64,000 bases of DNA. Source: Patescibacteria group bacterium (lineage in GTDB: Bacteria; Patescibacteriota; Kazan-3B-28; UBA10110). A program made the translations under genes and the position numbers. The DNA is taken from positions 128,593 to 192,592 of the forward strand of contig JBAZXK010000002.1 of assembly GCA_041659905.1 (NCBI GenBank), given 5' to 3'. The notes beneath the pieces are model-generated. The model was not told the DNA's origin and did not search any database. It worked only from the letters and a program-made list of their open reading frames with translations. Positions 1 through 64,000 of the stretch are shown in pieces; position 1 is the first letter of the stretch; every line of letters starts with the position of its first letter.

Positions 1-576
1 ACCGAATTTCAGCGGAAATTTGGTATTAGTAAGCCGTATGTTTTATATGTAGGGCAATGGCGGCAACACAAAAACGTGGTGCGGCTGATCCGAGCTTTCC
101 ATCTTTTACGGCGAAGATACAACCTAGATTACCAGTTGGTTTTAGTAGGTAAAATTGATCAAAAATGTCCGGAAGTTCTCGCCACCATTAAACAATTAGA
201 TCTTAAGTCAGAAGTAATTCTGACTGGGTATGTGCCTGACGCAGATCTTCCTTATATTTATAATGGAGCCGATCTATTTGTTTTCCCTTCTCTCTATGAA
301 GGATTCGGCTTACCTCCCCTGGAAGCGATGGCCTGCGGGACACCAGTAGTAGCTTCGCGGGCTTCTTGTATGCCAGAGGTACTGGGAGAGGCGGCGCATT
401 ATTTTGATCCGGACAGCGTGGAAGATATGGTCAGAGCCATGGCAGAAGTGGCGAAGAATTATTCATTGAAACAGCAACTCCGGGCAGCCGGGTTTAAACA
501 GGTTAAAAAATATTCGTTTGATCAAATGGCAGTCGAAACCCTAAAAGTTTATCGCCGGGTTTTGGATCGTTTATAA
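1..576 (+). CDS. Glycosyltransferase family 1 (GT-B), C-terminal part; gene starts upstream of window
   Basis: In-frame translation from nt 1 gives ...KPYVLYVGQWRQHKNVVRLIRAF... then the EGFGLPPLEAMACGTPVV motif typical of GT4/GT1 enzymes. The listed ORF 76..576 is only the part after an internal Met. Confidence 0.8.
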   Translation, partial: TEFQRKFGISKPYVLYVGQWRQHKNVVRLIRAFHLLRRRYNLDYQLVLVGKIDQKCPEVLATIKQLDLKSEVILTGYVPDADLPYIYNGADLFVFPSLYEGFGLPPLEAMACGTPVVASRASCMPEVLGEAAHYFDPDSVEDMVRAMAEVAKNYSLKQQLRAAGFKQVKKYSFDQMAVETLKVYRRVLDRL

Positions 577-664
577 TCAGGAAGGACTGCGGTCGTTCTC
601 CTATCAAGAATAAGGCTATATAATACAAGATAAGATTTATTAACGTTAATTATTTATCAAAACC

Positions 665-2665
665 ATGGAATTTGTTAATAGTGTGTTGTGGTTAGCTTCC
701 CTGAGTGCAGTCGTAGCAATTTTGTATGCCAGCGGTTTAGCGTGGTGGGTCTTGCGTTTGCCGGCAGGGAGCGAACGCATGCAAGAAATTGCTGCCGCCA
801 TTCAACAAGGAGCTCGGGCTTTTCTTTCGCGTCAGTATCGGACTATTGCCCTGGTGGCAGTTCTTTTAGCGATATTAATTTGGTTTGCCTTAGGTTATAA
901 GTTGGCTATCGGATTTTTGGTCGGAGCCATCTTTTCTGGTTTAGCCGGATTTATCGGTATGCACGTTTCCGTTCGGGCAAATGTGCGGACAGCGCAAGCA
1001 GCTCACCAGGGACTCGCCGCCGCTTTGAACGTAGCATTCAAGGGCGGCTCGGTTACCGGGCTGTTTGTGGTGGGGTTGGCTTTACTTGCCGTTACCGTTT
1101 TTTATGCTATTTTCCGGGATGTGCCTGCCTTGGTGGGTCTAGGATTTGGCGGCAGTCTTATTTCTATTTTTGCCCGGCTAGGAGGCGGGATTTATACTAA
1201 AGCCGCTGATGTGGGAGCCGATCTAGTTGGCAAGGTTGAAGCGAATATCCCAGAAGACGATCCCCGCAACCCAGCCGTGATCGCTGATAACGTGGGAGAT
1301 AATGTGGGAGATTGTGCCGGTATGGCAGCAGATTTATTTGAAACGTATGCAGTAACTGCTATAGCGGCGATGATCTTAGGCGAACTTCTGTATGGGGTTA
1401 ATTCGGAATTGTCCATCTATCCCTTACTACTGGGGGCGATTGCGATTATTGCTTCAATTATCGGCACTTTGTGCGTGCGATTAGGCAAGAGTAAAAATAT
1501 TATGGGAGCGCTTTATCTAGGACTAAGCGTCAGCGGAATATTGGCGGCGATAGGATTCTATCTCACCAGCCAAAGAGTGGTTAGTTCTGAACTGACCTCT
1601 GCCAGCTTATTCTGGACGACGGTTGTCGGCTTGGTTGTGACGGCTTTGATCGTAGTGATTACAGAATATTACACTTCTACCAATTTTTCACCAGTTAGGC
1701 ATATTGCCGCCGCTTCTGAAACCGGCCCAGGCACTAATATTATTGCCGGGCTGGCTGTGGGAATGAAATCTGTCGCCCTGCCTGTATTAGTAATCGTGGC
1801 GGCTATTTGGGCAGCGTATGCTTTGGCTGGGTTGTACGGTATTGCCTTAGCGGCAATGTCGATGCTGTCGATGACCGGGATTATTGTGGCTATTGATGCT
1901 TACGGTCCGATTACGGATAACGCCGGAGGCATCGCCGAAATGGCCGAATTACCCGAGTCAGTCCGACAAGTCACTGATCCGCTGGACGCAGTTGGTAATA
2001 CCACTAAAGCCATTACGAAGGGGTATGCTATCGGTTCAGCCGGGTTAGCAGCGGTAGTTTTGTTCGCAGCTTATGCGGAAGAATTGCAGCAAGTGGCGGT
2101 GCAGGCTTATCAATTTAAGTTGGGCGATCCGAAAGTTTTAGTGGGGTTGTTTATTGGCGGATTATTGCCGTATCTATTTGCAGCTATCTCTATGGAAGCC
2201 GTGGGTAAAGCCGCCGGTAGCGTAGTGCGAGAAGTCCGGCGCCAGTTCAAAGAAATTGCTGGGTTGATGGAGAGAAAAGCTAAACCAGATTATGCGAAAG
2301 CGGTTGATATTGTAACGCAAGCGGCTATTCAGGAGATGTTGTTGCCGGCATTGATCCCGGTGATCACCCCTATTTTAGTCGGTGTGTTATTAGGTCCGGT
2401 GGCTTTAGGCGGCATGTTGGTTGGCAGTATTGTCACGGGTATCTTTGTGGCCATTTCTATGACTACAGGTGGAGCTGCTTGGGATAATGCTAAAAAATAT
2501 ATTGAATCGGGGCATCTGGGAGGTAAAGGTTCCGAGAGCCACAAAGCGGCTGTCACCGGAGACACCGTCGGCGATCCTTACAAAGATACCGCCGGTCCTG
2601 CCATTAACCCCATGATTAAAATAGTTAATATTGTAGCGCTGCTAATTATTAGACTGATTATTTAA
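665..2665 (+). CDS. hppA: Membrane-bound proton/sodium-translocating pyrophosphatase
   Basis: 666 aa polytopic membrane protein with [19 protein letters not shown] and [21 protein letters not shown] motifs diagnostic of H+-PPases. Confidence 0.9.
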
Positions 2666-2685
2666 TACTTTAATCAAACACTGGG

Positions 2686-2907
2686 GTGCAAACAGAACGG
2701 TTAGTGGACCACCAAATTACAGTAGAAGTAGTGAGCCAGGATGGTCGACTAATTATTAGGTTGCCGGATGGGCAACAGTTACCGTGGCCAGTTTCTGATC
2801 CAGAGATGCGTCCGGGTACTTACTATCTCACCCTATCTCCTCTGCCCACATTACCAACCAAGACAGAACTAGCCAAATTGGTATTGCAAGAAATCCTTAA
2901 AGTATAA
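2686..2907 (+). CDS. Hypothetical small protein
   Basis: 73 aa ORF ending 2 nt before the downstream VanW-like gene; no recognisable motif. Confidence 0.35.
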   Translation: MQTERLVDHQITVEVVSQDGRLIIRLPDGQQLPWPVSDPEMRPGTYYLTLSPLPTLPTKTELAKLVLQEILKV

Positions 2908-2909
2908 AT

Positions 2910-4739
2910 ATGAAGCGATTGCATTCAACTAAACACACCACCGGCTGGCTGATTATTATTAGCTTAATTCTCTTGGCCACATTGTTTTATTGGGTGTGGG
3001 ACGTCGCTTATGCTGGTCGAGTTTTTCCAGGTGTTTTTGTGGGCGAGACACGGTTTGGCGGGCAAACGCTGGCAGTAGCTAATCAGACGGCTAAAAGTTT
3101 AGTGCAAAACGCGAGAAAACAAGAATTGGTTTTAGAAGCCATTGGATTTTCAGAAAGTTATCTCCCAGAAGAATTCGGAATAATTTGGGCTCCAGAAACC
3201 ATAGCGCAATCAACCATACAATTCGGCCGCAGCCGTTCAGTAGTAAACAATCTCTATCAGCGGCTGCGGGCGGCACTAGTCGGGGCTACCATCCCTGCCA
3301 TTTATCAAGAACAACTAGATAAAACTGATCAGATTATTACTAAGCTAAGACGAAAGATTGATCAGGCGGGAGTAGATAGTGAGGTGTTGATTGAGTCCGG
3401 CCAGGCCGTGACCAAACCAGCGGTAGTGGGAAAGCGTTTAGATGAAGTTGAGCTCGGAAGATTATTGCAGCAGCGCTGGCAGCGGTTAAACTTCTCAGCT
3501 CTGCCGCTTCCGATTAGCGAATCCTTGCCGGTGTTTGACGATGGATTGGCGAAAATGACGGCTGATAAAATTAACCAAAGCTTGGCTACCCCCTATACCT
3601 TGGTCCTAAAAGACCGGGAAATAATCTTATCCACAGATGATTTATGGAAATGGATCGAAGTGGTCAAGCAGAACAACTCGTTTCTAGTGCATTTGCGGCC
3701 GAACGATCTCGCTAAATATCTGCAAGACATGAAAACAAGTACCGATCAACCCGTTCAAGATGCTAGTTTAACTATTAAAGATAAAAAAGTTACTAAATTT
3801 CAACCGGATCAGCTAGGTATTAGCGTGCAAGTGGTAGCGACAGCTGCAATTATTCAAGCGAGTCTACTAACTGACCAACGCAAATTAGAGGTAGCAGCCA
3901 ACTATGTTAATCCAAAGGTGCGCTTGAGTGAATTAAACGATTTGGGTATCAACGAATTAGTGGCTCGCGGAGAATCTAATTTTGCCGGCAGTCCTAATAA
4001 CCGGCGGCATAACATTAAAACCGGAGCCGCCAAATTCGATAAAGTTTTAGTAGCCCCCGAAGAAAAATTTTCTTTTAATAAAACATTAGGAGAAGTTAGT
4101 GGCGCCACCGGCTATTTACCAGAGTTGGTGATCAAAGGTGACGCTACCACTCCCGAATTTGGCGGCGGCTTGTGCCAAGTTTCAACCACGGCTTTTAGGG
4201 CGGCATTGCAAGGAGGTTATCCGATTTTGGCACGGAAGAACCACAGCTACAGAGTATCTTATTACGAACCAGCCGGGACAGATGCCACAGTTTACCAACC
4301 TTATCCGGATATGCAATTTCTCAATGATAGCCAGGGTCACATTTTAATTCATACGCGCGTCGAAGGTGATAAGCTCTATTTTGATTTTTATGGCACCAAA
4401 ACCGGACAACGCGTTGAATTAGAAGGCCCGCGGATCTTTAATATTACGGAACCGCCCGCGCCAGTCTATATTGAAACCTCTACTTTGCCAGAGGGAAGCC
4501 AGAAAAAAATTGATACCGCGCATCGGGGGGCCGATACTGTGCTCTATCGGCACATCTATAATGAAAGTGGCAGAGAGATTCGCAAGGATACTTTCAAGAG
4601 CCATTATGTGCCGTGGCCGGCTAAATATTTAGTGGGCGCTAAAGCAGCCCCACCGGTAGAAACTAATTTAGGGAATGTGCCGCCAGAAACCACAGCTAAA
4701 GAAACTACTCCGGTGACTATTCCCCCTAACACCACCTAA
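2910..4739 (+). CDS. VanW-family protein with N-terminal transmembrane anchor
   Basis: N-terminal TM helix; C-terminal region with GGGLCQVSTTAFRAALQGGYPILARKNHSYRVSYY resembling the VanW domain. Confidence 0.7.
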   Translation: MKRLHSTKHTTGWLIIISLILLATLFYWVWDVAYAGRVFPGVFVGETRFGGQTLAVANQTAKSLVQNARKQELVLEAIGFSESYLPEEFGIIWAPETIAQSTIQFGRSRSVVNNLYQRLRAALVGATIPAIYQEQLDKTDQIITKLRRKIDQAGVDSEVLIESGQAVTKPAVVGKRLDEVELGRLLQQRWQRLNFSALPLPISESLPVFDDGLAKMTADKINQSLATPYTLVLKDREIILSTDDLWKWIEVVKQNNSFLVHLRPNDLAKYLQDMKTSTDQPVQDASLTIKDKKVTKFQPDQLGISVQVVATAAIIQASLLTDQRKLEVAANYVNPKVRLSELNDLGINELVARGESNFAGSPNNRRHNIKTGAAKFDKVLVAPEEKFSFNKTLGEVSGATGYLPELVIKGDATTPEFGGGLCQVSTTAFRAALQGGYPILARKNHSYRVSYYEPAGTDATVYQPYPDMQFLNDSQGHILIHTRVEGDKLYFDFYGTKTGQRVELEGPRIFNITEPPAPVYIETSTLPEGSQKKIDTAHRGADTVLYRHIYNESGREIRKDTFKSHYVPWPAKYLVGAKAAPPVETNLGNVPPETTAKETTPVTIPPNTT

Positions 4740-4740
4740 G

Positions 4741-5688
4741 ATGATCTATTGTTTATTTGGCAGTGATGAGTTTAGTGTGCGGGCCAGACTGCAAGCGCTA
4801 AGAGCGGAGGCAGAAAAAGCTACTCCCGGACTAGATTATTCATTTGTCGAAGCCAGTAAATGCAGTTTAGAAGAAATAGTTAATTTAATTGAAGCGCAAT
4901 CATTGATGGCAGCGCGAAAGTTTTTAGTGATCCAAAACTTGTTGGCGGACGGAGCGCCGGAAGTGCAGCAGTGGTTAACGCAGCGGCTAACTAAAATAGA
5001 CTCCGCAGACCCGACGGTCATAATTTTTATAGAAACCCAACCTCCAGCCAAAAAGAATCTTCTGGGCCAGCAGTTGGCGGCTTATCCGACAGAGCTCTAT
5101 GAACCGCTCAATTCCACTCAAACCAAACTTTGGCTGCAAAGCCAAACTAAGTTACGGGGATTGGCTCTCGATCCCCCGGTGGCTAACTATCTCCTAACTA
5201 ATTTTAGCGGCGATTTGCTTCGGCTAAGCAACGAACTGGATAAATTAGCTGCTTTTGCTGCGGGACAGAAAATTACCCTCATGATGACGCAAACATTGGC
5301 CGTTCCTTTGATTCATGATCATATTTTCCAAATGATTGATGCCCTGGCTCACAAAAAATTATCTTTAGCCAACCAGTTAATCAACACCCAGCTGGCTTTG
5401 GGCACAGCCGAACACGAACTCCTGGCCATGGTGGCTTATCAATTCCGCAATATTTTATTAGTACGGACATTAAGAGACCAAAAGCTGTCTCAGGCGCAAA
5501 TTGCTGCGCGGACAAAGCTACATCCGTTTGTGGTCCGCAAAAGCTGGGATTTTTCTGGAGATTTTTCCCTATCCCAACTGCAGAGGATCTTTTATTTACT
5601 GCAAAAGGTTGATGTAGCGATCAAGCAAAACCAAACTCCCCCACGGGTGGGGTTAGATATCCTGGCGGCGCAGATCGTTAGCTGTTAA
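4741..5688 (+). CDS. holA: DNA polymerase III delta subunit
   Basis: 315 aa; N-terminus MIYCLFGSDEFSVRARL and overall helical architecture typical of HolA. Confidence 0.7.
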   Translation: MIYCLFGSDEFSVRARLQALRAEAEKATPGLDYSFVEASKCSLEEIVNLIEAQSLMAARKFLVIQNLLADGAPEVQQWLTQRLTKIDSADPTVIIFIETQPPAKKNLLGQQLAAYPTELYEPLNSTQTKLWLQSQTKLRGLALDPPVANYLLTNFSGDLLRLSNELDKLAAFAAGQKITLMMTQTLAVPLIHDHIFQMIDALAHKKLSLANQLINTQLALGTAEHELLAMVAYQFRNILLVRTLRDQKLSQAQIAARTKLHPFVVRKSWDFSGDFSLSQLQRIFYLLQKVDVAIKQNQTPPRVGLDILAAQIVSC

Positions 5689-5927
5689 ACAGTCGTCTTA
5701 GCTTTTTTAGCCAGGCGTGATTTCAGGCGGGCAGCCTTGTTGGCGTGGATTAATTTGGCGCGCACAGCTTTATCCAGAGCTTTCTGGGCAGCCTTGAGGG
5801 AGGCAGTATTGGTATCCTGCCGGGCTGTTTTGACAGCCTTTTTGAAGGCCAGCTTGTAAACCAAATTATGAGCTCGTTTCCTGAGGTCAGACCGCATCTT
5901 CTTTTTGGCTGAATGAGTGATTGGCAT
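5685..5927 (-). CDS. rpsT: 30S ribosomal protein S20
   Basis: 80 aa basic protein; MPITHSAKKKMRSDLRKRAHNL... matches the bS20 N-terminus. Confidence 0.85.
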   Translation of the reverse strand: MPITHSAKKKMRSDLRKRAHNLVYKLAFKKAVKTARQDTNTASLKAAQKALDKAVRAKLIHANKAARLKSRLAKKAKTTV

Positions 5928-5997
5928 AATGATTTATTTTTACCTTGCCATTCTAGGGCAAAACTTCGCTGTAGTAAATACTTTTTCCTTTTCTGGT

Positions 5998-6026
5998 TTG
6001 ACAGGGGTGGGGTTATTTACTATGAT
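5998..6026 (+). promoter_or_regulatory. Sigma70-like promoter (TTGACA-17-TATGAT) upstream of the DHH phosphoesterase gene
   Basis: ttgaca at 5998-6003, 17 nt spacer, tatgat at 6021-6026. Confidence 0.45.
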
Positions 6027-6063
6027 AGCTTCTTATTATTCAGACTCCAAATAAATTTTTATT

Positions 6064-7350
6064 ATGGAACTTACCCCCAAACAACAAGCTCTCGAGCTAA
6101 TCAATAAATCCAAGAATATCCTACTAGCTACACACGACAAGCCAGATGGCGATGCCGTTGGGAGTACCTTGGCACTCTATTTGGTGTTAAATAAATTGGG
6201 TAAAAAGGCTACTGCCGTGGTCGTGGAGCCAGTCTCGGGGCGGTATCAGTTCTTGCCGAAGGTGGATGAGTTTACTCCCCATTTGGTCGCGCCGCGGGAT
6301 TTTGTGATTAGTTTAGATTGTGCCAATGCGCAAGCTGATAAGTTGGCGTACAATTTTCAAGACGGCAAACTGAATATTGTCATTACCCCTAAAGACGGCA
6401 ATTTTAATCCGCAAGATGTGAGTTTTGCCGAAGGCAATTTCCAGTTCGATTTAATTATCGTGTTGGATGCAGCCGATTGGGATCAGGTCGGACCGCTCTA
6501 TGCCAATAATGTAAAATTATTCCAAGGCGTCCCCGTGGTGAATATCGATCACCATTCCAGTAATGATTATTACGGAACCATCAATCTAGTTGATCTGACT
6601 GCTACCGCTACCGCCGAAGTCCTTGTCGGTTTAATTGAAGCTCTGGGGCCTTCGTTGGTGGACGAAGACGTGGCGACAGCCCTGCTTACCGGCATCATCA
6701 GCGATACCGGCAGTTTTCAGCATAGTAATACCACGCCGAAGTCTTTAACGATCGCGGCGCAAATGGTGGGCTTGGGGGCACGGCAGCAAGAGATTATCAA
6801 ATACCTCTTCAAGACCAAATCCCTCACTACGTTGAAATTATGGGGCAAAATCCTGTCCAACATCCGCTTAGACGAAGAGCATAAATTTAGTTGGAGCACA
6901 GTGCCTTTGACTTACTTTGACGAGACTGGAGCAGCTAAAGAAGAAACCACTGGAGTGATTGACGAATTAATGACTTCCGTGCCGGGAGCGGATGTGGTGG
7001 TTTTGCTGACCGAAAAGGAACCGCGAATAATTTCTGGCAGTATCCGAACCAAAAAAGGAGTGAATTCAGCTGAAATCGCTGCTCTCTTTGGCGGAGGAGG
7101 CCATCCGGGAGCCGCTGGTTTTAAGCTTTCCGATATCGAATTGGCCGCTGCTGAGGAAATCGTGACAGGTAAGAATCGGGAATACCAAGCCAGGAAGCCT
7201 AAATTGACCCCTGAGGAAGAAGATGCCATACTAGAACAACCTTCTCCTTCAGAAGTAGTGGAAGCCACAATTTCCCCAGAGGCAGTGCCAGAAGCGAATT
7301 TACCTCAGGAAATGGCTGTGGGAGCGGAAAATCTTGATCAAACAGAATAA
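6064..7350 (+). CDS. nrnA: DHH/DHHA1 phosphoesterase (NrnA-like nanoRNase/pAp phosphatase) with acidic C-terminal extension
   Basis: DHH motif (NIDHHSSNDYYG), DHHA1 GGGGHPGAAGF motif; C-terminal ~70 aa E/P-rich tail. Confidence 0.8.
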   Translation: MELTPKQQALELINKSKNILLATHDKPDGDAVGSTLALYLVLNKLGKKATAVVVEPVSGRYQFLPKVDEFTPHLVAPRDFVISLDCANAQADKLAYNFQDGKLNIVITPKDGNFNPQDVSFAEGNFQFDLIIVLDAADWDQVGPLYANNVKLFQGVPVVNIDHHSSNDYYGTINLVDLTATATAEVLVGLIEALGPSLVDEDVATALLTGIISDTGSFQHSNTTPKSLTIAAQMVGLGARQQEIIKYLFKTKSLTTLKLWGKILSNIRLDEEHKFSWSTVPLTYFDETGAAKEETTGVIDELMTSVPGADVVVLLTEKEPRIISGSIRTKKGVNSAEIAALFGGGGHPGAAGFKLSDIELAAAEEIVTGKNREYQARKPKLTPEEEDAILEQPSPSEVVEATISPEAVPEANLPQEMAVGAENLDQTE

Positions 7351-7371
7351 ATATGGTATAATAGAATAAGT

Positions 7372-7641
7372 ATGACATTACGTCCTGACAAAAAAAAGAA
7401 GATCATTGGCGCTTTCCAGGCGCACAAGAAAGACACCGGCTCCTCGGAGGTCCAAATCGCGCTGCTCACCGAAAAGGTGAAAGAGCTGACCAAACATCTG
7501 AAAGCCCATGCCAAAGATTTCCATTCTCGCCAAGGGCTATTTAAGATTGTCGGGAACCGCCGGAGACTGTTAAATTATTTAAAGAAATCTCATCCGAGAA
7601 AATATTCCGCGTTAATTAAAGAATTAAAAATTAGGAAGTAA
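7372..7641 (+). CDS. rpsO: 30S ribosomal protein S15
   Basis: 89 aa; ...GSSEVQIALLTEKVKELTKHLKAHAKDFHSRQGL... typical uS15; the classic rpsO-pnp pair. Confidence 0.9.
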   Translation: MTLRPDKKKKIIGAFQAHKKDTGSSEVQIALLTEKVKELTKHLKAHAKDFHSRQGLFKIVGNRRRLLNYLKKSHPRKYSALIKELKIRK

Positions 7642-7751
7642 GGAGTTTTAGGATTGTCATAGAGCCTAGAGTTAAGTAAATTCCCAAAAATTTGTTTGAC
7701 TCTAAGCTTTATCTACTGCAATCCCCCGCTCTGCTCTTCTGGAAAGGACAA

Positions 7752-9857
7752 ATGGAAAAATTTGAGACTAAAGTTGGCGATGCCACTTTAACTATCGAGA
7801 CCGGGAAACTGGCATTGCTCGCTTCCGGTTCAGTCACTGTGCGCCTAGGCGATACCGTGCTTTTGGCATCAGCAGTCATCGCCAACAAACCCAAAGAGGG
7901 CGTCAGTTTCTTCCCTCTGCTGATCGATTTCGAAGAGAAAATGTATGCTTCGGGTAAAATTTCCGGAAGCAGATTTATTAAAAGAGAAGGCCGCGCTTCC
8001 GATAACGCTATTTTGACAGCGCGCTTAACCGATCGGCCGCTCCGTCCCCTCTTCGCTAAAGGCTTCTATAACGATGTCCAAGTAGTAATTACTGTTTTAT
8101 CTGCCGACTTAGTGCATGATCCGGATACCTTGTCTATTATTGGCGCTTCGGCAGCCTTAATGCTCACGGATGCGCCTTTTGCGGGTCCGGTCGGAGCCGT
8201 GCGCGTGGGGTTGATTAACGGCGAATTGGTCGTTAATCCTTCCTATGAGCAATTAGAAAAAGATAGCCAGTTAGACTTGGTTATTGCCGGAACGCGCGAC
8301 AAAATATTGATGATTGAAGCTGGAGCTAAAGAGGTAGACGAAGCGACTTTCGCGAAAGCTTTGCAGTTTGCTCATCAGGCTTTGCAACCAACTCTGGATA
8401 TTCAAGAGCAGCTAATGAAATTGCGAGACAAGTCAGCTAGTAAAGAATATAGCCTAATGCGGCCTACTCCGGAGTTAATGTCTGAAATGCGTGAATTTGT
8501 TGGCAGCCAAGCGAGTGAGGCTATTTATCAGGCAGACAAAATTCAGCGTGACGCATCCCTGCATGTATTAAGAGAAAAAGTTTGGCAAAAATTTGCCACA
8601 GAGGAACTCACAGAGTTAATCATGGCGGATGCGTTCGACCATCTTTTAGAAGAAGAGCTGCGGGCCAATATCTTGAAATCAGATAAACGGCCAGACGGAC
8701 GCAAATTAACCGAAATCCGTCCTCTCTCTTGTGAGGTTAGCGTATTGCCGCGCACACATGGGTCAGCTCTGTTTAATCGTGGTGAAACCCAAGCTCTGAC
8801 GTCCACCACCCTAGGCTCGGTAGCTGATGAACAAATGATTGATACGATGGATGCCAGTACAACCAAAAGGTACCTCCATCACTATAATTTTCCTCCCTAT
8901 GCTGTGGGTGAAGTTAGACCGATGCGGGGTCCGGGTCGGAGAGAAATCGGTCATGGCGCCTTAGCAGAAAAAGCTCTCCTCCCGATGATTCCTTCTAAAG
9001 AAGAATTTCCTTATACTATTCGGGTAGTTTCGGAAATATTAGGCAGTAATGGCAGTAGCTCGATGGCGGCCACTTGCGGCAGTACGCTAAGTTTGATGGA
9101 CGCCGGCGTTCCGATTAAAAAGCCGGTCGCCGGGATTGCCATGGGAGTAATTACGGACGATAAGGGTAAATTCAAAATTCTCACCGACATTGCCGGGATC
9201 GAAGATTTTAACGGCGACATGGACTTTAAGGTGGCCGGAACCCGTGACGGCATTACCGCCGTGCAATTAGATATGAAAGTGGCCGGTTTAGGTCTAGATA
9301 TTCTGGAGAAAGCGCTGGAACAAGCTTATCCTGCCCGGCAAGAGATTCTGGCAGTGATTAGTAAATGTCTGACCGGTCCGAGAAAAGAATTGTCTATCTA
9401 TGCTCCTCGTGTCGAGACAATTAAAATTAATCAAGACAAGATCCGCGACGTCATTGGCTCGGGCGGAAAGATTATTAATGGAATTATTGATCGTGCGGGT
9501 GGAAAAAATATCACCGAAATCAACATCGAAGACGATGGCACTATTTATGTTTCTTCTACTGATGCTAAATTAGCTGCCCAGGCGATCAAAGAAATCGAAA
9601 ATCTAACTCGGGAAGCCGAAGTCGGGGCACTCTACGAAGGAAAAGTTACCCGGATTATGGATTTCGGAGCTTTTGTAGAAATTTTCCCCGGTACAGAAGG
9701 ATTGGTCCATATTTCTCAACTAGCACCGGAACGAGTTAATAAAGTAACTGATATAGTAAAAGAAGGAGATATTATTCCCGTCATCGTTACGGAAATAGAT
9801 TCTCAAGGGCGAGTTAATTTGTCGCGGAAAGCGGCATTAAAACGCCAAGGAAAATAG
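7752..9857 (+). CDS. pnp: Polyribonucleotide nucleotidyltransferase (PNPase)
   Basis: Two RNase PH domains, KH and C-terminal S1 domain; the likely true start is MEKFETKV at 7752 rather than the upstream listed start 7692. Confidence 0.9.
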   Translation: MEKFETKVGDATLTIETGKLALLASGSVTVRLGDTVLLASAVIANKPKEGVSFFPLLIDFEEKMYASGKISGSRFIKREGRASDNAILTARLTDRPLRPLFAKGFYNDVQVVITVLSADLVHDPDTLSIIGASAALMLTDAPFAGPVGAVRVGLINGELVVNPSYEQLEKDSQLDLVIAGTRDKILMIEAGAKEVDEATFAKALQFAHQALQPTLDIQEQLMKLRDKSASKEYSLMRPTPELMSEMREFVGSQASEAIYQADKIQRDASLHVLREKVWQKFATEELTELIMADAFDHLLEEELRANILKSDKRPDGRKLTEIRPLSCEVSVLPRTHGSALFNRGETQALTSTTLGSVADEQMIDTMDASTTKRYLHHYNFPPYAVGEVRPMRGPGRREIGHGALAEKALLPMIPSKEEFPYTIRVVSEILGSNGSSSMAATCGSTLSLMDAGVPIKKPVAGIAMGVITDDKGKFKILTDIAGIEDFNGDMDFKVAGTRDGITAVQLDMKVAGLGLDILEKALEQAYPARQEILAVISKCLTGPRKELSIYAPRVETIKINQDKIRDVIGSGGKIINGIIDRAGGKNITEINIEDDGTIYVSSTDAKLAAQAIKEIENLTREAEVGALYEGKVTRIMDFGAFVEIFPGTEGLVHISQLAPERVNKVTDIVKEGDIIPVIVTEIDSQGRVNLSRKAALKRQGK

Positions 9858-9875
9858 TACTCTTTTAAATTCGTT

Positions 9876-10202
9876 ATGAAGTGCAGTGAATGTTCTCGTC
9901 GCAATCATGATGACAATCGCTTTTGTATCTTTTGCGGCACTGCTCTCGAGTCTAAACTCGCTACGCGAGAGACTCCCCAATCCATCAGTCGTCAAAAGGT
10001 GTTATTGCCACCCCAGGATATTGATGAGCTGATCAGTTATCGAGATACCTTGAGACGTCCGGCCGTTTCGATTTACCCGGCCGTAGTGGCAAGTTTGGCG
10101 ATTATTATAGTGGCAGCCGGAGCCTATTACTGGTTCTGGTACCGAGATGTTTTTGAAGTTATGGCAATTGATTATCAGTCTACTGAACTAATGGATGAGT
10201 GA
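9876..10202 (+). CDS. Zinc-ribbon domain protein with C-terminal transmembrane helix
   Basis: CSECSRRNHDDNRFCIFCGTAL double CxxC ribbon, then a hydrophobic helix. Confidence 0.5.
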   Translation: MKCSECSRRNHDDNRFCIFCGTALESKLATRETPQSISRQKVLLPPQDIDELISYRDTLRRPAVSIYPAVVASLAIIIVAAGAYYWFWYRDVFEVMAIDYQSTELMDE

Positions 10203-10833
10203 TAAATTAGCAGCTCTGCAAAAAATTATTTCTGACGTGAAATCCCACCAGTGTTCTTTACGGGCGGGTTGCCTGCAAGCTGTTCCGGGTGAGGGCAATC
10301 CCGACAGTCCTATCGTATTTATTGGCGAAGGACCCGGGAGAGTAGAAGACCAGGAGGGGCGCCCTTTTGTCGGTCCAGCTGGGCACGTTTTAGTCAAACT
10401 CCTAGCTAGTATCGGATTGAAACGAGAGGATGTTTACATTACTAATGTAGTAAAATGCCGCCCGCCGGGTAATCGCGATCCTCTCCCCGCCGAAGTAGAC
10501 GAACATCATATATTTTTGCAACAGGAATTGGATTTAATCCAACCTAAGTTAATTGTGCTATTGGGTCGGCATGCCCTGCATTGGTTTTTGCCGAATGAAC
10601 AGATTTCAAAAGCGCGAGGTAAAGCTAAACGACAGGGGCAATACGTTTATTTTCCGATTTATCATCCCGCTGCCACCTTGCATAATCCCAATCTCGCGCA
10701 GGATTTACAAAATGATTTCTTGAAAATCCCGGTTGTTCTCCAAAAAATAGCCGAATTGCCGGCTCCCGCCGCGGCCTCACCAACTGCCATCAATCCATCC
10801 CCTCAACCGCCTGCTCAACTCGCCATATTTTAA
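10195..10833 (+). CDS. udg: Uracil-DNA glycosylase, family 4
   Basis: IVFIGEGPGRVEDQEGRPFVGPAGHVL motif (the GEGPG family-4 UDG signature). Confidence 0.85.
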   Translation: MSDKLAALQKIISDVKSHQCSLRAGCLQAVPGEGNPDSPIVFIGEGPGRVEDQEGRPFVGPAGHVLVKLLASIGLKREDVYITNVVKCRPPGNRDPLPAEVDEHHIFLQQELDLIQPKLIVLLGRHALHWFLPNEQISKARGKAKRQGQYVYFPIYHPAATLHNPNLAQDLQNDFLKIPVVLQKIAELPAPAAASPTAINPSPQPPAQLAIF

Positions 10834-10843
10834 TTAATCAATT

Positions 10844-12586
10844 ATGAAAACAAGATCGGACAGACCTCACAAATCCCAGCGGCCCCATAAACCGACTAAA
10901 CCAGTTTATCCCATTAACTCCAAGGGCGTTTTAAGGTTCATTCCTTTAGGCGGATTAGATGGAATTGGGATGAATATGCTGTTGCTGGAATACGGGGATG
11001 ATATTGTAGCTTTGGATTGCGGCATGATGTTTCCCGATGAAACTATGCTCGGGATCGATTATGTCATTCCTGACATTTCTTATTTAAGAAAACACCGGAA
11101 AAAACTTAGAGGAGTAATTATCTCGCATGGCCATGAAGACCATGTCGGTGGCATTCCCCATCTCCTCCCCGAGTTAGGCGTGCCAGTTTATGCCAGCGTG
11201 CTCGCGAGTGCTCTGATTGAGGCGCGTTTAAGCGAATTCCCCGGGGCTAAGCAGGTCAAAGTTTATAAATACCAAGAGAATGATGAGTTAAAGCTCGGCG
11301 TGTTTCGGATCAAATTCTTCCGGGTGCTCCACAGCATTCCGGATAGTTTCGGCATTATTATTGATACTCCCCTTGGCCGAGTGGTGTATACCGGTGATTT
11401 TAAATTTGATTTAACTGCCCCTGAACCGATCACACTCGATTTCGATCGGATCACTAATGGCGGGCAGGAACAACCCCTGCTTCTCCTCTCGGAAAGCACT
11501 AATGCGGAAATGCCGGGTTCCACTATTTCGGAGCAGGAGGTGGTAGAGAGTTTTGATCGCATCTTCTCCGCTTCTAAGGGCCGATTAATCGTGTCTTCGT
11601 TCGCCTCCCGGATTGACCGGATGCAATATGTGTTAACTGCCGCCCAAAAATATGGGCGGAGAGTCACCATCTCCGGACGCAGTATGTTGAAATATTTTGA
11701 TGCCGCCTCGCGCCTGGGTTATCTGAAATACCCGAAAGAATTATTAGTCCCCTTAAAAGGCGTTAGTAAAATTCCCGATGAGCAACTAGTGGTCTTGAGT
11801 ACCGGTAGCCAGGGTCAACAAGGTTCGTCACTCGCGCGGATGGCCTTTAACGAACATACTCAAGTCAAAATTAAATCCGGCGATACGGTCGTGATTTCAT
11901 CGTCCCCTATCCCCGGCAATGAACGGTCGGTTTCCGCGATTATTAATAATTTGTGTCGGGAAGGCGCCGAGGTTATTCATAATCGGACAATGCAGGTACA
12001 TGTCACCGGCCATGCTTTCCAGGACGAGCTCAAGCTCGTATTAGATAAGCTGCGGCCCAAGTACTTTATTCCGGTGCACGGCGAATATCATATGCGCACC
12101 GCCCATAAAAAACTGGCCACTGGCTTGGGGATGACAGAAGACCATATTTTTATGATTGATAATGGCGATGTAGTGGAAATTGATAAAACCAGTGCTCGGA
12201 AGCTCAGGGAAACCGTTCCGGCCGGCGTGATTATGGTAGACGGTTTAGGTGTCGGTGACGTGGGAGAGATTGTGTTGCGGGATCGCCAAGCTATGGCCAA
12301 GGAAGGCATGTTTGTGATTATCGCCACAATAGAACGGAAAACCGGCCAGCTGGTGAGCAGTCCGGACATTATCTCGCGCGGATTTGTCTATATGCGGGAG
12401 CAGGAAGACCTGATCAATCGCACCCGAAACGAAGTCAAACGGATTCTCGGCGGTAAGCGCAAAGGTAAAAAGATGCCGGATGACTGGAACAATATCAAAC
12501 AAAAAGTCCGGGAAGAGATTGGTCAATTTCTCTACAGAGAAACTGAACGTCGCCCGATGATCCTACCGGTAATAATCGAAGTCTAA
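10844..12586 (+). CDS. rnj: Ribonuclease J
   Basis: Metallo-beta-lactamase HGHEDHVGG motif, beta-CASP and C-terminal domain, 580 aa. Confidence 0.85.
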   Translation: MKTRSDRPHKSQRPHKPTKPVYPINSKGVLRFIPLGGLDGIGMNMLLLEYGDDIVALDCGMMFPDETMLGIDYVIPDISYLRKHRKKLRGVIISHGHEDHVGGIPHLLPELGVPVYASVLASALIEARLSEFPGAKQVKVYKYQENDELKLGVFRIKFFRVLHSIPDSFGIIIDTPLGRVVYTGDFKFDLTAPEPITLDFDRITNGGQEQPLLLLSESTNAEMPGSTISEQEVVESFDRIFSASKGRLIVSSFASRIDRMQYVLTAAQKYGRRVTISGRSMLKYFDAASRLGYLKYPKELLVPLKGVSKIPDEQLVVLSTGSQGQQGSSLARMAFNEHTQVKIKSGDTVVISSSPIPGNERSVSAIINNLCREGAEVIHNRTMQVHVTGHAFQDELKLVLDKLRPKYFIPVHGEYHMRTAHKKLATGLGMTEDHIFMIDNGDVVEIDKTSARKLRETVPAGVIMVDGLGVGDVGEIVLRDRQAMAKEGMFVIIATIERKTGQLVSSPDIISRGFVYMREQEDLINRTRNEVKRILGGKRKGKKMPDDWNNIKQKVREEIGQFLYRETERRPMILPVIIEV

Positions 12587-12599
12587 ATTGCCGTAGAAT

Positions 12600-12896
12600 T
12601 TATTCAGATTTGGCAGTATCTTCCAGATCTTTGCGGACAGCTGCCTGAATGGTTTGGCTATCCTGTTCTAATTTCCGGATGGCTGATTCTTGCATGGCTT
12701 CATCGGCCTGGCGAATTTTATCTACCACTTCTGCTATGGGTTGATCAGCTGCCAAATCAGCCAAGGCTTGTTGAACTGCCGTCTTGGACTGCATTAAATT
12801 ATCAGCCTGATTAGCCAGGGTTTGGGCTTTGTTAGAATTATCTAAAACCTGCTGAGTCAGGTCGGAAATTTTAGATTTGAGTTCGTCGAATTTCAT
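12600..12896 (-). CDS. Hypothetical coiled-coil protein
   Basis: 98 aa, Q/A/D-rich helical, immediately downstream of the larger coiled-coil gene on the same strand. Confidence 0.4.
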   Translation of the reverse strand: MKFDELKSKISDLTQQVLDNSNKAQTLANQADNLMQSKTAVQQALADLAADQPIAEVVDKIRQADEAMQESAIRKLEQDSQTIQAAVRKDLEDTAKSE

Positions 12897-12913
12897 ATTA
12901 ATTCTTTATTAAT

Positions 12914-14713
12914 TTAAGGGGTGCCTTTGGTGCGTGTAATTTCTTCTTCAATGGCTTCTTTTTTGCGTTTAGCGGCCTGATGCGCAATTTCCTTAGGATG
13001 TAGTGTGGTAGTTTTGAATTTAGCGGCAGCTTGTTTACTTTTATCAAGCTTTTGCATCAGCGCTTCAATTTCTTTATTTGCTTCGAGTATTCGATGAGTG
13101 TGGATGTCATTCCCCTCTCTTACTAAGGTGTCTTTTTTGTTTTGCAGTAAGTTAAGAGCCTGACTAATTGTCGATGATTCTTGTTTAGCCTCTCTGAGGG
13201 TGTCATCATATTCGCCCGCTTGGGTCAAAGCTTCATCCAGTGCAGCATTAGCAGCGTCTGTTTCTGTTTGTGCCTCAGTTATCAAAAGAGCATCTGGTGC
13301 GTTTTGTCCTCCTCTAACTTGCCGATACTCCAATCGTTCAAGCTTCTTTTGGGCAGCCTCTGCTTTACGCTTCGCCTTCCCGATGATAACAGCCTGTTCT
13401 CTCTTCTTTTTTTCTGCCTCAACTTGTTCGCCCCGAGCTCTTTCTAACTCCAAGCTTTTTTGGGAAATATTTTCGTCCAATTCCGCTATTTTTTGCGTGA
13501 TAGTTTTTAACTTGTCTCTTAAGTCTTCTCTCTCGCTTTGGGTAGTTCGCAAGTCATATTCCAAAGTGCTGATAGCTTCCCCCTGTTCTGCTAAAGCATC
13601 TTTGAGCTGTTCCAATTCAGTGCTTAATTTGGCTTCGGCTATGCTTTCGGGTTGTAATTTTTCTTCTAAGATGGCAATTTTCCGATCTAACTCAGCTTGT
13701 TTAATATTTTTTTCCTGTTCGGCTTGGCTGCGCTTTTTGGTCCTTTTAACTTCTATTTTTTCTTTGGCAAACTTTTCCGCAGCCTGGACTTGTTTGCTAA
13801 AAGCTTCCTCTCGAAGGTGAGTATCTTTTTGAGTTGATTGTTTAGCCAGTTCTGCTCGTAAGCGATTTTGTTCTTGCTGGTGTTGAAGATCCAACGCTGC
13901 TAAACTTAGCAGATCAGCCTGTTCGAAATCAGACCTGCTATCACCCATCCGATAGGCCGTTTGGTCTTTTCTAGGCCGATGCATTTGTTTAATCGCCAAA
14001 ACTATTTCAGTTTCCTGAACTTTTTGCTGAGCCTCTTTAATGGCGGTGCCATATTCTGTGACCAGTTGGGAACGATTTTTATTCCAGTCCGATGTGTATT
14101 TTTCATAGTCTTTTTGCTTATATTGCAAGAAGTGTTCTTGAGCGTCCAGACTCCACTTGATCGATTCTAAATCAGCCATCGCTTCGACTTGCTCGGCTTC
14201 AGTAAATTCTTCTCCGGGCTGGAGGACAATCCCTTCTAATAAAGAACACTGTTGTTTTAACTCTAAAACATTGGCTTCGGCTTCTCGTAAGTCTCTCTCG
14301 ATCATTCTTTCTTCGTCGCGGATTTTTCCTAATTCAGCATAAAGTTGACCTTCTAATTGACGCTTATTACGCTTGGCTTCAAATTGCAAATCTTTTTGGC
14401 GCCGAGTTTCTTTATTCCGGAGCCATGTTCCGATGGGATTGGTCCAAATGTTATTCAGCCGATGAGGGGGGCGATATTTTTTCTCAATACTGGGGTAACG
14501 CTCGAACACGTCTTCGGCTCGAGCAATTTGTTTAATGACATCTGTCTGTTCCTTTTCCTTAATTTCCCTCTCATATAACAGAGGTTCAGCATCTGAGGTA
14601 TCTTCAAATGATTTTCTTAGTCTAGAGGCTTTCTCTCTCGCACCTTGCCGGATTTCATCAAAATCATCCTCTGGGGATTCAGATGAAATAGGTTGTTCTC
14701 TTTGCTCTGCCAT
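12914..14713 (-). CDS. Large E/K-rich coiled-coil protein, function unknown
   Basis: 599 aa, long heptad-like charged stretches; the many plus-strand ORFs inside it (13181-14759) are shadow ORFs. Confidence 0.6.
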   Translation of the reverse strand: MAEQREQPISSESPEDDFDEIRQGAREKASRLRKSFEDTSDAEPLLYEREIKEKEQTDVIKQIARAEDVFERYPSIEKKYRPPHRLNNIWTNPIGTWLRNKETRRQKDLQFEAKRNKRQLEGQLYAELGKIRDEERMIERDLREAEANVLELKQQCSLLEGIVLQPGEEFTEAEQVEAMADLESIKWSLDAQEHFLQYKQKDYEKYTSDWNKNRSQLVTEYGTAIKEAQQKVQETEIVLAIKQMHRPRKDQTAYRMGDSRSDFEQADLLSLAALDLQHQQEQNRLRAELAKQSTQKDTHLREEAFSKQVQAAEKFAKEKIEVKRTKKRSQAEQEKNIKQAELDRKIAILEEKLQPESIAEAKLSTELEQLKDALAEQGEAISTLEYDLRTTQSEREDLRDKLKTITQKIAELDENISQKSLELERARGEQVEAEKKKREQAVIIGKAKRKAEAAQKKLERLEYRQVRGGQNAPDALLITEAQTETDAANAALDEALTQAGEYDDTLREAKQESSTISQALNLLQNKKDTLVREGNDIHTHRILEANKEIEALMQKLDKSKQAAAKFKTTTLHPKEIAHQAAKRKKEAIEEEITRTKGTP

Positions 14714-14850
14714 GGATTTCTTGCTTAGTTTTACTATTATTTTATTATATCACCAATAGAGTTTTTTGTCAATAAGAGATTAGTTCCAGGGTTTCTCCTC
14801 CTCTAAATCGCTCTATGCTATAATTAACCTGTTATTGAGGCGATTTTTTA

Positions 14851-17064
14851 ATGGCAAAACCCCGAAAAAAGAAAAAACAGTACCGCTACCGTTCCTATCA
14901 GACCTCTAAATGGGTAGATGGACTGAATTTAGATTTGGAATTAGAGCCGCATATCTTACGCGAGATTGTGGCAGTATTGTTGATAGGGTTGGGAGTGTTT
15001 ACTTTACTGGCAATCTTAGGAGCAGCAGGCGGTGTCGGCAGTGTCTTCTTTACGGCTTTGCGGATAGGATTGGGTTGGACTAGTTTTATCTTGCCGGTAG
15101 TATTAGTCGGTGCTGGCCTAGCTTTGTTTTATCCAGTGAAATATAAATTTACCACTACAAATACTGTGGGCTTGATTATGTTAGTCGTGGCTCTGTCGGC
15201 TTTACTGCATTTGTTTGTTGTCCCAGAAAACAGTGTGGGCGTAGCCCAAAGTGGAGCCGGCGGGGGTTATATTGGACTCGGCATTGCCGCAGGGTTAATT
15301 AAACTGGTCGATTTCTGGGCAGCCTTGTTGATTGTCGGTATGGCACTAGCCATTGCTTTATTGTTTGTGTTTGGCCAACCTCTGCGCGAGCTTTATTATC
15401 GAGCCAAACTGAATGTGCCTGCTCTCCCCCATTCACCCAAATTGATTATTCATAATGCGGGAGCGAAGGGTGGCCGAGCGCAAAAAGAAGAAGATACCGA
15501 CACTAAAGAAAATCAGGAACAAATTAAAACAGATGAACCCGAATTAGAGGTAGCTAAGACCTTTGTGCGTAAGAAGGTATCCGAGCAAGAGCCAGATTTT
15601 GTGCCCCAACTCACTACTGCCGGCGATTTTAAGTTGCCCCCGCTCGATTTATTGAGCGACACGGTAACTAAAGTCGATAGCGGCAATATTCGCCAAAATG
15701 TCGGTATTATCCAAGAAGCTTTGGAAGATTTCGGTATTCAAGTGGAGATGTCAGAAGTAAATGTCGGCCCGACAGTCACGCAATACACCTTGAAACCGGC
15801 GGCGGGAGTTAAATTATCTAAGATCAGTAATTTATCTAATGATTTATCGCTCGCTTTGGCGGCCCATCCTATCAGAATTGAAGCACCTATTCCAGGGCGG
15901 TCGTTGGTCGGGATTGAAGTACCCAATAAGAAATCTTCGATGGTGCGCCTGCGCGAACTAATCGAATCTGATGCCTTCAAAGCGATCCGCTCCCCTTTGC
16001 GGATGCCCTTGGGACGCGATGTAGCGGGGACGCCGGTAGCCGCCGATTTAGTGCGGATGCCGCATTTACTGATTGCGGGAGCCACCGGTATGGGTAAAAG
16101 CGTTTTTCTTAATTCATTATTAGTAAGTTTGATTTATCAGAATTCTCCGGCGGATTTGAGATTGGTCCTGGTCGATCCGAAGCGGGTAGAGTTTACGGCC
16201 TACAACGATGTCCCGCACTTACTGGCGCCGGTGATTGTCGATCCCTACAAAACCATTAGTGCTTTAAAGTGGTTAGTGATGGAGATGGAGCGCCGCTATA
16301 AAGTTTTTGCCGATCATAAAGTGCGCTTTATCGAAGCGTTTAACCGGGAATATCCGGATGCCAAAATGCCTTACATTGTTTTAGCTATTGATGAGTTAGC
16401 TGATTTGATGGCAGTGTCGGCCCGCGAGGTCGAAGCTTACATTTGTCGTTTAGCGCAAATGTCTCGGGCAGTAGGCATCCACTTAGTCTTAGCCACCCAA
16501 AGACCTTCCGTGGATGTCATTACCGGGCTGATTAAAGCCAATTTCCCCTCCCGGCTAGCTTTTGCAGTTACCTCCGGCACCGATTCTCGCACTATTTTAG
16601 ATACGGTCGGAGCGGACAAATTGCTGGGTAATGGAGATATGCTCTTCCAACCTTCTGATGCCAGCAAGCCGCGCCGGATTCAAGGAGTGTTTGTAAGCGA
16701 TAAAGAGGTTAAAGCCGTGACCGATTTTGTGAAACAGCAAGACAATCCCCAATACATTAGCGAATTGATCGCTGAAACCAAAGAATCCAAGCAATCCGAG
16801 ATTGAATCCGAAGGCGATCCCTTATTAAATGAAGCTGTTGAATTGGTGGTGCGGACTGGCAAGGCCTCAGCCTCGTATTTGCAAAGAAGATTTCGGATTG
16901 GTTATGCGCGGGCGGCCCGCCTCCTAGATTTATTAGAAATGAAAGGAATTGTCGGTCCGGGCGAAGGGGCCAAACCGCGCGAGATTTTAATGTCGCGCAC
17001 CGAATTGGTGGGGCAAGCCGCCAGCCCGACTGAGGCGGAATATAAAGAGGGCGAAGACTATTAA
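14851..17064 (+). CDS. ftsK: DNA translocase FtsK/SpoIIIE
   Basis: N-terminal TM segments, linker, motor domain with Walker A GATGMGKS and C-terminal gamma (winged-helix) domain. Confidence 0.9.
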   Translation: MAKPRKKKKQYRYRSYQTSKWVDGLNLDLELEPHILREIVAVLLIGLGVFTLLAILGAAGGVGSVFFTALRIGLGWTSFILPVVLVGAGLALFYPVKYKFTTTNTVGLIMLVVALSALLHLFVVPENSVGVAQSGAGGGYIGLGIAAGLIKLVDFWAALLIVGMALAIALLFVFGQPLRELYYRAKLNVPALPHSPKLIIHNAGAKGGRAQKEEDTDTKENQEQIKTDEPELEVAKTFVRKKVSEQEPDFVPQLTTAGDFKLPPLDLLSDTVTKVDSGNIRQNVGIIQEALEDFGIQVEMSEVNVGPTVTQYTLKPAAGVKLSKISNLSNDLSLALAAHPIRIEAPIPGRSLVGIEVPNKKSSMVRLRELIESDAFKAIRSPLRMPLGRDVAGTPVAADLVRMPHLLIAGATGMGKSVFLNSLLVSLIYQNSPADLRLVLVDPKRVEFTAYNDVPHLLAPVIVDPYKTISALKWLVMEMERRYKVFADHKVRFIEAFNREYPDAKMPYIVLAIDELADLMAVSAREVEAYICRLAQMSRAVGIHLVLATQRPSVDVITGLIKANFPSRLAFAVTSGTDSRTILDTVGADKLLGNGDMLFQPSDASKPRRIQGVFVSDKEVKAVTDFVKQQDNPQYISELIAETKESKQSEIESEGDPLLNEAVELVVRTGKASASYLQRRFRIGYARAARLLDLLEMKGIVGPGEGAKPREILMSRTELVGQAASPTEAEYKEGEDY

Positions 17065-17161
17065 ATAATATGTCATCCTCGGGCTTGACCCGAGGATCCA
17101 GGCCTAGACTCGGCGAGGCTGGCAGGCCTGGATTCCCGATCGAGTCGGGAATGACAAAGAA
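17065..17161. repeat. GC-rich palindromic REP-like element; left arm of an inverted-repeat pair (partner 20297-20380)
   Basis: Nested hairpins gtcatcctcgggcttgacccgaggatgac and gattcccgatcgagtcgggaatc. The reverse complement of 20297-20407 is identical to 17038-17161 apart from a 24 nt indel. Confidence 0.8.
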
Positions 17162-17169
17162 TAAACAGT

Positions 17170-17664
17170 ATGGCTACAGAATCTTCTTTCGATATCGTGT
17201 CCGAAATTGATCAGCAAGAGCTCGCCAACGCTTTAGATCAAACCCGCCGTGAAATTGCCGGGCGCTATGATTTTAAAGATGCTCCTGTCGAGATTAAAGA
17301 GGAGAAAGATCAATTAGTCATTTTAGCGCCAACCGAGTTTAAATTTAATGCGGCGCTGGATATTATTAAATCAAAACTGATCCGGCGGCAACTGGATTTG
17401 CGGATTTTGGGAGAGAATAAGATCGAACCGGCCAGCGGCGGTGCCGTGCGCGTAACCATTCCCCTGGTCGCTGGCATATCGGCGGATCGGGCTAAGTTAA
17501 TCAATAAAATAATTCGAGATCAGTTGCCAAAAGTAAAGGCCACTATCCAAGGGGATACCATCAGGGTCAGTTCCAAAAGCCGCGACGACTTACAGGCAGT
17601 GATGGCTCTATTTAAAGACAAGCCGGAAGTTACTATCCCCCTCCAGTTTACTAATTATCGTTAA
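17170..17664 (+). CDS. yajQ: YajQ-family (UPF0234) nucleotide-binding protein
   Basis: 164 aa, MATESSFDIVSEIDQQELANALDQTRREIAGRYDFKD matches the YajQ N-terminus. Confidence 0.8.
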   Translation: MATESSFDIVSEIDQQELANALDQTRREIAGRYDFKDAPVEIKEEKDQLVILAPTEFKFNAALDIIKSKLIRRQLDLRILGENKIEPASGGAVRVTIPLVAGISADRAKLINKIIRDQLPKVKATIQGDTIRVSSKSRDDLQAVMALFKDKPEVTIPLQFTNYR

Positions 17665-17691
17665 ATAGTTTATTTAACTAATATAAAAGAT

Positions 17692-18693
17692 ATGAATCCC
17701 ACTAAAACTTTAACTAAATCTGTACCCACGGATACCCTATCTGATACGCTAAGCCAGATTGAGAAGAAATACGGCCAAGGCGCCGTCATGCGTTTGGGTG
17801 ATGCTAAGCATGCCGAAGTAGAAGCTGTCCCGACCGGGTCACTCACTTTGGATCTGGCTTTAGGCGTGGGTGGGATTCCCAAAGGTCGAGTGATTGAGAT
17901 CTTCGGGCCGGAATCATCCGGCAAAACCACTTTGGCTTTGCATATGATCGCCCAATTTCAAAAACGGGGCGAAACGGCGGCATTTGTGGATGCCGAACAT
18001 GCTCTGGATCCGGATTACGCTAAACGGATCGGCGTGGACACTCAAAATCTGCTGATTTCTCAGCCGGACAATGGCGAACAAGCCCTAGATATTGTCGAAG
18101 CCTTAGTGAAATCTAATTCGGTCGGTATTATTGTGATCGATTCGGTGGCGGCATTAGTCCCCCGGGCGGAAATTGAGGGCGATATGGGAGATTCCCATAT
18201 GGGACTGCAAGCCCGGTTAATGAGTCAAGCTCTCCGGAAAATTACAGCTTATGTGAGCAAGTCGCGGACGGCAGTCATTTTTATTAATCAGTTGCGCATG
18301 AAGATTGGAATTATGTTCGGTAACCCCGAAACTACCACCGGTGGCAATGCTTTAAAATATTATTCTTCGGTTAGATTGGATATTCGGCGGGTCGAGTCGA
18401 TTAAATCAGGCGAAGAAGCAGTTGGCAACCGCGTGCGGGTGAAAGTAGTTAAAAATAAAATCGCTGCTCCATTCCGCCAAGCCGAGTTTGATTTGATGTT
18501 TGCGCAAGGTATCTCCCGCGAGGGCGAACTGATCGATCTGGGCTTGAGCCGCGGCTTTGTTATTAAATCCGGCTCGTGGTACGAGTGGGAAGGATCCAAA
18601 ATCGGTCAAGGTAAGGAAGCGGCCAAAGAATTCCTAAAAACCGACAAAAAAGCCGCCGAGAAGCTCGAGAAGATGATCCGCTCACTCGCGTAA
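17692..18693 (+). CDS. recA: Recombinase RecA
   Basis: [20 protein letters not shown] Walker A, characteristic L1/L2 region, 333 aa. Confidence 0.95.
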
Positions 18694-18704
18694 ATTGCAA
18701 TAAT

Positions 18705-19661
18705 TTAGGCAATAGTAACCAGAGTGTTATTTGGGGCCCAGTCGTACAGCACTTTAGAAGCCTCAATACCCACGCGGACGCAACCGTGTGACATTGGTTT
18801 GCCTAAATGCATATAATCTTCGTACAGTTTACCATTGGTATATAAACGACCATCAACCACTTCCCCTTCGATACGTTTACCTTGTTTAACTTTCCAGTGC
18901 GGTAGGGCGTGCAAACCATAGCCGATAAACCCGTATTCCCTGTTATAGAGCGCCATCCAATTATCCATAAACAAACTGTACTTACTAGAATAGGCCGTAT
19001 CGATGTGGTTAAGAATTTTGAATTTTCCTTTCGGAGTGTTATAGCCAGATTTGCCGCTAGAAATGGGAGTGTCTAACATTACGACATTATTTTCAACAAC
19101 CCAGAGCCGTTGGTCGCTTAACCAAATATAAATCTGTTTGCCCATCGCATCTTGATAGCTAAGCTCATTGCCTACCTGGAGCAACCATTTAATAGTGGGG
19201 CCGGTAATTACAGTAGTACCTAAATGTAATTTGAAGGATTCTTGGTATAAGGCTTTGCGAGTGACGGTCTGAATCGGAATATTAAAAGTAATTGTGCCAC
19301 GCGGGCGAATACTGTCTTGGTCAACCGAGCTACCAGCTAAAATCCGATTTTGGTCGATCCAAACGGAAGTAGCAAAGGGGCTTTTATGGTCGGGAGTGCC
19401 ATCGAAATAAATACTGCTTAGATAAAGCTGGTACAGGGGCCAAGGTTCCGACCCGATATTTTTTAGCTTAAGCGTAAGAAACCCCGGCTGGTTGGGTTCT
19501 AGGATAGGGTCGGCGCTCTGTTCAACAATTTCATATTGATAAGAGGGCAACAGCTCTTGGGCGCGGGTAGTTTGGGCAAAGAAGATAAAGCCGCCGGCGA
19601 TTAAACAAGACGACATCACGACTACACCTATGGTTTGGAAGATTTTTATGTTTATTTTCAC
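18705..19661 (-). CDS. L,D-transpeptidase (YkuD domain) with N-terminal signal/anchor
   Basis: C-terminal SHGCVRV catalytic motif of L,D-transpeptidases; N-terminal hydrophobic segment. Confidence 0.75.
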   Translation of the reverse strand: MKINIKIFQTIGVVVMSSCLIAGGFIFFAQTTRAQELLPSYQYEIVEQSADPILEPNQPGFLTLKLKNIGSEPWPLYQLYLSSIYFDGTPDHKSPFATSVWIDQNRILAGSSVDQDSIRPRGTITFNIPIQTVTRKALYQESFKLHLGTTVITGPTIKWLLQVGNELSYQDAMGKQIYIWLSDQRLWVVENNVVMLDTPISSGKSGYNTPKGKFKILNHIDTAYSSKYSLFMDNWMALYNREYGFIGYGLHALPHWKVKQGKRIEGEVVDGRLYTNGKLYEDYMHLGKPMSHGCVRVGIEASKVLYDWAPNNTLVTIA

Positions 19662-20027
19662 CGATTCTTATGGTTTTAACTAAGATTTCATTATACCAAA
19701 AAAATCGCCTCTGGTCAAGATAATTCTTGACACATAGGAGTAGATATGATAGGTTATAATGATTTCGTGAAGCTAGGTGTACCTTGGAGACCATAATGAT
19801 AAAGAAGACCAGAAAGTCGGCCATCGCAAAGAAGCAGCTGAAAATCAAGAAGCAATACTGCGAAAGATCCTGCGATTGTGCGAGGGAGGATCAAGGCCAT
19901 TGTCCCCTTCAAAACAATCAACCTATGTCTAACTGCTCTTCGGCAGTGCCCGACGAGACTGTTGCGCAGAGAAAGCCGAGAAAGCGCAAAGTATCAGCGG
20001 CCTGACCAAGGCCTAACTAACCAAAGA

Positions 20028-20058
20028 AACCCCTCTGAATCAGAGGGGTTCTTCTATT
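20028..20058. terminator. Rho-independent terminator hairpin (bidirectional)
   Basis: aacccctctg-aat-cagaggggtt perfect 10 bp stem followed by a T-rich tract; sits between convergent units. Confidence 0.7.
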
Positions 20059-20073
20059 AAATGTTTGGCGATA

Positions 20074-20292
20074 TTAAAACAATAACGAGAGGGTGGTGGG
20101 AAGATCGGTGTAATTAATTACCACGGCGCTGGCGGCAAGTAATACTAGTAAAATTATCAAAACCCAAAACAGCCAATGCGCGCCATCTTCAATTTCATCA
20201 GGCAGAACAATAATATAATTGGTTTTTTTGGGAACCAATTTTTTTAGCTTCTGGACTTTCGATGATTTTTTGTCTGATTTAATTTCTGTCAT
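20074..20292 (-). CDS. Small hypothetical membrane protein
   Basis: 72 aa with one strong TM helix (HWLFWVLIILLVLLAASAVVINY). Confidence 0.4.
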   Translation of the reverse strand: MTEIKSDKKSSKVQKLKKLVPKKTNYIIVLPDEIEDGAHWLFWVLIILLVLLAASAVVINYTDLPTTLSLLF

Positions 20293-20296
20293 ATTG

Positions 20297-20380
20297 TTTC
20301 TTCTTTGTCATTCCCGACTCGATCGGGAATCCAGGCCTGGATCCTCGGGTCAAGCCCGAGGATGACATATTATTTAATAG
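20297..20380. repeat. Right arm of the inverted-repeat pair (inverted copy of 17065-17161); 20381-20407 additionally copies the last 27 nt of ftsK
   Basis: Reverse complement matches 17038-17161 except for the 24 nt indel. Confidence 0.8.
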
Positions 20381-20413
20381 TCTTCGCCCTCTTTATATTC
20401 TGTCTCAGTCAGG

Positions 20414-21127
20414 CTAGCGGCTTGTCTTGCCGAATTGAGCGGGCTTGCCTCGCTGCGAAGCAGCGGGTAAGATCATTATAACAAACTCGCCTTTAGGAAG
20501 TTTGCTGGCGAAGTAGTTAATTAGTTCGTTAGTCTCCCCTATTTTGACTTCTTCAAACTTTTTAGTGAGTTCGCGAAAAGCCAGAATCTTTCTTTGGCCT
20601 AAAAATTTTTCAATATCTCTCAAGGTGCGGCCTACCCGCATCGGTGATTCATAAATTAAAATGGGCAAATCCCAGCCGCTGATCTTTTTGAAGAGAGTTT
20701 CCCGGCCTTTCTTTTTCGGGAGGAATCCCAGGAAGATAAAATTATCAGCCGATTCCCCAGCGATGCTGAGGGCAGCGGTCAGGGCAGAAGGGCCAGGGAG
20801 AGCCATGACTTCAGCACCGGCAGCGCGAGCGGCCCCTACGAGCCTCCCGGCCGGGTCTTGGATACCGGGAGTACCCGCATCAGTGATCAAGGCAATGTTT
20901 TTGCCTTCCACTAGCTGCTCCACCAGGTAATCCAGTTTATTATCTCGGCTGTGTTGGTGATATGAAATCAGCGGAGTTCCAATATTATAGTGGTTTAGTA
21001 ATTTTTTACTAGTGCGCGTATCTTCGGCTGCGATCAAGTCAACTGTCCGCAAGGTTTCTAAAGCCCGCAGAGTAATATCTCCCAGGTTCCCGATCGGTGT
21101 GGCGACCACATAAATTTTTCCCATCAT
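20414..21127 (-). CDS. rsmI: 16S rRNA (cytidine1402-2'-O)-methyltransferase
   Basis: MMGKIYVVATPIGNLGDITLRALETLRTVDLIAAEDTRTSKKLL, tetrapyrrole-methylase fold typical of RsmI. Confidence 0.85.
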   Translation of the reverse strand: MMGKIYVVATPIGNLGDITLRALETLRTVDLIAAEDTRTSKKLLNHYNIGTPLISYHQHSRDNKLDYLVEQLVEGKNIALITDAGTPGIQDPAGRLVGAARAAGAEVMALPGPSALTAALSIAGESADNFIFLGFLPKKKGRETLFKKISGWDLPILIYESPMRVGRTLRDIEKFLGQRKILAFRELTKKFEEVKIGETNELINYFASKLPKGEFVIMILPAASQRGKPAQFGKTSR

Positions 21128-21246
21128 CTGTTAATTGAGTAAATAATTACGTATCCGTCATTCTGGGGAGCCCCTGGGGCGACTCCAGAATCGTACATAT
21201 TATTTATACGATCCTGGACGATGCCAGGATGACGGCCAAAAGAGTC

Positions 21247-21708
21247 TTAATATTTTTTAGAGACTAAATCTTTAAGTAATTTAGTTTGTTCCAGTATCTC
21301 TTTATCTTGTTCGTCCAAGTGAGTCAAAATATGTTCGATGTCTTTGTAGATAGATTCGGTGGTTTTGAATTCCTCCTCGGCTCTCAGTTCGGCGTGGCGG
21401 TTTTGAATATTCTGCCCCACCAGAATCAGCGGCATCAAGAGGAGTTGGATAATATTACCTATAAATAGCAAAAAGGCGAAGGGATAAGGATCAAACGGCT
21501 GATTGGCGGAATTAGTCTGCCAGAGAATCCATCCTGCCATAAACAAGGTAAAGAAATAAACCGCATACATGGTGCCTATAGCTGCTGTGATAGTTACGGC
21601 AATCCTATCGTTTAGTCCAAGCTGGTTTTTATGAATTATGTTAACGTTTTTAGGATGATGCCGTTTACTCGGCTCTCTCTGTTCAAGTGACGACATTACT
21701 TCCTCCAC
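21247..21708 (-). CDS. DUF1003-like membrane protein
   Basis: 153 aa, two TM helices and a PFDPYPFAFLLF motif resembling DUF1003. Confidence 0.5.
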   Translation of the reverse strand: MEEVMSSLEQREPSKRHHPKNVNIIHKNQLGLNDRIAVTITAAIGTMYAVYFFTLFMAGWILWQTNSANQPFDPYPFAFLLFIGNIIQLLLMPLILVGQNIQNRHAELRAEEEFKTTESIYKDIEHILTHLDEQDKEILEQTKLLKDLVSKKY

Positions 21709-21715
21709 AATTTAC

Positions 21716-22588
21716 TTATAATTTATCGATATTTTGATATAACTTGATCCAGTCTGGGATGGTGAGGGTTTGCGCGCGGCGCTCCGGGGCGATCCGACTT
21801 TTGGCCAAAACCTGTTTAACCTTGGCGTCGTCCAAATGCAGTCCGCCGGACAAAGAATTATGCAGTTGCTTGCGGCGCTCGCCAAAACCTGCTTTGACTA
21901 GCCGAAAAAACTTTTTTTCATCAATCTCGCCTGCCCGTGCCGGGCTTGAACGGCCAGGGGTCGGTAATTTCTGATGGGGAATAATTCTGATCACCGCTGA
22001 ATCGACTTTTGGTATTGGCCAGAAATTCTGTTTGGGGACCAGCGTGATGATTTCAGCAGTGCTATAGAATTGTACGGCAACGCTTAGGAGATTGGCGTCG
22101 GGAGGTAACGCAATCATGCGCTCGGCGACCTCCTTTTGCACCATCAATACCATCATAACAGGGCGGTATTTGCTTTCTAGAAAGAAACGAATAATTGCGG
22201 AAGTTAGATAATAAGGCAAATTGGCTACTAACTTATATTTCTTTTTCGGGAAATATTCTTTAAAGAAAGCATCGCTCAAAGCCAGCGCATTGCCTTCCAC
22301 GATCTTCATATTAGAAAGATCCGAATTGATTCCCCGGCAAGCTTTAGCCATACTGATATCTTTTTCAATAGCTACCACGCGCTGGGCGGTTTGGGCTAAA
22401 GCTCTCGTCAGGGTGCCGAGTCCCGGACCGATTTCGAGCACCTCGTCGGTATCGGTCAGGCGGGCTGCTTGCGTAATTTCTTGTAGAACCTGTGTATTAG
22501 TTAAAAAATGTTGCCCCAGCCTTTTTTGAGCCGACATATTATACTCGCGGAGAATTAGACGAATAGTATCAATATTAGTTAGGTCCAT
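21716..22588 (-). CDS. rsmA: 16S rRNA (adenine1518/1519-N6)-dimethyltransferase
   Basis: LGQHFLTN and EIGPGLGTLT SAM-binding motifs of KsgA/RsmA. Confidence 0.9.
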   Translation of the reverse strand: MDLTNIDTIRLILREYNMSAQKRLGQHFLTNTQVLQEITQAARLTDTDEVLEIGPGLGTLTRALAQTAQRVVAIEKDISMAKACRGINSDLSNMKIVEGNALALSDAFFKEYFPKKKYKLVANLPYYLTSAIIRFFLESKYRPVMMVLMVQKEVAERMIALPPDANLLSVAVQFYSTAEIITLVPKQNFWPIPKVDSAVIRIIPHQKLPTPGRSSPARAGEIDEKKFFRLVKAGFGERRKQLHNSLSGGLHLDDAKVKQVLAKSRIAPERRAQTLTIPDWIKLYQNIDKL

Positions 22589-22725
22589 AGGTCAGTATTT
22601 AGCGTTTAGCGTCTAGCATTTAAAATATAGTTCCTCCCCTCACGGAGGGGAGGTTAGGTGGGGAGTGATTAATCTTCTACTCCCACCTCCCCCTAACCCC
22701 TCCTCGGGCAGGAGGGGAATATTAT

Positions 22726-23406
22726 CTAGATTTTATAGTAGCGGACATTGATAATCCCGGCACCTAAGGGAGCGAGTTTAGCAAAGGCGGTATGATTCAA
22801 ATCCAGCGACATACCCGTCCAATCCTCCGGGCCAAAGTCGTTTACCACGACATCCACGGATTTGCCGGATTTGATGGCAATGACGTGCACCTTGGTGCCC
22901 CGGGGAAATTCTCGGCTAGCAGTATTCATGCCGTTGCCGAAGACATACCAACTGGCGTAGCCTTCCCGAACCGGTGATTTAGGAACTTTTAGGGCCTCTT
23001 CTTGTTTCTTAATATCAGCCGCAACCTTGTCTATAGTGGCTTGCATGTTAGCAGCCACAATAGAATTTCTGTCAGTCGGCTTAGTAGTGACGGTAACTAA
23101 AGTTGCGGCAGTCAGCCGACTCTCTGGCCGGGGGGTGACAGCGACGATCGGCTCTTGGATGTTGAGTTCGGCAATTAAATCCCCTACCTCAGTCGCCTTG
23201 GTAGTATAAATGTCAGTTAAACCATTAATCGAAACAGTCACGGCTTTGATAGTCTTGATAGTGGCATTTCCTAACTGGCCCAGACCGAAGATAAGAAAAA
23301 TCAATAGCCCTAAAGTTATAGCGGTGGCAAAAGATTTCTTTCTAGTTTCGGGGGCGAGATGAGGATAATTTAAATCCGTCAACCTGTGCCTAAAGAGTTT
23401 GCTCAC
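22726..23406 (-). CDS. RlpA-like double-psi beta-barrel (DPBB) lipoprotein
   Basis: N-terminal TM/signal; C-terminal EGYASWYVFGNGMNTASREFPRGTKVHV...NDFGPE resembles the RlpA/3D DPBB domain. Confidence 0.6.
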   Translation of the reverse strand: MSKLFRHRLTDLNYPHLAPETRKKSFATAITLGLLIFLIFGLGQLGNATIKTIKAVTVSINGLTDIYTTKATEVGDLIAELNIQEPIVAVTPRPESRLTAATLVTVTTKPTDRNSIVAANMQATIDKVAADIKKQEEALKVPKSPVREGYASWYVFGNGMNTASREFPRGTKVHVIAIKSGKSVDVVVNDFGPEDWTGMSLDLNHTAFAKLAPLGAGIINVRYYKI

Positions 23407-23429
23407 AGTTACATTATACTGTAAAAGCT

Positions 23430-25574
23430 TTAGAGGGAGGCTGAGGTGGGAGCAACTATTTTTTTGATCGGAGCCAAATTGCGCGCCAATCGTTTGATAC
23501 CGAATTGTTGGAAGGCGGCGATTACTTCCAATTTATCTACGGTAATCACTTTACCGGGACCGAAATGCTTATGTTCGATCCAATCCCCAGGTTTAACCTT
23601 GAGGGCTGGGGAAACTTCTTCAATGGTAGTAGTGGTATGAGACATTTCGTTGCCGTCAACTTTTAACTCTTCTGGTATATCATCAATAAACCGAGATGGC
23701 AAACTGGGGGTAAAAGTGCCGAAGATCAGACGCTGGACCGTATAGATTAAATAAAGCTTTTTCTTGGCTCGGGTCATCCCGACATAACACAAGCGACGTT
23801 CTTCTTCTAATTCCTCTTCGTCTAGGATACTGCGGGAATGCGGAAACAGGTTTTCTTCCATTCCGGCAATAAACACATAATCAAATTCCAATCCTTTAGC
23901 CGAGTGCAAAGTCATTAAACTAACAGCGTTTTCGTCTGCATCATATCTATCAATATCTTGGATCAAACTGACTTCTTCCAAAAAGAGTGGTAAAGCGATT
24001 TTGATATCTAGAATATCATATTTTTCGATGACGCTCTTAAGTTCCCGGACGTTTTCAATGCGAGTTTCACCTTCAATAGTTTTATCATTAAGCCAAACCA
24101 AATAGCCAGTTTTTTCTAAGAGATAATCGAACAATTTAGAAAGCACTCGTTTACCCGACCTGGCTTCGGTAAATACTTGTCCCAGTTTTCGGAGTTCGGC
24201 TTGGGCTTTAGCTCCTACCGGCACATCTAACAGAATTTCGCTGGTCGGCTGATTGTGCACTGTGGCGTATTTGACTAGTTCTTCCCAGGTTTTCTCCCCT
24301 ACTCCCCGGGGCGGCAAATTGATGATTCGCTTTAAACTCAAATCATCCTGCGGGTTATTAATTACTTTCATAAACGCCAGCACATCTTTAATTTCTTTGC
24401 GATCGTAGAACCGAGTACCGCCGATGATCCGGTATGGGATGTTTTGTTGCAGAAAAGCTTCTTCTAAAGCGCGGGACTGGGCGTTGGTGCGATACAAAAT
24501 CACAAAATCATTAAAGTCGAGTTTAGGGTCAGCCGATTTGCGCTGGAGAATTTCTTGGATGATGTATTTTCCCTCCATCTCTTCGTTAAAGACTTGTTTG
24601 ATAGTGATCGGCTCGCCTTCGCCGTTTTTGGTCCAGAGTTCTTTTTCGCTCCGATTTTTGTTGGCGGAAATGACAGCTGCCGCGCTATTTAGGAGATTTT
24701 GGGTAGAACGGTAGTTTTCTTCCAGTTTAATGGTTTTGGCTTTTGGGTAATCTTTGTGGAAATTCAAGATATTGCGGTAATTCGCCCCCCGCCAACTGTA
24801 AATCGATTGCCAATCGTCGCCTACCACAAACAGATTCTTATGTTTTTCGGCCAACAACTTGGTTAATTGGTATTGGGCGGTGTTGGTATCTTGATACTCG
24901 TCCACCATAATATATTTAAATTTGGTTTGGTATTTCTTCAAAACATCCGGATTATTGCGGAATAAAACTACTGTTTGCATCAAGAGGTCGTCAAAATCCA
25001 AGCTGTTGTTGGCGAGGATAATTTCTTGGTAGCGGGGGTAAACTTTAGCCACTACTTTTTGAAAGTAGCCATACGCCATTTCGGGATATTCTTCGGCATT
25101 GATCAGTTCGCTTTTGGCGGAAGAGATGTAATTTAATACCGCGCCGGGGGCGAATTTCTGGGTGTCCACATTTAAGTCGTTCATGGCCTGTTTTACCGCT
25201 GTGGTTTGTTCGTCAGTGTCTAAAATAGTGAAATTTTGATTGCGGCCGATGTGTTGAATGTCGGCCCGCAAAATCCGCGAACAGAGCGAATGGAAGGTAC
25301 TGATATGAAAAGCTTTATCGGATTTTAACTTCAGCAGATGCATGATCCGTTGTTTCATCTCGCCGGCCGCCTTGTTGGTAAAGGTGACGGCCAAGATCTC
25401 GCTGGGGGTAGCTTTTTTGGTTTGCACCAAATAAGCCACCCGGGATGTGAGGGTTTTGGTTTTGCCGCTCCCGGCTCCCGCCAAGATCAGCACCGGCCCT
25501 TCCGTGGCCTGCACCGCTTTAATCTGCTCCGGGTTCAACTTGTCTAATAAATCTGTCATACAACCTTGTGTCAT
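23430..25574 (-). CDS. pcrA: ATP-dependent DNA helicase PcrA/UvrD
   Basis: Walker A ILAGAGSGKTKTLT, UvrD helicase motifs throughout, 714 aa. Confidence 0.9.
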   Translation of the reverse strand: MTQGCMTDLLDKLNPEQIKAVQATEGPVLILAGAGSGKTKTLTSRVAYLVQTKKATPSEILAVTFTNKAAGEMKQRIMHLLKLKSDKAFHISTFHSLCSRILRADIQHIGRNQNFTILDTDEQTTAVKQAMNDLNVDTQKFAPGAVLNYISSAKSELINAEEYPEMAYGYFQKVVAKVYPRYQEIILANNSLDFDDLLMQTVVLFRNNPDVLKKYQTKFKYIMVDEYQDTNTAQYQLTKLLAEKHKNLFVVGDDWQSIYSWRGANYRNILNFHKDYPKAKTIKLEENYRSTQNLLNSAAAVISANKNRSEKELWTKNGEGEPITIKQVFNEEMEGKYIIQEILQRKSADPKLDFNDFVILYRTNAQSRALEEAFLQQNIPYRIIGGTRFYDRKEIKDVLAFMKVINNPQDDLSLKRIINLPPRGVGEKTWEELVKYATVHNQPTSEILLDVPVGAKAQAELRKLGQVFTEARSGKRVLSKLFDYLLEKTGYLVWLNDKTIEGETRIENVRELKSVIEKYDILDIKIALPLFLEEVSLIQDIDRYDADENAVSLMTLHSAKGLEFDYVFIAGMEENLFPHSRSILDEEELEEERRLCYVGMTRAKKKLYLIYTVQRLIFGTFTPSLPSRFIDDIPEELKVDGNEMSHTTTTIEEVSPALKVKPGDWIEHKHFGPGKVITVDKLEVIAAFQQFGIKRLARNLAPIKKIVAPTSASL

Positions 25575-25633
25575 CCCGAGCGTAGTCGAGGGATCTTATA
25601 TATTACTCATATTAACTTATCCTATTATCCCAC

Positions 25634-25658
25634 AACAAAAAACCCACCTCTCGGTGGG
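25634..25658 (-). terminator. Rho-independent terminator of the minus-strand hypothetical operon
   Basis: cccacc-tctc-ggtggg hairpin followed on the minus strand by a T6 run. Confidence 0.6.
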
Positions 25659-25670
25659 CTGATATTTTCC

Positions 25671-26333
25671 CTAGCGACCTAGAGAGTTGCGAACAAATTT
25701 CTGTGCAAGTTTCTCCCCTTCTCGCACGAGATTTTGCACAGTTTCTGATCTGAAGCTGCAATTTGGCCAATTCATAGGATCAGCACTATCCAAACCTCCT
25801 TCTTTGGCAGCCGCTTCTATCAGGGAGTTGACTGTATCAACAAGCTGTTGTCCGGTCTGAGCATCAGCAAAGGGAAGATTTCCCATTATCTTTCGAGCGG
25901 TCGATGCGTACCAATACAATCGGGCAATAGTCGCGGACGAGATAGTTGTTGGATTACCGACCATGTCCCTTTCCTGCCAAGAACTTCCTACCTTTTTTAC
26001 ATCAATCACTCCAGCGATTTCTTTCATAATCTGAGCGAAAGGTTCGAAGTCTGATTCCTCAGTCAATGCGAAACGTCTAACCAATGCTGTCGAATAATCT
26101 GTGAATGTTCCACTTTCGGCAAAGCAACCAGACATATATAAGTTGCCCTTCAGTTTGCCTTGGACAGCTTCATTGATTTTTTCATTATCCATAAGAACAG
26201 AGAAATGTTCCATTTCGACGATTACGTCATACTTTGCGAGCTCCTCTTTCTTTTCTGTTGGTATGACTGATGGTTCTACGACGTTTTGTTTCTTTCCCTT
26301 AAACTTCTCGATCAATCTCAGGAAGATATTCAT
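25671..26333 (-). CDS. Hypothetical protein (no recognisable domain)
   Basis: 220 aa ORF, last gene of a three-gene minus-strand operon divergent from TrmB-like regulator 1. Confidence 0.5.
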   Translation of the reverse strand: MNIFLRLIEKFKGKKQNVVEPSVIPTEKKEELAKYDVIVEMEHFSVLMDNEKINEAVQGKLKGNLYMSGCFAESGTFTDYSTALVRRFALTEESDFEPFAQIMKEIAGVIDVKKVGSSWQERDMVGNPTTISSATIARLYWYASTARKIMGNLPFADAQTGQQLVDTVNSLIEAAAKEGGLDSADPMNWPNCSFRSETVQNLVREGEKLAQKFVRNSLGR

Positions 26334-26360
26334 GGCTTTTGCTCCTTATTTCATTCGAGA

Positions 26361-26663
26361 TTAGCCCGCCACTTTCGTGGCGGGTTCCAGAGACCATTTA
26401 ACACAACGCCGACGGTCATTTTTATTAGTCAGAATTGTGAATGCTTTTCTTTGCTGCAATAGGGTCGTTGCAAAAGGTTCGATGACATCAGTTTTTATAA
26501 TGATTGGATCTGGCCACTCAATGTCTCCAACAGTTTCATCGCAGCGCTCCCCTGTAATAACAAGCTCACCAAAACTGATCTGGAACTTTTCATTCTTCTT
26601 AACGAAACAATTTCCGCCACTAATGAGCTTGACCAATTCGTCAAAGGTATTTACGTGTCGCAT
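26361..26663 (-). CDS. Hypothetical protein
   Basis: The listed ORF 26361..26765 overlaps the upstream gene by >100 nt; the internal Met (MRHVNTFDEL...) gives a ~100 aa product overlapping by only 13 nt. Confidence 0.4.
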   Translation of the reverse strand: MRHVNTFDELVKLISGGNCFVKKNEKFQISFGELVITGERCDETVGDIEWPDPIIIKTDVIEPFATTLLQQRKAFTILTNKNDRRRCVKWSLEPATKVAG

Positions 26664-27208
26664 TGTGTCGCCTCCTTGGCCTTGGATGGGGTAACAAGAT
26701 AGACAATGTATTTTGTGGCATCGTAGCCGACGGTGTAGAAGAGGAAGATCCAGAACACTCGCCAATCACCGCTGAATCCGCTATATATCACAGCTGGAAC
26801 TGGATAGTACAACATACCTTCATACAGGTTTCTGACAAACCTATTTGGCGCTTTGCCTCGCCATCGATCTTTGATTGAGCCGAACAGAACAAATACCAGG
26901 TAGAATGTCAGAAGCAAACCAATTTCTGGCTTAGCGACTGCTAAGAAAGTGATTATGATCATGGTTGTGGCGATTTGGTGATTTAGGTAGTCTAGTCTGC
27001 CTCTCACCAAGAACGCTAGGTTCATGGCCAACATAATGTTGGCTGTAGCTGGCCCTCCTAGCATAACTAATGCGGCTCCCATAATTCCCCAGACAATGCC
27101 GAACAGAATATCGGCTCCGGAGAACCAATAGAAACCATGTTCGTTATGGAGATCAGCAATTTTCATACTGATTCCATAGCCGATGGCAATCAGCAATAAT
27201 AGCCCCAT
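26651..27208 (-). CDS. Hypothetical polytopic membrane protein
   Basis: 185 aa with 5-6 predicted TM helices. Confidence 0.55.
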   Translation of the reverse strand: MGLLLLIAIGYGISMKIADLHNEHGFYWFSGADILFGIVWGIMGAALVMLGGPATANIMLAMNLAFLVRGRLDYLNHQIATTMIIITFLAVAKPEIGLLLTFYLVFVLFGSIKDRWRGKAPNRFVRNLYEGMLYYPVPAVIYSGFSGDWRVFWIFLFYTVGYDATKYIVYLVTPSKAKEATQCDT

Positions 27209-27410
27209 GGTTATTCTCCTTATTTTTTCGTTTTTCTGTTTTCAAGATTGCAATTTTCTGCTTCCAGACTACATTATTTGTAGATTTGTGTCAATAAGTT
27301 CGGACAATTAGAAAACTGTTTTACGGTCATTTATAATCTGATATTGCTATATAAAACCAGATATGCTATAATATTTGTTGGTACGAATGAACAAAATTTA
27401 AGATTTTGAA

Positions 27411-28184
27411 ATGGCTAAGACAATCGAAAGATTATTAGGAGAAATCGGGCTGAGCGCCAAGGAACAGGCGGTTTACCGAGCAGTAGTTGAACTGGGTGAT
27501 GCGCCAGTGTCCCCGATCGCCAAAAGAGCTCGCATTAATCGAGCAACAGCTTATAGTATTTTGGATCATTTGATCGGAAAAGGATTAGTTGCTAAATCCG
27601 AGCAGAAGAAAAAACTGCATTATTCGGCTAAGGGTACCGGTGAACTTGAAGAATATCTGATGTCCCAAAAGGCTAACTGGGATGGCATCATCCATACCTT
27701 TCATCATTTAAAACCTGAACTGGAAGCATTGTTAGGCAGCGCGGGAGTAAAGCCGACGGTAAGATTCTTTGAAGGGAAGTTAGGAGTAAAAGAAGTTTTT
27801 TTTGATCAGATTCGCGGTGATCATAAAGAAATCTTAGCCTATGGTTCGGCGGGCAAATTAGAGGAACTAATGGGGAGTGATTATTTAAAGATGTTTACTA
27901 AACAAAAATCTAAAACCAATATCGTTACCAGAGCGATTTTGCCGGACGAACCCATTTCGCGAGAATATGTCAAAAAATATTATCCTGAAAAAGGCAAACA
28001 GCTATTCGATATTAAAGTTGTGTCTCCCGATGAATTCCCGATGGAGATGGAAATGAACATTTATGGTAATAAAGTTTCCATGATCTCGCTTAACCCTGCC
28101 GAGCCGGTTGCGGTTATTATCGAAAGCCCTGCTCTAGTTCGCAATCAACGTATCATCTTTAATCTTCTTTGGAAGCGATTATAA
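27411..28184 (+). CDS. TrmB-family HTH transcriptional regulator (paralog 1)
   Basis: N-terminal winged HTH (LSAKEQAVYRAVVELGDAPVSPIAKRARINRATAYSILDHLIGKGLV) plus C-terminal TrmB-like domain; ~60% identical to 30348..31121. Confidence 0.7.
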   Translation: MAKTIERLLGEIGLSAKEQAVYRAVVELGDAPVSPIAKRARINRATAYSILDHLIGKGLVAKSEQKKKLHYSAKGTGELEEYLMSQKANWDGIIHTFHHLKPELEALLGSAGVKPTVRFFEGKLGVKEVFFDQIRGDHKEILAYGSAGKLEELMGSDYLKMFTKQKSKTNIVTRAILPDEPISREYVKKYYPEKGKQLFDIKVVSPDEFPMEMEMNIYGNKVSMISLNPAEPVAVIIESPALVRNQRIIFNLLWKRL

Positions 28185-28289
28185 TAGCCAAACTTTTTAG
28201 CAAGTTAAAACCCCTGTCAGAGATCTGGCAGGGGTTTTAGTTCTTAAAGATGAAAGAACTTTCCTAGATTGTTTTATACCATCAAAGCT

Positions 28290-28634
28290 CTATAGAAACC
28301 TTACAAACTTATTATTTTTATCAACTAATACATTCTTAGCTTTGATTAATTTATTAGTCAATTCAAAACCCATAATAATAATTTCATCGCCAGTTTTTAT
28401 CAGAAGGGCGGCTGCTCCATTCATGCAAATAGTACCCGAACCTTTTGCTCCAACAATTACATAAGTTTCTAGTCGCGCACCGTTGGTGTTGTCTACAACG
28501 AGAACTTTTTCGCCTGGCCAAAAACCGGCTTTAATGATCAAATCCTTGTCTATAGTAATACTGCCAATATAGTTTATATTGGCTTCTGTTACAGTTGCTT
28601 TATGAATTTTTGATCTCATTAAATATCTCATCAT
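28290..28634 (-). CDS. panD: Aspartate 1-decarboxylase (pyruvoyl-dependent)
   Basis: [29 protein letters not shown]... aligns with PanD, including the Gly-Ser self-cleavage site (YIGSITID). Confidence 0.8.
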
Positions 28635-28707
28635 TTTTTCTAATAAAAACTAAATAAGAGTATTAAGAAAGTAGAGGAGACTCCCTAAGAAGTCTCCATT
28701 TAATCAA

Positions 28708-30153
28708 TCATTTGGGCCATTCTCTATTGGAGAACCAGAGTTCTCCTCGATCTCCATTGATGTGCCGTATAGCCGAGAAGAATAAGTCGCTCACCTCTTG
28801 AAAGGTGAAATTTCTTGAGTTCAACTGAGGGATGTTTATGGAATACCTACTCCAGTTTTGCCATCCCCCATGTAGTTCAATACCGCTTTCCGGCCTGATG
28901 CGGTATTCTCCCCCGCCTATTGATTCCATTATTTCGTGGAACCTTCTTGTCCCTGGGAGCAACGAAAAGCAATAAACCACATGGAAATCTGAGAGTCCCT
29001 CATCTCGTAAGTTCTTTGCGAACTTAATTTGATTCTCCATTCCCAGGATGGTTTGCTCAGGAAAACCCATAATATGAGAGGTGTACACCCAGAGTCCTCT
29101 CTTTTTAGCTGCCCCCAGGATGCTTCTATAGTGAGACATCAGCTGCTCGGGAATTTGGTCGGTTGTCTTTCCTCGCAGATTAATTGGGATAAACAATGTC
29201 CGGCAGTTAGTATCTGCCATGTAGTCGATAAGTTCGGGTGTCAGGTTCTCTAACTCAAGTCCACCATTGTTCTCCCAAGACAGACCATGCTTTTTAAACA
29301 GCCGCATTACTTTTATTGCCCAGTCCCCTCCTCGGGAAAAGTTGTCGTCCTGAACAATGACATGGCTGTAACCATTTTCTCTCAACAGCCTAAGGTGATT
29401 TGAAATCCAGGAAAGGCTGTGTTTCCTAAATTTTTGTCCCCACATCCAAGGAGTGCAACAAAATCCGCATTTATTTGGACATCCTCTACTCAAGATAACA
29501 TCCAAATATTTTTCTCCGTGTGCAGACCCTGCGTAAGTTGGGCTTGGAGTAAGAGGGATCTGCTGAATCAGTTCAAGATCCAAAGACCCCAAGCAGTCCA
29601 AATCTTCTACAAGATCTTCTGGCGGATTAATGCAAAATTTGTTGTTTCTATCCAGATAGGCCACGCTTCCTGACTGCTGGATTATAGAAGGGTTGTCCAG
29701 GTTTGCAACGATATTCCCCATTACAACCTCTCCTTCACCAGTTACTACATAATCAATCAGGCTATCCCTTAAGGTTTTCTCAGGAAGCGCTGAAGCATGA
29801 GCTCCACCACAAACCAGAGGTATATTGGGGAAATACTGCTTCAATAGTTTTGCAGTTGTGAGAAATCCCGTGTACCCCACAGTGGCCAGTAAGGTTATGC
29901 CAATGACATCTGGCTTGAAATCAGATATCCTTTGGGTAATTTCCTTGTCTGGCAATCCATACTCCAACGTTTCCGAGGTAGTCTTTCGGAGGGTGCCCCA
30001 GCCCTCTAGGGCTGAATCAATTACTTGGACTTCGTGATGCCCTAAGTTTTTTAAAGCTGATCCGAGGTACCAAGTCCCCAGATTCAGCGCAGACTTTTTC
30101 AGATCTGCTCTGTTAGTGATCAATGGGGGGATTACCAGAATTACTCGTTTCAT
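28708..30153 (-). CDS. B12-binding domain / radical SAM domain protein
   Basis: N-terminal cobalamin-binding Rossmann-like region (VCGGAHASALPE...VTGEGEVVMGNIV) and canonical CxxxCxxC (RGCPNKCGFCCTP). Confidence 0.8.
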   Translation of the reverse strand: MKRVILVIPPLITNRADLKKSALNLGTWYLGSALKNLGHHEVQVIDSALEGWGTLRKTTSETLEYGLPDKEITQRISDFKPDVIGITLLATVGYTGFLTTAKLLKQYFPNIPLVCGGAHASALPEKTLRDSLIDYVVTGEGEVVMGNIVANLDNPSIIQQSGSVAYLDRNNKFCINPPEDLVEDLDCLGSLDLELIQQIPLTPSPTYAGSAHGEKYLDVILSRGCPNKCGFCCTPWMWGQKFRKHSLSWISNHLRLLRENGYSHVIVQDDNFSRGGDWAIKVMRLFKKHGLSWENNGGLELENLTPELIDYMADTNCRTLFIPINLRGKTTDQIPEQLMSHYRSILGAAKKRGLWVYTSHIMGFPEQTILGMENQIKFAKNLRDEGLSDFHVVYCFSLLPGTRRFHEIMESIGGGEYRIRPESGIELHGGWQNWSRYSINIPQLNSRNFTFQEVSDLFFSAIRHINGDRGELWFSNREWPK

Positions 30154-30347
30154 GGTTACTCTCCTTTTTCAAGCTACATTGATTTTGCGCTCTGATGGCT
30201 CAATACTATGATAAACTAATAAATTTGTCAATTATCATCCACAGTATAAATAAATAAAATAGCTGGATTATATCAGTATTTACAAAAGTAATCAGATATG
30301 TTAATATATTTGTGGGTGCAGTTCCACAAAATATAACTTTTTTTAAG

Positions 30348-31121
30348 ATGGCTAAAACTGTTGAACAATTACTCCAGGAGATCGGGTTGGGCCAGAAAGA
30401 GCAGGCAGTTTATTCGGCGGTGGTGAGTTTGGGCAATGCGGCGGTTTCCCCTATCGCCCAGAAGGCCCAGATCAATCGCTCGACCGCTTACGATATCCTA
30501 GAATCCTTAACCCACAAGGGTTTAGTGTCGCGTTCGGAAGAGAAGAAGAAGATTCACTATTTTGCCACTGGGATTAACGAACTAGAAGAATATATTCTGG
30601 CACAGGAAACCAATTGGCGGACCGTGTCAGATAGCTTTAAGGGGCTTAAGACAGAACTCTCGGCTTTACTGAATAGTTCGGGCACTAAACCGGTGATGCG
30701 ATTCTTTGAAGGCAAAGCCGGAATCAAAGAGGTATGGTTTGACCAAATTCGGGGGGATCATAAAGAAATCCTCTGTTATAGTTCGGCCAGTAAAGTCGAA
30801 CAGGCTTTGGGCGAACAGTATTTAAAAGTTTATGCTAAGCAAAAGATTCGCAGTAAGATTAAAACAAAACTAATTGTCCCTGGTGAAAAAGCGTTGAAGG
30901 ATTATTTCTCCAAGTACTACCAGCATTCCACTAAAGATCTGTTTGCCATCAAAACCGTGCCACCGGATAAGTTCCCTTTCGAGGTGGATATAAACATCTA
31001 TGGCAATAAAATCTCGATGATTTCTTTGAGCAAGCACGAATTAACCGCTGTAATCATTGAGAGTCCTGTTTTAGCCCGCAACCAACGCATGATTTTCGAC
31101 CTCCTGTGGAGTTTACTCTAG
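30348..31121 (+). CDS. TrmB-family HTH transcriptional regulator (paralog 2)
   Basis: MAKTVEQLLQEIGLGQKEQAVYSAVVSLGNAAVSPIAQKAQINRSTAYDILESL...; paralogous to 27411..28184, including a conserved ~25 nt upstream motif (cagatatgYtaWaatatWtttgtKggt at 27360-27386 and 30292-30318). The listed ORF starts 36 nt earlier at 30312. Confidence 0.7.
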   Translation: MAKTVEQLLQEIGLGQKEQAVYSAVVSLGNAAVSPIAQKAQINRSTAYDILESLTHKGLVSRSEEKKKIHYFATGINELEEYILAQETNWRTVSDSFKGLKTELSALLNSSGTKPVMRFFEGKAGIKEVWFDQIRGDHKEILCYSSASKVEQALGEQYLKVYAKQKIRSKIKTKLIVPGEKALKDYFSKYYQHSTKDLFAIKTVPPDKFPFEVDINIYGNKISMISLSKHELTAVIIESPVLARNQRMIFDLLWSLL

Positions 31122-31165
31122 CTTATTGCCCAATTTGGTATACTGGGTCTATAACCAGTTTTTCT

Positions 31166-31909
31166 ATGTCTGGACACTCAAAATGGGCTACAATCAAACG
31201 GAAGAAAGGCGCGCTAGACCAGAAGCGCGGGGCTTTGTTTACCAAATTGGTGAAAATCGTGGAAGTGGCGGCCAGAGGCGGGGCGGACCCGGCGATGAAT
31301 TTTAAATTGAAATTGGCGGTGCAAAAAGCTAAATCGGCCAATGTCCCTCTGGCTACGATTGAGAAGTCCATCAAAAAAGGGAGCGGACAAGACAAAGAAG
31401 CGAGCCGTCTAGAAGAAGCAACTTACGAAGGATTAGCTCCCGGAAATGTGGCGGTAGTTATTCAAGCCCTAACTGACAATAAAAATCGGACTGTGGCGGA
31501 TTTGCGCAATATTTTTACTAAGGCTGGCGGGAATTTTGGCTCCCCGGTGTCTTGGCAGTTTGACCATCGCGGAGTGTTGGAAATCAGCAAATCAGGCAAT
31601 GTTGAGGAGCTCGAGTTAGCTGTGATTGATGCGGGGGCATTGGATTTTTCAGATGCGGGAGATGTGGTGGAGGTATATACCGAGCCGAAAGCATTGGACC
31701 AAGTGAAAAACAAGTTGGAGTCCGCCGGATTTAAAATAACTTCCAGTGCTTTGGGGCTGGTGCCGAAAAATAAAACTGTAATTACTGACTCAAATATGGC
31801 TCGCCGGGTGTTGAATTTTTTGGATGCCTTGGATGATTATGATGATGTAACGGAAGTGGCCAGCACTCTGGATGTTCCGGATGAGATTATGGCAAAACTC
31901 GAAGATTAA
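31166..31909 (+). CDS. yebC: YebC/PmpR-family transcriptional regulatory protein
   Basis: MSGHSKWATIKRKKGALDQKRGALFTKL... canonical YebC start; the listed ORF begins 60 nt upstream at a non-homologous Met. Confidence 0.85.
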   Translation: MSGHSKWATIKRKKGALDQKRGALFTKLVKIVEVAARGGADPAMNFKLKLAVQKAKSANVPLATIEKSIKKGSGQDKEASRLEEATYEGLAPGNVAVVIQALTDNKNRTVADLRNIFTKAGGNFGSPVSWQFDHRGVLEISKSGNVEELELAVIDAGALDFSDAGDVVEVYTEPKALDQVKNKLESAGFKITSSALGLVPKNKTVITDSNMARRVLNFLDALDDYDDVTEVASTLDVPDEIMAKLED

Positions 31910-31934
31910 TTCCCCTCCTGCCGGAGGAGGGGTT

Positions 31935-32018
31935 GGGGGAGGTGGGAGTATATTCCCCGAGCGGAGTCGAGCCTGCCTGCCGGTAGGCAGGGGGCTACCT
32001 TTGATTTTGTAAAATCAA
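31935..32018. repeat. 83-84 nt GC-rich palindromic repeat, copy 1 (second copy 57869-57951)
   Basis: ggggaggtgggagtatattccccgagcggagtcgagcctgcctgccggtaggcagggggctacctttgatttt gtaaaatcaat is identical in both copies apart from a 1 nt indel; it contains the palindromes gcctgcctgccggtaggcagg and ttgattttgtaaaatcaa. Confidence 0.85.
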
Positions 32019-32034
32019 TAAAACTTTTTTCTTA

Positions 32035-32282
32035 TTACCTTTCTAGAAAGGTAACACCAAAGTCCCGGGCAGTCGCCCTCGCTCTGCAGTAAATCATAAA
32101 ATCGCCTTCCTGCTCTCGCCCTAACAGACAACGGGCTACGCAACAGCGATTTTCTGTCTGCAGTACGCTCGGGCTCCAATGCCCGGTTGACGGAGAAAGA
32201 CAAAGAAATATAGTGATTTTGCTATTTGCTATCTGAATTTGCTCAATGGGGTTGAAAGACAAAGTCGTCCTCCTCCAATGGC
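32035..32282 (+). ncRNA. Candidate structured RNA / cis-regulatory element, copy 1 of 3 (unclassified family)
   Basis: Alignable with 35824-36000 and 57964-58185. It has a 5-prime hairpin (ttacctttc-taga-gaaaggtaa here; ttactttcc-cga-ggaaagtaa in the others, with compensatory CC/GG vs CT/AG changes), a conserved aaagtcYYSGGCAGTCG box, a covarying internal hairpin, and conserved ctcgRRctccaatgSCYgg plus cctcctccaaKGSc boxes. ORFs on either strand over it are not conserved between copies. Confidence 0.45.
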
Positions 32283-32388
32283 TTAGAGGAAGGAGAACCA
32301 CAGAAGTCAGGGATAGGAAGGGATTATTATTGACCAGGAGCTATTTTTTGGTATATTTAGATCACATTGACAATAAGGACGGTGAACC

Positions 32389-33189
32389 ATGATGGCCTAT
32401 ATCCCCCCGAAAGCTGATGAACTAGGCCATGGAGCCAATGGTTTATCAGACGAGGAAGATTATTTGGATCAACAAGCGAAAGTAGCGGAGCGCGTTTACA
32501 CTTACTTAGAAAAATTGCATCTTACTTATGAAGAAGAATTCGAAGGAATTATTACTGGAGAACTATTTAAGCGCATTGAGCAAGAGTGTGGAGTAGATGT
32601 CAAACAATTCGGTAAATATTTTGGAATTCTACGCAAGAATGAAGCTCCCATGTGCAACCTATTTTGCCCCGGGGTTATATTGGGATTGGTAGCAGATGCC
32701 CCTCAGCATAGACACGGCCGAGGTGACAACAATGAACTACTAGATACCCAACAGAAACGTGATAAGTACAGGCGCACCAGTTTAAAGCAGCATATAGATG
32801 AATGGCTACTGCTCAAACATATTTATGATCAGATTAATCCGGATAAACAGGACGAGAATACTGGTCGATCTATTTTGGCCGACACAAAAAATTTGATTAA
32901 TCAGATGCATGATTTGATTAACCCGATCATTGAACAAATCATCCACGACCCCTTAGTTATTCGAGAAATTCCAGAGTATCTACTGGAAAAGATAGGCGAA
33001 TTGGAAATGCGTGGTATGGCCAATTTGCGCAAATATGGATTGTTACCAATAGTGGTGCTCTATTATGAGATAGGCGTTACAGGTACGATAGGTAAACCTG
33101 GCAATAGAGTGGATTGGTTTAAAGCGGGTAAACCTACTCCGAAAGAATGGTTTGAAAGATGGGGGTTGACTCCACCAGAAGAAGCCTAG
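32389..33189 (+). CDS. Hypothetical protein (lineage-specific)
   Basis: 266 aa ORF directly downstream of structured element copy 1, followed by a strong terminator; it interrupts the usual yebC-ruvC adjacency. Confidence 0.55.
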   Translation: MMAYIPPKADELGHGANGLSDEEDYLDQQAKVAERVYTYLEKLHLTYEEEFEGIITGELFKRIEQECGVDVKQFGKYFGILRKNEAPMCNLFCPGVILGLVADAPQHRHGRGDNNELLDTQQKRDKYRRTSLKQHIDEWLLLKHIYDQINPDKQDENTGRSILADTKNLINQMHDLINPIIEQIIHDPLVIREIPEYLLEKIGELEMRGMANLRKYGLLPIVVLYYEIGVTGTIGKPGNRVDWFKAGKPTPKEWFERWGLTPPEEA

Positions 33190-33200
33190 TAGTTAGTATT

Positions 33201-33229
33201 CCCACGTTCTAAAAAGCGTGGGTTTTTTA
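33201..33229 (+). terminator. Rho-independent terminator
   Basis: cccacg-ttctaaaaag-cgtggg followed by TTTTTT. Confidence 0.75.
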
Positions 33230-33279
33230 TAACCCCACCCCTCCTCCCCTTATCAAGGGGAGGTTGGGAGGGGTGTAAA

Positions 33280-33870
33280 ATGGAAACAATGAACAAGATT
33301 ATTTTAGGATTGGATCCGGGGACGGCGACAACTGGGTTTGGGGTAGTTAAAGATACTAAAGGCCAAGTTGAATATGTGGATTGCGGGTGTATCATTACTA
33401 CACTCAAAAGTATATCCCCAGCCCGCAAAGCTACGCTTAGCGTTGCTGGCGAGCCTGCCCGCAATGCTCCCGTCACAACTTCGCAGATGTTGGCGGGTGC
33501 TGGCGGGCCTGCCGAACGACTGCTGACCATTCAGAAATCTCTGGAAATTTTAATTAAAAAATATCAGCCGGATATTTTAGCAGTAGAGAAATTGTTTTTT
33601 ACCAAGAATATTACTACCGCCATTTCAGTAGCAGAAGCCCGCGGGGTAATTTTGGTCACAGCCGCCAAACATAACTTGGAAATTGCGGAATATACTCCTT
33701 TGCAAGTGAAACAGACCCTGACCGGATATGGTAAAGCCGATAAGCAACAGATACAGCGGATGGTTAAATCTATCCTGAAGCTTCAAAGCATCCCGAAGCC
33801 GGATGATGCCGCCGACGCCTTAGCGATAGCGATTTGTGCGGTGCACCACACAGTTAAAGTTGGATGTTAG
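33280..33870 (+). CDS. ruvC: Crossover junction endodeoxyribonuclease RuvC (with ~32 aa in-frame insertion)
   Basis: ILGLDPGTATTGFGVV N-terminus, C-terminal DDAADALAIAICA motif; a GC-rich A/G/P-rich insertion at nt ~33408-33505 relative to canonical RuvC. Confidence 0.85.
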   Translation: METMNKIILGLDPGTATTGFGVVKDTKGQVEYVDCGCIITTLKSISPARKATLSVAGEPARNAPVTTSQMLAGAGGPAERLLTIQKSLEILIKKYQPDILAVEKLFFTKNITTAISVAEARGVILVTAAKHNLEIAEYTPLQVKQTLTGYGKADKQQIQRMVKSILKLQSIPKPDDAADALAIAICAVHHTVKVGC

Positions 33871-33879
33871 AATAAAGAT

Positions 33880-34437
33880 ATGATCGCATCGGTTTCGGGA
33901 AACATTATTCATAAGGGTATTGATCATCTGGTGGTGGAAGCCGGCGGGTTGGGTTATAAGGTGTTTGTGACGAGTGATGTGATAGTCAAAACCCTGTTGG
34001 ATCAACCGGTGAGATTATTTACGCAGTTAATTGTGCGGGAAGACAGCCAGTCACTGTATGGGTTTATGACCCTCCAGGAATTAGAATTGTTTAATTTATT
34101 GATTAGCGTGTCGGGGGTAGGCCCTAAAATTGCTTTGGCGGTGCTGTCGGCCGGGAAAATTGAAGAGCTGCGGTCGGCGATCGGGTGCGGCGACAGCGCT
34201 ATTTTTATGGCGGTGAGCGGAATCGGCAAAAGGACAGCTGAACGCATTATTCTGGAATTAAAATCCAAAGTTGGCGAGATCGGCACGAGCGAATTAAACG
34301 GCAGTTCGCAAGAAGTTATCACTGCCCTGTCAGGATTAGGCTATAATATGTATGAAATTCGCGAAGTGATCAGAAAAATTTCTCCGGAATCTCCCATCGA
34401 AGAAAAAGTCAAAGAAGCATTAAAATTATTAGGGTAG
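33880..34437 (+). CDS. ruvA: Holliday junction DNA helicase RuvA
   Basis: MIASVSGNIIHKGIDHLVVEAGGLGYKVFV OB-fold start, two HhH motifs (VSGVGPKIALAVL; VSGIGKRTAERII). Confidence 0.9.
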   Translation: MIASVSGNIIHKGIDHLVVEAGGLGYKVFVTSDVIVKTLLDQPVRLFTQLIVREDSQSLYGFMTLQELELFNLLISVSGVGPKIALAVLSAGKIEELRSAIGCGDSAIFMAVSGIGKRTAERIILELKSKVGEIGTSELNGSSQEVITALSGLGYNMYEIREVIRKISPESPIEEKVKEALKLLG

Positions 34438-34536
34438 TATTTATATTAAATATTGAAGGTAGTCCCGATGTCCCGAATTCGCCTATTGGCGACATCGGGA
34501 AGCGGGACATGTCCTTCGGACATGGAGGGAAATAAT

Positions 34537-34728
34537 ATGGCCAAACATGATGAGTGTAAGTGTGGTGGGGTGCATTTATTCGGTGACTGGTTTTATATCG
34601 TTTTGATTTTATTGGTGGCTTTTGTAGTGTTAGGGGTTAATCTTGGCTTCTTGGGCGTTTATCTATTCGCTTATTGGCCGGTACTGTTGATTGCAGCCGC
34701 TATTAAAGAATTGATTGAGCGCCGCTAA
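34537..34728 (+). CDS. Small membrane protein (hypothetical)
   Basis: MAKHDECKCGGVHLF... followed by two TM helices; the listed ORF 34453..34728 probably starts too early. Confidence 0.4.
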   Translation: MAKHDECKCGGVHLFGDWFYIVLILLVAFVVLGVNLGFLGVYLFAYWPVLLIAAAIKELIERR

Positions 34729-34802
34729 GTTTTTTAGATCAATTTAAGATTAAAAATCCGGCTCCTAAGAGGGCCGGATTTTAGAGTGGTAAAATAAATA
34801 TA

Positions 34803-35786
34803 ATGAAGACTAAATATTGGTGGCTAATTAGTGGCGTGGTGGCCGGCATCCTGATCTTGGGGGGCGGTTATTATGTTTGGTTGGCCCCAGCTGGTTCTAG
34901 CCAGCAACCTAAGCAGTTTGTGGTGCAGTCTGGCGAGGGCATTGGCATCATTGCCGAACACTTGCAGAAAGAGAATTTGATTAAATCTGCCTGGGGTTTT
35001 AAATTATATCTCAAACTAACCGGGCAGATCATTGTGCAGCCCGGCACTTATGAGTTGTCCCCCGCTCAAAGTTTGCCCAAAATAGCTAATTTGATTGCTA
35101 GCGGCTCGACTTCTAATGTAACCCTGACTATTCCGGAAGGATTTACTTTAGAGCAGATTGCCGAAGAAGTTGCCCAAAAGAATATTGCCACTAAAGAAGA
35201 GTTCTTAAAAATTGCCAATGATTTTCCGCCAGATTATGATTTTCTGAAAGCGCGGCCGGCTGGGAAATCTTTGGAAGGATTTTTGTTTCCCGATACCTAC
35301 AAGCTAATCAAAGGCGATCCCACTTTAGCAATCCGGCGGATGCTGGATAATTTTTCGACTAAATATCATTCCGAGATCCAGCCGGATTTGGGCGACCAGG
35401 ATTTGTATAAAATATTGATCATAGCCTCATTAGTTGAACGCGAAGCCCAAAAAACCGAAGACCGCCCGATGATTGCCGGAGTGATTTATAATCGGCTGAA
35501 GATCGGGATGAAATTAGATATCGATGCCACGGTGCGTTTCATTATTAATAATTGGAAGGATCCCCTGACACGAGCCGATCTCACGGTCGATTCGCTCTAC
35601 AATACCCGCCAACATGCGGGGTTGCCTCCGGGGCCGATCTGCAATCCTGGTCTGGCAGCGATCGAAGCGGCGTTGCATCCCGCCGAGCACAAATATTATT
35701 ACTATCTGACTGATCCGGAAGGGGTAACCCATTACGCTAAAACTTTGGCGGAACATAATCAAAACAAAGTCGAATATTTATTATAG
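34803..35786 (+). CDS. mltG: Endolytic murein transglycosylase MltG (YceG family)
   Basis: N-terminal TM anchor, YceG-like domain (LTIPEGFTLEQIAE; PPGPICNPG). Confidence 0.8.
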   Translation: MKTKYWWLISGVVAGILILGGGYYVWLAPAGSSQQPKQFVVQSGEGIGIIAEHLQKENLIKSAWGFKLYLKLTGQIIVQPGTYELSPAQSLPKIANLIASGSTSNVTLTIPEGFTLEQIAEEVAQKNIATKEEFLKIANDFPPDYDFLKARPAGKSLEGFLFPDTYKLIKGDPTLAIRRMLDNFSTKYHSEIQPDLGDQDLYKILIIASLVEREAQKTEDRPMIAGVIYNRLKIGMKLDIDATVRFIINNWKDPLTRADLTVDSLYNTRQHAGLPPGPICNPGLAAIEAALHPAEHKYYYYLTDPEGVTHYAKTLAEHNQNKVEYLL

Positions 35787-35823
35787 TTTTGATACTCTGA
35801 CAGAGTATTGCAGAATTTTTCTT

Positions 35824-36000
35824 GTTACTTTCCCGAGGAAAGTAACCAAAGTCTTCGGGCAGTCGTCCTCACTCGGTATTTAACCAAAAATCTACCTTTC
35901 CGCTCTCGTCGGTGTAACCGACTTTGCAGCGGTAATTTTTGGAATACCTATCGCTCGGACTCCAATGCCCGGATGGGAACAAAAGCCCTCCTCCAATGCC
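35824..36000 (+). ncRNA. Candidate structured RNA / cis-regulatory element, copy 2 of 3
   Basis: ~80% identical to copy 3 over ~175 nt with paired substitutions in helices (gtcggt-gtaa-accgac vs gccggt-atat-accggc; ggta...tacc stems conserved). Loop 1 (aaccaaaaatc) is complementary to loop 2 (atttttgg). Confidence 0.45.
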
Positions 36001-36128
36001 AGGACTGAAGATAAAAACATCTCTCCTTCGATGGTTGGTGATAGAATAGCTTGACGCAAAGAGGATTTTTACATAGTATGCTCATACAGATCAACTGATC
36101 TGATGTTCTTTAAAGGGAGCTAAATCTA

Positions 36129-36425
36129 ATGCCAACCATATTCAGGTATTTGTTGGTAGTAATTTGCTTGGTAGTGATTGTAGCCATCGCACCCCAATAT
36201 CAATCTGTAAGCACAACTGACAGAGAAACCAGTCGTAGTTCTTACTTAGTTAGAGAGGTGTTTGGTCCTAATGACACAGTAACGGTAAGAATATATGATT
36301 TCAGTGATCAGCATGATCCACAGCTGATGACGCTGGTGATGCGAATATACCTCTGTTTAATATTGGGAATAACAGTTATAGGAGCAACCTGCAGTTATAT
36401 CTACCATCATAATGATGCATCCTAA
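36129..36425 (+). CDS. Small hypothetical membrane protein
   Basis: 98 aa, two hydrophobic helices, downstream of structured element copy 2. Confidence 0.4.
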   Translation: MPTIFRYLLVVICLVVIVAIAPQYQSVSTTDRETSRSSYLVREVFGPNDTVTVRIYDFSDQHDPQLMTLVMRIYLCLILGITVIGATCSYIYHHNDAS

Positions 36426-36593
36426 ATCCAAACTAACTGACTGCTCCAACAGAAAACCTCCTGTATAAACTGACCACTTGCTGGTCGGTTTTTTAAATTA
36501 TTCTAACTGGCGCGCTGAATTTAAGCTTAAACTGGGTTAAAGGTAATCTAAGCTCAGTCATGCAAGATAATTAGCTTCCAGAGCCGATAAATC

Positions 36594-36624
36594 TTGACAG
36601 AAAGGTAATTTTTTGCTATATAAT
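36594..36624 (+). promoter_or_regulatory. Sigma70-like promoter (TTGACA-17-TATATA/TATAAT)
   Basis: ttgaca 36594-36599, 17 nt spacer, tatata 36617-36622 (tataat at 36619-36624), directly upstream of 36632 CDS. Confidence 0.5.
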
Positions 36625-36631
36625 AATTACC

Positions 36632-38422
36632 TTGATAACAAGGAATCTATTTCCAAGGAGGAACATCCTGATGCGGATATTCATGGCTATCCTGTTGATT
36701 CTGTCTTTTTTTCAGATCAACTATATTTACACTGGTCAGCCGACAGAAAGAATCAGTCAGCATTCTGAATATGTACCATCGCGGCATGTATTCATAGACA
36801 AGATATGTCAGCTGGATCATTGGATTTGGGAGAGTCCAGGCTTGACTCCGGCGCAATTTGCCGATCTAGCCAAGGAAATCCCTGAACGAAAAGCGTTGAT
36901 TATTCGAATCAAACCGCTTTGTTATCGGCTTGAAGAGCAGGATCAGAGATTAGTTATGATTGCGACTAGTATGATCCGACAAAGGAAGGTTAAACCTTTT
37001 TTTGTTCACTGCTCACCCTCTGGCGATTACGATCCCCGATTTGACACGGTAATGATGCCCAATGGTACCATAGCTGTATTGAATGGGATCGCCCGAGGCC
37101 TTGGTTATGATTCATCGGCCATCGATGAGTCTTATCCGGGACCGAATCTGCAAGGACGAGAACGTGATTTCGTTCTCAACTATCTTAGAAGCGAGATTGA
37201 GAAATCTTGGTCTTCAGGACTTGAACCAGTTGTTTATTGTACGCTCCTGTCTTATAACTCTGAATCGTCATTGGGGTTATTAAAAACTCTCAAAAATGAG
37301 TTCGGGGAAAAAATCAAAACAGGAGTTGGCGGACAATTAGTCCGGGTCATTCCTGAAACTTATCGCAACCTAACATATATCGATCAAGTTGGCGTGGGTG
37401 ATGCAGAAGTTATTCTGCAACCGATGTTGGCTGGTCAAAACTATGCTGAAGGTTGGCTTGATTCTGGTCTAAACTTCTACGCAGAACCTAACTACCATGG
37501 GTATTTAGGTTTGAACAATAGACTGAATGAAAGCTCTCGGTATGCGTTTGGACCATTCACTGGTATACGAAACTTATGCATCGAAAGCGTCAGGGGATGT
37601 TCATGGGCATACTTGACTGGAAAGCCATGCGAAATGTGTGCCCTCCAAGGAGTTTCCAGTCAGCCAGTCTTTAAGCCATTCCAGAACCATTTTGATCTAG
37701 AGAATCAGCTTGCTAGAGAATTTGGGATTAACTGGTTGTTCGATGTGAGTAATCAATTTATTCCAGTTACTGGTAAAAATCAGGCTGATTGGCTGCGAGG
37801 CTATTTGATTGCCAAAAATCAGTATAGCGAGGTTGACATCAATAAGTATGTTTATCTCACTGCAGCATCATTCAGCTCAGAAACCGCTCCTCTTCTACGG
37901 GAAGCAGGGATCAGGATTGCTTACGTGGGGTTTGATGGTTGGGAACGTGGAACGCGGACAGCGTTGCATAAACCAAATATTAATCCCATGAAGGTGCTGC
38001 AACTCTGCCGAGAGAACGATATCTATGTTCGCACATCATTTGTCATTGGAGCCGGTCTGACTGATTCCAATCTAAATAAGCTTCCTAAGCTTGTTGACAA
38101 TATGATGGCGGGTTATGGAGATGTTGTTCTTTCCTGCGGGAGTTTTTTGCAGATCATCATTCCCGGCTCTCCGGCCTGGGCGTTTCTACAGAAAGAAGCT
38201 CTAGAACAAGAATGGGGAGATGTTAACGACATCTATCATTTCTTTATCACAAACGGATTTTTAACTTGGGAGCAAGAAGAGCAACTGACTAAAGCGTATA
38301 TCCAGAGAGTACAAAATCTGGATTATGACAAAGTAGTGGCAGTCAGAAATTACGTCAAAGCGCTAGTAGATTCTGAAACCATCGCCATCACTATCCGTGA
38401 TGGTGGCACATTGTTAAGTTAA
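36632..38422 (+). CDS. B12-binding-domain protein with divergent radical-SAM-like core (non-canonical Cys motif)
   Basis: 596 aa; a GEGE-type cobalamin-binding-like segment (VGVGDAEVILQPMLAG), a Cys cluster CSWAYLTGKPCEMC (Cx9CxxC rather than CxxxCxxC), and a FVIGAGLTD-like segment. Confidence 0.45.
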   Translation: MITRNLFPRRNILMRIFMAILLILSFFQINYIYTGQPTERISQHSEYVPSRHVFIDKICQLDHWIWESPGLTPAQFADLAKEIPERKALIIRIKPLCYRLEEQDQRLVMIATSMIRQRKVKPFFVHCSPSGDYDPRFDTVMMPNGTIAVLNGIARGLGYDSSAIDESYPGPNLQGRERDFVLNYLRSEIEKSWSSGLEPVVYCTLLSYNSESSLGLLKTLKNEFGEKIKTGVGGQLVRVIPETYRNLTYIDQVGVGDAEVILQPMLAGQNYAEGWLDSGLNFYAEPNYHGYLGLNNRLNESSRYAFGPFTGIRNLCIESVRGCSWAYLTGKPCEMCALQGVSSQPVFKPFQNHFDLENQLAREFGINWLFDVSNQFIPVTGKNQADWLRGYLIAKNQYSEVDINKYVYLTAASFSSETAPLLREAGIRIAYVGFDGWERGTRTALHKPNINPMKVLQLCRENDIYVRTSFVIGAGLTDSNLNKLPKLVDNMMAGYGDVVLSCGSFLQIIIPGSPAWAFLQKEALEQEWGDVNDIYHFFITNGFLTWEQEEQLTKAYIQRVQNLDYDKVVAVRNYVKALVDSETIAITIRDGGTLLS

Positions 38423-38425
38423 TAT

Positions 38426-38449
38426 AACCCCGAGGTCCGCCTCGGGGTT
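38426..38449 (+). terminator. Stem-loop downstream of 36632..38422 (possible terminator, no U-tract)
   Basis: aaccccgagg-tccg-cctcggggtt perfect 10 bp stem; lacks a T run, so uncertain as an intrinsic terminator. Confidence 0.35.
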
Positions 38450-38571
38450 AACCATATATAGAGACTTTTTGGCGGATAGCCGTTGATATAATTGACAAAG
38501 CATTCCTTGCTTTGTCATCCTGGCTTCGTCCCTGCCTACCGGCAAGGCAGGCAGGATCGTATAATTAATGT

Positions 38572-40065
38572 ATGGCGATGGGGAGGGTATACACTATTTT
38601 GGCGTGTATCGGGTTTTTGGTGGGGGTAGCTGTCGGGAGTTGGTGGATGCTGCCGAATTGGGGCTTAGCGCTTTATTGCGGGGTCGGACTAGTGGCAATT
38701 AGTCTAATTTTTTATAAATATAGACGCTGGCTGGGGCCAGTTGTTTGGTTTTTACTGCTAGCTCTAGTAGGAAACTGGCGTTTAGGGACTGCCCAGGTTA
38801 TTTCAGCCACAGATATTAGTTATTATGCGGGACAAGTAGTTACCTTGCAGGGAATAATTATGGACGATCCTCAAGTGTCAGTCGATGAGACCAAGTTTAA
38901 TGTGCGAGTTAAATCGTTAGAAGGAGCGTCTAGCGTGTCCGGAAAGATATTGGTTAAAGCGCAACATTATCCAACTTATCAATACGGCAACCTAATCTCT
39001 TTAACCGGGCAGTTAAGCTTGCCCTCGGCCAATACCACTGATAGTTATGTTAAATATCTCGCCAAATCCGGCGTTTATGTAATCTGCAGTTATCCGGAAA
39101 TTACCGTAGTGCAAGATTTCGCTGGCAATAAAATATGGCGCTGGCTATATCAGGTTAAACATTATTTTTTACAGACGACTAATCAGATAATGCCGGAACC
39201 GACTGCTGGTCTTTTGGCTGGCTTACTGCTGGGTATCAGTGCAGCTTTACCTAAAAACTTATTGGAAAGTTTTAATACTACCGGCTTAACTCATATCATT
39301 GCCCTATCAGGTTTTAATATCAGCATTGTAGCTGGTGCGATTCTTAAATTATTGGGTTGGTTGCCGTTAAATTTCCGATTGATTACGGCCATGGTAGCAG
39401 TGTGGCTGTTTGTGTTGCTGACCGGAGCGGCTCCCTCGGCTGTGCGCGCAGCGCTGATGGGTATGTTGATCCTGCTGGCTAGTTTATTGGGGAGGTGGGC
39501 GGATGTGGCGGTGTCTTTGTGTCTTACGGCAGTGGCAATGGTAGCAATTAATCCCAAAATATTAGCTGACGATATTGGTTTTCAGTTATCATTTTTAGCC
39601 ACCGTTGGTATTATTTATCTAAGTCCGGTTTTAGAGAATTGGCTACGGCGTTGGCCGCATTATTTGGGCGGCTTGTTGAGCGCGACTTTATCAGCCTTAG
39701 TCTTGGTGACACCAATTTTGATGATAAACTTTGGTCGCATCTCGTTGGTTGCGCCGTTGACTAATATATTAGTGGTGCCTTTGGTACCTCTCGCGATGTT
39801 GCTGGGGTTTTGGGCAGTTATCGGCGGCATGGTGCAGACTGATTTAGGATTGGTGTTGGGTTGGCTGGCATGGGTACCTCTAAAACTAGTGGCGGTTTTG
39901 GCAGAATACTTTCGCACTCTGCCGGGAGCTAGTCTGGAAATAACAGTTTCCGGCGGCTGGTGGGTAGCTGTTTATTATTTAATACTGATTATAGGTTTAA
40001 TCATTTATTATGGTCAGAAAAAATCAGTTCCACTTAGGGCTGTTAGCCATCCTGATCCTCACTAA
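38572..40065 (+). CDS. comEC: Competence protein ComEC/Rec2, N-terminal part (DUF4131 + competence domain)
   Basis: Multi-TM; LTHIIALSGFNISIVAG motif of the ComEC competence domain. Confidence 0.8.
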   Translation: MAMGRVYTILACIGFLVGVAVGSWWMLPNWGLALYCGVGLVAISLIFYKYRRWLGPVVWFLLLALVGNWRLGTAQVISATDISYYAGQVVTLQGIIMDDPQVSVDETKFNVRVKSLEGASSVSGKILVKAQHYPTYQYGNLISLTGQLSLPSANTTDSYVKYLAKSGVYVICSYPEITVVQDFAGNKIWRWLYQVKHYFLQTTNQIMPEPTAGLLAGLLLGISAALPKNLLESFNTTGLTHIIALSGFNISIVAGAILKLLGWLPLNFRLITAMVAVWLFVLLTGAAPSAVRAALMGMLILLASLLGRWADVAVSLCLTAVAMVAINPKILADDIGFQLSFLATVGIIYLSPVLENWLRRWPHYLGGLLSATLSALVLVTPILMINFGRISLVAPLTNILVVPLVPLAMLLGFWAVIGGMVQTDLGLVLGWLAWVPLKLVAVLAEYFRTLPGASLEITVSGGWWVAVYYLILIIGLIIYYGQKKSVPLRAVSHPDPH

Positions 40066-40885
40066 CTATTTTGTTTGGGTGGCTGTGGGCGAAGCTGCTG
40101 CCCATAGTTTGCGGGTCTACTTTTTGAATGTTGGCCAGGGCGATGCTATTTTATTGCGCACTCCCACCGGCGAGGATATTTTAATTGACGGCGGACCCGA
40201 TGACAGTGTTTTAGCGGAGTTGGGCAAGATCTTGCCCGTGTGGGATACCACGCTAGACTTGGTGGTGGCAACTCATACCGATGCCGATCACATTACCGGC
40301 TTAGTTAGTGTTTTAAAGCGCTACCAAATCAAAGAAGTGCTAACACCACCACCCGGTAGATCCACTAGTATCAGTGCGGCCTGGCAACAGGCGATCATGC
40401 AAGGGCCAATAATCAATTATGTTGATGCAGCGGATGATTATCAGTGGGGAGATGTGAGTTGGGATACGCTACTGCCGCTGTCCAGTATCGATATAGTTAG
40501 TACGGACACTAATAATACTTCCATTGTGGCTAAACTCACCTATGAAAGTAATAGTTTGCTACTGACTGGCGATATGGAAGCGCCCGCAGAAAGCTTGTTT
40601 ATGCAGATTTATCCCGCTCTGTCAGCTGAAATATTAAAAGTGGCTCATCATGGCAGTAAAAATTCATCCAACACCTTGTGGTTACAGATGATTAATCCAG
40701 AAATAGCAGTAATCTCGGTAGGTAAAAATTCTTATGGCCATCCCAGTCCGGATACGCTAGGGCGATTGCAGGCAGTGGGGGCAGATATCTATCGGACGGA
40801 TCAGAATGGTACAATTGAGATGATTTTTACAGATAACGGTTACTCCGTTAAAGCCAATGGACAGAAAAAATTTTATCAAAACTGA
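40010..40885 (+). CDS. comEC: ComEC C-terminal metallo-beta-lactamase domain as a separate overlapping ORF
   Basis: TM helix then MBL motifs (VATHTDADHITGL; HHGSKNSS). Overlaps the upstream ComEC ORF by 56 nt in a different frame around an A6 run at 40018-40023. Confidence 0.7.
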   Translation: MVRKNQFHLGLLAILILTNYFVWVAVGEAAAHSLRVYFLNVGQGDAILLRTPTGEDILIDGGPDDSVLAELGKILPVWDTTLDLVVATHTDADHITGLVSVLKRYQIKEVLTPPPGRSTSISAAWQQAIMQGPIINYVDAADDYQWGDVSWDTLLPLSSIDIVSTDTNNTSIVAKLTYESNSLLLTGDMEAPAESLFMQIYPALSAEILKVAHHGSKNSSNTLWLQMINPEIAVISVGKNSYGHPSPDTLGRLQAVGADIYRTDQNGTIEMIFTDNGYSVKANGQKKFYQN

Positions 40886-41165
40886 AGAAGATTTTACCTG
40901 CGAAAATTGCGGGTATCAGGTTAAGGGCAGTGGTTTTACCAACCATTGTCCTAAATGCTTATATAGTAAACACGTGGACAATGTGCCGGGTGATCGGTTG
41001 AATGCTTGTGGTGGCTTGATGGCACCGACGCGGGCTGAGCTCAAGAGCGGCGATTACGACATTATCCATAAATGCCTGAAGTGCGGTGCACTCAAAACTA
41101 ATAAAATGTCAGCGGATGATGATTTTGACCAAATTATAAAATTGAGCACTAGCTTCCTTGTTTAA
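40857..41165 (+). CDS. RNHCP-domain zinc-ribbon protein
   Basis: CENCGYQVKGSGFTNHCPKCLYSKHVD...CLKCG matches the RNHCP domain pattern. Confidence 0.55.
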   Translation: MDRKNFIKTEEDFTCENCGYQVKGSGFTNHCPKCLYSKHVDNVPGDRLNACGGLMAPTRAELKSGDYDIIHKCLKCGALKTNKMSADDDFDQIIKLSTSFLV

Positions 41166-42180
41166 ATTAATTGCTGTATCTTGGCTGCAATTTCTCTCCC
41201 CTCTTTTGCTGGCGGCGATTTTGAGTTGGGGGTTACTTGCCGGAATAAAATATTTAACAACGAAATATCAGTGGTGGGGGCACCAGAGTGCTCATCATGA
41301 TGCGCGTCAAATCACACGCTTGGGCGGCATCGCGGTTTGGTTGACTTTTTTGATCGTGTTTTTAGGGTTTGTCGACCTTACTCCTCCGCGCTTGGCATTA
41401 CTAGTCGGGATGACACTACTATTTTTAATGGGGCTGGTTGATGACATCTACAATCTTTCACCGATTACTAAATTGATTTGGCAAATCGGAGCAGTGGCGA
41501 TCGCGGTCGGTTTGGGACTACATATTGGGCAAGTGACTAATCCTTTCGGTGGAGTAATTGTTTTATCTCCCATCTGGGATTATTTATTAAGTGGGTTTTG
41601 GTTACTCATCGTAGTGAATGCTGTGAATATGTTAGATGGCCTGGATGGTCTGTCCGCGGGAGCTACTAGTATTTTTTCGATTATCATTTTCTTCTTAAGT
41701 CTCTTTGTAATTGTTAATCAGCCGACGACTGCTACGATGGCAGTAATTCTTTTAGGCACGATGCTGGGTTATTTGTGGTGGAATTGGCATCCCGCTAAAA
41801 TCTTTTATGGTGATGCCGGCAGCAACATGGTGGGATTTATCATGGGGGCCTTAGCCATTGTGAGCGGTGGGAAGATTGCTACAGCTGCCTTAGTGTTGGG
41901 ATTCCCGATTATGGATCTGCTGTGGGCAGCGTTCCGCCGGATAAAACAAGGCCGATCTCCTTTTGCGGCCGACCGCGAACATCTCCATCATCGTTTGCTG
42001 GATGCGGGAGTGCCTCACCAGAGTGCTGTGGTGATCATTTTAGCACTAGTAGCTCTGTTCGGGGTGGTTTCATTGCTATCGGGCACTTGGGCTAAACTGA
42101 TCGCTCTTTTTGGGGTAGCTTTGCTAATGATTATCCTCGTCAGGACTGTATTTTTCTTGCAAAGGAGAAAAAGCCATTGA
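41158..42180 (+). CDS. MraY/WecA-family polyprenyl-phosphate N-acetylhexosamine-1-phosphate transferase
   Basis: VNAVNMLDGLDGLSAG and the rest of the glycosyltransferase family 4 (MraY-like) membrane topology. Confidence 0.8.
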   Translation: MFKLIAVSWLQFLSPLLLAAILSWGLLAGIKYLTTKYQWWGHQSAHHDARQITRLGGIAVWLTFLIVFLGFVDLTPPRLALLVGMTLLFLMGLVDDIYNLSPITKLIWQIGAVAIAVGLGLHIGQVTNPFGGVIVLSPIWDYLLSGFWLLIVVNAVNMLDGLDGLSAGATSIFSIIIFFLSLFVIVNQPTTATMAVILLGTMLGYLWWNWHPAKIFYGDAGSNMVGFIMGALAIVSGGKIATAALVLGFPIMDLLWAAFRRIKQGRSPFAADREHLHHRLLDAGVPHQSAVVIILALVALFGVVSLLSGTWAKLIALFGVALLMIILVRTVFFLQRRKSH

Positions 42181-42205
42181 CAAAACTCTCTCCTTGAGTT
42201 ACAAT
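42177..42205 (+). promoter_or_regulatory. Sigma70-like promoter (TTGACA-17-TACAAT)
   Basis: ttgaca 42177-42182; tacaat 42200-42205; upstream of 42252 CDS. Confidence 0.4.
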
Positions 42206-42251
42206 GATATAATTTGCTGAATGTCGTTGTAACATTAAAACAAAAACCAAC

Positions 42252-42617
42252 ATGAATGATCAGCAATTCGAAAAATTAGTCGCCAATCTACAGGATGTGA
42301 TGCGTTGCCCTAATTGTTCTTCGGGGTATTTTCTGGACGACATCCATTATTTAGGCCAGATGGAAACTATGACCTTTCTACACCTGCGTTGCCATAAGTG
42401 CGGTACTCCTGTTTTTGCGAGTGTGGCTGTAGCGGCCGGTGATGGCACTATCCTAGAATCTGACTTTATTGATAATCAGGTAATTAAGACGCGCAAGCTG
42501 GCGATTGAGGAAAAACCTCAGATTTTTCGGTCCATTACCCATGATGATGTGATCGATATTCATGAGGCTCTCGGCAAGGCGGTGGATGATTGGGACAAAT
42601 TCTTGCAAGTGCGCTAA
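42252..42617 (+). CDS. Hypothetical zinc-finger protein
   Basis: 121 aa with CPNCSSG ... CHKCG Cys pairs. Confidence 0.45.
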   Translation: MNDQQFEKLVANLQDVMRCPNCSSGYFLDDIHYLGQMETMTFLHLRCHKCGTPVFASVAVAAGDGTILESDFIDNQVIKTRKLAIEEKPQIFRSITHDDVIDIHEALGKAVDDWDKFLQVR

Positions 42618-42701
42618 AAGCTAATTTTTAACCTCTGAACTAGAAAACCTTGCTTTGGCAGGGTTTTTTGGATATATTGGCAGGGTTAACGATAAGCGAG
42701 A

Positions 42702-43385
42702 ATGAATAAACCAGCCGAAAAACTCGAACTCTCAGCCGAAATTAGGGATACCAGTATCTCCCCTAAAGCTTTCCGGACCCAAGGCAAGGTGCCGGGAGTA
42801 GCTTATGGCAAAGACGTTGTCCCCACTCCCCTGGCAGTCAAGCTGCTTGATTTTAAGAAAATTTATCGGAGTGCGGGTGAAACCACTATTATCAATTTAA
42901 AATTAGGCGATGCCTTGCCTAAAATGGTATTGATCAAAGATGTGCAGTTGAGTCCCGATCAAGACGAATATTTAAATATTGATTTTTTGCAAATCAAAGT
43001 AGGTGAGAAGTTGCGGGTGACGGTGCCATTGAAATTTGAGAACGAAGCTCCGGCGGTAAAAGATTTTGGCGGAATTCTAATCACTAATAAAAATGAAGTG
43101 GAAGTAGAGTGTATGCCGCAAGATCTTCCGCATGAAATTATTGTGGACCTAACTAAGTTGGCTAATGTTGACGACAGCATTCTAGTTAAAGATTTACATG
43201 TTAACGCTGGCGTAGAGCTGTTAGATCAGCCAGAGGATTCTATTATTATGGTGGCGCCACCAGCAGCTGAAGAGGTAGAGCCGGTCGTATCAGAGGCAGA
43301 AGCCGTGGCGGCAGTGGAGGCTACTGGAGAAAAAACAGAATCAGCCGAAGGAGAAACCACTAAAGAAGAGAAAAAATCAGAATAA
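42702..43385 (+). CDS. rplY: 50S ribosomal protein L25/general stress protein Ctc
   Basis: LELSAEIRDTSISPKAFRTQGKVPGVAYGKD typical bL25 N-terminus; acidic C-terminal tail (Ctc form). Confidence 0.85.
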   Translation: MNKPAEKLELSAEIRDTSISPKAFRTQGKVPGVAYGKDVVPTPLAVKLLDFKKIYRSAGETTIINLKLGDALPKMVLIKDVQLSPDQDEYLNIDFLQIKVGEKLRVTVPLKFENEAPAVKDFGGILITNKNEVEVECMPQDLPHEIIVDLTKLANVDDSILVKDLHVNAGVELLDQPEDSIIMVAPPAAEEVEPVVSEAEAVAAVEATGEKTESAEGETTKEEKKSE

Positions 43386-43645
43386 TTCGTTCAAAATTAT
43401 TAAAACAATTAATTTAACAGAAACTTTCATCATCACGGTGAAAGTTTTTAAATAATTTTTTTTGTTTACAAGTTATTTAATAAGATTCTAGGCTAAGTCA
43501 GAATGACAAAGCAAAGAAAACTTTGTCAATTTTTGAAAATGTTGACAATAACTATTGTATTTGATTAGTAAAGTATTTATAATTTAAGTTGTTGTTGTAA
43601 ATGCAACACAAAAGAATAATATTAATAACCCAAGGAGGGTAGACA

Positions 43646-43750
43646 ATGCCTGCAAAGAAAAAGCGCAAAGTCGCAAAGAAAGCTGCTCCAAAGAAAAAGA
43701 AGGCAGCTCCCAAAAAGAAGAAGGCCGTCCGTCGCAAAAAGAGAAAGTAA
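43646..43750 (+). CDS. 34-aa lysine/alanine-rich basic peptide (unlisted small ORF)
   Basis: MPAKKKRKVAKKAAPKKKKAAPKKKKAVRRKKRK; strong RBS aaggaggg 7 nt upstream of the ATG; followed by the hairpin terminator at 43772-43799. The antisense 43552..43737 ORF in the track is its shadow. Confidence 0.6.
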   Translation: MPAKKKRKVAKKAAPKKKKAAPKKKKAVRRKKRK

Positions 43751-43771
43751 AAAGATTCACTAAGAATCGTT

Positions 43772-43799
43772 AAAGAACACTCAGTAATGAGTGTTCTTT
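43772..43799 (+). terminator. Hairpin terminator
   Basis: aaagaacactca-gtaa-tgagtgttcttt, perfect 12 bp stem. Confidence 0.5.
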
Positions 43800-43886
43800 A
43801 GTAGAAATAAAAATTACACTGCCAAAGCGGAATTTTTTATAATATGATAGAGGTAGTACAGTTTATTAATAGGTTATCTACGGAAA

Positions 43887-45647
43887 ATGGATTACCCAAC
43901 CGTCCGGAAAAATTTTATTCAGTTTTTTGTCGATAAACAGCATCAATTAGTGCCTTCGGCTGCGTTAATTCCTGAGCATGATGCCTCAGTTTTATTCACC
44001 ACTGCGGGGATGCAACAATTTAAACCGTACTACACGGGTGTTCCCTCTCCATATGGAGAGGGAGTAGTTAGTATTCAAAAATGTTTTCGGACTGCTGACA
44101 TTAACGAAGTGGGTGATGAATCACATCTGACTTTTTTCGAAATGCTAGGCAATTTTGCTTTTAATGGTTCAGTCAGCAAGCGAGAGGCGATTAATTGGGG
44201 CTGGGAATTTTTGACTTCTCCTGATGGGATGGGCATTGATAAGGCTCGGCTGTCAGCCACCTACTATAACGGCAATCGTTCCGGGACTTTTCCGGATAAT
44301 GAAGCTAAAGAAGTTCTAGAATCATTACGAGTTGATGGATTAAATCAGATTACAGCGCAGCCGGATACAGATAATTTCTGGGGACCGACTGGCAACGAAG
44401 GTCCTTGCGGTCCGACCGTAGAATTTTATGTGGATGGAGTAGAAATCTGGAATATCGTCTTCAATGAATTCTATTATCAGGAAGCCACTGGTTTGCGACC
44501 ACCAACCAGCGGTTTAGGCATTGATACAGGCATGGGGCTAGAGAGATTATTGGTGGCCGTTAATCCGGAAACAAGTAATGTTTACGAAACCGACGCTTTT
44601 ACTGATATCATTACTAAAATCCAAGATCATACTCCCGATATTGATATCGGAGCTGACCGCTCTATGCGCATCATTGCTGATCATCTGCGGGCCAGTGTTT
44701 TTTTGCTAGCCGACCATGTTCAACCCAGCAATAAAGAGCAGGGGTACTTGTTGCGGCGGATTTTACGCCGAGCTATTTTACATTTAGATCGACTAGAAGC
44801 TTTGGCCGGTTTCCGAGAAATTATTGAAACCATTATTAATTATTACGGAGAATTTTATCCTGAATTAGTTGCTGATAAGGATAATATTGTGCAATTTGCT
44901 GAATTAGAAAGAGACAAGTTCCTAAAAACCATCACTCAGGGTCGGAAAGAATTAGTTAAGCTCTTGAGTTCTGCTGACACTACCATTTCGGGTCTAGCCG
45001 CATTCGATTTATTCGCTACGTATGGGTTACCGCTGGACTTTATTAAAGAAGAATCTCTCCAAGCCGGCAAAGACATAGATGAGGTTGGTTTTGAACAAGC
45101 CTTTAAAGAGCACCAGAACGTGTCTCGGGCCGGGGTAGAACAAAAATTTGGCGGTCATGGTCTGTCTTCTGGCGCAGAGGTGAGCGAGACTGATAAACAG
45201 ATCATTACGCGTTATCACACAGCTACCCATCTCTTGCATGCTGCTCTGATGAAATTCTTAGGCAATGAAGTTAAACAAGCCGGGTCTGATTTAAATACCG
45301 AACGAGCCCGATTTGATTTTACTTTTCCGCGTCCTCTCACTTCTGCAGAAAAACAACAGATAGAAGATTGGGTCAACCAACAGATTACGCAAGATCTGGT
45401 CGTGAAAAAAGAGGTTAAGCCTCTTGCGGAAGCCTTGGCGGAAGGAGCCACTGCCTTCTTCCGAGAAAAATATCCGGATCCAGTGAATGTCTACACTATA
45501 TATAATGAGAATAGCGGTGAAGTGATTTCTAAGGAATTATGCGGAGGGCCGCATGTAGAAAATACTTCCGCAATCGGCAAGTTTAAAATTATCAAAGAGC
45601 AGAGCAGTTCAGCGGGAGTGCGCCGAATTAGAGCTGTGATCGATTAA
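43887..45647 (+). CDS. alaS: Alanine--tRNA ligase (short form lacking C-Ala domain)
   Basis: Class II core (FTTAGMQQFKP), editing-domain HxxxH (HTATHLLH) and CGGPHV motifs; 586 aa versus ~870 in typical bacteria. Confidence 0.85.
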   Translation: MDYPTVRKNFIQFFVDKQHQLVPSAALIPEHDASVLFTTAGMQQFKPYYTGVPSPYGEGVVSIQKCFRTADINEVGDESHLTFFEMLGNFAFNGSVSKREAINWGWEFLTSPDGMGIDKARLSATYYNGNRSGTFPDNEAKEVLESLRVDGLNQITAQPDTDNFWGPTGNEGPCGPTVEFYVDGVEIWNIVFNEFYYQEATGLRPPTSGLGIDTGMGLERLLVAVNPETSNVYETDAFTDIITKIQDHTPDIDIGADRSMRIIADHLRASVFLLADHVQPSNKEQGYLLRRILRRAILHLDRLEALAGFREIIETIINYYGEFYPELVADKDNIVQFAELERDKFLKTITQGRKELVKLLSSADTTISGLAAFDLFATYGLPLDFIKEESLQAGKDIDEVGFEQAFKEHQNVSRAGVEQKFGGHGLSSGAEVSETDKQIITRYHTATHLLHAALMKFLGNEVKQAGSDLNTERARFDFTFPRPLTSAEKQQIEDWVNQQITQDLVVKKEVKPLAEALAEGATAFFREKYPDPVNVYTIYNENSGEVISKELCGGPHVENTSAIGKFKIIKEQSSSAGVRRIRAVID

Positions 45648-45651
45648 ATTT

Positions 45652-46905
45652 ATGGCGTTTTTTTCCGTAAATAAAGCGAAAAAAAGCCGGGGGGAAGCTT
45701 ACATTGCCGTTGATTTAGGCACAGAGGCTGTTAAATCCCTAGTTTTTGAAAGAAGAGAGCAGCAATGCTCCATTTTGGGTAAAGGTAGGGCGTTTCATCC
45801 AGGCGGGATTATGCGGGGAGGCATGGTGATCAATATCTCGGAAGCGGTGCCCAGTTTGCGGCAAGCAGTTGAGGCCGCCTGTGCTCAGGCCGATATCCAA
45901 CCCAAAAATCTAGTCATGAGCTTATCGGGAGATTTAGTTAAAAGCCTAGTCACGACAGTGCATTATCATCGAGCCCGACCAGATGCCCATATTGATAGCA
46001 ATGAATTAAAAAATATTCTTTATAAAGCCCAATGGAAGGCGTTTGAGCAAATTCGCAGCTTAGTGGCTAAAGAACAAAAAGAATCGGATCTGGGATTTAA
46101 GTTAATCAATACCACCATTGTGGATACGCGCATTGATGGTTATAAGGTAAGCAATCCCTTAAATTTTCAAGGGAGCATGATCACCCTCAGTATTTTTAAT
46201 GCCTTTGCTCCTTTGGTGCATCTGGGAGCTCTCCAGGCCTTAGCTGATGAATTAGGTTTAAATTTAGTCAGTGTGGCGGCTGGCCCCTATGCTTTAACTA
46301 AGAGTTTGTTGGTCGATAATCCAGAATTCAGTGCGGTATTTATTGATATGGGAGCCTATTTGACCGATGTAGCCGTGGTCAGCGAAGGTGGTATTTTTGG
46401 CATGCAAAATTTTGCTTTGGGCAGTAATGCTTTCAGTAAAAACATAGCTACTAGCCTAAAAGTTACTCCCGATAAGGCCGAGCAAATTAAAATTGATTAT
46501 AGTAGCGGATTGATCGATAAACGCTCAGAAAACAAATTGCATCGGATCTGCAAAGAAACGGCGGCACTGTGGGTGCAAGGTGTAGCGGAAAGTTTGGACG
46601 AATTCAGTCATCTCGATATTTTGCCTAATAAAATTTTTTTGGCGGGAGGAGGCGCTGTTTTACCGGAGATAAAACAGGCTTTGTTGATGAAAGCCTGGGC
46701 GGAACACTTGCCGTTTGCCAAGAAACCAGCTCCAGCTGTGATCGAGCCTACGGATATTCCTAATATAGTCCTACATAATCAAGTTACGATTGATTTAGGT
46801 GATATGGTAGTCTTGGGTCTGGCTAATTTAACTTTAGCCTTGCCAGGTAAAGAAGATGTGTTAGGAGATATGTTGCGGCGCTTAGTTGTTAATATGCAAG
46901 CCTAA
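45652..46905 (+). CDS. Actin-fold ATPase, FtsA/PilM-like
   Basis: AVDLGTEAVKSLVF phosphate-1-like and IDMGAYLTDVAVV motifs of the FtsA/PilM/MreB superfamily. Confidence 0.55.
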   Translation: MAFFSVNKAKKSRGEAYIAVDLGTEAVKSLVFERREQQCSILGKGRAFHPGGIMRGGMVINISEAVPSLRQAVEAACAQADIQPKNLVMSLSGDLVKSLVTTVHYHRARPDAHIDSNELKNILYKAQWKAFEQIRSLVAKEQKESDLGFKLINTTIVDTRIDGYKVSNPLNFQGSMITLSIFNAFAPLVHLGALQALADELGLNLVSVAAGPYALTKSLLVDNPEFSAVFIDMGAYLTDVAVVSEGGIFGMQNFALGSNAFSKNIATSLKVTPDKAEQIKIDYSSGLIDKRSENKLHRICKETAALWVQGVAESLDEFSHLDILPNKIFLAGGGAVLPEIKQALLMKAWAEHLPFAKKPAPAVIEPTDIPNIVLHNQVTIDLGDMVVLGLANLTLALPGKEDVLGDMLRRLVVNMQA

Positions 46906-46910
46906 ATTAG

Positions 46911-48557
46911 ATGAAACGAAAAGCCATCTATCTTGATGCCAGTAATGATCTCTATACCACTATGATGAAAGTGGATCGAATCGATGCGGAAGAAGTGATC
47001 CTAGTGATTCCGCAAAGTTCAGTCTTATTTCACAGCGCGGTTAACTTTAAGATTTTACGGTCGGCGGCCCATCGTCTGCACAAAACTCTGGCCGTGGTGA
47101 CGGCTGATCCAAAGGGTCAGAGCTTGGCTCAACGGGCTGGTCTACCCGCCTACAAGGATGTGGAATTGAATGAGGAAATCGCAACGGCAGCGGTAACGGT
47201 TTCCTCTCCCCCGCTAGTTAATCCTGACGAATTACCAGTTGCGGCGCGGGAAATTAAAATTAAATACAAGCGTAAATTACCCGTGTCTCGGCCTGTGCCG
47301 CCACCGGTAGCCGTAATTACTACAGCGGCCGCAGCAACCAGATCTTCAGAGCGTGAAACTTCTCGTTGGTTGCGGCCTAAGCTAAAACCCAATTTTCTAC
47401 ATCGGCTAACCGTTTTAGGTTGGGTAGCCATCTCGCTGACAGTCTTAGGCTTCGTGATTTATTTAGTAATTCCTAAGGCTACGATTAATTTAGAGATCAG
47501 CGCCGAACCATTTATGCATAAATTCCAATTAGTCTTAGCTGACAAGAATGACAAAGAGGCTGCTGGACAAAATGTTTTTAAAGGGAGGTTTGTGGTTGTA
47601 GAAAAAAAACTTACTCAGACTTTTGCCGCTACTGGCACTAAGAATAATGGTAATAAAGCTGGCGGTATAGTTACGATCTACAACTATACTCGAGCAGTTA
47701 AACCTTTGGGTCTGCGAGCTCAAACTAGACTGCAAGCTCCGGATGGACAGATTTTTAAATTGCAGGACGAGATATTAATTTCCTCAGCCACTGTAGGTGC
47801 TGGTGGGAAGCTGGTTCCGGGTCGAGCTAACGTGAGAGTAGAAGCGGCCGAAGGTGGCACCCAGGGCAATTTAGCGGCTGCCACCAAATTTACTATTCCG
47901 GGACTCGGGACGACCGGCGTAGATATGGTGTATGGCCAAAACGACAATCCCTTCTCGGGAGCCACGGATGAGGAATCAAAAATGATTTCGGAAGAAGATA
48001 TTAAACTAGCTCAAGATTCGATTAGTAAAAATGTCTTTATAGATGCGGAAGCGGAACTCCAAAAACAAATTGGCCGTAAAGAAGAGCTTATCCCAACGCT
48101 AATTAAAAACGATATCATTAACGTAGTTCCCTCGGCGGCAGCTGGCACTGCCCGCGACAATTTTGATTTAGATATCCAAGTGCGCAGTTGGACTCTGCTT
48201 CCTGATAAAGGCCAGTTAGATAAAATCATGCAAAACACCATTAACTCAGTAGTGCCTGCTAACCGCGAACTAACTTCTCCCACGCTCCGGGGAGTTAAAA
48301 TCGTGTTAGGGAATGCTGATTTTAATACTCACATTATTGATTTCACTGTGGATATTGATGGGTCGGTAGCGCCTAAAATTAGCACCGCGGAATTGTCCGA
48401 AAGTTTAGCTAATCGCAGCCTAAAAAGTGTAGAAGCCCTTTTCAATAGTATCCCAGATATTATTTCTCATCGGATAACTTTGTGGCCATTCTGGGTAAAA
48501 AAAATGCCTTTGTTGGAGAGCAATATTAAGATCGACTTCTCGTATATTAATCAGTAA
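46911..48557 (+). CDS. Hypothetical bitopic membrane protein
   Basis: 548 aa, single TM (~aa 165-185), large C-terminal extracytoplasmic domain; immediately follows the FtsA/PilM-like gene. Confidence 0.5.
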   Translation: MKRKAIYLDASNDLYTTMMKVDRIDAEEVILVIPQSSVLFHSAVNFKILRSAAHRLHKTLAVVTADPKGQSLAQRAGLPAYKDVELNEEIATAAVTVSSPPLVNPDELPVAAREIKIKYKRKLPVSRPVPPPVAVITTAAAATRSSERETSRWLRPKLKPNFLHRLTVLGWVAISLTVLGFVIYLVIPKATINLEISAEPFMHKFQLVLADKNDKEAAGQNVFKGRFVVVEKKLTQTFAATGTKNNGNKAGGIVTIYNYTRAVKPLGLRAQTRLQAPDGQIFKLQDEILISSATVGAGGKLVPGRANVRVEAAEGGTQGNLAAATKFTIPGLGTTGVDMVYGQNDNPFSGATDEESKMISEEDIKLAQDSISKNVFIDAEAELQKQIGRKEELIPTLIKNDIINVVPSAAAGTARDNFDLDIQVRSWTLLPDKGQLDKIMQNTINSVVPANRELTSPTLRGVKIVLGNADFNTHIIDFTVDIDGSVAPKISTAELSESLANRSLKSVEALFNSIPDIISHRITLWPFWVKKMPLLESNIKIDFSYINQ

Positions 48558-48573
48558 TATTTTTTTGGAATAA

Positions 48574-48981
48574 ATGCGCGTCTTAAGTATAGATTTAGGT
48601 AGAAAAAGAATTGGGGTGGCCTTGGGCGATACGGAAAATTATGTCGTTGTGGGTTTGCCGACACTGACCAACAATAAAGATTTATTGGATAAGCTAAAAG
48701 AAATTATCGTGCGAGAAAATATTCAAAAGTTAATCATCGGCTGGCCAAAAACTATGAGCGGACAAAACGGCGAACAAACTAATTACACGCAGCAATGGGG
48801 CGATCGGATCAAACGTATTTTGCATATCGATGTGGAATATATTGATGAAAGATTGAGCAGTAAAATGGCGCGCGATAGCTTGGAGAGTCTCGGCGGCAGT
48901 TTGAAGAAAGAGGATATTGACCAAGCCGCGGCTGTGTTGATTTTGCAGGGTTACCTCGACCGGCCCAAAAACTCGATTTGA
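48574..48981 (+). CDS. ruvX: Putative pre-16S rRNA nuclease / Holliday-junction resolvase-like YqgF (RuvX)
   Basis: MRVLSIDLGRKRIGVALGD RNase H-like start typical of YqgF. Confidence 0.8.
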   Translation: MRVLSIDLGRKRIGVALGDTENYVVVGLPTLTNNKDLLDKLKEIIVRENIQKLIIGWPKTMSGQNGEQTNYTQQWGDRIKRILHIDVEYIDERLSSKMARDSLESLGGSLKKEDIDQAAAVLILQGYLDRPKNSI

Positions 48982-49033
48982 CAGCCTTGGGAGAGTGTTT
49001 TAAAATCAAGGTAGTTATCCAAAGGGAGGTAAA

Positions 49034-49306
49034 ATGAATAAGTCGCAGATAGTTGAATTGATCGCCCGTAAAGCCAATGTGTCCAAAAAAACTGCCACGC
49101 AAACGATGGACATTTTTGTGAATGCCGTCAAAAGTAATTTGGCAGCCGGTAAGAGTGTGACCATCACCGGTTTCGGGACTTTCAGTGTTAGTGCTCGTGC
49201 GGCTCGCAATGGGGTCAATCCCCAGACTGGGAAGCCTATCAGAATCCCACAGTCCCGGGTGCCTCGCTTCAAGTCGGGCAAATCATTGCGGTCACTGATC
49301 CACTAA
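49034..49306 (+). CDS. hup: DNA-binding protein HU
   Basis: MNKSQIVELIA...FGTFSVSARAARNGVNPQTGKPIRIP matches the HU/IHF fold; RBS aaagggaggt upstream. Confidence 0.9.
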   Translation: MNKSQIVELIARKANVSKKTATQTMDIFVNAVKSNLAAGKSVTITGFGTFSVSARAARNGVNPQTGKPIRIPQSRVPRFKSGKSLRSLIH

Positions 49307-49404
49307 TCAAGCTTGGGTAACACCCTATAAAAGACTAATCGCGGGTGCCGGTTTTGGCTCCCTCGAGGTTTTCCTGTAAAGTTAATATTGTAATGCCGAA
49401 CGAT

Positions 49405-49478
49405 GCGGGTATCGTATAGTGGCAATACCCCAGTTTTCCAAACTGGCGCCGGGGGTCCGATTCCCCCTACCCGCTCCA
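49405..49478 (+). tRNA. tRNA-Gly (anticodon TCC), CCA encoded
   Basis: Manual cloverleaf: acceptor gcgggta/tacccgc, D-stem gtat/atac, anticodon stem ccagt/actgg with loop ttTCCaa, T-arm ggggg-tccgatt-ccccc, CCA. Confidence 0.85.
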
Positions 49479-49639
49479 GCGTCGCGGTGGACTCCGCTTT
49501 ATCGCCTCACTATGCGTAAGGCTCATAAACGCTTTGTCACCACTCCTCTCCAAATTACAAACAGGTCTGCGACCTTCAGTTTGCGATTTGGGTGGGGAAA
49601 GAGATAGCGCACCGGTTTAGGCCAGTTTAATTAAAATTC

Positions 49640-50137
49640 ATGGTTGATCCTAATACTATTCATGATCGGTTAATTAACCTGCTTGATATCAATCAGGTCG
49701 AGTACAAACTCTTTAACCATCCGGCAGCATTGACTTATGAAGATTTAGCTGCAGTCCAGAAATCAACTGGTTTCTTTGGGACCGAGGCCAAATGTATGGT
49801 ATTAAAGGTAAGCGATAAGTTTATCGTCTATATCACATTGCAAGGCAGTCGGGTTAATTTCAACGCCGTGAAGACAGAATTAGGAGGAGCTAAAGTTCGG
49901 CTGGCCACTGCCGAGGAATTAGCCGAATATTTTGGTGCCCAACCCGGTTGTGCTTACCCATTTGCTTTTGACTCCCAATACGACATTTATGTAGATCCTA
50001 AGATATACGAGCAGGAATGGCTCTTATTTAGTCCCGTTTTACCTACCGAGACAATCCAAGCTAAAGGAGAAGATCTAAGGAGAGTATGGGCCTCTCTAGA
50101 TAATCAGGTCTCGGAAGTAATAAATTTCAATCAGTAA
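49640..50137 (+). CDS. YbaK/ProX-like aminoacyl-tRNA deacylase domain protein
   Basis: 165 aa; family-level resemblance to YbaK/prolyl-tRNA-synthetase-associated editing domains. Confidence 0.45.
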   Translation: MVDPNTIHDRLINLLDINQVEYKLFNHPAALTYEDLAAVQKSTGFFGTEAKCMVLKVSDKFIVYITLQGSRVNFNAVKTELGGAKVRLATAEELAEYFGAQPGCAYPFAFDSQYDIYVDPKIYEQEWLLFSPVLPTETIQAKGEDLRRVWASLDNQVSEVINFNQ

Positions 50138-50215
50138 CCATATCAGTCAAAAACTTGGGGATAAGTGATTAGGTTAAATCTGGGGTTTATTACGCCTAGA
50201 GCTGACTTTTAATTA

Positions 50216-50244
50216 TTGACAGTCCCGTTTTTTTATGATATAAT
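50216..50244 (+). promoter_or_regulatory. Consensus sigma70 promoter (TTGACA-17-TATAAT)
   Basis: ttgaca 50216-50221, 17 nt spacer, tataat 50239-50244; upstream of 50289 CDS. Confidence 0.6.
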
Positions 50245-50288
50245 AGTTATTAACAGGCAAGCCAAATAAAAATCAAAAAACAAACCAA

Positions 50289-50651
50289 ATGATGTTTAAT
50301 AAGCTAAAACGAGTTCTGCTTGAGTCGGGCTATCGGGTAATCCTGACGAGCAATGTCTCTCAAAGTCCGAAAAAGGGCTTTGCCCGGGGCATCAAGGGTT
50401 ATATCGTACCGGATGACCTGACGATTTACATCAATAAGAATATTGGAGTAAATGATCGGGTGATTACTTTGGTACACGAATTATTGCACGAGATTTACCC
50501 AGCTTGGACAGAAGGCAAAGTTAATCAAACCTCTAAAAGAATTTTTCAAAAGCTAACTGTTCCCCAACTGGGTTTCCTCCAGTTTTTTATCATGGTGCCA
50601 ACCGAAATTAGAGCAATGCTCCGTTCCAACAACCTGTCTTCTGTCTGCTAA
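50289..50651 (+). CDS. Hypothetical protein
   Basis: 120 aa ORF downstream of a consensus promoter. Confidence 0.45.
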   Translation: MMFNKLKRVLLESGYRVILTSNVSQSPKKGFARGIKGYIVPDDLTIYINKNIGVNDRVITLVHELLHEIYPAWTEGKVNQTSKRIFQKLTVPQLGFLQFFIMVPTEIRAMLRSNNLSSVC

Positions 50652-50883
50652 AACAATATACTCAAAATGGTGGATGAGCTCTGGCGCCGTGGACAGAGCT
50701 TTTTTATTTTTTCCAATCGTCATTCCGGTAAGTCCGCTTTGCGGACGCATCCAGAATCGTATAATAATAAATCTATACGATCCTGGACGAAGCCAGCCTG
50801 CCTGCCGGTAGGCAGGGACGACAATATAAGGAAAACATTGTCGCTTAAGGTATATTGATATTAGTTGAAAAATTGATTATTGT

Positions 50884-50958
50884 GCCCCTGTAGTTCAATG
50901 GACAGAACAAGAGACTTCTAATCTCTCGATCGAGGTTCGATCCCTCGCGGGGGCGCCA
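50884..50958 (+). tRNA. tRNA-Arg (anticodon TCT), CCA encoded
   Basis: Acceptor gcccctg/cgggggc, D-arm gttc-aatggaca-gaac, anticodon loop ctTCTaa, T-arm cgagg-ttcgatc-cctcg. Confidence 0.85.
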
Positions 50959-51036
50959 TCCCAGTCCCGTGTTGTATAACACAGGACGGGATGAGTCCTG
51001 CATCGCATGGTGCAGGGCCAGGCGTGAATTAACATG

Positions 51037-51111
51037 GTGGGCGTAGCTCAACGGCAGAGCATCTGTTTGTGGAACAGATGGTTATGGGTTCGAATCCCAT
51101 CGTCCACCCCA
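51037..51111 (+). tRNA. tRNA-His (anticodon GTG) with encoded G-1 and CCA
   Basis: G-1 + gtgggcg acceptor pairing with cgtccac, anticodon loop ttGTGga, T-arm atggg-ttcgaat-cccat; a hairpin spacer separates it from tRNA-Arg. Confidence 0.85.
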
Positions 51112-51121
51112 CAAAAATTTT

Positions 51122-51613
51122 ATGGATATACGGATTAGACTAATTGAAGAAGCTGAATTAGAGTCTGTCAGCCAAGTCTTTACCGAAGCATTTAATAATG
51201 CCGGCGTCGGAGAGAACTGGAGTGTAGAGCGGGCTATCAAGTATTTAAGATATTTATATCAACATCAGCCTGATCTGTTTTTTATTGCGGAAGCCGAAGG
51301 AGAAATTGTGGGGGGTGTAGCCGGAGTGATCAGGACATGGGGAACCGGTAATTATTTGGGTGAGTGGGAATTATTTGTGAAGCCGGAATATCAGAAACAA
51401 GGGATAGCTGCCAAACTGCTAACTAATATTGTGCGCAGTGCTATTGATAACCACGCCATAACCATGTTTAGTGGATTAGCTTTTAGCGGCAAGGCATTTC
51501 CGATGGAGTGGTACAAACAGATAGGTTTTCATCCCTCCGGCTGGGTGCATATCGAAGCTGATGCGAAAGAGCTGTTAAGTAATCTTATTGCTGATCATGG
51601 CCAAAATCAATAA
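51122..51613 (+). CDS. GNAT-family N-acetyltransferase
   Basis: 163 aa; acetyl-CoA binding region (QKQGIAAKLLTNIV) typical of GNAT. Confidence 0.65.
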   Translation: MDIRIRLIEEAELESVSQVFTEAFNNAGVGENWSVERAIKYLRYLYQHQPDLFFIAEAEGEIVGGVAGVIRTWGTGNYLGEWELFVKPEYQKQGIAAKLLTNIVRSAIDNHAITMFSGLAFSGKAFPMEWYKQIGFHPSGWVHIEADAKELLSNLIADHGQNQ

Positions 51614-52001
51614 ATCTAAATTCAGCGAAGCGGTGCATAAATTGGTTAGAGCTATTCCGCAAGGCAAGGTGATGACTTACGGACAGGTGGCGGCGTGTTT
51701 GGGGTACCCCCGAGCGGCCCAGTATGTCGGCTGGGTGCTACATTGGTCGGATTTTAATGATGTCCCCTACCAGCGGGTGGTGAATCGGTTTGGCGGGCTG
51801 GCTTCTGGCTATACACGCGGCGGACAGCTGGCCCACAAATTTGATTTAGAAGAAGAAGAAGGGATTAAAGTGCGCGATGATTTTACGATTGATTTGGAAA
51901 AGTACCTGTGGCAGCCGCCGCAGAAGCTGATTCCCAGACTAGATAATGTTACACTATTGGAGGAGCTGCCTTTCTCTGCTAGATTAGTTGGGAAACAGTA
52001 A
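51600..52001 (+). CDS. Alkyltransferase-like (ATL) protein / MGMT-family DNA-binding domain without active-site Cys
   Basis: YGQVAACLGYPRAAQYVGWVL resembles the Ada/Ogt C-terminal domain, but PRAAQ replaces PCHRV; probable start MAKINKSKF at 51600 (the listed ORF begins at 51588). Confidence 0.6.
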   Translation, partial: AKINKSKFSEAVHKLVRAIPQGKVMTYGQVAACLGYPRAAQYVGWVLHWSDFNDVPYQRVVNRFGGLASGYTRGGQLAHKFDLEEEEGIKVRDDFTIDLEKYLWQPPQKLIPRLDNVTLLEELPFSARLVGKQ

Positions 52002-52071
52002 CTTTTAGTAATTGGTCAATTGAGAATTGGGAATGGGTTAAATTAGGTAATTACGCCGTTAGGCGTTATAT

Positions 52072-52146
52072 GCCCTCGTAGTTCAATGGACAGAACGTAG
52101 GATTCCGGATCCTAAGGTGTAGGTTCGATTCCTACCGAGGGTACCA
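52072..52146 (+). tRNA. tRNA-Arg (anticodon CCG), CCA encoded
   Basis: Acceptor gccctcg/cgagggt (terminal G-U), D-arm gttc-aatggaca-gaac, anticodon loop ttCCGga, T-arm gtagg-ttcgatt-cctac. Confidence 0.8.
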
Positions 52147-52213
52147 AGTTTGATAAGAGTTCACCTGTGAGCGAAACCATAAAAGGATTGCCCAAGTTTT
52201 TAAAGTCTCTGTT

Positions 52214-53290
52214 ATGAATGATCAGAAAGTTGTTCTAGAAAAAACTTTTTCTAGAAAGTATAACCTATTCGGAGGTTATATGTGGTATCAGGCCGACTGT
52301 GTGCAAAATGAATATATTCTGGGATTTGATTTAAATCACTCTTTAACTATTTTTCCAAAAGAGGGACCCACGACGTGCTGGTACTATACCGATGAAATTG
52401 CGCATGCTATAGAGCTGATTGTTGCCAAATCAAATTCCGATCCCCTGTTTTGGGAGAACGTCAAAAAAGACTTCTATTTTTACTGGAATAAGATTCTTCC
52501 TTATTTAAAAAAAGACAAAACCATCCAAAACCTAGAAGAACTCAAAAATTATTACTCCACAGCAATTAAATTTTATGGTCCAGATAGTATAGTCATTGTT
52601 TCTCCGGGTGCAGCTGCTCTAGGGGATAATTTTAAAGAAATTGCCCAAAGCTTGAGAAATGAATCACATTATTTTGTGAATAACGTCCCTGATGTTTATG
52701 CAGATTATTTTTGTTCGGCTTATCCTCAATACAAAAAGATTGTAGATGTTTTATTGCCAGAAGAGGTGTTTAACATAGACAAAATTACTCCTGAAATTAT
52801 TGCCGAAGCTGAGAAACGAGCCCAAGAAGGATGTTTTTTGCTAAATGGAAGGCCGTATTGCCTATCAGAATTGAATCAAGTATTAGCAACGAATGGGTAT
52901 GAGTTAAAGGATCCTAGCCAAATTTCTGAGGCGGATCAACGATCTAGTCTGGCGATTAAAGGAGTAGTCGCTCATCCAGGAATCGTTACGGGGCGCGTAT
53001 CTAAAGTAATGTATTACCAAGACATCGGTAAGGTAAAGGAAGGTGATATTTTAGTATCCCCAATGACTATGCCTAAATTCTTACCGGCTATGAGAAAAGC
53101 CGCTGCTTTTATTACTGATGAAGGAGGTATCACTTGCCATGCAGCTATAATCGCTCGGGAACTAAGCAAGCCCTGCATAATAGGTACTAAAGTTGCTACT
53201 AGCCTTTTAGAAGATGGGGATCTAGTTAAAGTCGATGCGGTCAAGGGGGAAGTGATAATAATCGAAAAGACTCACGTTGAGATCAGTTAA
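52214..53290 (+). CDS. Protein with C-terminal PEP-utilising-enzyme mobile (phosphohistidine swivel) domain
   Basis: C-terminus ITDEGGITCHAAIIARELSKPCIIGT matches the PEP-utilizers swivel domain with a conserved His; N-terminal 250 aa has no recognisable ATP-grasp/PEP-binding domain. Confidence 0.6.
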   Translation: MNDQKVVLEKTFSRKYNLFGGYMWYQADCVQNEYILGFDLNHSLTIFPKEGPTTCWYYTDEIAHAIELIVAKSNSDPLFWENVKKDFYFYWNKILPYLKKDKTIQNLEELKNYYSTAIKFYGPDSIVIVSPGAAALGDNFKEIAQSLRNESHYFVNNVPDVYADYFCSAYPQYKKIVDVLLPEEVFNIDKITPEIIAEAEKRAQEGCFLLNGRPYCLSELNQVLATNGYELKDPSQISEADQRSSLAIKGVVAHPGIVTGRVSKVMYYQDIGKVKEGDILVSPMTMPKFLPAMRKAAAFITDEGGITCHAAIIARELSKPCIIGTKVATSLLEDGDLVKVDAVKGEVIIIEKTHVEIS

Positions 53291-53425
53291 ACCGACAGAT
53301 GGCAGCATAGATTAACAGAAAAAATTCTGTTGGGTTATTATTAGCTGGCTACAGTGGACAACAGGTGGTCAAAAAGCTACAATTCACAAGTAGAAAGACA
53401 TTAGCATCAACTTCTAGAAGTATCT

Positions 53426-53500
53426 GGGTTGTTAGCTCAATGGTAGAGCAGCTGCCTCTTAAGCAGTTGGTTACAGGTTCGAATCCTGTACAGCCCACCA
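53426..53500 (+). tRNA. tRNA-Lys (anticodon CTT), CCA encoded
   Basis: Acceptor gggttgt/acagccc, D-arm gctc-aatggta-gagc, anticodon loop ctCTTaa, T-arm acagg-ttcgaat-cctgt. Confidence 0.85.
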
Positions 53501-53501
53501 C

Positions 53502-53576
53502 GGCGCCATCGTCTAGAGGTTAGGACGCCAGGTTTTCATCCTGGTAACCGGGGTTCGATTCCCCGTGGCGCTACCA
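53502..53576 (+). tRNA. tRNA-Glu (anticodon TTC), CCA encoded
   Basis: Acceptor ggcgcca/tggcgct, D-arm gtct-agaggtta-ggac (Glu-typical), anticodon loop ttTTCat, T-arm cgggg-ttcgatt-ccccg. Confidence 0.85.
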
Positions 53577-53745
53577 AAAAACTGGTATTCATGATCTATG
53601 GATAACAGTTTTTTGGTAATGTTATTTGGGGAGTCGAACCGTGGGAAAGGGGTCGGGAAAACGGGAGTTTTCCCGCAGTGGAGGCAGACCGCTTACAAAG
53701 CGGTCGTCGGAACCGCAAGGGTCCGAGGAGCCCCGATCTAACATC

Positions 53746-53790
53746 GGGGCGACGGGTTCTAGCGTAGCGGATTCCCCGTGGCGCTACCAT
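53746..53790 (+). other. Degenerate partial tRNA-Glu copy (pseudo-tRNA / att-like direct repeat of the tRNA-Glu 3-prime end)
   Basis: ggcgacg-g-gttctagcgtagcgg-attccccgtggcgctacca: the last 20 nt are identical to the 3-prime end of tRNA-Glu (53557-53576); a D-arm-like segment is present; the anticodon arm is missing. Confidence 0.6.
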
Positions 53791-53940
53791 AGTTCGATAA
53801 GCTCACATTCCTATGGTGGTTTTGTTGAACCGGTAATGCACGGAGAGTATTAATGCATTGCCTAAAGTTTTATAGAAAGAAAATAGCTCATCACCCATTC
53901 AGGCAAGGAGCTATTTTTTCGCTTAAATTGCAAGGAAGAG

Positions 53941-54687
53941 CTAGTCGTAGCCTACGAAGCTCAGCTGAAGGGATATCTCGAGCTTGTTGCCTGGCTTCAG
54001 GAATTTGCCCTTATCTGCGTCCTGATACCTATCAGGGGACTGAAGAACCGGTTCCACGCAGAAGTACTTGGTTGGTTCGTCACTCCAGAGAGTAAGGATC
54101 GAGTCTGTGTCAAACGATCCCAAAAGTTCCATACGAACCGTTTTCTCGCCAGACCTAATCAGGATCGGATCTGCTGCTGGAATTCTGGCCGACTTCAAAG
54201 GAAATTCGCTAATTACCTTTTCGCCGACCCGTGCAAGGGAGTGCGCAACTGCATATGCGCGTGGATCACTGATGAAATAGGGATGAAACCCTGGGTTTAC
54301 TGGAGTGTCGTAGTGCTCGCCATCGTCTATCCTTTCTACCTCCAAATTGATTGTCAGGGCATCCTCGGACCGCATCAAGATGCTAACCCTATATTTCAGT
54401 AACCATTCGAACGACGTTGTCTTCTCGTTCTGACCAACGAGCACGACGTGGTCTTCCTCCTGTTTAGCCACCTCCAGTGTCTGATGTCTGAGCCAGCCGT
54501 GTTTGGGGATGGTTTCGAAGGGGCTAGACCCAAAAAATGGGAAAGTTATCGGAATGCCGCCTCGAGACTTATCTCCCATCTTCTGCTCTGGAAAAATAAG
54601 ATCTTTTCCATTATGTACCCATCGCACGACGGTTCCTCCAACTTCAGAAACGATTGCGCAGGAATCTTTGCTGCCGATACGAATCAT
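53941..54687 (-). CDS. Aldose 1-epimerase family protein (mutarotase-like)
   Basis: GGIPITFPFFG and the overall beta-sandwich mutarotase pattern; plus-strand ORFs overlapping it are shadows. A hairpin terminator lies at 53881-53916. Confidence 0.65.
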   Translation of the reverse strand: MIRIGSKDSCAIVSEVGGTVVRWVHNGKDLIFPEQKMGDKSRGGIPITFPFFGSSPFETIPKHGWLRHQTLEVAKQEEDHVVLVGQNEKTTSFEWLLKYRVSILMRSEDALTINLEVERIDDGEHYDTPVNPGFHPYFISDPRAYAVAHSLARVGEKVISEFPLKSARIPAADPILIRSGEKTVRMELLGSFDTDSILTLWSDEPTKYFCVEPVLQSPDRYQDADKGKFLKPGNKLEISLQLSFVGYD

Positions 54688-55038
54688 GACTAAATCCTCC
54701 TTAAAAGGGCATGATTTTTCGAATAGGCACTTGCCCAGTTCGATATTAGAGAGTACTTCAAAACACGAAAAAAGTAAATCGTTTATTCAAAGCCACATTT
54801 TTCTTATACAAAAACCAGGCTTGATAGAGCCTTGTTGTGAATTTATATGCCGAGAAAGAATCGAACCCATAAAAGCGTCTTGAGGACTTTTTTAGTGGCT
54901 TCGAACCTGCTGGGCCCCTAACCTGCTGACCTGCTATGAAAATAGTTGACAGCAAAAAATACTATGCTAAATTAGCGTTATGCCTAAAAATTGTTTAGGT
55001 GATTATATCAAGAACTTTATTAATAAATCGGAGGAAAA

Positions 55039-55230
55039 ATGAACGACGATTTTGATATGACCGGCGGTGTTGTGCCGGCAGATGATGAGGAGAAGGATTT
55101 GGAAGAAGAAGGCGTAAAGCCTGAAGTAAAGGAAGATGAAGACGAGTGGGACGATGAGGAAGAAGAGGTTAGTGTAGAGGATGAAGCTGAGAAGGAAAAA
55201 GAAGAAGATAAAGAAGAACCAGAGTTTTAA
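55039..55230 (+). CDS. Small highly acidic (D/E-rich) protein
   Basis: 63 aa, >50% Asp/Glu; RBS ggagg at 55028-55032; a putative promoter ttgaca(54934)-16-taaatt upstream. Confidence 0.45.
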   Translation: MNDDFDMTGGVVPADDEEKDLEEEGVKPEVKEDEDEWDDEEEEVSVEDEAEKEKEEDKEEPEF

Positions 55231-55337
55231 TTAAACAGTCAGTTTATTAGGTATTATCAATGGCGCCTCGATGGATATCGGGGTGCTTTTGTATGTAAAA
55301 CGGGTGCTATACTAAAAAGAGCTAAAATGTTCTAAAT

Positions 55338-56267
55338 ATGACCTACGACGTAATTATTATTGGGACAGGCCCGGCTGGCTTAACGGGGGCGTTGTATACA
55401 TGCCGGAGGTCTTTAAAGACTCTCGTTATCGGACAAACTATGGGCGGGCAAGCAATTCTGCCGGCTTGTGTAGAAAATTATCCTGGTTTTGGCAAAACTG
55501 ACGGTTTAACATTAGTTAAAGAATGGCAAACTCAAACTCTGTCAGCTGGGGCAGAAATCAAAACCGGGTTAGTCACAGAAATTAAAAAAGACGACGATAG
55601 TTTTGAGGTGGAGTTAGAAGACGGTACGGAATATAAAGCCAAGGCGGTGATTTTGGCTATGGGGCGGACTCCGCGCAAATTAAATGTGCCAGGAGAAACT
55701 GAATTTACAGGCAAAGGAGTAGCTTATTGTGCTACTTGTGATGCTCCCCTTTTTGCTGGTCGTGATGTAGCGGTAGTCGGTGGCGGTAATGCGGCAGTGG
55801 ATGCGGCAATACTACTATCAGGCGTAGCCAAAAAGGTTTATTTAATACATCGCAATGATCAATTTAAAGCCGAAGCAGCTTTGTTGCATAAATTAGCAAC
55901 ACTAACTAATATTGAAAAGATTTTGCATACCGAAGTCGAAGAGATCAAAGGCAGTAGTTTTGTTGAACAAGTCAAAATCAATCAAATTTCAGATGGAACC
56001 GAAAGAATTATCGATGTGCAGGGGGTATTTATAGAAATTGGCGGCGATGCCAATACGGGTTTCGTAAAAGGTTTGGTTAAGCTAAATGACAAGCAGGAAA
56101 TTATTATCGACGAGCATAATCAGACATCTGTAGAAGGGATATTTGCAGCCGGAGATGCAACTACAGTGCCATTCAAACAAATGATTGTCGCCGCCGGCGA
56201 AGGTGCCAAAGCAGCCTTATCGGCGTATAATTATATACAGGGCTTGGGGGAAACCGCCGCTAAATAA
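55338..56267 (+). CDS. trxB: Thioredoxin-disulfide reductase
   Basis: FAD motif IIGTGPAG, redox-active CATCDAP, NADPH motif GGGNAAVDAA. Confidence 0.9.
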   Translation: MTYDVIIIGTGPAGLTGALYTCRRSLKTLVIGQTMGGQAILPACVENYPGFGKTDGLTLVKEWQTQTLSAGAEIKTGLVTEIKKDDDSFEVELEDGTEYKAKAVILAMGRTPRKLNVPGETEFTGKGVAYCATCDAPLFAGRDVAVVGGGNAAVDAAILLSGVAKKVYLIHRNDQFKAEAALLHKLATLTNIEKILHTEVEEIKGSSFVEQVKINQISDGTERIIDVQGVFIEIGGDANTGFVKGLVKLNDKQEIIIDEHNQTSVEGIFAAGDATTVPFKQMIVAAGEGAKAALSAYNYIQGLGETAAK

Positions 56268-56272
56268 TTTAT

Positions 56273-57508
56273 ATGGAATCACCTGCCTACCAAGCTGCTT
56301 TAAAAGAAGCTGCCACCCGGATTAATTTATCCGAGGCAGATTTAGTTAAATTATCTACCCCAGAGAATATTATTTCAGTAGAAATACCCTTAGAGCTGGA
56401 TTCAGGGCAGAGATTAAATCTACCCGCTTTTAGAGTCCAGCATAACTCGGCCAGAGGGCCTTACAAAGGCGGAATTCGCTTCCACCTGGCGGTGGACGTG
56501 GAAGAAGCCAAGATATTGGCTTCGCTGATGACCTGGAAGTGTGCCGTGGCTGGCATTCCGTTTGGCGGGGGCAAGGGTGGAGTACAAGTTGACCCCAAAA
56601 AACTATCCAAAACAGAATTAGAAAGATTATCCCGGAGTTATATCCGAGCCATGTTTCCTAAAATCGGCTCTAATTTGGATGTGCCGGCACCGGATGTAAA
56701 TACGGATAGCCAAACGATGGCATGGATGGCAGATGAATATTCGCGCCTGGCCGGAGCTTGGGTGCCTGGGTTTATCACTGGCAAACCAGTGGAGCTGGGA
56801 GGCTCTCGGGGACGAGATATGGCCACATCTCTGGGCGGAAAAATTGTTTTAGATGAGATGTTGCTAAATTTGGACATTGCCCAGCCGCCTTATCTGGTAG
56901 CGATTCAAGGGATTGGCAATGTGGGAGGAGGTTTAGCTAAACTGTTGGCAAAAGATAAAAATTATCAAGTAGTGGGGCTGAGTGATTCACAAACTGCCAT
57001 TTATTCCCCTACCGGATTGGATATAGCAGCTGTGATGAAGTTTAAGCAGCAAACGGGAAGCCTAAATAATTTTCCGAATGTTAAGATTATCTCAAATGCT
57101 GAATTATTAGAATTGGATGTAAATATTTTAGTGCCAGCAGCCCTGGATAATCAAATTACCACTGCCAATGCCGATAAAATTAAAGCTAAATTGATCTTAG
57201 AGATGGCCAATAATCCTATAAGCGAAGCTGGAGATGCTATTTTAAGTTCCCGAGGAGTCACAGTCGTGCCAGATATTCTAGCTAATGCCGGCGGCGTGAC
57301 GGTGAGTTATTTTGAATGGGCACAGAATCGCTCCGGTTATTATTGGGAAGAAGTGGAGGTTAACGAAAAACTCCAAAAGATTATGCTGCAAGCCACGCGA
57401 GAGATTCTTGATGTGGCTAAAATTCAACCGGTTACTTTACGAGTAGCGGCTTTTATTTTAGCTCTCCGGAGAGTTTACGCTGCCATGCATTTGCGTGGTA
57501 AACTATAA
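56273..57508 (+). CDS. gdhA: Glu/Leu/Phe/Val-family (glutamate) dehydrogenase
   Basis: IPFGGGKGGVQVDP catalytic Lys motif, NAD(P) Rossmann GIGNVGG. Confidence 0.85.
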   Translation: MESPAYQAALKEAATRINLSEADLVKLSTPENIISVEIPLELDSGQRLNLPAFRVQHNSARGPYKGGIRFHLAVDVEEAKILASLMTWKCAVAGIPFGGGKGGVQVDPKKLSKTELERLSRSYIRAMFPKIGSNLDVPAPDVNTDSQTMAWMADEYSRLAGAWVPGFITGKPVELGGSRGRDMATSLGGKIVLDEMLLNLDIAQPPYLVAIQGIGNVGGGLAKLLAKDKNYQVVGLSDSQTAIYSPTGLDIAAVMKFKQQTGSLNNFPNVKIISNAELLELDVNILVPAALDNQITTANADKIKAKLILEMANNPISEAGDAILSSRGVTVVPDILANAGGVTVSYFEWAQNRSGYYWEEVEVNEKLQKIMLQATREILDVAKIQPVTLRVAAFILALRRVYAAMHLRGKL

Positions 57509-57530
57509 ATTGGCTAATTAATTTGCAATA

Positions 57531-57788
57531 ATGGCTCGACTAAAAGAGTTCAAAATTTATTCGACTCCAACTTGCGGTTACTGCCATATGTTGAAGGATT
57601 GGCTGACTGAAAAAAAGATCCCTTTTATCAATATTGATGTAGCAGCTGATCCAACTAAAGGAGTGGAAATGATTCAGAAAACCGGGCAAATGGGGGTGCC
57701 GGTGAGTATGATTAGTTTTGAAGATGGCAAAGAAGAGATTGTTTTAGGATTTGATCAAGAGAGGATTGCGAAGATCCTTGGTTTGTAA
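57531..57788 (+). CDS. Glutaredoxin-like protein (NrdH/thioredoxin fold)
   Basis: 85 aa, CGYC redox motif near the N-terminus. Confidence 0.75.
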   Translation: MARLKEFKIYSTPTCGYCHMLKDWLTEKKIPFINIDVAADPTKGVEMIQKTGQMGVPVSMISFEDGKEEIVLGFDQERIAKILGL

Positions 57789-57868
57789 ATTATTCCCCTC
57801 CTGCTCCTCGAGTCTGAGCCTCGGAGTCGAAGACCGGAGCCTGCCTGCCGGTAGGCAGGGAGGGGTGA

Positions 57869-57951
57869 GGGGAGGTGGGAGTATATTCCCCGAGCGGAGT
57901 CGAGCCTGCCTGCCGGTAGGCAGGGGGCTACCTTTGATTTGTAAAATCAAT
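57869..57951. repeat. 83 nt GC-rich palindromic repeat, copy 2 (identical to 31935-32018); preceded by a partial extra copy of its core at 57820-57865
   Basis: Same sequence as copy 1, including the gcctgcctgccggtaggcagg and ttgatttgtaaaatcaa palindromes. Confidence 0.85.
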
Positions 57952-57963
57952 CAACCATTTTCT

Positions 57964-58185
57964 GTTACTTTCCCGAGGAAAGTAACCAAAGTCTTCTCGC
58001 AGTCGCTCTGGCTTGGTATTTAGCTAAAAATTACCTGGCTGTTCTCGCCGGTATATACCGGCTCCACGCACTGGTAATTTTTGGAATACCTAACACTCGA
58101 GCTCCAATGGCTGGAATGTAAAATCAAGACATCCCTCCTCCAAGGGCCGGTTAGATGAAAAGACGCTCAAACTCCAATGGCCACG
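57964..58185 (+). ncRNA. Candidate structured RNA / cis-regulatory element, copy 3 of 3
   Basis: 5-prime hairpin gttactttcc-cga-ggaaagtaac identical to copy 2; conserved boxes as in copies 1-2; fused downstream of the 83 nt repeat exactly as in copy 1. Confidence 0.45.
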
Positions 58186-58337
58186 AAATACAACGGTCGT
58201 TGTATTTCGTGGCCTAGTATACCATCCGTCATTCTGGGGAGCTCATGGGGCGACTCCAGAATCTTTCCTGGTTTTTTTATTGGTTTTAGATGTAGAATAT
58301 AAATATTCATTATATTTATTAACAAATAGGTATTATC

Positions 58338-59471
58338 ATGGGGAAGAAACTAAAGAAAATAAAAACAAACAAGTCCTTGAAGTCTCTCTTCAGCAACAAG
58401 CCACTCCTCTTTATAGTGGCTATTGTGGTATTGGTTGTAATCTTCTCCAATTCAAGCGTAAGAGCTTTTCTTAGAATGCCTAGTCAGGCAGCCGAAATTA
58501 CTCCAGGTACCTCACCATCTACATCAACTTCCTGCATATTCTATGCATCTTCTTTAGGCAACGATCAGAATAATGGCAGTGCTCCCCAAGATCAATACGC
58601 AGTCAGAACTATTAAAAAAGCAATTCAGTTGTCGAAGGCTAATTGTCCAGTCTCGGCGACAATTAAGCTTGTCGGCAGTCAGTATAATGTTTCAGATCTT
58701 GATATAAATACAGCAAATCCAATTACAGTTAATGGAGAGACAAAAAACATCACTATCACTTCGAGTGGCGCTAATAAAACTGAGGTTAAGTATGTTAGTC
58801 CAAATAATGATGATAGTACGGTAACATTTTCTAATGAGGTTAATTTTAATCCGAATGGCACGATCACTATTACAAACATCATATTTAATAATGTTGGGAT
58901 TCGTACTTTAACACGCTCGTATAGTACATATGTCACAGGGAATATTCTTACAAATCAGACTAACCATGATCCAAATGACCAGGCACGATTAGTGGTGGGA
59001 TCTTTCCTTAATGCTGATGCGGGTATTATCAAAATATATAACAATAAGTTTATGTTTGATGAGACTACCTCAGGAAATATAAACGAGGGCGTTATTATAG
59101 ATAATCTATCATATGCCACCCTGTTGGATGTATCTAATAATACCTTTAATTACTTCTCATATCCAAACCAATATAGTGATTCTAATACTGAAGAAACTAA
59201 ATTTATAGGTATCAGATTACATCAAAACAACAGTCAGGCATCAATCGCAAATAATAATTTTGTGACCCAAGGAGTATCTGTTGTAGGAAAAAGCATCATA
59301 TCTGCCAATATCCACAATTTTGGCCTAGTTTCGGATAGGTCTGTTATCAAGACAACAATAGAAAAAAACAATTTCTCAAAGTTCAATGGGATTGATGTTA
59401 GCGTTATTTCTCCACCTGTACAAGGGAGCGAATCCCAGAACATACTCATTCATAATAATATAGGTATATAA
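58338..59471 (+). CDS. Secreted/anchored protein with parallel beta-helix-like repeats (hypothetical)
   Basis: N-terminal signal/TM (LLFIVAIVVLVVIFSNSSVRA); N/T/I-rich repetitive body suggestive of a right-handed beta-helix (pectate-lyase-like) fold. Confidence 0.55.
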   Translation: MGKKLKKIKTNKSLKSLFSNKPLLFIVAIVVLVVIFSNSSVRAFLRMPSQAAEITPGTSPSTSTSCIFYASSLGNDQNNGSAPQDQYAVRTIKKAIQLSKANCPVSATIKLVGSQYNVSDLDINTANPITVNGETKNITITSSGANKTEVKYVSPNNDDSTVTFSNEVNFNPNGTITITNIIFNNVGIRTLTRSYSTYVTGNILTNQTNHDPNDQARLVVGSFLNADAGIIKIYNNKFMFDETTSGNINEGVIIDNLSYATLLDVSNNTFNYFSYPNQYSDSNTEETKFIGIRLHQNNSQASIANNNFVTQGVSVVGKSIISANIHNFGLVSDRSVIKTTIEKNNFSKFNGIDVSVISPPVQGSESQNILIHNNIGI

Positions 59472-59581
59472 TTCTGGTATCTGATCTATTTAAGACTTCA
59501 ACGGCTCATCGATGAGCCGTTGAATACTTTTATAAGATTATAACCTGCCCGTGGCCGAGATTTACCGGCCAGGGAGTCGCT

Positions 59582-60190
59582 TCACTCCCCAGAATGACGG
59601 CTGAAAATGGCTTTACTGATGACGCTGTAATTAAATCCTTTGCGAGCAAGATAGAATTTGAGTTGGTCGGGGGTTTTTGAGTGGCTGAATTTGGCGACGA
59701 GTTTGGTAGCGGTGGCTAATTCTTGATCGGCTAATTCGGGTTGGGCGAGAGTTTCTCGGATAATATTTTCGGCTATCCCCTTTTGGATAAGCTCGGCTTT
59801 TAAGTGGGTAATGCTTCTATTTCGTGTTTGTGATCTTTCTTTTACCCAGTGTTCGGCAAACTTTTGATCATCCAGCCAGCCCTCTTTTTTTAAGCGGGCA
59901 ATCGTTTCGACAATGGTTTCGGGCTCAAATTTGGTTTTGAGTTTTTGGCGGATTTCAAAAATGCTTTGCGGCCGATAAGACAATAATTTCAAAACTTTGT
60001 CGTAGGCCTTGCCATTGATATCCTGTTTTTTGAGCTCTTCACAAAGTTTTGTGGAAATATCTGCTCCCACTTTCAGGTTGTGGGAAATCCAGGTGAATTT
60101 ATCGATCCCGGTCAGGAATTTATCATCCACAAACACATTTACCCGATTAGAGTTATTGGCTTGGCTCACGATTTTGGTGATTGTAGGCAT
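59582..60190 (-). CDS. recX: Regulatory protein RecX
   Basis: 202 aa three-helical-repeat protein; C-terminal half matches RecX family repeats. Confidence 0.65.
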   Translation of the reverse strand: MPTITKIVSQANNSNRVNVFVDDKFLTGIDKFTWISHNLKVGADISTKLCEELKKQDINGKAYDKVLKLLSYRPQSIFEIRQKLKTKFEPETIVETIARLKKEGWLDDQKFAEHWVKERSQTRNRSITHLKAELIQKGIAENIIRETLAQPELADQELATATKLVAKFSHSKTPDQLKFYLARKGFNYSVISKAIFSRHSGE

Positions 60191-60253
60191 TAGCTTATAA
60201 TAGGAGTTGATATTTTGAGCCTGTAGAATACATATTTTCTAGATTTAGTTTAA

Positions 60254-61765
60254 GTGGAAAAGAAATATATCACAACCTCAATTGCCTATATCAATGCGGC
60301 TCCCCATGTGGGGTTTGCTTGGGAACTACTCCAGGCAGATGCCTTGGCACGCTGGTATCGCCTAAATGGTCACCCGACCTGGTTTTTGACGGGGACGGAT
60401 GAGCATGGCAGTAAAATTGCCAAAGTGGCGGAAGAGGAGGGGGTAGCGCCCCAGGTGGTGGCGGATCGCAACTCGGCTTTATTTGCCAATCTCAAGCCAT
60501 TATTAAATTTGTCTAATGATGATTTTATCCGGACGGGCGACCAGGCAAGACACTTCCCGGGAGCGCAAAAATTATGGAAACAATTAGTCGCTGCAGGCGA
60601 TATTTACAAAGACAAATACATCGGGCTGTATTGTGTGGGGTGCGAGGCGTATGTCACAGAAAAAGATTTAATAGAAGGTTGTTGTCCCATTCATAAATCA
60701 GAGCCAGAGCGCATCAAGGAAGAAAACTACTTTTTCAGATTGTCGAAATATGGAGATCGCATCGCGGAGTTAATTGAGAGTAAGGAATTGAAGATTATCC
60801 CGGAAGGACGAGCGAAAGAGATCTTGAATGTGATTAAATCCGGGCTAACTGATATTAGTTTTTCTCGCCCCATGGCTAAATTGCCTTGGGGGATACCGGT
60901 ACCGGATGACCTGAATCAAACTATGTATGTTTGGTGCGATGCACTGTCTAATTACATTAGCGCCATTGGCTATGGCAGGGATGAAACTGAGTTTACCAAA
61001 TGGTGGCCGGCCGATATTCACTGTATCGGCAAAGATATTCTGCGGTTCCATGCGGCCATTTGGCCAGGAATGCTTCTGTCAGCTGGGCTGCCTTTGCCGA
61101 AGAAGATCTTAGTCCACGGATTTATTACTTCGGGTGGACAAAAAATGAGCAAAAGCTTGGGAAATGTGATTGATCCTAAGGAAGCAGTGGACGTTTATGG
61201 CGCCGATGCTTTGCGTTATTATTTACTCCGGGAACTGCCCACTACCGATGATGGCGATTTTTCCTGGAAGCGGTTCGACGAATTATATAATCATGAATTA
61301 GCGGATAACCTGGGCAATTTACTTTCGCGCGTGGTACAAATGACCAGCAAGTTTTGTGCCGGTAAAGTACCGGCAGTTGCCCCCATTTTGCCGGGAGCTG
61401 ACATAACTGCTATAGAGGTACAGAAATATTTTGAAGAATTTGATTTGCAAAAAGCCTTACTGGCCATCAATCAGTACATCAGCCAACTCAATGTATTAGT
61501 AGATACCAAAAAACCCTGGGAGTTAGCTAAACAAGGTCGTCAAGACGAAGTTGAAGAGGTGCTCTATCAACTGCTGGAAGGTTTGCGCGGCATCGCCTTG
61601 TGTCTACTGCCATTTTTGCCGGATACGGCAGACAAAATTGCTGTAACTCTGGGAGTCAATGATTTACTGACTATCACTGATTGGTCAGAGGCAATTAAGT
61701 GGGGGAAATTGTTACCTGGAACACCTATTCAGCCCAGCCCGATCCTGTTTCCTAAAAAAGTCTAG
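60254..61765 (+). CDS. metG: Methionine--tRNA ligase
   Basis: Class I HIGH-region variant (PHVGFAW), zinc knuckle CVGCEAYV...CCPIH, KMSKS motif. Confidence 0.9.
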   Translation: MEKKYITTSIAYINAAPHVGFAWELLQADALARWYRLNGHPTWFLTGTDEHGSKIAKVAEEEGVAPQVVADRNSALFANLKPLLNLSNDDFIRTGDQARHFPGAQKLWKQLVAAGDIYKDKYIGLYCVGCEAYVTEKDLIEGCCPIHKSEPERIKEENYFFRLSKYGDRIAELIESKELKIIPEGRAKEILNVIKSGLTDISFSRPMAKLPWGIPVPDDLNQTMYVWCDALSNYISAIGYGRDETEFTKWWPADIHCIGKDILRFHAAIWPGMLLSAGLPLPKKILVHGFITSGGQKMSKSLGNVIDPKEAVDVYGADALRYYLLRELPTTDDGDFSWKRFDELYNHELADNLGNLLSRVVQMTSKFCAGKVPAVAPILPGADITAIEVQKYFEEFDLQKALLAINQYISQLNVLVDTKKPWELAKQGRQDEVEEVLYQLLEGLRGIALCLLPFLPDTADKIAVTLGVNDLLTITDWSEAIKWGKLLPGTPIQPSPILFPKKV

Positions 61766-61767
61766 CT

Positions 61768-62607
61768 ATGCTCTACCCATTTTTGGCTGTTATTTTTGAT
61801 GTCTTGACCCTGATCTCTACCAAGCGGATTTTTGTTAAATTCAAAAATCTAGATTATAAATCGTTTGCCTGGTGGCTATTTTTCTGGATTGCGGGTGTTG
61901 GCTTGTTAGTTTCTCCTTGGTTTGTAACTATCCAATCCACAGCTACCCAGCCGCATTATTTATGGCTGCTATTGGCCTTAGTATTTTTAGCGGCTAATTA
62001 TAACCTGCTCTTTTATTTTGGGCTCAAATATGAAAAAGTTTCTGAGATCGAACCTTTTCTGTTATTCAATCCCCTTATTGCCATTGTGATCGCTAGCCTA
62101 TTTTTCCCCGGGGAACGGTCTTGGCACGTTTATTTGGCGGCAGCCGTGGCCGGCTTAGCTTTGGCGTGGTCGCATTTGGATCGTCAGCATCTTAAACTGT
62201 CTCGGCCGCTTCTGGCCATCCTAGGTTTTGCTCTATTGCATGGATTGGAGGCTGTCATTATCAAGGAATTATTAATGGTTTACTCACCTCTAGCCCTTTA
62301 TTTAGTGCGTTGCATTACCACTGCTCTGTTTCTGTGGGTGATAGAAAAAGGGAAGATCAAAAAAATTACTCTTCAGCAAGTTCCTTTCTTTCTTCTAATT
62401 GCCGTGGGTGCACTGGTTACAAGTGTGTTAATCTATACTTCATATCATGGCATAGGAATTAGCATGACCATGGCGGTATTACTCTTATCTCCCATATTGG
62501 TTTATTTGCTGTCAGTCCTGTATTTGCGCGAAAAACTGCAATGGAAGAATATAGTGTCTAGCGTGGTGATTATTGGAGCAATTATTTGGTTGAGCGTAGT
62601 GCGATGA
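61768..62607 (+). CDS. Polytopic membrane protein (possible DMT/EamA-like transporter)
   Basis: 279 aa, ~9-10 hydrophobic helices. Confidence 0.5.
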   Translation: MLYPFLAVIFDVLTLISTKRIFVKFKNLDYKSFAWWLFFWIAGVGLLVSPWFVTIQSTATQPHYLWLLLALVFLAANYNLLFYFGLKYEKVSEIEPFLLFNPLIAIVIASLFFPGERSWHVYLAAAVAGLALAWSHLDRQHLKLSRPLLAILGFALLHGLEAVIIKELLMVYSPLALYLVRCITTALFLWVIEKGKIKKITLQQVPFFLLIAVGALVTSVLIYTSYHGIGISMTMAVLLLSPILVYLLSVLYLREKLQWKNIVSSVVIIGAIIWLSVVR

Positions 62608-63386
62608 ATTATATCGATACCCATTGTCATCTTAATTTCCCCCAGTTCCATCGCGATATGGAAAAAACAGTTTTGCGGTCTTTGCAGGCAGGTTTAATTT
62701 ATTTAATTAATGTGGGAACTGATCTGCGTACCTCTAACGAAAGTGTTAATCTCGCCAGCCGGTATAAGGAAATTTATGCGGCCGTGGGGGTGCACCCGCA
62801 TGACGCCAGGAAGAATCTGGTCGGCATCAGCGCCAGCTTAACTCCCCTATTACGCCATCTCAAAGTGGTTGCAGTGGGCGAAATCGGACTAGATTTTTAT
62901 CGCAATTTATCGTCGCAAGAGAATCAGAAAACAATTTTTATTGAACAGCTCCAACTGGCTCTCAAACACCATAAACCAGTGATACTGCATTGTCGTGATG
63001 CCTACCGCGATGTACTGAATATCCTAGACGAGTTTTATTTGCCAGAGCTAAAAGACTCTCTTCCCGGAGTAATCCATTCTTTTTCGGCCGGTCCAAATTA
63101 TTTACAAGAATTTTTGCGGCGTGGGTTCTATATCGGGTTTAACGGCATGATTACTTATCCCGATCATGAAAGTCTATTAGAATCAGTTCGCAATACACCG
63201 CTGGACCGATTACTATTAGAAACTGATGCGCCTTATTTGTCGCCCTTGGCTCATCGGGGAGAACGCAATGAGCCGATGTTGGTTAAAGAAGTGGCAGCGC
63301 GAGTGGCGGAATTAAAAGGCATTGATGTAGAAGAGGTGGTGAACAGGAGTACAGCCAATGCCATAGCTTTATTTAAGCTACAATAA
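62586..63386 (+). CDS. tatD: TatD-family metal-dependent hydrolase/DNase
   Basis: [13 protein letters not shown]-terminus, GEIGLDF and LETDAPYL motifs. Confidence 0.85.
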
Positions 63387-63390
63387 AACC

Positions 63391-64000
63391 ATGGAAGATC
63401 TGTTTGCTCCAGTCGAGTGGCTGCAAGAGGCGGGATACCGGGCTTATCTGGTGGGAAATCAATCACGCAACGCAGTATTACAAGAAAAGCCTGCCGGCCA
63501 AGATATCGATATTGCTACTTCCGCTTTGCCGCGCGAGGTGGGCAAGATTTTATCTCAGCAACAGATTGTGCCAGCCCGCCTGGATGTCAAATTCGGGGTG
63601 GTGGCTTTTTTGTGGCAAGGTCGGGATTACGAAATCACCACTTTTCGGGAAGATATCTATGATCCGCAATTTAACCATATCCGGCGTACTCCCATCGAAA
63701 TAAAATTTCATAAGGACACCAAATTAGATGCGTTACGCCGGGATTTTACGATCAATGCGATCTATTGGAATCCTAAAAACAATCATTTTATCGATCCGGT
63801 AGACGGTATTAAAGATTTAGAGAATAAAACCCTGCGGTTTATTGGGGATGCGGAAACGCGTATCAAAGAAGATCCTCTAAGAGTTCTACGGGCGATTCGG
63901 TTTAAGTATAGTCTGGGTTTGAAATATGCCGCCACGACTTTAAAAGCGTTAATTAAATACGGCAAGCTGGTACATAAACTTCAGCCATCGCTCCTAAAAA
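63391..64000 (+). CDS. cca: tRNA nucleotidyltransferase (CCA-adding enzyme)/poly(A) polymerase-family head domain, 5-prime partial (runs off window)
   Basis: ATG at 63391; [10 protein letters not shown]...DIDIAT...RRDFTINA motifs of class II nucleotidyltransferases. Not in the ORF track because it has no stop codon in the window. Confidence 0.75.

Follow-up and report, generated by a model that had tools for sequence, protein, structure and literature searches.

An inverted repeat around recA in a Patescibacteria genome, probably formed by duplication of the ftsK-yajQ junction

Introduction

In E. coli, REP sequences close to stop codons reportedly modulate translation and mRNA decay, as Newbury et al. 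in 1987 and Liang, Rudd and Deutscher in 2015 are said to have described. Inverted duplications can also accompany rearrangements, and in the staggered-break model that Ranz et al. reportedly put forward for Drosophila in 2007 they flank the breakpoints of inversions. In the Hin, Gin and Fim switches and in shufflons, inverted repeats enclose a few kb of DNA. Among the short palindromic hairpins of intergenic DNA are the REP, BIME and REPIN elements of Enterobacteria and Pseudomonas, which form inverted doublets around a spacer (Bertels & Rainey 2011, PMC3116915; PMC3337134). A further process, SPDIR, replaces a short tract by ectopic intragenomic sequence, with a reported size of ~3-100 bp (bioRxiv 10.1101/2023.11.22.568220). 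Here we analyse an inverted repeat that brackets recA in a Patescibacteria genome. The window is the whole stretch of DNA that was analysed, 64 kb in length, and its closest loci were found in metagenome-assembled genomes (MAGs) of Candidatus Saccharibacteria / Patescibacteria, by which the genome was assigned to Saccharibacteria (TM7).

Results

The locus comprises the following features, given in window coordinates.

14851-17064, plus strand: ftsK, 737 aa (Pfam FtsK_4TM/FtsK_alpha/FtsK_SpoIIIE/FtsK_gamma)
17014-17172, plus strand: left arm, probable source copy (alignment with the right arm; orthologous element at the same junction in L006)
17072-17155, no strand: REPIN-like composite palindrome (RNA fold; motif matches)
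17099-17129, no strand: region of a 24-nt indel, left arm only (arm alignment and direct reading of the sequence)
17170-17664, plus strand: yajQ, DUF520/YajQ family, 164 aa (Pfam PF04461)
17692-18693, plus strand: recA, 333 aa (Pfam RecA_N/RecA_C)
18705-19661, minus strand: L,D-transpeptidase (ldt), YkuD domain, 318 aa (Pfam PF03734)
19784-20005, plus strand: small Cys-rich ORF (orf73), 73 aa, inside a supposed gene-free gap (tblastn to an ORF of L155)
20074-20292, minus strand: small72, conserved membrane-type protein, 72 aa (tblastn at syntenic sites)
20290-20424, minus strand: right arm, probable derived inverted copy, 135 nt (arm alignment; absent from all relatives)
20414-21127, minus strand: rsmI, 16S rRNA C1402 2'-O-methyltransferase, 237 aa (Pfam TP_methylase; NCBI name of the identical protein P0001)
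21157-21233, no strand: second hairpin doublet of the same family and of different sequence, in the DUF1003-rsmI spacer (orthologous module in L073)

The inverted repeat had been noticed in a sequence-only reading, and its reality was confirmed by alignment of the arms, by BLAST (E = 6e-36), by shuffling, in which 30-mers from both arms (n = 2) gave 0 matches in 100 shuffles, and by an independent assembly. That reading had put the identity at ~109 nt between 17038-17161 and 20297-20407. The identity holds, at a true length of 100 nt and with right-arm coordinates that were a few nt too generous: 17038-17161 matches the reverse complement of 20301-20400 perfectly, interrupted by a single 24-nt indel that leaves blocks of 62 and 38 nt on either side. 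Beyond this core the homology is weaker and extends over 17014-17172 and 20290-20424 with 6 mismatches, of which 4, all C/T or G/A, lie in the outward extension to 17014/20424 and 2 in the inward extension to the ATG codons at 17170-17172 and 20290-20292. Similarity may continue past the ATG up to 17181 (ACAGAA).

Both arms share the order ftsK tail, stop codon, three-way hairpin element (GTCAT…ATGAC), leader and ATG. In the left arm, the final 16 ftsK codons and the stop are joined through a linker of 7 nt to the hairpin element, which is followed by a leader of 14 nt and the start codon of yajQ. In the right arm, the rsmI codons T-S-R and TAG stop (20414-20425) come first, followed by a decayed copy of the ftsK tail, the hairpin element at 20307-20366, the leader and the ATG of small72. 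As previously read, the perfect block does include the final 27 nt of ftsK, and altogether the right arm duplicates the final 51 nt of the gene (16 codons and the stop). To place the right copy downstream of rsmI was incomplete, since the rsmI stop codon (20414-20416) and the last three codons fall inside the arm. The extra bases of the 24-nt indel are indeed confined to the left arm; they do not form a true palindrome, as had been stated, but extend the central hairpin, which is longer there. The indel is flanked by the 7-nt sequence CAGGCCT in direct repeat (17099-17105 and 17123-17129); its placement is therefore ambiguous (17099-17122 or 17106-17129), and the arrangement is a signature of slippage.

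We compared the locus with its relatives. In at least eight related loci (L006, L008, L009, L073-L075, L155 and L159) gene order and orientation are identical to the window, with ftsK, yajQ and recA converging on ldt, small72, rsmI, (DUF1003), ksgA and rlpA, and none of these loci carries the repeat pair. Outermost in the left arm is the native C-terminal tail of FtsK (…EYKEGEDY*), whose orthologues end in …EFKEGQDY* (L006), …EFKEGEDF* (L005, L155), …EYKEGEDF* (L159) and …VEGEDY* (L007). The ftsK-yajQ spacer is a hot spot of repeat insertion in the relatives, and in L006 this junction contains GTCATCCTCGGGCTTGACCCGGGGATC…CTGGATTCCCGATCAGGTCGGGAATGACAAAGAAGAAA, which share 97% and 88% identity with the element of the window, compared with 73-81% in the adjacent coding DNA. 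At the other junction, 2 nt separate the stop codon of rsmI from the small72 ATG in L006 and L155, the two overlap in L009, L073 and L159, and none of the relatives has any element there. Small72 itself was found by tblastn at the syntenic position of L006, L008, L009 and L073-75 (38-67% identity) and is called as a gene in L155, and orf73 matches a 153-aa ORF at the equivalent site of L155 (tblastn, 50% over 26 aa, E 1e-5). Neither small72 nor orf73 had a match in the Pfam search. A terminator scan placed a bidirectional terminator-like hairpin at 20028-20050, 3' of orf73.

Because relatives show both the FtsK tail and the hairpin element to be native to the ftsK-yajQ junction, the left arm is assigned as the source, and because rsmI and small72 are tightly spaced or overlapping in them, the right arm is regarded as derived. 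The element at ftsK-yajQ is older than the species, and by the same comparison yajQ, recA, ldt, orf73 and small72 are ancestral residents in their ancestral orientation. These comparisons bear out the earlier proposal of a duplication that copied a gene end along with REP-like hairpins. The other earlier proposal, that the arms mark the boundaries of an inserted or transposed segment, is refuted by the conserved order and orientation in loci without the repeat pair. The relatives do show the single orientation that had been considered, but none of them carries the pair.

The hairpin element is closed by the stem GTCAT/ATGAC and contains hairpin 1 (17075-17097), a variable central hairpin (17098-17131) and hairpin 2 (17132-17152). 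It is built from two mutually inverted GTCATYC…GRATC modules, GTCATCCTCGGG…CCCGAGGATC and GATTCCCGA…TCGGGAATGAC, which fold as one, as in a REPIN. The RNA fold reached -50.6 kcal/mol (z -6.2) with a three-way junction on either strand, for which z-scores ranged from -4 to -6. Hairpins with the motif GTCATYCY…RGRATC occur 11 times in the 64 kb against 0.24 expected; all are intergenic and have only the module ends in common. Among 160 fetched loci (1.77 Mb) the motif is confined to Saccharibacteria relatives. The element sequence itself has only 2 copies in the 64 kb, and there is no third copy in the window or the 1.77 Mb of fetched loci; REPINs number tens to hundreds of near-identical copies across a whole genome. 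The presence of the doublet at 21157-21233 places the arms' element in a dispersed family, and the hairpins appear to belong to a clade-specific REP-like family. Literature searches gave no description of REP-like hairpin elements in Saccharibacteria. REPINs go with a single-copy RAYT (Y1 transposase) gene, usually with REPs on its flanks; no RAYT/Y1_Tnp domain (PF01797) was found in the Pfam labels for 7170-27664 or in 20 further scanned ORFs. The terminator scan gave no hit in the arms, where the hairpins are followed by AAAGAAUAAACAG and not by a U-tract, and with Rfam only tRNAs reached the gathering threshold in the window, with nothing at E<=1 in 16950-17250.

The borders of the right arm were compared with L155. 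The rsmI tail of the window leaves the native sequence exactly at …ACAAG|CCGC, matching ftsK GGGGCAAG|CCGCC, so that native rsmI (…ACAAG) and ftsK (…GCAAG|CCGC) share a microhomology at the outer join, which is not perfectly clean, as ~4 nt present in L155 are absent from the window. At the inner junction, which can be placed to within 17172-17181, yajQ and the ancestral form of small72 (ATGGCT in L155) have ATG(GC) in common. The window is missing about 15-20 nt of the native rsmI-small72 junction.

Divergence is distributed unevenly along the arms. Mismatches numbered 0/100 in the core and 6/35 in the flanks (Fisher p = 2e-4); in the non-coding copy of the ftsK tail alone the figures were 0/34 and 4/24 (p = 0.025), each of the four being a GC>AT change in the right arm. 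This contrast suggests later gene conversion between the arms, by which the core may have been homogenised at least once; the 24-nt indel within the supposedly homogenised tract counts against it. Alternatively, the hairpins may be under strong purifying selection, which could explain part of the perfect core identity. The outer flank of the right arm would meanwhile have decayed via GC>AT transitions, one of which presumably made the present rsmI TAG stop.

Discussion

The explanation that we consider best, with good though not complete confidence, is that the left arm was the source and that the right arm arose from it, in this lineage only, as an inverted duplicate made by microhomology-bounded copying, while the genes stayed in place. 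By comparison with the relatives, a tract of ~135-160 nt (17014-17172, from 51 nt before the ftsK end to the yajQ ATG) was copied in inverted orientation 3.1 kb away, displacing the tight junction of ~15-20 nt between rsmI and small72; from the junction sequences we infer that this was a microhomology-bounded ectopic copy event. The outer crossover would lie at CAAG (17014-17017) and the inner one at or just after the ATG. It may have come about by template switching between the arms of a replication fork or by SPDIR-like integration of an ectopic single strand. Small72 now has a leader and start codon supplied by the duplicated yajQ leader. The rearrangement would then be a small and fairly ordinary scar, with the repeat pair a by-product and not a programmed switch.

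An alternative that we regard as unlikely is that two REPIN-like insertions occurred independently and that gene conversion then spread into their flanks, carrying the ftsK tail and the yajQ leader to the right site. The dispersed intergenic hairpin family, the insertion hot spot at ftsK-yajQ in relatives and the uneven divergence along the arms are all in line with it. However, a third copy of the element is lacking in the 64 kb and the fetched loci, and no relative has any element at rsmI-small72. Moreover, even with conversion the two outer ends would have to be joined illegitimately, so that this alternative collapses into the copying of the left arm preferred here.

More doubtful still are two further readings, namely that the GTCATYC…GRATC hairpins are an undescribed clade-specific REP/REPIN-type system of Saccharibacteria and that the pair around recA, created by copying one such element, acts as a RecA-dependent flip-flop. 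If they were true, the near-constancy across species of hairpin sequence, and not just of structure, at orthologous sites would point to a dedicated binding protein or transposase, and the flip-flop would give yajQ-recA and small72-ldt each other's upstream operon with no ORF damaged. That the arms are sites of a functional invertible switch, flipping the recA block and exchanging these upstream operons, is very improbable. Its perfect blocks are long enough for RecA-dependent exchange, the gene-conversion signature implies that the arms interact, and RecA, RuvABC, RuvX and RecX are encoded in the window. Since each arm has a stop, hairpin, leader and ATG, the ORFs should also be intact either way. 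Yet at assembly level only one orientation was seen in two independent assemblies and in all relatives, which lack the repeat pair, and of the genes called in the 10 kb to each side, several of which have no Pfam family, none could be assigned to a site-specific recombinase or transposase family. Under the copying reading, the pair could nevertheless allow occasional RecA-dependent inversion, which would keep every ORF intact and only exchange the upstream operon (ftsK or rsmI) of yajQ-recA and small72-ldt.

A transposed 3.1 kb segment with the arms as terminal inverted repeats has hardly any credibility, as only the geometry of inverted repeats around a gene block speaks for it, whereas gene content, order and orientation are kept in at least eight loci without the right arm, no transposase was found within 10 kb on either side and the 'terminal repeat' includes the native ftsK end. 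An assembly artefact, i.e. a chimeric join or collapsed repeat, is conceivable for a MAG and just as implausible: a contig from an independent megahit k141 assembly at ENA differs by a single base, at 7175, and phases the arms, because the distinguishing sites of each arm span 101-125 nt, less than k, and Logan unitigs of another run (SRR6484324), which at k=31 cannot phase the arms, end exactly at the 30-nt k-1-mers shared by both.

By analogy with REP elements, the hairpin element most likely serves as passive RNA/DNA 'punctuation'. Downstream of ftsK and of rsmI, the hairpins would protect 3' ends or bring about partial termination, and they would also keep translation of the next gene uncoupled. 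The same 64-kb window carries genes for PNPase and RNase J.

With the copying of the left arm as the preferred reading, the locus offers a clean, datable case of a tiny streamlined CPR genome gaining a new intergenic spacer. A cassette of gene end, hairpin, leader and start codon would have entered a formerly overlapping gene junction by illegitimate recombination, giving rsmI a new C-terminus and stop and lending a translation start to a small membrane-protein gene. Besides, a REP-like hairpin family is documented in Saccharibacteria, and a 100-nt perfect inverted repeat now surrounds recA as a potential inversion substrate. The current understanding of repeats and rearrangements is unchanged by these findings.

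The locus resembles the Hin, Gin and Fim switches and shufflons in its inverted repeats around a few kb, but no invertase or integrase gene was found among the genes called within 10 kb, the arms are copies of a gene junction and not short recombinase sites, and no second orientation was observed. As in staggered-break inversions, an inverted duplicate of one breakpoint region lies at both segment ends; the segment here is in ancestral orientation, however, and that model would call for an inversion and a subsequent re-inversion. Similar to REP, BIME and REPIN elements, the hairpins are short, intergenic and palindromic, form inverted doublets around a spacer that fold into a larger hairpin, lie just after stop codons, belong to a dispersed family and persist vertically at orthologous sites. 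They differ in that no RAYT gene was seen among the labelled and scanned ORFs of the 64-kb window, that the exact element has two copies, one of them a segmental duplicate, and that the ends GTCATYC/GRATC are conserved whereas the stems vary between copies. Moreover, REPIN transposition carries no flanking coding sequence, whereas 51 nt of ftsK and the ATG of yajQ are part of the copy described here. Like the stop-proximal REPs of E. coli, a stable hairpin without a U-tract begins 7-10 nt after the ftsK stop, whereas the right-arm hairpin lies 48 nt past the rsmI stop and its role is proposed by analogy. Finally, although the patch of 135-160 nt is longer than reported for SPDIR and the event is deduced from comparative sequence and not observed, the locus shares with SPDIR the replacement of a resident tract between (extended) microhomologies on both sides with no recombinase involved.

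Structure of the inverted repeat

A repeat finder together with pairwise and coordinate-tracked alignments of region 16800-20700 confirmed the inverted repeat described in the sequence-only reading, with small coordinate corrections. Positions 17038-17161 are the reverse complement of 20301-20400 and identical at 100/100 aligned positions. The sole difference is a stretch of 24 nt which is found in the left arm alone and bordered by a 7-nt direct repeat (CAGGCCT). This insert had been described as palindromic, but it is itself no palindrome and extends the central hairpin. Outward, the similarity reaches 17014/20424 with mismatches at 17022, 17027, 17035 and 17037, where the left arm has C or G and the right arm T or A each time. 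Inward, there are mismatches at 17162 and 17168, and the similarity extends as far as the two ATG codons (17170-17172 and 20290-20292). Homology beyond 17014 was rejected, as the weak similarity there coincides with a tandem repeat native to the rsmI tail, which encodes RG(K/E)P. The arm-to-arm match is far above chance (BLAST E = 6e-36; 30-mers of both arms matched in 0/100 shuffles). Allowing up to 3 mismatches, the window contained no further arm copies, and a BLAST search of the arm against 160 fetched loci gave the orthologous site of the relative L006 as the sole match.

Components of each arm, read toward the bracketed segment (left arm, 17014-17172, plus strand; right arm, 20290-20424, minus strand)
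Part 1: last 16 ftsK codons and TAA (…QAASPTEAEYKEGEDY*)
Part 2: 7-nt linker
Part 3: composite palindrome, GTCAT-[hairpin 1]-[central hairpin]-[hairpin 2]-ATGAC
Hairpin 1 of part 3: CCTCGGG/CTTGA/CCCGAGG
Hairpin 2 of part 3: TTCCCGA/TCGAG/TCGGGAA
Part 4: 14-nt leader
Part 5: ATG

The ATG of the left arm is the start of yajQ, and that of the right arm, on the minus strand, the start of a 72-aa ORF (small72). Both arms folded into a three-way junction on either strand (-50.6 and -32.4 kcal/mol, z -6.2 and -4.2). They carry no U-tract, a promoter scan detected no convincing sigma-70-like promoter within them, and Rfam returned no match at gathering or E-value thresholds. The outer end of the right arm overlaps rsmI, whose codons T-S-R and TAG stop (20414-20425) are ftsK-tail sequence in another reading frame.

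An assembly artefact was ruled out by an independent contig and by unitigs which break at the arms. The 170-kb ENA megahit k141 contig is identical over 20.5 kb save one base at 7175, and since each arm's diagnostic sites fall within 101-125 nt there, they are phased by a 141-mer. One Logan unitig of SRR6484324 corresponds exactly to 17132-20330 and a second one stops at 20371; both break at the 30-nt k-1-mers shared by the arms, and such unitigs do not phase orientation.

Origin of the right arm

We searched for relatives with YajQ as bait in GTDB species genomes and with RsmI in JGI metagenomes and a protein collection. The only close relatives found with YajQ were Candidatus Saccharibacteria / Patescibacteria MAGs; the RsmI searches contributed further ones. 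The order ftsK>yajQ>recA><ldt<small72<rsmI<(DUF1003)<ksgA<rlpA was the same, also in relative orientation, in every relative spanning the region (L006, L008, L009, L073-75, L155, L159), and small72 was conserved at 38-67% identity. Therefore, both the 3.1 kb block and its orientation are ancestral, and the earlier alternative of an inserted or transposed segment was wrong.

The rsmI-small72 junction measures 2 nt in L006 and L155 and is an overlap in L009, L073 and L159, so that the spacer of 121 nt seen in the window is new. The …AQFGKTSR tail was found in 0/15 RsmI C-termini of relatives. The KEGEDY/F tail, by comparison, is native to FtsK orthologues, and in L006 this hairpin element, with another central spacer, sits at the ftsK-yajQ junction. 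These findings identify the left arm as donor of the derived right arm; the duplication proposed from the sequence alone was right. The outer crossover is visible when the rsmI tail of the window is aligned with L155 (…ACAAG|CCGC versus ftsK GGGGCAAG|CCGCC; 4-nt microhomology). The inner one is at the ATG or immediately after it. Ancestral small72 shares the start ATGGCN with yajQ. At the level of sequence, these comparisons demonstrate a lineage-specific, microhomology-bounded inverted duplicate of a gene junction that replaced a tight junction 3.1 kb away. JGI metagenomes contained relatives of at most 73% RsmI identity and no sister strain, whether with the right arm or lacking it, and a search of 5.8 billion proteins with RsmI gave nothing between 84% and 100% identity; finer dating of the duplication is thus precluded.

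The C-terminal tails of RsmI are hypervariable in the clade (window 20414-20470; 15 further proteins, P0002-P0016), frequently with a tandem RG(K/E)P… motif, e.g. QRGKPAIMRGKPNKK. Such tails point to DNA prone to slippage (GGCAAGCC repeats) precisely at the recipient junction of the duplication. Moreover, the ftsK-yajQ spacer is an insertion hot spot in relatives (L005-L009, L073, L155, L159). In L007 it is 2 nt long, in L008 about 4 nt. The GTCAT doublet occupies it in the window and L006, and L005, L073 and L159 have a 190-nt element there. The insert of L009 is G-rich and structured, and that of L155 is a gene for a DUF559 (Vsr-like endonuclease) protein between GGGGAGG hairpins.

Divergence between the arms

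Mismatches numbered 0 in the 100-nt core and 6 among the 35 flanking positions (Fisher p = 2e-4). The functionless ftsK-tail copy alone gave a similar result (0/34 versus 4/24 mismatches, p = 0.025). Each of the four outer differences is a GC>AT change in the right arm, as expected from neutral decay, and one of them created the rsmI TAG. Constraint could instead explain part of the core identity, because the hairpins are more conserved between the window and L006 (97% and 88% identical) than the adjoining coding DNA (73-81%). The most plausible reading of the sharp 17037/17038 boundary is that a gene-conversion tract ends there, in which case the arms would have undergone homologous recombination with each other at least once.

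Hairpin family and other repeats

The hairpins belong to a family with the motif GTCATYCY-N8-38-RGRATC, which occurs 11 times in the 64-kb window versus 0.24 expected. Its members have conserved ends and variable stems, always lie between ORFs of at least 110 aa and are in mixed orientation relative to transcription.

Repeats in the window
17072, 17131, 20307, 20340, 21157, 21210, 25570, 38514, 43484, 50719, 58228: GTCATYCY…RGRATC hairpins
21157-21233: second inverted doublet of this family
35817-35996, 57958-58143, 31990-32083 (partial): dispersed ~190-nt element
31969-31992, 38526-38555, 50795-50818, 57837-57860, 57902-57925: GCCTGCCTGCCGGTAGGCAGG module

In 1.77 Mb of fetched sequence (160 loci, mainly from other phyla), only Saccharibacteria relatives had copies of the motif that enclose a palindromic interior, sometimes in orthologous spacers; judged from these loci, the family is clade-specific. 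No RAYT (REP-associated Y1 transposase, PF01797), other transposase or recombinase was detected among the precomputed-Pfam genes (7170-27664) and 20 further small or unannotated window ORFs, whose scan turned up RuvA, RuvC, RuvX, RecX and others. Our literature search on Saccharibacteria palindromic intergenic repeats returned nothing relevant.

The ~190-nt element starts with GTTACTTTCCCGAGGAAAGTAACCAAAGTCTTC…, ends with …CTCCAATGC and is 79-83% conserved across copies and species (L005:1318-1433; L073:14266-14369; L159 ftsK-yajQ spacer). In three relatives it stands in the ftsK-yajQ spacer in place of the GTCAT doublet. Rfam has no match for it, and it could represent a MITE or else an unknown small RNA. 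Besides, the perfect palindrome module GCCTGCCTGCCGGTAGGCAGG occurs at least 5 times and often adjoins GTCAT hairpins or G-rich GGGGAGGTGGGAG / CCTCCTCGGGCAGGAGGGG motifs (22678-22727, 31903-31950). The intergenic repeats of this genome look modular.

Neighbouring genes

The supposedly gene-free gap at 19662-20073 holds a 73-aa Cys-rich ORF (19784-20005, plus strand) which is weakly related to ORFs of 141-153 aa that relatives have at this position. A predicted near-consensus minus-strand promoter (TTGACC-17-TATAAT, 19718-19690) faces ldt, and a terminator-like bidirectional hairpin lies at 20028-20050. Immediately upstream of ftsK and divergent from it, a highly charged 599-aa protein (12914-14713, minus strand) looks like a coiled coil; it had no Pfam match and was absent from the tblastn comparison with L005-L009.

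Formation, function and relation to known systems

The right arm may be the product of template switching between the arms of a replication fork, or of an ectopic single strand that was integrated as in SPDIR. By analogy, the hairpins may serve as REP-like punctuation in 3'-end protection, partial termination and translation uncoupling. Inter-arm recombination would probably yield a viable inversion: with a stop, a hairpin, a leader and an ATG in each arm, the one change would be a swap of the operon context upstream of yajQ-recA and small72-ldt. We found no evidence of an actual inversion. The 64-kb window also encodes recA, ruvC, ruvA, ruvX, recX and uvrD (sites listed for recombination genes: 33280-34437, 48574-48981, 59582-60190, 23430-25574), so the lineage has the machinery for inter-arm exchange.

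The GTCAT family behaves REP/REPIN-like by the definitions in PMC3116915 and PMC3337134. In SPDIR, patches of ~3-100 bp have been described (bioRxiv 10.1101/2023.11.22.568220), a range which the duplicated patch somewhat exceeds. The feature combines two known kinds, a REP/REPIN-like element and a microhomology-mediated ectopic duplication.

Follow-up and report, generated by a model that had tools for sequence, protein, structure and literature searches.

Two questions are raised by this locus of a small-genome Patescibacteria bacterium: how it came to hold two related TrmB-like regulator genes, each beside a different operon, and what is made by the operon that joins panD to a radical-SAM (rSAM) gene. 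We addressed them in the window, the whole 64-kb stretch of DNA that was analysed (Table 1). TrmB1 is transcribed divergently from a membrane-protein operon (27208 to 25671, minus strand) and TrmB2 from the rSAM-panD operon (30153 to 28290, minus strand). Each regulator gene faces its operon across a region of about 200 nt, with the same double-promoter layout in both.

Table 1. Features of the locus (window coordinates; cargo operon 1 is the membrane-protein operon beside TrmB1)
Feature	Position	Strand	Remarks
Terminator-like hairpin closing cargo operon 1	25641..25660	-	8-bp stem, 5 GC pairs, then TTTTGTTGTG; directly past the unk220 stop codon
unk220	25671..26333	-	third gene of cargo operon 1
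unk100	26361..26663	-	second gene, 100 aa; overlaps memb185 gene by 13 nt
memb185	26651..27208	-	first gene; hydrophobic, probably polytopic membrane protein
Cargo operon 1 promoter	27266..27294	-	TTGACA, 17-nt spacer, TAGTCT; conserved position, -10 too weak for promoter scan
TrmB1 promoter	27344..27382	+	TTGCTA-17-TATAAT, upstream TG, conserved block CAGATATGCTATAATATTTGTTGGT (candidate autoregulatory operator)
TrmB1	27411..28184	+	TrmBL2-type winged-helix protein; resident ortholog of the lineage
Insert present in the window, absent from sister genome L069	28175..31135		about 3 kb: terminator, panD, rSAM gene, double promoter region, TrmB2
Bidirectional intrinsic terminator between convergent TrmB1 and panD	28206..28239		16-nt arms, 94% complementary, 2-nt loop, flanking A and T runs
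panD	28290..28631	-	aspartate 1-decarboxylase proenzyme, 113 aa by homology; GC 33.6% (window 44.3%)
Terminator-like hairpin in rSAM-panD spacer	28676..28697	-	9-bp stem, 5 GC pairs, weak T tail
rSAM gene	28708..30153	-	class-B enzyme (B12-binding domain); rare family centred on DPANN archaea
rSAM-panD operon promoter	30203..30231	-	TTGACA, 17-nt spacer, TAGTAT; 10/12 consensus positions in scan
TrmB2 promoter	30279..30317	+	TTTACA-17-TAATAT, upstream TG, conserved block CAGATATGTTAATATATTTGTGGGT
TrmB2	30348..31121	+	deep-branching member of the TrmBL2-type family of TrmB1

The two regulators are both 257 aa long and align without gaps, with 155 of 257 residues identical (60%, E 2e-117), and both match the Pfam TrmB family (PF01978) above its cut-off. 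The preliminary description of two TrmB-family regulators, about 60% identical and each divergent from a minus-strand operon, is borne out by this alignment, the Pfam matches and the reading-frame coordinates. In the AlphaFold2 (AF2) model of the TrmB-like protein, an N-terminal winged helix is followed by one long helix (residues 76-108) and then an alpha/beta domain at the C-terminus, and Foldseek matched the model over its full length to TrmBL2 (E 1e-12). N43, R44, T46 and Y48, all in the recognition helix, do not vary within the family.

We found that the flanking gene order KsgA-DPBB-PcrA ... TrmB-YebC-RuvC is conserved across related Patescibacteria loci, where TrmB and yebC remain adjacent with short gaps (34-50 nt); in the window, yebC starts 44 nt after TrmB2. 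The cargo in this slot differs by genome: an unknown 168-aa protein on contig L068, a KamA-family aminomutase with unk109 on L069 to L071, and memb185-unk100-unk220 in the window. In this lineage, the regulator slot is a TrmBL2-type winged-helix gene upstream of yebC-ruvC, with a compact pair of promoters set back to back.

Relative to the sister genome L069, the insert lies between TrmB1 and yebC. By blastn, L069 positions 6923-7762 align with window positions 27335-28174 and L069 positions 8238-9197 with 31136-32073; the aligned blocks stop at 28174 and restart at 31136, and L069 has just one 100-aa membrane ORF between them. The TrmB1 promoter and gene are 81% identical to L069 in nucleotides. 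TrmB1 is 89% identical to its syntenic sister protein (P0067, L069) and 73% identical to P0072 (L068). TrmB2, by contrast, shares just 52-63% identity with any family member and takes a basal position among them. The "duplicated cassette" first described therefore holds for the likeness of the two proteins but is misleading as a recent or in-place duplication. TrmB2 came with its rSAM-panD cargo as the insert, and two regulator-cargo units stand in tandem in the window, the resident TrmB1 with the membrane-protein operon and the inserted TrmB2 with rSAM-panD.

For the resident operon, family and database searches with memb185, unk100 and unk220 gave no significant match. A hydropathy scan of memb185 revealed at least three strong hydrophobic stretches (residues 2-20, 29-60 and 82-114). 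The C-terminal 100 or so residues of unk220 resemble unk109 of L069 (109 aa, encoded beside PcrA), with 31% identity over 98 aa (E ~1e-7). The content first reported for this operon, two unknown proteins and a polytopic membrane protein, was confirmed, but its middle gene encodes 100 aa and not 134.

PanD scored 138 bits against PF02261 and 124.7 bits against TIGR00223, whose equivalog cut-off is 106. Aligned with E. coli PanD, it retains K9, H11, Y22, G24, S25, R54, T57, Y58 and N72, and its Gly24-Ser25 self-cleavage site is intact, in agreement with the identity and pyruvoyl site reported at the outset. Its clade, low in GC and made up of 113-aa proteins with 76-83% identity, spans Patescibacteria, Woesearchaeota and Elusimicrobia. 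We counted at least 120 such clusters in these lineages, and two of three sampled close-clade panD contexts had no rSAM gene of any kind; a stand-alone panD is thus not out of the ordinary here. The 64-kb window contains no panB, panC, panE, coaBC, coaD or coaE, although these genes may lie elsewhere in the genome.

The rSAM protein combines a B12-binding and a Radical_SAM domain with the cysteines C225-x3-C229-x2-C232, which bears out its description as a cobalamin-binding enzyme with a canonical CxxxCxxC. Its gene precedes panD in the operon, the reverse of the order first given. Among curated subfamily models, none was reached (best 111 bits, cut-off 575). About 15 close homologs (44-60% identity) were found among 5.8 billion proteins, and a search of 1.84 billion representatives gave about 13 clusters matching over the full length. 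The last 70 or so residues (YSINTPQIGS ... WF.GREWPK) are specific to the family and absent from generic matches. Almost all members are archaeal, as are, by label, the only 3 of 185,579 species genomes that hold the family. The AF2 model (pLDDT 87) best matched the cobalamin-dependent methylases CysS, MgmA, TsrM and TokK (E 5e-18 to 2e-15), a generic similarity to solved class-B enzymes at 13-19% identity. Class B also includes enzymes that are not methylases, such as OxsB, BchE and AprD4.

The panD and class-B rSAM genes are not chance neighbours. They adjoin in seven of the nine rSAM-family lineages examined, including the window, in either gene order and with reading-frame overlaps of 4-29 nt in four archaeal lineages; lineages L007 and L010 have the rSAM gene without panD. 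A divergent tandem Lrp/AsnC protein is encoded at every archaeal rSAM locus having upstream sequence. Because the pairing recurs, the window is free of other pan and coa genes and the rSAM protein reaches no curated model, the earlier suggestion of an uncharacterised beta-alanine-linked module stands.

Elsewhere, the two cargo genes are conserved as a pair in DPANN archaea, to judge from their distribution and from a distance tree in which the window rSAM nests among archaeal sequences. Most likely, the pair crossed domains into this bacterium and came under a regulator of bacterial type. Exchange of genes between CPR (Patescibacteria) bacteria and DPANN archaea has been documented (PMC12455944). 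In the window, a 76-nt spacer with a terminator-like hairpin separates the two genes, GC3 is 28% in panD and 47% in the rSAM gene, and their nearest relatives also differ. Here the pair thus probably came together, or was repaired, in two steps rather than moving as one block.

To locate the shared upstream motif of about 25 nt, we searched the window with CAGATRTGYTANNNTANNTGTNGGT, allowing up to two mismatches. The sole matches were at 27358-27382 and 30293-30317, and 100 shuffles of the sequence gave no match (0 expected, 2 found). Upstream of the TrmB orthologs on L068 and L069, the block is conserved as well, together with the leader ACAAAA..AA and the ATGG start, confirming that the motif is real. 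In the promoters of the TrmB genes themselves, its "-10-like element" is the -10 box (TATAAT and TAATAT). On the opposite strand, the cargo -35 box TTGACA is invariant in four aligned loci, 64 nt from the promoter block at TrmB1 and 62-64 nt from it in the other three. One promoter of the slot drives the TrmB gene and the other drives the variable cargo between it and pcrA. No conserved dyad lies within the 25-nt block, which may therefore be just promoter sequence. From gene arrangement and sequence conservation, we infer that the TrmB-like proteins bind DNA and control the cargo operons. Specifically, they would bind the block overlapping their own -10 box and would control their own gene together with the divergent cargo promoter. 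Since the recognition-helix residues are invariant, either copy can probably work on both units. Of the regulation first proposed for the panD-rSAM operon, the divergent arrangement stood, but the shared motif turned out to be the TrmB genes' own promoter, which leaves the arrangement to suggest control.

Taken together, these data favour, with a probability of roughly 0.55, a laterally acquired and locally regulated module that would make beta-alanine and modify it or a derivative. PanD would decarboxylate L-aspartate to beta-alanine, and beta-alanine, or a small molecule made from it, would then be modified by the class-B rSAM enzyme in a radical reaction that depends on cobalamin and SAM, likeliest a C-methylation. 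The predicted product is a non-canonical beta-amino acid, outside the intermediates of the classical pantothenate route. The bacterium gained this extra cassette of one regulator and two enzymes next to a conserved regulator gene.

The reverse order of reactions, in which the rSAM enzyme converts L-aspartate to 3-methylaspartate and a CrpG-like PanD yields 3-amino-2-methylpropanoate, is rather improbable. The rSAM gene does precede panD in the window and three archaeal lineages, and class-B rSAM enzymes, the structural neighbours among them, typically methylate unactivated sp3 carbons; CrpG, a PanD-family pyruvoyl enzyme, decarboxylates L-erythro-3-methylaspartate (PMC6471175). However, the gene order is flipped in two lineages, every canonical E. 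coli PanD residue is kept in the module-linked PanDs, and the window PanD shares about 80% of its residues with stand-alone PanDs that lack a nearby rSAM. Since these residues are canonical and E. coli ADC is inactive on 3-methylaspartate (PMC6471175), aspartate is the likelier substrate of PanD, and the rSAM step would come after. It is also quite unlikely that the pair is a non-orthologous supply of pantothenate or CoA, with the rSAM enzyme building or tailoring the pantoate or pantetheine part (for example, the gem-dimethyl group or a pantetheinylated substrate). Pantothenate is the best-known fate of beta-alanine, and CysS and TokK, among the best structural match classes, were crystallised with pantetheinylated substrates, but class-B enzymes in general share such a likeness (13-15% identity), and neither the window nor the examined module flanks encode PanC, phosphopantothenate synthetase, PanB, PanE or CoaBC. 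A D-2-hydroxyacid dehydrogenase gene follows a distant rSAM member (L032, 31% identity), and pantoate is a D-2-hydroxyacid; this enzyme is too distant for function transfer. A protein or RNA target, as for MgmA and Mmp10 on methyl-coenzyme M reductase, with PanD linked indirectly or itself the target, is very improbable. MgmA was the second-best structural match with the highest identity among the matches (19%), and the archaeal overlapping frames suggest tight stoichiometric coupling. Against this, neither a small precursor ORF nor a target gene is conserved beside the pair, the downstream genes vary at every locus, the PanD sequence is not distinctive, the archaeal regulator is from the amino-acid-sensing Lrp/AsnC family, and the partners taking the place of PanD handle small molecules (in L007 a glycine/sarcosine-N-methyltransferase-like enzyme, in L010 an SsuA-family ABC transporter).

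A further alternative concerns the regulators, which might be general nucleoid or housekeeping DNA binders heading a trmB-yebC-ruvC operon, with the variable cargo marking a recombination-prone intergenic slot. The closest structure is a chromatin protein, TrmB-yebC adjacency is conserved, and an operator with a conserved dyad was not seen. We nevertheless consider this doubtful: TrmB1 is monocistronic with a strong terminator after it, a second copy is kept alongside the imported cargo, and the opposite-strand TTGACA keeps its distance in four loci despite differing cargo, as expected if both promoters work as one regulated unit.

We compared the proposed module with known systems. Its PanD is like that of the panBCD pathway in equivalog score and catalytic residues but differs in its rSAM partner and in having no other pan or coa gene within 64 kb. 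The class-B methylases CysS, TokK/ThnK, TsrM and MgmA have the same N-terminal B12-binding Rossmann domain and, after it, a radical-SAM barrel with CxxxCxxC, but the window enzyme has its own C-terminal region. To our knowledge, PanD is not a partner of any characterised class-B enzyme. CrpG, the beta-methylaspartate alpha-decarboxylase of the cryptophycin pathway, compared here by description only, yields C-methylated beta-alanine (PMC6471175), the same kind of product as predicted for the module if the rSAM enzyme is a C-methylase. In that pathway, however, the methyl group comes by a different route, before decarboxylation, and the window PanD is canonical, not specialised.

At the archaeal loci, the rSAM(-panD) unit and the gene of an Lrp/AsnC-type regulator always lie head to head, about 100 nt apart, an arrangement typical of local regulators that respond to amino acids. 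That regulator is a fused tandem of two HTH_24/AsnC units (about 330 aa), whereas the window has an unrelated TrmBL2-type protein instead. In the equivalent TrmB slot, the sister genome holds a KamA-family 2,3-aminomutase (score slightly under cut-off, 185.7 vs 199.2), a beta-amino-acid maker like the lysine 2,3-aminomutase of ablA/ablB-type genes; KamA is of a different rSAM class and has no acetyltransferase partner here, making the link with the window cargo, also predicted to yield a beta-amino acid, only thematic. TrmBL2 of Thermococcales (PDB 5bpd, 5bqt, 5box) is of the same length class as TrmB1 and TrmB2 (about 260 aa) and shares the architecture of the AF2 model, with no sugar-binding subdomain. 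Identity is 16-18%, TM-scores are low (about 0.4) owing to differing domain orientations, and TrmBL2 is archaeal while the window proteins are bacterial. TrmBL2 is a chromatin-like general DNA binder, whereas the window TrmB occupies a divergent-promoter unit that stays the same while its cargo varies, pointing to a local regulator rather than a genome-wide chromatin protein.

The locus consists of two cassettes, in which a 257-aa TrmB-like protein (TrmB1 or TrmB2) is encoded divergently from a minus-strand cargo operon. The preliminary description was correct in coordinates and gene descriptions except for one point of gene order: it had placed panD before the gene of the B12-binding radical-SAM enzyme (rSAM), and we found that the rSAM gene comes first and panD second. 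The locus was present, with 100% identity, on two other assemblies, so it is not an assembly artefact. The three proteins of cargo operon 1, opposite TrmB1, had no Pfam, NCBIfam or PDB sequence match.

Features of the regulator-cargo locus, in window positions
Feature	Position	Strand	Remark
pcrA/uvrD	ends 23430	minus	left flank of the 25.6-31.2 kb region
hairpin	25660-25641	minus	closes cargo operon 1
unk220	26333->25671	minus	third gene of cargo operon 1
unk100	26663->26361	minus	second gene of cargo operon 1
memb185	27208->26651	minus	first gene of cargo operon 1
intergenic region, 202 nt			between memb185 operon and TrmB1
TrmB1	27411-28184	plus	
bidirectional terminator	28206-28239		16-bp stem, between TrmB1 and panD
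panD	28631->28290	minus	second gene of rSAM operon
terminator-like hairpin	28697-28676	minus	inside 76-nt rSAM/panD spacer
rSAM gene	30153->28708	minus	first gene of its operon
intergenic region, 194 nt			between rSAM operon and TrmB2
TrmB2	30348-31121	plus	
yebC, ruvC, ruvA			right of TrmB2

Among most window ORFs with a length of 110 aa or more, Pfam identified ordinary housekeeping functions, such as H+-pyrophosphatase, PNPase, RNase J, FtsK, RecA, AlaRS, MetRS and glutamate dehydrogenase. Three large ORFs had no Pfam match, namely those of 599 aa (12914-14713, minus), 596 aa (36632-38422, plus; precomputed annotation only) and 377 aa (58338-59471, plus). Six tRNAs were found in the whole window, with no other Rfam family above threshold. 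A conserved non-coding element of ~130 nt occurs twice on the plus strand (35841-35972 and 57981-58114) and once in the related Patescibacteria contig L068 (9730-9860), with 80-86% identity. It had no Rfam match, its consensus is predicted to fold into a long hairpin of 44 pairs, 7 of them with compensatory changes, and it could represent either a structured RNA or a repeat. The intergenic blocks 32032-32083 and 58228-58265 are 90-92% identical to L068 (13786-13837 and 14093-14130) and are conserved far above the surrounding DNA. Inverted repeats at 17014-17172 and 20290-20424, with stretches of 98 nt (94% complementary) and 50 nt (96% complementary), enclose a ~3.1-kb segment with a DUF520 gene, recA, a YkuD-domain gene and a small ORF. 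Their left arm takes in the last ~50 nt of ftsK, and they may have been left by an inversion or mark an invertible segment.

The rSAM protein has the class-B domain order, with an N-terminal B12-binding domain (PF02310, 71.3 bits, residues 21-147) followed by the radical-SAM core (Radical_SAM, 40.5 bits), and its CxxxCxxC cysteines (C225, C229, C232) are invariant in 16 sequences. The AF2 model (pLDDT 87) superposed best on the cobalamin-dependent methylases CysS, MgmA, TsrM and TokK (fold-search values 5.5e-18, 1.6e-17, 3.5e-17 and 2e-15), and also on AprD4 and OxsB (4e-15 for OxsB). Query-normalised TM-scores to solved class-B enzymes were 0.56-0.65, at 13-19% identity. In HMM searches, the enzyme fell outside the characterised class-B subfamilies: all 22 matches to curated NCBIfam subfamilies were far below cut-off, the best being NF038361 with 110.9 bits against 575. 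Since no curated threshold was approached, we rejected membership in a characterised subfamily; those compared include PhpK/Sden_1168, ApyD, BchE, HpnJ/HpnR, KedN5, BzaD and MgmA.

The rSAM family is rare. Among 5.8 billion proteins, a word-indexed search found only ~15 close relatives, at 44-60% identity, and a single further one at 34%; when 1.84 billion representatives were searched exhaustively with a profile, ~13 clusters matched over the full length. Beyond these clusters lies a plateau of generic B12-rSAM proteins, which match profile positions about 2-410 only, so that the C-terminal ~70 residues specific to the family are missing. Close homologs were found in 3 of 185,579 species genomes, labelled Woesearchaeota, Iainarchaeum and archaeal bin, and in a distance tree the window rSAM nests among sequences from archaeal contexts.

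In six more lineages (P0002, P0005, P0010, P0014, P0016 and the locus L029), we found panD directly beside the rSAM gene. The gene order goes both ways, and the reading frames overlap by 4-29 nt in four archaeal lineages. With the pairing conserved across lineages, the beta-alanine/rSAM module that the preliminary description had proposed is real, and it is uncharacterised; literature searches brought up no relevant work on a combination of PanD and a cobalamin rSAM in DPANN or CPR organisms. One lineage (L007) has a methyltransferase similar to glycine/sarcosine N-methyltransferase instead of panD, in another (L010) an SsuA-family ABC transporter lies upstream, and a distant rSAM relative neighbours a D-2-hydroxyacid dehydrogenase. 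A second rSAM at L001 was not taken as part of the module, being a generic class-B enzyme in that lineage only.

At every archaeal locus with upstream sequence, a divergent gene encodes a ~330-aa protein of two Lrp/AsnC units, which is also present at distant rSAM relatives without panD (L031-L033). Lrp/AsnC proteins are a family of amino-acid-sensing regulators. The tandem protein scored 24-40 bits with the AhbA/B models (cut-offs 125-140) and 58-81 bits with HTH_24 and the AsnC-type HTH. Because its gene is always divergent and the HTH scores are higher, we treated it as a regulator and set aside an enzyme partner of the siroheme-decarboxylase type (AhbA/B, NirDL). In the window, a TrmBL2-type protein stands in the Lrp/AsnC position, in keeping with an exchange of the regulator once the module had entered a bacterium. 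Transfers of genes between CPR bacteria (Patescibacteria) and DPANN archaea have been reported (PMC12455944). On contig L031 (6919-9500, 11910-12944), a tandem Lrp/AsnC gene lies opposite a distant (34% identical) rSAM relative, without panD. The contig is probably bacterial, judging from its sigma-70-type factor, and may be a second instance in which the core pair is found across domains.

The window PanD scored 124.7 bits with the equivalog model TIGR00223 (cut-off 106) and 138 bits with PF02261. We aligned it with E. coli PanD, six rSAM-linked PanDs and four close-clade PanDs, two of which are confirmed as stand-alone by context. The Gly24-Ser25 self-processing site and residues K9, H11, Y22, R54, T57, Y58 and N72 (E. 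coli numbering) are invariant. In the window, tblastn with E. coli PanB, PanC, CoaBC, CoaD and CoaE gave no match at E below 0.01, and Pfam revealed no pan, coa or cobalamin genes in most ORFs of at least 110 aa. Thus, as the preliminary description had supposed, this is not a conventional panD beside pan/coa genes, at least within the 64 kb.

The stand-alone position of panD, which had been thought noteworthy, proved common in these organisms. The window PanD is one of a large clade whose 113-aa members are 76-83% identical and, where named, come from Patescibacteria, Woesearchaeota and Elusimicrobia. Two sampled genomes carry the clade panD alone, with neither rSAM nor pan genes nearby, so what is rare is the partnership with rSAM, a panD on its own being usual for these lineages. 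The GC content of clade panD genes is 33-36% (window 28290-28631; close-clade loci L072, 7001-7342, and L075, 7001-7342) even where that of the genome is about 43%, which suggests repeated lateral spread. The closest homologs of the window PanD (78-83% identical) do not partner the nearest rSAM relatives: beside the rSAM with 60% identity stands a PanD that shares only 54% with the window PanD. Third-position GC is 28% in panD and 47% in rSAM. The two genes of the window seem to have been brought together, or panD exchanged, in an event of its own. That this pairing arose repeatedly favours a functional link over chance.

The two cassettes had been described as duplicated. TrmB1 and TrmB2 are 60% identical across all 257 residues, but the tree, the identities and the synteny breakpoints rule out a recent tandem duplication of the regulator and indicate that the second cassette was imported. 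The family formed by these regulators and their homologs is small, and its named sources are all Patescibacteria. TrmB1 is 89% identical to the TrmB of the related contig L069, 88% to P0070 and 73% to the L068 TrmB, whereas TrmB2 is 52-63% identical to every family member and forms a basal branch of the family tree. The flanking order in related genomes is KsgA - DPBB protein - PcrA - [minus-strand cargo] <-> TrmB - YebC - RuvC ... RuvA - YceG - ComEC, with a single TrmB gene and differing cargo. The cargo is an unknown 168-aa protein in L068, and a KamA-family 2,3-aminomutase with a 109-aa protein in L069, L070 and L071. Since this 109-aa protein is similar to the C-terminal part of unk220, cassette 1 is the resident one. 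Nucleotide alignment to L069 stops at window 28174 and restarts at 31136, which makes 28175-31135 a ~3 kb insert between TrmB1 and yebC, containing the terminator, panD, rSAM, the promoter unit and TrmB2. Because TrmB2 carries the identical promoter architecture along, the donor was likely another Patescibacterium with rSAM-panD already in its cargo slot.

The KamA-family gene of the sister genome (L069 5568-6776, also in L070 and L071) scored 185.7 bits against a cut-off of 199.2, with Glu, Lys and Arg aminomutase models scoring about equally; it is another enzyme making beta-amino acids. The pcrA gene of L069 carries an intein, and that of the window does not. The window ruvC (33280-33870) has a 30-aa in-frame, GC-rich insert with internal repeats (~33418-33507), absent in the L068 and L069 orthologs (86-90% identical), which looks like a small inserted element tolerated in frame.

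Alignment of the window's two intergenic regions with those 5' of the TrmB orthologs in L068 and L069 revealed three invariant islands. The island TGTCAAT reads as TTGACA on the minus strand and is followed 17 nt on by a TAnnnT hexamer at all four loci, identifying it as the cargo promoter. The second island consists of a TATATTGC-type -35 box and the block CAGAT.TG.TA...TA..TGT.GGT, and the third is the leader ACAAAA..AA immediately 5' of the ATGG start. In the 64 kb there are exactly two copies of the block, compared with 0 in 100 shuffles. The shared motif of the preliminary description is thus real and conserved, but it is the regulator's own promoter, as it includes the TrmB -10 box with an upstream TG. 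The distance from the cargo -35 box to the block is fixed at 62-64 nt, and that from the block to the TrmB start codon is 28-30 nt; the length of the cargo leader, by contrast, ranges between 49 and 232 nt. No dyad is conserved in the block among the four loci, and a palindromic operator was rejected because the ACCA...TGGT arms occur in the TrmB1 copy only. The block is a plausible candidate for an operator. No riboswitch or other known RNA was found near the operon at Rfam gathering scores. Neither TrmB gene has a recognisable Shine-Dalgarno sequence in its conserved, A/T-rich leader (27383-27410 and 30318-30347), and both divergent cargo genes start after AAGGAGA, which suggests that regulators and cargo are translated in different ways.

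Both regulators match the winged helix-turn-helix PF01978 at residues about 9-73 (44.9 bits for TrmB1 and 55.0 for TrmB2; cut-off 25.6). The AF2 model (pLDDT 84) comprises a winged helix, a long helix (76-108) and an alpha/beta domain (116-257), so that the predicted fold has the long dimerisation helix and C-terminal effector domain of the TrmB family. Foldseek matched the model to TrmBL2 over its full length (E 1e-12) and to no other regulator as well; no Pfam model matched the C-terminal domain. TrmB and TrmBL1 proteins have about 340 aa and a sugar-binding subdomain. This subdomain is absent from the 257-aa proteins, on which the NCBIfam TrmB and TrmBL1 models cover residues about 3-70 only (17-26 bits against cut-offs of 500-650), and we therefore classify them as TrmBL2-like.

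The predicted recognition-helix residues N43, R44, T46 and Y48 are invariant in 18 family members, which fits one DNA target common to the family. Together with the conserved promoter block, these residues suggest indirectly that the TrmB-like proteins may bind DNA sequence-specifically and control adjacent genes. Local regulation is also suggested by the fixed double-promoter unit, by the private regulator copy kept with the imported cargo, and by the terminator 3' of TrmB1, which makes this gene monocistronic. A general DNA-binding protein encoded by the first gene of a trmB-yebC operon, as the TrmB - YebC order would allow, is an unlikely explanation.

The most economical model of the chemistry is a short small-molecule pathway, in which aspartate would be converted to beta-alanine and then to a radical-modified beta-alanine derivative. 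The rSAM step, which we infer, would probably be a C-methylation and is predicted to be cobalamin-dependent. Alternatively, aspartate could be methylated prior to decarboxylation. However, E. coli ADC does not accept 3-methylaspartate (PMC6471175), and this, together with the conserved residues, makes beta-alanine production from aspartate the most likely activity of the window PanD. The pair could also serve a pantothenate-like route; no further gene of the pantothenate pathway was detected in the 64 kb. A third rival is a macromolecular target of rSAM. A RiPP-style peptide natural product was rejected, as no conserved small ORF adjoins the pair. The small-molecule model draws further on the partners other than PanD, which act on small polar molecules (N-methyltransferase, sulfonate-type uptake, D-2-hydroxyacid dehydrogenase), and on the amino-acid-sensing family of the archaeal regulator.

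Taken together, we tentatively propose, at a probability of about 30%, that rSAM-PanD with an amino-acid-type regulator forms a self-contained two-enzyme pathway to a previously unknown beta-alanine-derived metabolite of ultra-small archaea and bacteria, and that the module moves between DPANN archaea and Patescibacteria, re-wired each time to a local regulator. The product could be, for example, a C-methylated beta-amino acid serving as compatible solute or building block, or the rSAM step could be a radical route to a pantothenate-like cofactor part.

The module is distributed almost only among DPANN archaea and a single lineage of Patescibacteria, organisms regarded as nearly devoid of biosynthesis. 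A radical pathway that they keep and transfer suggests that its product is important to the way they live. The locus also illustrates clearly how foreign genes are taken up through a conserved regulator-plus-double-promoter unit with exchangeable cargo, in which an archaeal Lrp-type regulator appears to have been replaced by a bacterial TrmBL2-type one. Class-B radical-SAM enzymes carry out some of biology's hardest alkylations, and the substrate is known for a minority of subfamilies. In this rare subfamily, the fixed and well-understood partner PanD offers a concrete first candidate substrate, aspartate or beta-alanine. If the self-contained pathway exists, rSAM would be the first known class-B enzyme acting on a free beta-amino acid.

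Follow-up and report, generated by a model that had tools for sequence, protein, structure and literature searches.

The repeat of about 83 nucleotides (nt) that occurs twice in the window (the whole 64-kb stretch of DNA that was analysed) is not one element but the right-hand part of a 110-155-nt intergenic mosaic. At both loci a protein gene (YebC at one, glutaredoxin at the other) precedes the mosaic and a copy of a conserved structured RNA follows it. This RNA belongs to a genuine family of a Kazan-like Patescibacteria clade, with several copies per genome. As judged from alignments with related species, the near-identity of the two window leaders most likely arose by non-reciprocal recombination (gene conversion). 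We consider it probable that the whole explanation holds, namely a mosaic of palindromes whose leader part was homogenised by conversion, RNA bodies that evolved apart from it, REP/BIME-like GC-rich hairpins and an RNA that is co-transcribed. The survey extended over 64 kb of the genome and some 20 related loci, which are given L numbers below.

Anatomy of the repeat and of the leader mosaic

The two copies of the repeat (Table 1) differed by a single T in a T-run and matched at 83 of 84 aligned positions (~99%). A sequence-only reading of this DNA had described such a near-identical pair, each member followed after about 15 nt by a structured element, and both statements were borne out: the first hairpin (P0) of the element began 14 nt downstream of the repeat at the YebC locus (P0 at 32034) and 12 nt downstream at the glutaredoxin (Grx) locus (P0 at 57964). 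It had also reported a further partial copy of the repeat core in front of the second locus. The 21-mer GCCTGCCTGCCGGTAGGCAGG was found at exactly four window sites (31971, 50796, 57839, and 57904), where shuffled sequences predict none, so this additional copy (57839-57859) is real. Likewise, the second copy of the structured element was confirmed to have no GC-rich module upstream.

Both repeat loci were recovered unchanged on separate contigs of an independent ENA assembly, indicating that the repeat is no assembly artefact. Logan short-k contigs ended 31 and 41 nt past the two stop codons, which is the start of the shared sequence. No strain polymorphism was detected in the module among these contigs; those of ENA were identical, and the Logan contigs broke at the repeats. 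Leftward of the identical stretch, a weaker likeness of the two loci reached the stop codons, with TTCCCCTCCTGC directly past TAA at both. The whole homology of the two loci runs from the stop codon to the AT-rich box, and the 83 nt are its near-identical part.

The mosaic is ordered as hairpin A, an arm composed of G-rich sequence, TATA(A/T)T and a C-run (the G-rich arm), a REP-like hairpin B containing a 20-nt palindrome, and an AT-rich box. Hairpin A was placed 3-7 nt past the upstream stop codon. The G-rich arm of the first locus finished in GAGTATATT and then CCCC. The mosaic folded strongly at the two loci, with z = -3.0 and -3.6. Among the loci then fetched, TTTTRTAAAATCAAT of the AT box was found in YebC-linked leaders only, and copy 3 and L040 carried variants of the box in their Grx-linked leaders. 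At the orthologous loci, TTTTRTAAAATCAA, which makes up the right half of the AT-rich palindrome, was kept.

Table 1. Features of the two repeat loci, of the three RNA copies and of related elements, in window coordinates
Feature	Position	Strand	Remarks
Inverted doublet of hairpin A + G-rich arm	22633-22720	-	Between two minus-strand genes; no structured RNA
Hairpin A (CCCCTCCTGCC GG AGGAGGGG)	31912-31932	+	Perfect 8-bp GC stem, MFE fold; 3 nt after YebC stop
G-rich arm / TATATT / C-run (TTGGGGGAGGTGGGAGTATATTCCCC)	31933-31958	+	Identical stretch starts at 31936
83-nt repeat, YebC locus	31936-32019	+	84 nt
Hairpin B, REP-like (CCCCGAGCGGAGTCGAG..GGGGCTACC)	31955-31999	+	Lineage-specific insertion; missing from L035, L037, and L040 leaders
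20-nt palindrome CCTGCCTGCCGGTAGGCAGG nested in hairpin B	31972-31991	+	Four exact window copies, none expected
AT-rich box TTTGATTTTGTAAAATCAAT	32000-32019	+	Right end of identical stretch; two-locus identity stops right after
Structured RNA core, copy 1	32031-32187	+	Covariance-model hit, 124 bits
3' tail of copy 1	32188-32300	+	Motif copies GCTCAATGG at 32241-32249 and CTCCAATG at 32273-32280; homologous tail in L017 and L037
AT-rich hairpin / weak promoter-like site TTGATA-16-CAGAAT	35789-35816	+	Upstream of copy 2; no GC-rich module
Structured RNA core, copy 2	35821-35973	+	Covariance-model hit, 159.6 bits
Tail of copy 2	to about 36040	+	CTCCAATG at 35960 and 35991
Solo 20-nt palindrome	50797-50816	+	Upstream of tRNA gene; no structured RNA nearby; homologous empty site 21202-21237
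Hairpin A of second locus	57795-57865	+	Split by ~49-nt insertion holding a 20-nt palindrome copy (57840-57859)
83-nt repeat, glutaredoxin locus	57869-57951	+	83 nt; G-rich arm + hairpin B with palindrome (57905-57924) + AT box (57932-57951)
Structured RNA core, copy 3	57961-58115	+	Covariance-model hit, 151 bits
Tail of copy 3		+	Motif copies at ~58141-58152 and 58172-58179
Further REP-like hairpin in copy 3 tail	58224-58265	+	Repeat family D5, as 21153-21194; missing from L040 orthologous tail

Each GC-rich sub-module was also found without the structured RNA, and sub-modules recurred in the relatives' loci L005, L016, L021, L025, L035, L037, and L041. Hairpins of the A type lay directly past stop codons at 22697-22717(-) and in L021, L025, and L037, and the G-rich arm occurred without any RNA at 22674-22692(-), in L005/L021 and in L023/L025. 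Hairpin A together with the G-rich arm ended a DedA-like gene in L021 and L025, again with no RNA, and at 22674-22720(-) the pair followed a stop codon directly and formed half of the inverted doublet. Hairpin B lacked the inner palindrome in L007 and L041; a copy was located upstream of a 5S rRNA gene in L016, and a relative of it was detected at window positions 25569-25595.

The 20-nt palindrome was further observed in L035, in L037 and twice in L041, once within an RNA loop and once at an unrelated site. This loop of L041 belongs to the structured element, and a loop of L037 carried the reverse-complement form. Two pairs of filled and empty sites were obtained for the palindrome, the solo copy at 50797-50816 against 21202-21237, and hairpin B of the window against hairpin B of L007 and L041. 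In both pairs the difference was exactly 20 nt and no duplication was seen.

About ten REP-like loci were present within the 64-kb window, all of them extragenic except one inside RuvC. A 90-nt (30-codon) GC-rich in-frame insertion (ARKATLSVAGEPARNAPVTTSQMLAGAGGP) was observed at 33424-33513 within the RuvC gene (33280-33870). The inserted DNA folds into hairpins, differs from CCTGCCTGCCGGTAGGCAGG and was missing from four orthologues that were otherwise 86-91% identical; it looks like a REP-like element tolerated within an essential gene. Six plus-strand tRNA genes clustered at 49405-53573, and REP-like hairpins, including the solo 20-nt palindrome (50720-50816), lay just upstream of one of them. 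In addition, inverted repeats of ~160 nt (17014-17172 and 20290-20424; 94-96% complementary) bounded a 3.1-kb segment, and their arms held GTCATCC../GTCATTCCCGA.. REP-like hairpins and an apparent duplicated gene 3' end.

The structured RNA family and its transcription

Compensatory base pairs across homologues, on one strand, mark the element as a structured RNA gene. Across 19 distinct sequences, standard pairing was found in 97.4% of cells, compared with 32-56% when the partners were slid. Changes on both sides were observed at 21 of 32 pairs, and none of 500 shuffles reached the observed covariation score. Eight U-G cells at pair 68-371 fit the plus-strand fold. The core consists of a 5' hairpin, P0, followed by the linker CAAAGUC and a long irregular hairpin. 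The latter contains two conserved internal loops, one with GCAGUCG opposite CUCCAAUG and the other with UUCUCG opposite CUUCAC. Downstream of the core, 0-3 extra copies of CUCNNNCUCCAAUGGCC were present.

With its filters switched off, the covariance model revealed no fourth copy anywhere in the window. A strict pattern derived from the three window copies matched five GTDB species representatives, all labelled Patescibacteria or Saccharibacteria. The metagenome pattern search gave 12 true loci among 21 hits; the other nine (L009, L012-L015, L018, L019, L022, and L024) had matched GC-rich coding DNA by chance. The covariance model then recovered diverged copies at orthologous sites. A relaxed pattern gave 22 hits in the viral collection IMG/VR, none of which was confirmed by the covariance model. 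In Rfam 15, only tRNAs reached the gathering score in the window, and nothing relevant was obtained for copy 1 at E<=10 or for six other RNA loci at E<=1. An identity with 6S, SRP, RNase P, or integron attC was assessed through Rfam only, where no match was found. Literature searches returned no description of these repeats or of the RNA in Patescibacteria.

A second, diverged class of the RNA, with CCAGUUCG... replacing GCAGUCG..., was observed in L035 (6867-7034), L037 (10875-11132), L040 (4284-4458), L041 (~4838-5025) and L007 (6894-7105). It has the same architecture and shows compensatory changes in P1, and its hairpin loops carry inserted palindromes in L037 and L041.

The orientation of the RNA was always the same as that of the neighbouring genes. 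In at least seven other loci, P0 started 0-12 nt past a stop codon (that of AstE-like, FtsK, BipA, NusG, or other genes), and neither a promoter nor a terminator belonging to the RNA itself was detected. For these two reasons, the simplest reading would be that the RNA is co-transcribed with the upstream gene. In L016, a copy (2632-2917, minus strand) was located 16 nt downstream of a 5S rRNA gene, a distance that suggests co-transcription with an rRNA operon; the hairpin B copy of L016 stands in front of this very 5S gene. Between the RNA tails and the downstream ORFs, good sigma-70-like promoters were observed at 32330-32357 (TTGACC-16-TATATT with TG) and 36051-36079 (TTGACG-17-TAGTAT), so that these ORFs probably have promoters of their own.

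Invariant CUCCAAUGG recurs in a conserved internal loop and in tandem copies, and our leading guess is therefore that the molecule may be a protein-binding RNA with repeated CUCCAAUGG sites. Some of the CUCCAAUGG copies lay within CCUCC-rich sequence resembling an anti-Shine-Dalgarno. The invariant A-GUC loop may resemble loop A of the hairpin ribozyme. Because the RNA is multicopy, lies behind stop codons and a 5S gene, and combines two invariant loops with variable 3' CUCCAAUGG modules, it may act as an RNP scaffold or a protein sponge, or possibly as a catalytic RNA.

Origin of the two near-identical leaders

Homologues of YebC and GDH led to close relatives, in which the same loci were kept. 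YebC was 87% identical in L035 and 85% in L037, and GDH was 88% identical in L040, which represents the Grx locus. The YebC-linked leader of L035 and L037 consisted of hairpin A, GGGGGAGG(T/A)GGGAGTATA(G/A) and TTTT(A/G)TAAAATCAATAAAAC, followed by the RNA. The Grx-linked leader of L040 was equivalent (hairpin A, GGGAGTATA(A/G), TTTTRTAAA(A)TCAA), again followed by the RNA and then by the same downstream gene as in the window. A clean gap of ~42 nt was present in L035, L037, and L040 where both window loci have hairpin B and the palindrome, and the G-rich arm was kept in all three. Having hairpin A, the G-rich arm and the AT box at the same loci without hairpin B, the related species show that the simple leader is old at both loci and that hairpin B and the palindrome within it were added later by a REP-type insertion. 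Another relative at the Grx locus, L041, had a different leader composed of hairpin B and another REP.

As the relatives have the simpler leader, free of the 42-nt hairpin insertion, at both loci, the near-identity of the two window leaders is most likely the product of gene conversion. Starting from an old simple leader at the YebC and glutaredoxin loci, a REP-type insertion of hairpin B and palindrome would have entered one leader, and a short, recent conversion tract would then have carried that leader to the other locus. The tract would end on the right at ...AAATCAAT and on the left near 57866-57868, immediately outside the identical stretch. Past the AT box, the sequence on the right is TAAAAC in copy 1, as in L035 and L037, and CAACC in copy 3, nearer to CCCAA of L040; on the left of the box, copy 3 does not differ from copy 1 and is of the YebC-locus type, being more like L035 than L040. 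The donor was likely the YebC-linked leader. This inference draws on a single Grx-locus ortholog with this leader type (L040).

The RNA bodies stayed outside the leader conversion; their own recombination was with other members of the family. Copy 1 was 88% identical to its ortholog in L035 over the first 40 nt, but the remainder matched L035 at only 58% and L010, which lies behind YceG in another genome, at 89%. The RNA bodies are thus mosaics that recombine. After YebC, only REPs and no RNA were present in L034 (YebC 93% identical) and L038. The FtsK-YajQ spacer contained the RNA in L006 (1315-1467) and a 90-nt remnant, possibly half of P0 plus a palindrome, in the close relative L037 (244-334), which indicates that individual copies are lost rapidly. 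Between RNA copy 1 and RuvC, the window carries a 266-aa ORF (32389-33189) with no Pfam match. A search of 5.8 billion proteins for homologues returned only the ORF itself, so it gave no help with synteny. In relatives, YebC was followed directly by RuvC, with or without the RNA between them and with no such ORF.

Three other accounts of the two loci were weighed. According to the sequence-only reading, repeat and structured element move or duplicate as a unit, either as a MITE-like element or as a promoter/leader cassette. The identical junction at two loci 26 kb apart speaks for such a unit, as do the recurrence of the leader-plus-RNA arrangement in related genomes and the position of hairpin B in front of RNA copies in L007 and L041 as well. 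However, identity dropped from ~99% to 64% precisely where the AT box ends. The RNA cores of copies 1 and 3 were 64% identical, those of copies 1 and 2 68.5% and those of copies 2 and 3 79.5%, the core of copy 3 being nearest to that of copy 2, which has no module. Both loci are old, with orthologs in other species, and the sub-modules are found solo. Leaders of 21 RNA copies were compared: the leader with hairpin A and AT box was found in 5/21 and hairpin B in 4/21, whereas 12/21 matched none of the four GC-rich leader motifs and had no AT box upstream, four of these 12 having a different REP-like hairpin there. The association of the leader with the RNA is real and old at the two loci and their orthologs; RNA copy 2 and the majority of copies elsewhere have no such module. 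Alignments of empty and filled sites, which served as the check for target-site duplications at the module ends, revealed none, and no terminal inverted repeats were seen at these ends on inspection. A MITE, which would be a unit of 100-400 nt bounded by both features, was rejected on both of these grounds, together with the fact that the identical stretch ends inside a larger homologous leader. We regard a joint mobile unit as very improbable. A single large segmental duplication, the other origin considered for the pair, was also rejected: the genes on either side are not related between the loci, the first being flanked by YebC and an ORFan and the second by glutaredoxin and a secreted protein, and the adjoining RNA cores have diverged to the extent given above.

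Conversion would also be dispensable if hairpin B with its nested palindrome had been inserted independently at the same target in two similar, pre-existing leaders. Both elements insert at many sites, and in three genomes hairpin B adjoins ...TTTGAT in front of RNA copies, suggesting that it prefers this target. Yet the ancestral leader that flanks the insertion is identical too, over 19 nt to its left and, bar one indel, 20 nt to its right, while the Grx ortholog in L040 differs from those flanks at many positions; the nested palindrome would moreover require two insertions at the same place. Independent insertion is thus the weaker alternative and seems unlikely to us. In a further account, the module would function as promoter and 5' leader for the RNA gene, its identity at the two loci being kept by selection, and the AT palindrome would act as a protein-binding operator. 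In its favour, GAGTATA(A/T)T and TTTTRTAAAATCAA were kept across species at both loci, and GAGTATAAT, a perfect -10 hexamer, was kept in L037, L040, L021, and L025. The AT box stands at a fixed distance from P0. A TTGAT motif occupies the same position in front of copy 2, at a site scored by the scan as a weak promoter, and in L010, which shares the upstream arrangement of copy 2 behind YceG. Given the conserved -10-like hexamer and the fixed spacing of the AT box, there may be a small chance that the module works as a non-canonical promoter. The consensus scan, on the other hand, called no sigma-70-like promoter with -35 and -10 hexamers spaced by 16-18 nt within 31935-32030 or 57869-57960, the TATATT of the module has no -35 partner, and in the window the ~42-nt hairpin insertion parts TATATT from the AT box. 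The G-rich/TATAAT arm is not followed by a co-oriented gene or RNA in L021 and L025 and is followed by a gene at 22674(-), and the RNA copies that start 0-12 nt past a stop codon have no space for such a leader. Palindromic symmetry of the AT box is gone in L037 and L040, and for this reason the operator is not favoured. The promoter account was not borne out by the consensus scan and appears very improbable.

The GC-rich hairpins would behave like REP/BIME elements, as suggested by their location past stop codons, their occurrence between genes without the RNA and the lack of a promoter call. They might serve as 3'-end hairpins that stabilise or punctuate the upstream message, or they might be neutral selfish insertions; we infer that they are not a promoter cassette.

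Significance and comparison with known systems

Patescibacteria have very small genomes, and little is known of their non-coding RNA and repeats. Our findings suggest that such genomes tolerate dense, nested REP-like palindromes, even in RNA hairpins and in an essential recombination gene, and that short leaders can become homogenised between distant loci. The most interesting item is the RNA, an uncatalogued and well-supported structured family with several copies per genome; the 83-nt repeat is explained by known kinds of process. It is conceivable, though we would not put it at even chances, that the RNA represents a new class of functional RNA restricted to the Kazan-like clade and, jointly, that CCTGCCTGCCGGTAGGCAGG is an ultra-small mobile sequence homing into hairpin loops. 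If so, the homing of CCTGCCTGCCGGTAGGCAGG into the loops of REP hairpins and of functional RNA leaves no duplication, and a mobile CCTGCCTGCCGGTAGGCAGG together with frequent gene conversion would drive concerted evolution of the RNA leaders.

The GC-rich elements resemble the REP/BIME of Enterobacteria and the REPINs of Pseudomonas (PMC3116915), which are short, GC-rich imperfect palindromes, extragenic and often just past stop codons. Here, too, imperfect palindromes of ~20-40 nt with stable hairpins (hairpin A, hairpin B and the 20-nt palindrome) were found extragenically at many unrelated loci. As in those systems (PMC3116915), they form mosaics with other short motifs (the leaders) and a REPIN-like inverted doublet (22633-22720), and they occur at many loci and in related genomes. 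The sequences, however, are unrelated, and in the present case an exact 20-nt palindrome nests in hairpin loops, including those of a structured RNA. This palindrome was counted four times in the 64 kb surveyed; REP families have tens to hundreds of copies across a whole genome. No description of REP families for Patescibacteria was found in the searched literature.

Rickettsia palindromic elements (RPEs) are palindromic repeats of 100-150 nt, belonging to defined families, that insert into functional genes without destroying them. The in-frame insertion of 90 nt in RuvC and the palindromes within RNA hairpin loops are reminiscent of RPEs; the elements described here differ in being 20-45 nt long and unrelated in sequence.

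A TIGR array was also considered. Such arrays consist of tandem ~36-nt units with two 8-12-nt spacers and UG/CCA boxes, and they lie beside a Tas gene with a Nop domain (PMC12045711). The RNA did not fit this description (PMC12045711), having 1-4 motif copies spaced at 29-41 nt, with CCA and UG only 1 nt apart. Neighbouring genes with a family match were housekeeping genes, the rest had no Pfam match, and no Nop domain was found.

Enterobacterial sRNAs derived from 3'-UTRs, such as CpxQ and SroC, are single-copy and gene-specific and end at the mRNA terminator. The RNA described here is similar to them in starting right past a stop codon, in being co-oriented with the upstream gene and in having no evident promoter of its own. 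It differs in forming a multi-copy family whose members follow unrelated genes and a 5S rRNA gene and for which no terminator was detected.

The Neisseria intergenic mosaic or Correia elements and the pneumococcal BOX lie between genes as modular mosaics whose sub-units vary in number; they are transcribed together with adjacent genes and homogenised by recombination. Correia elements have terminal inverted repeats and TA duplications, whereas the present module has neither. Compared with the Neisseria and BOX elements, the structured RNA is set apart by covariation across species and by the conservation of its loci, which typical selfish repeats do not show.
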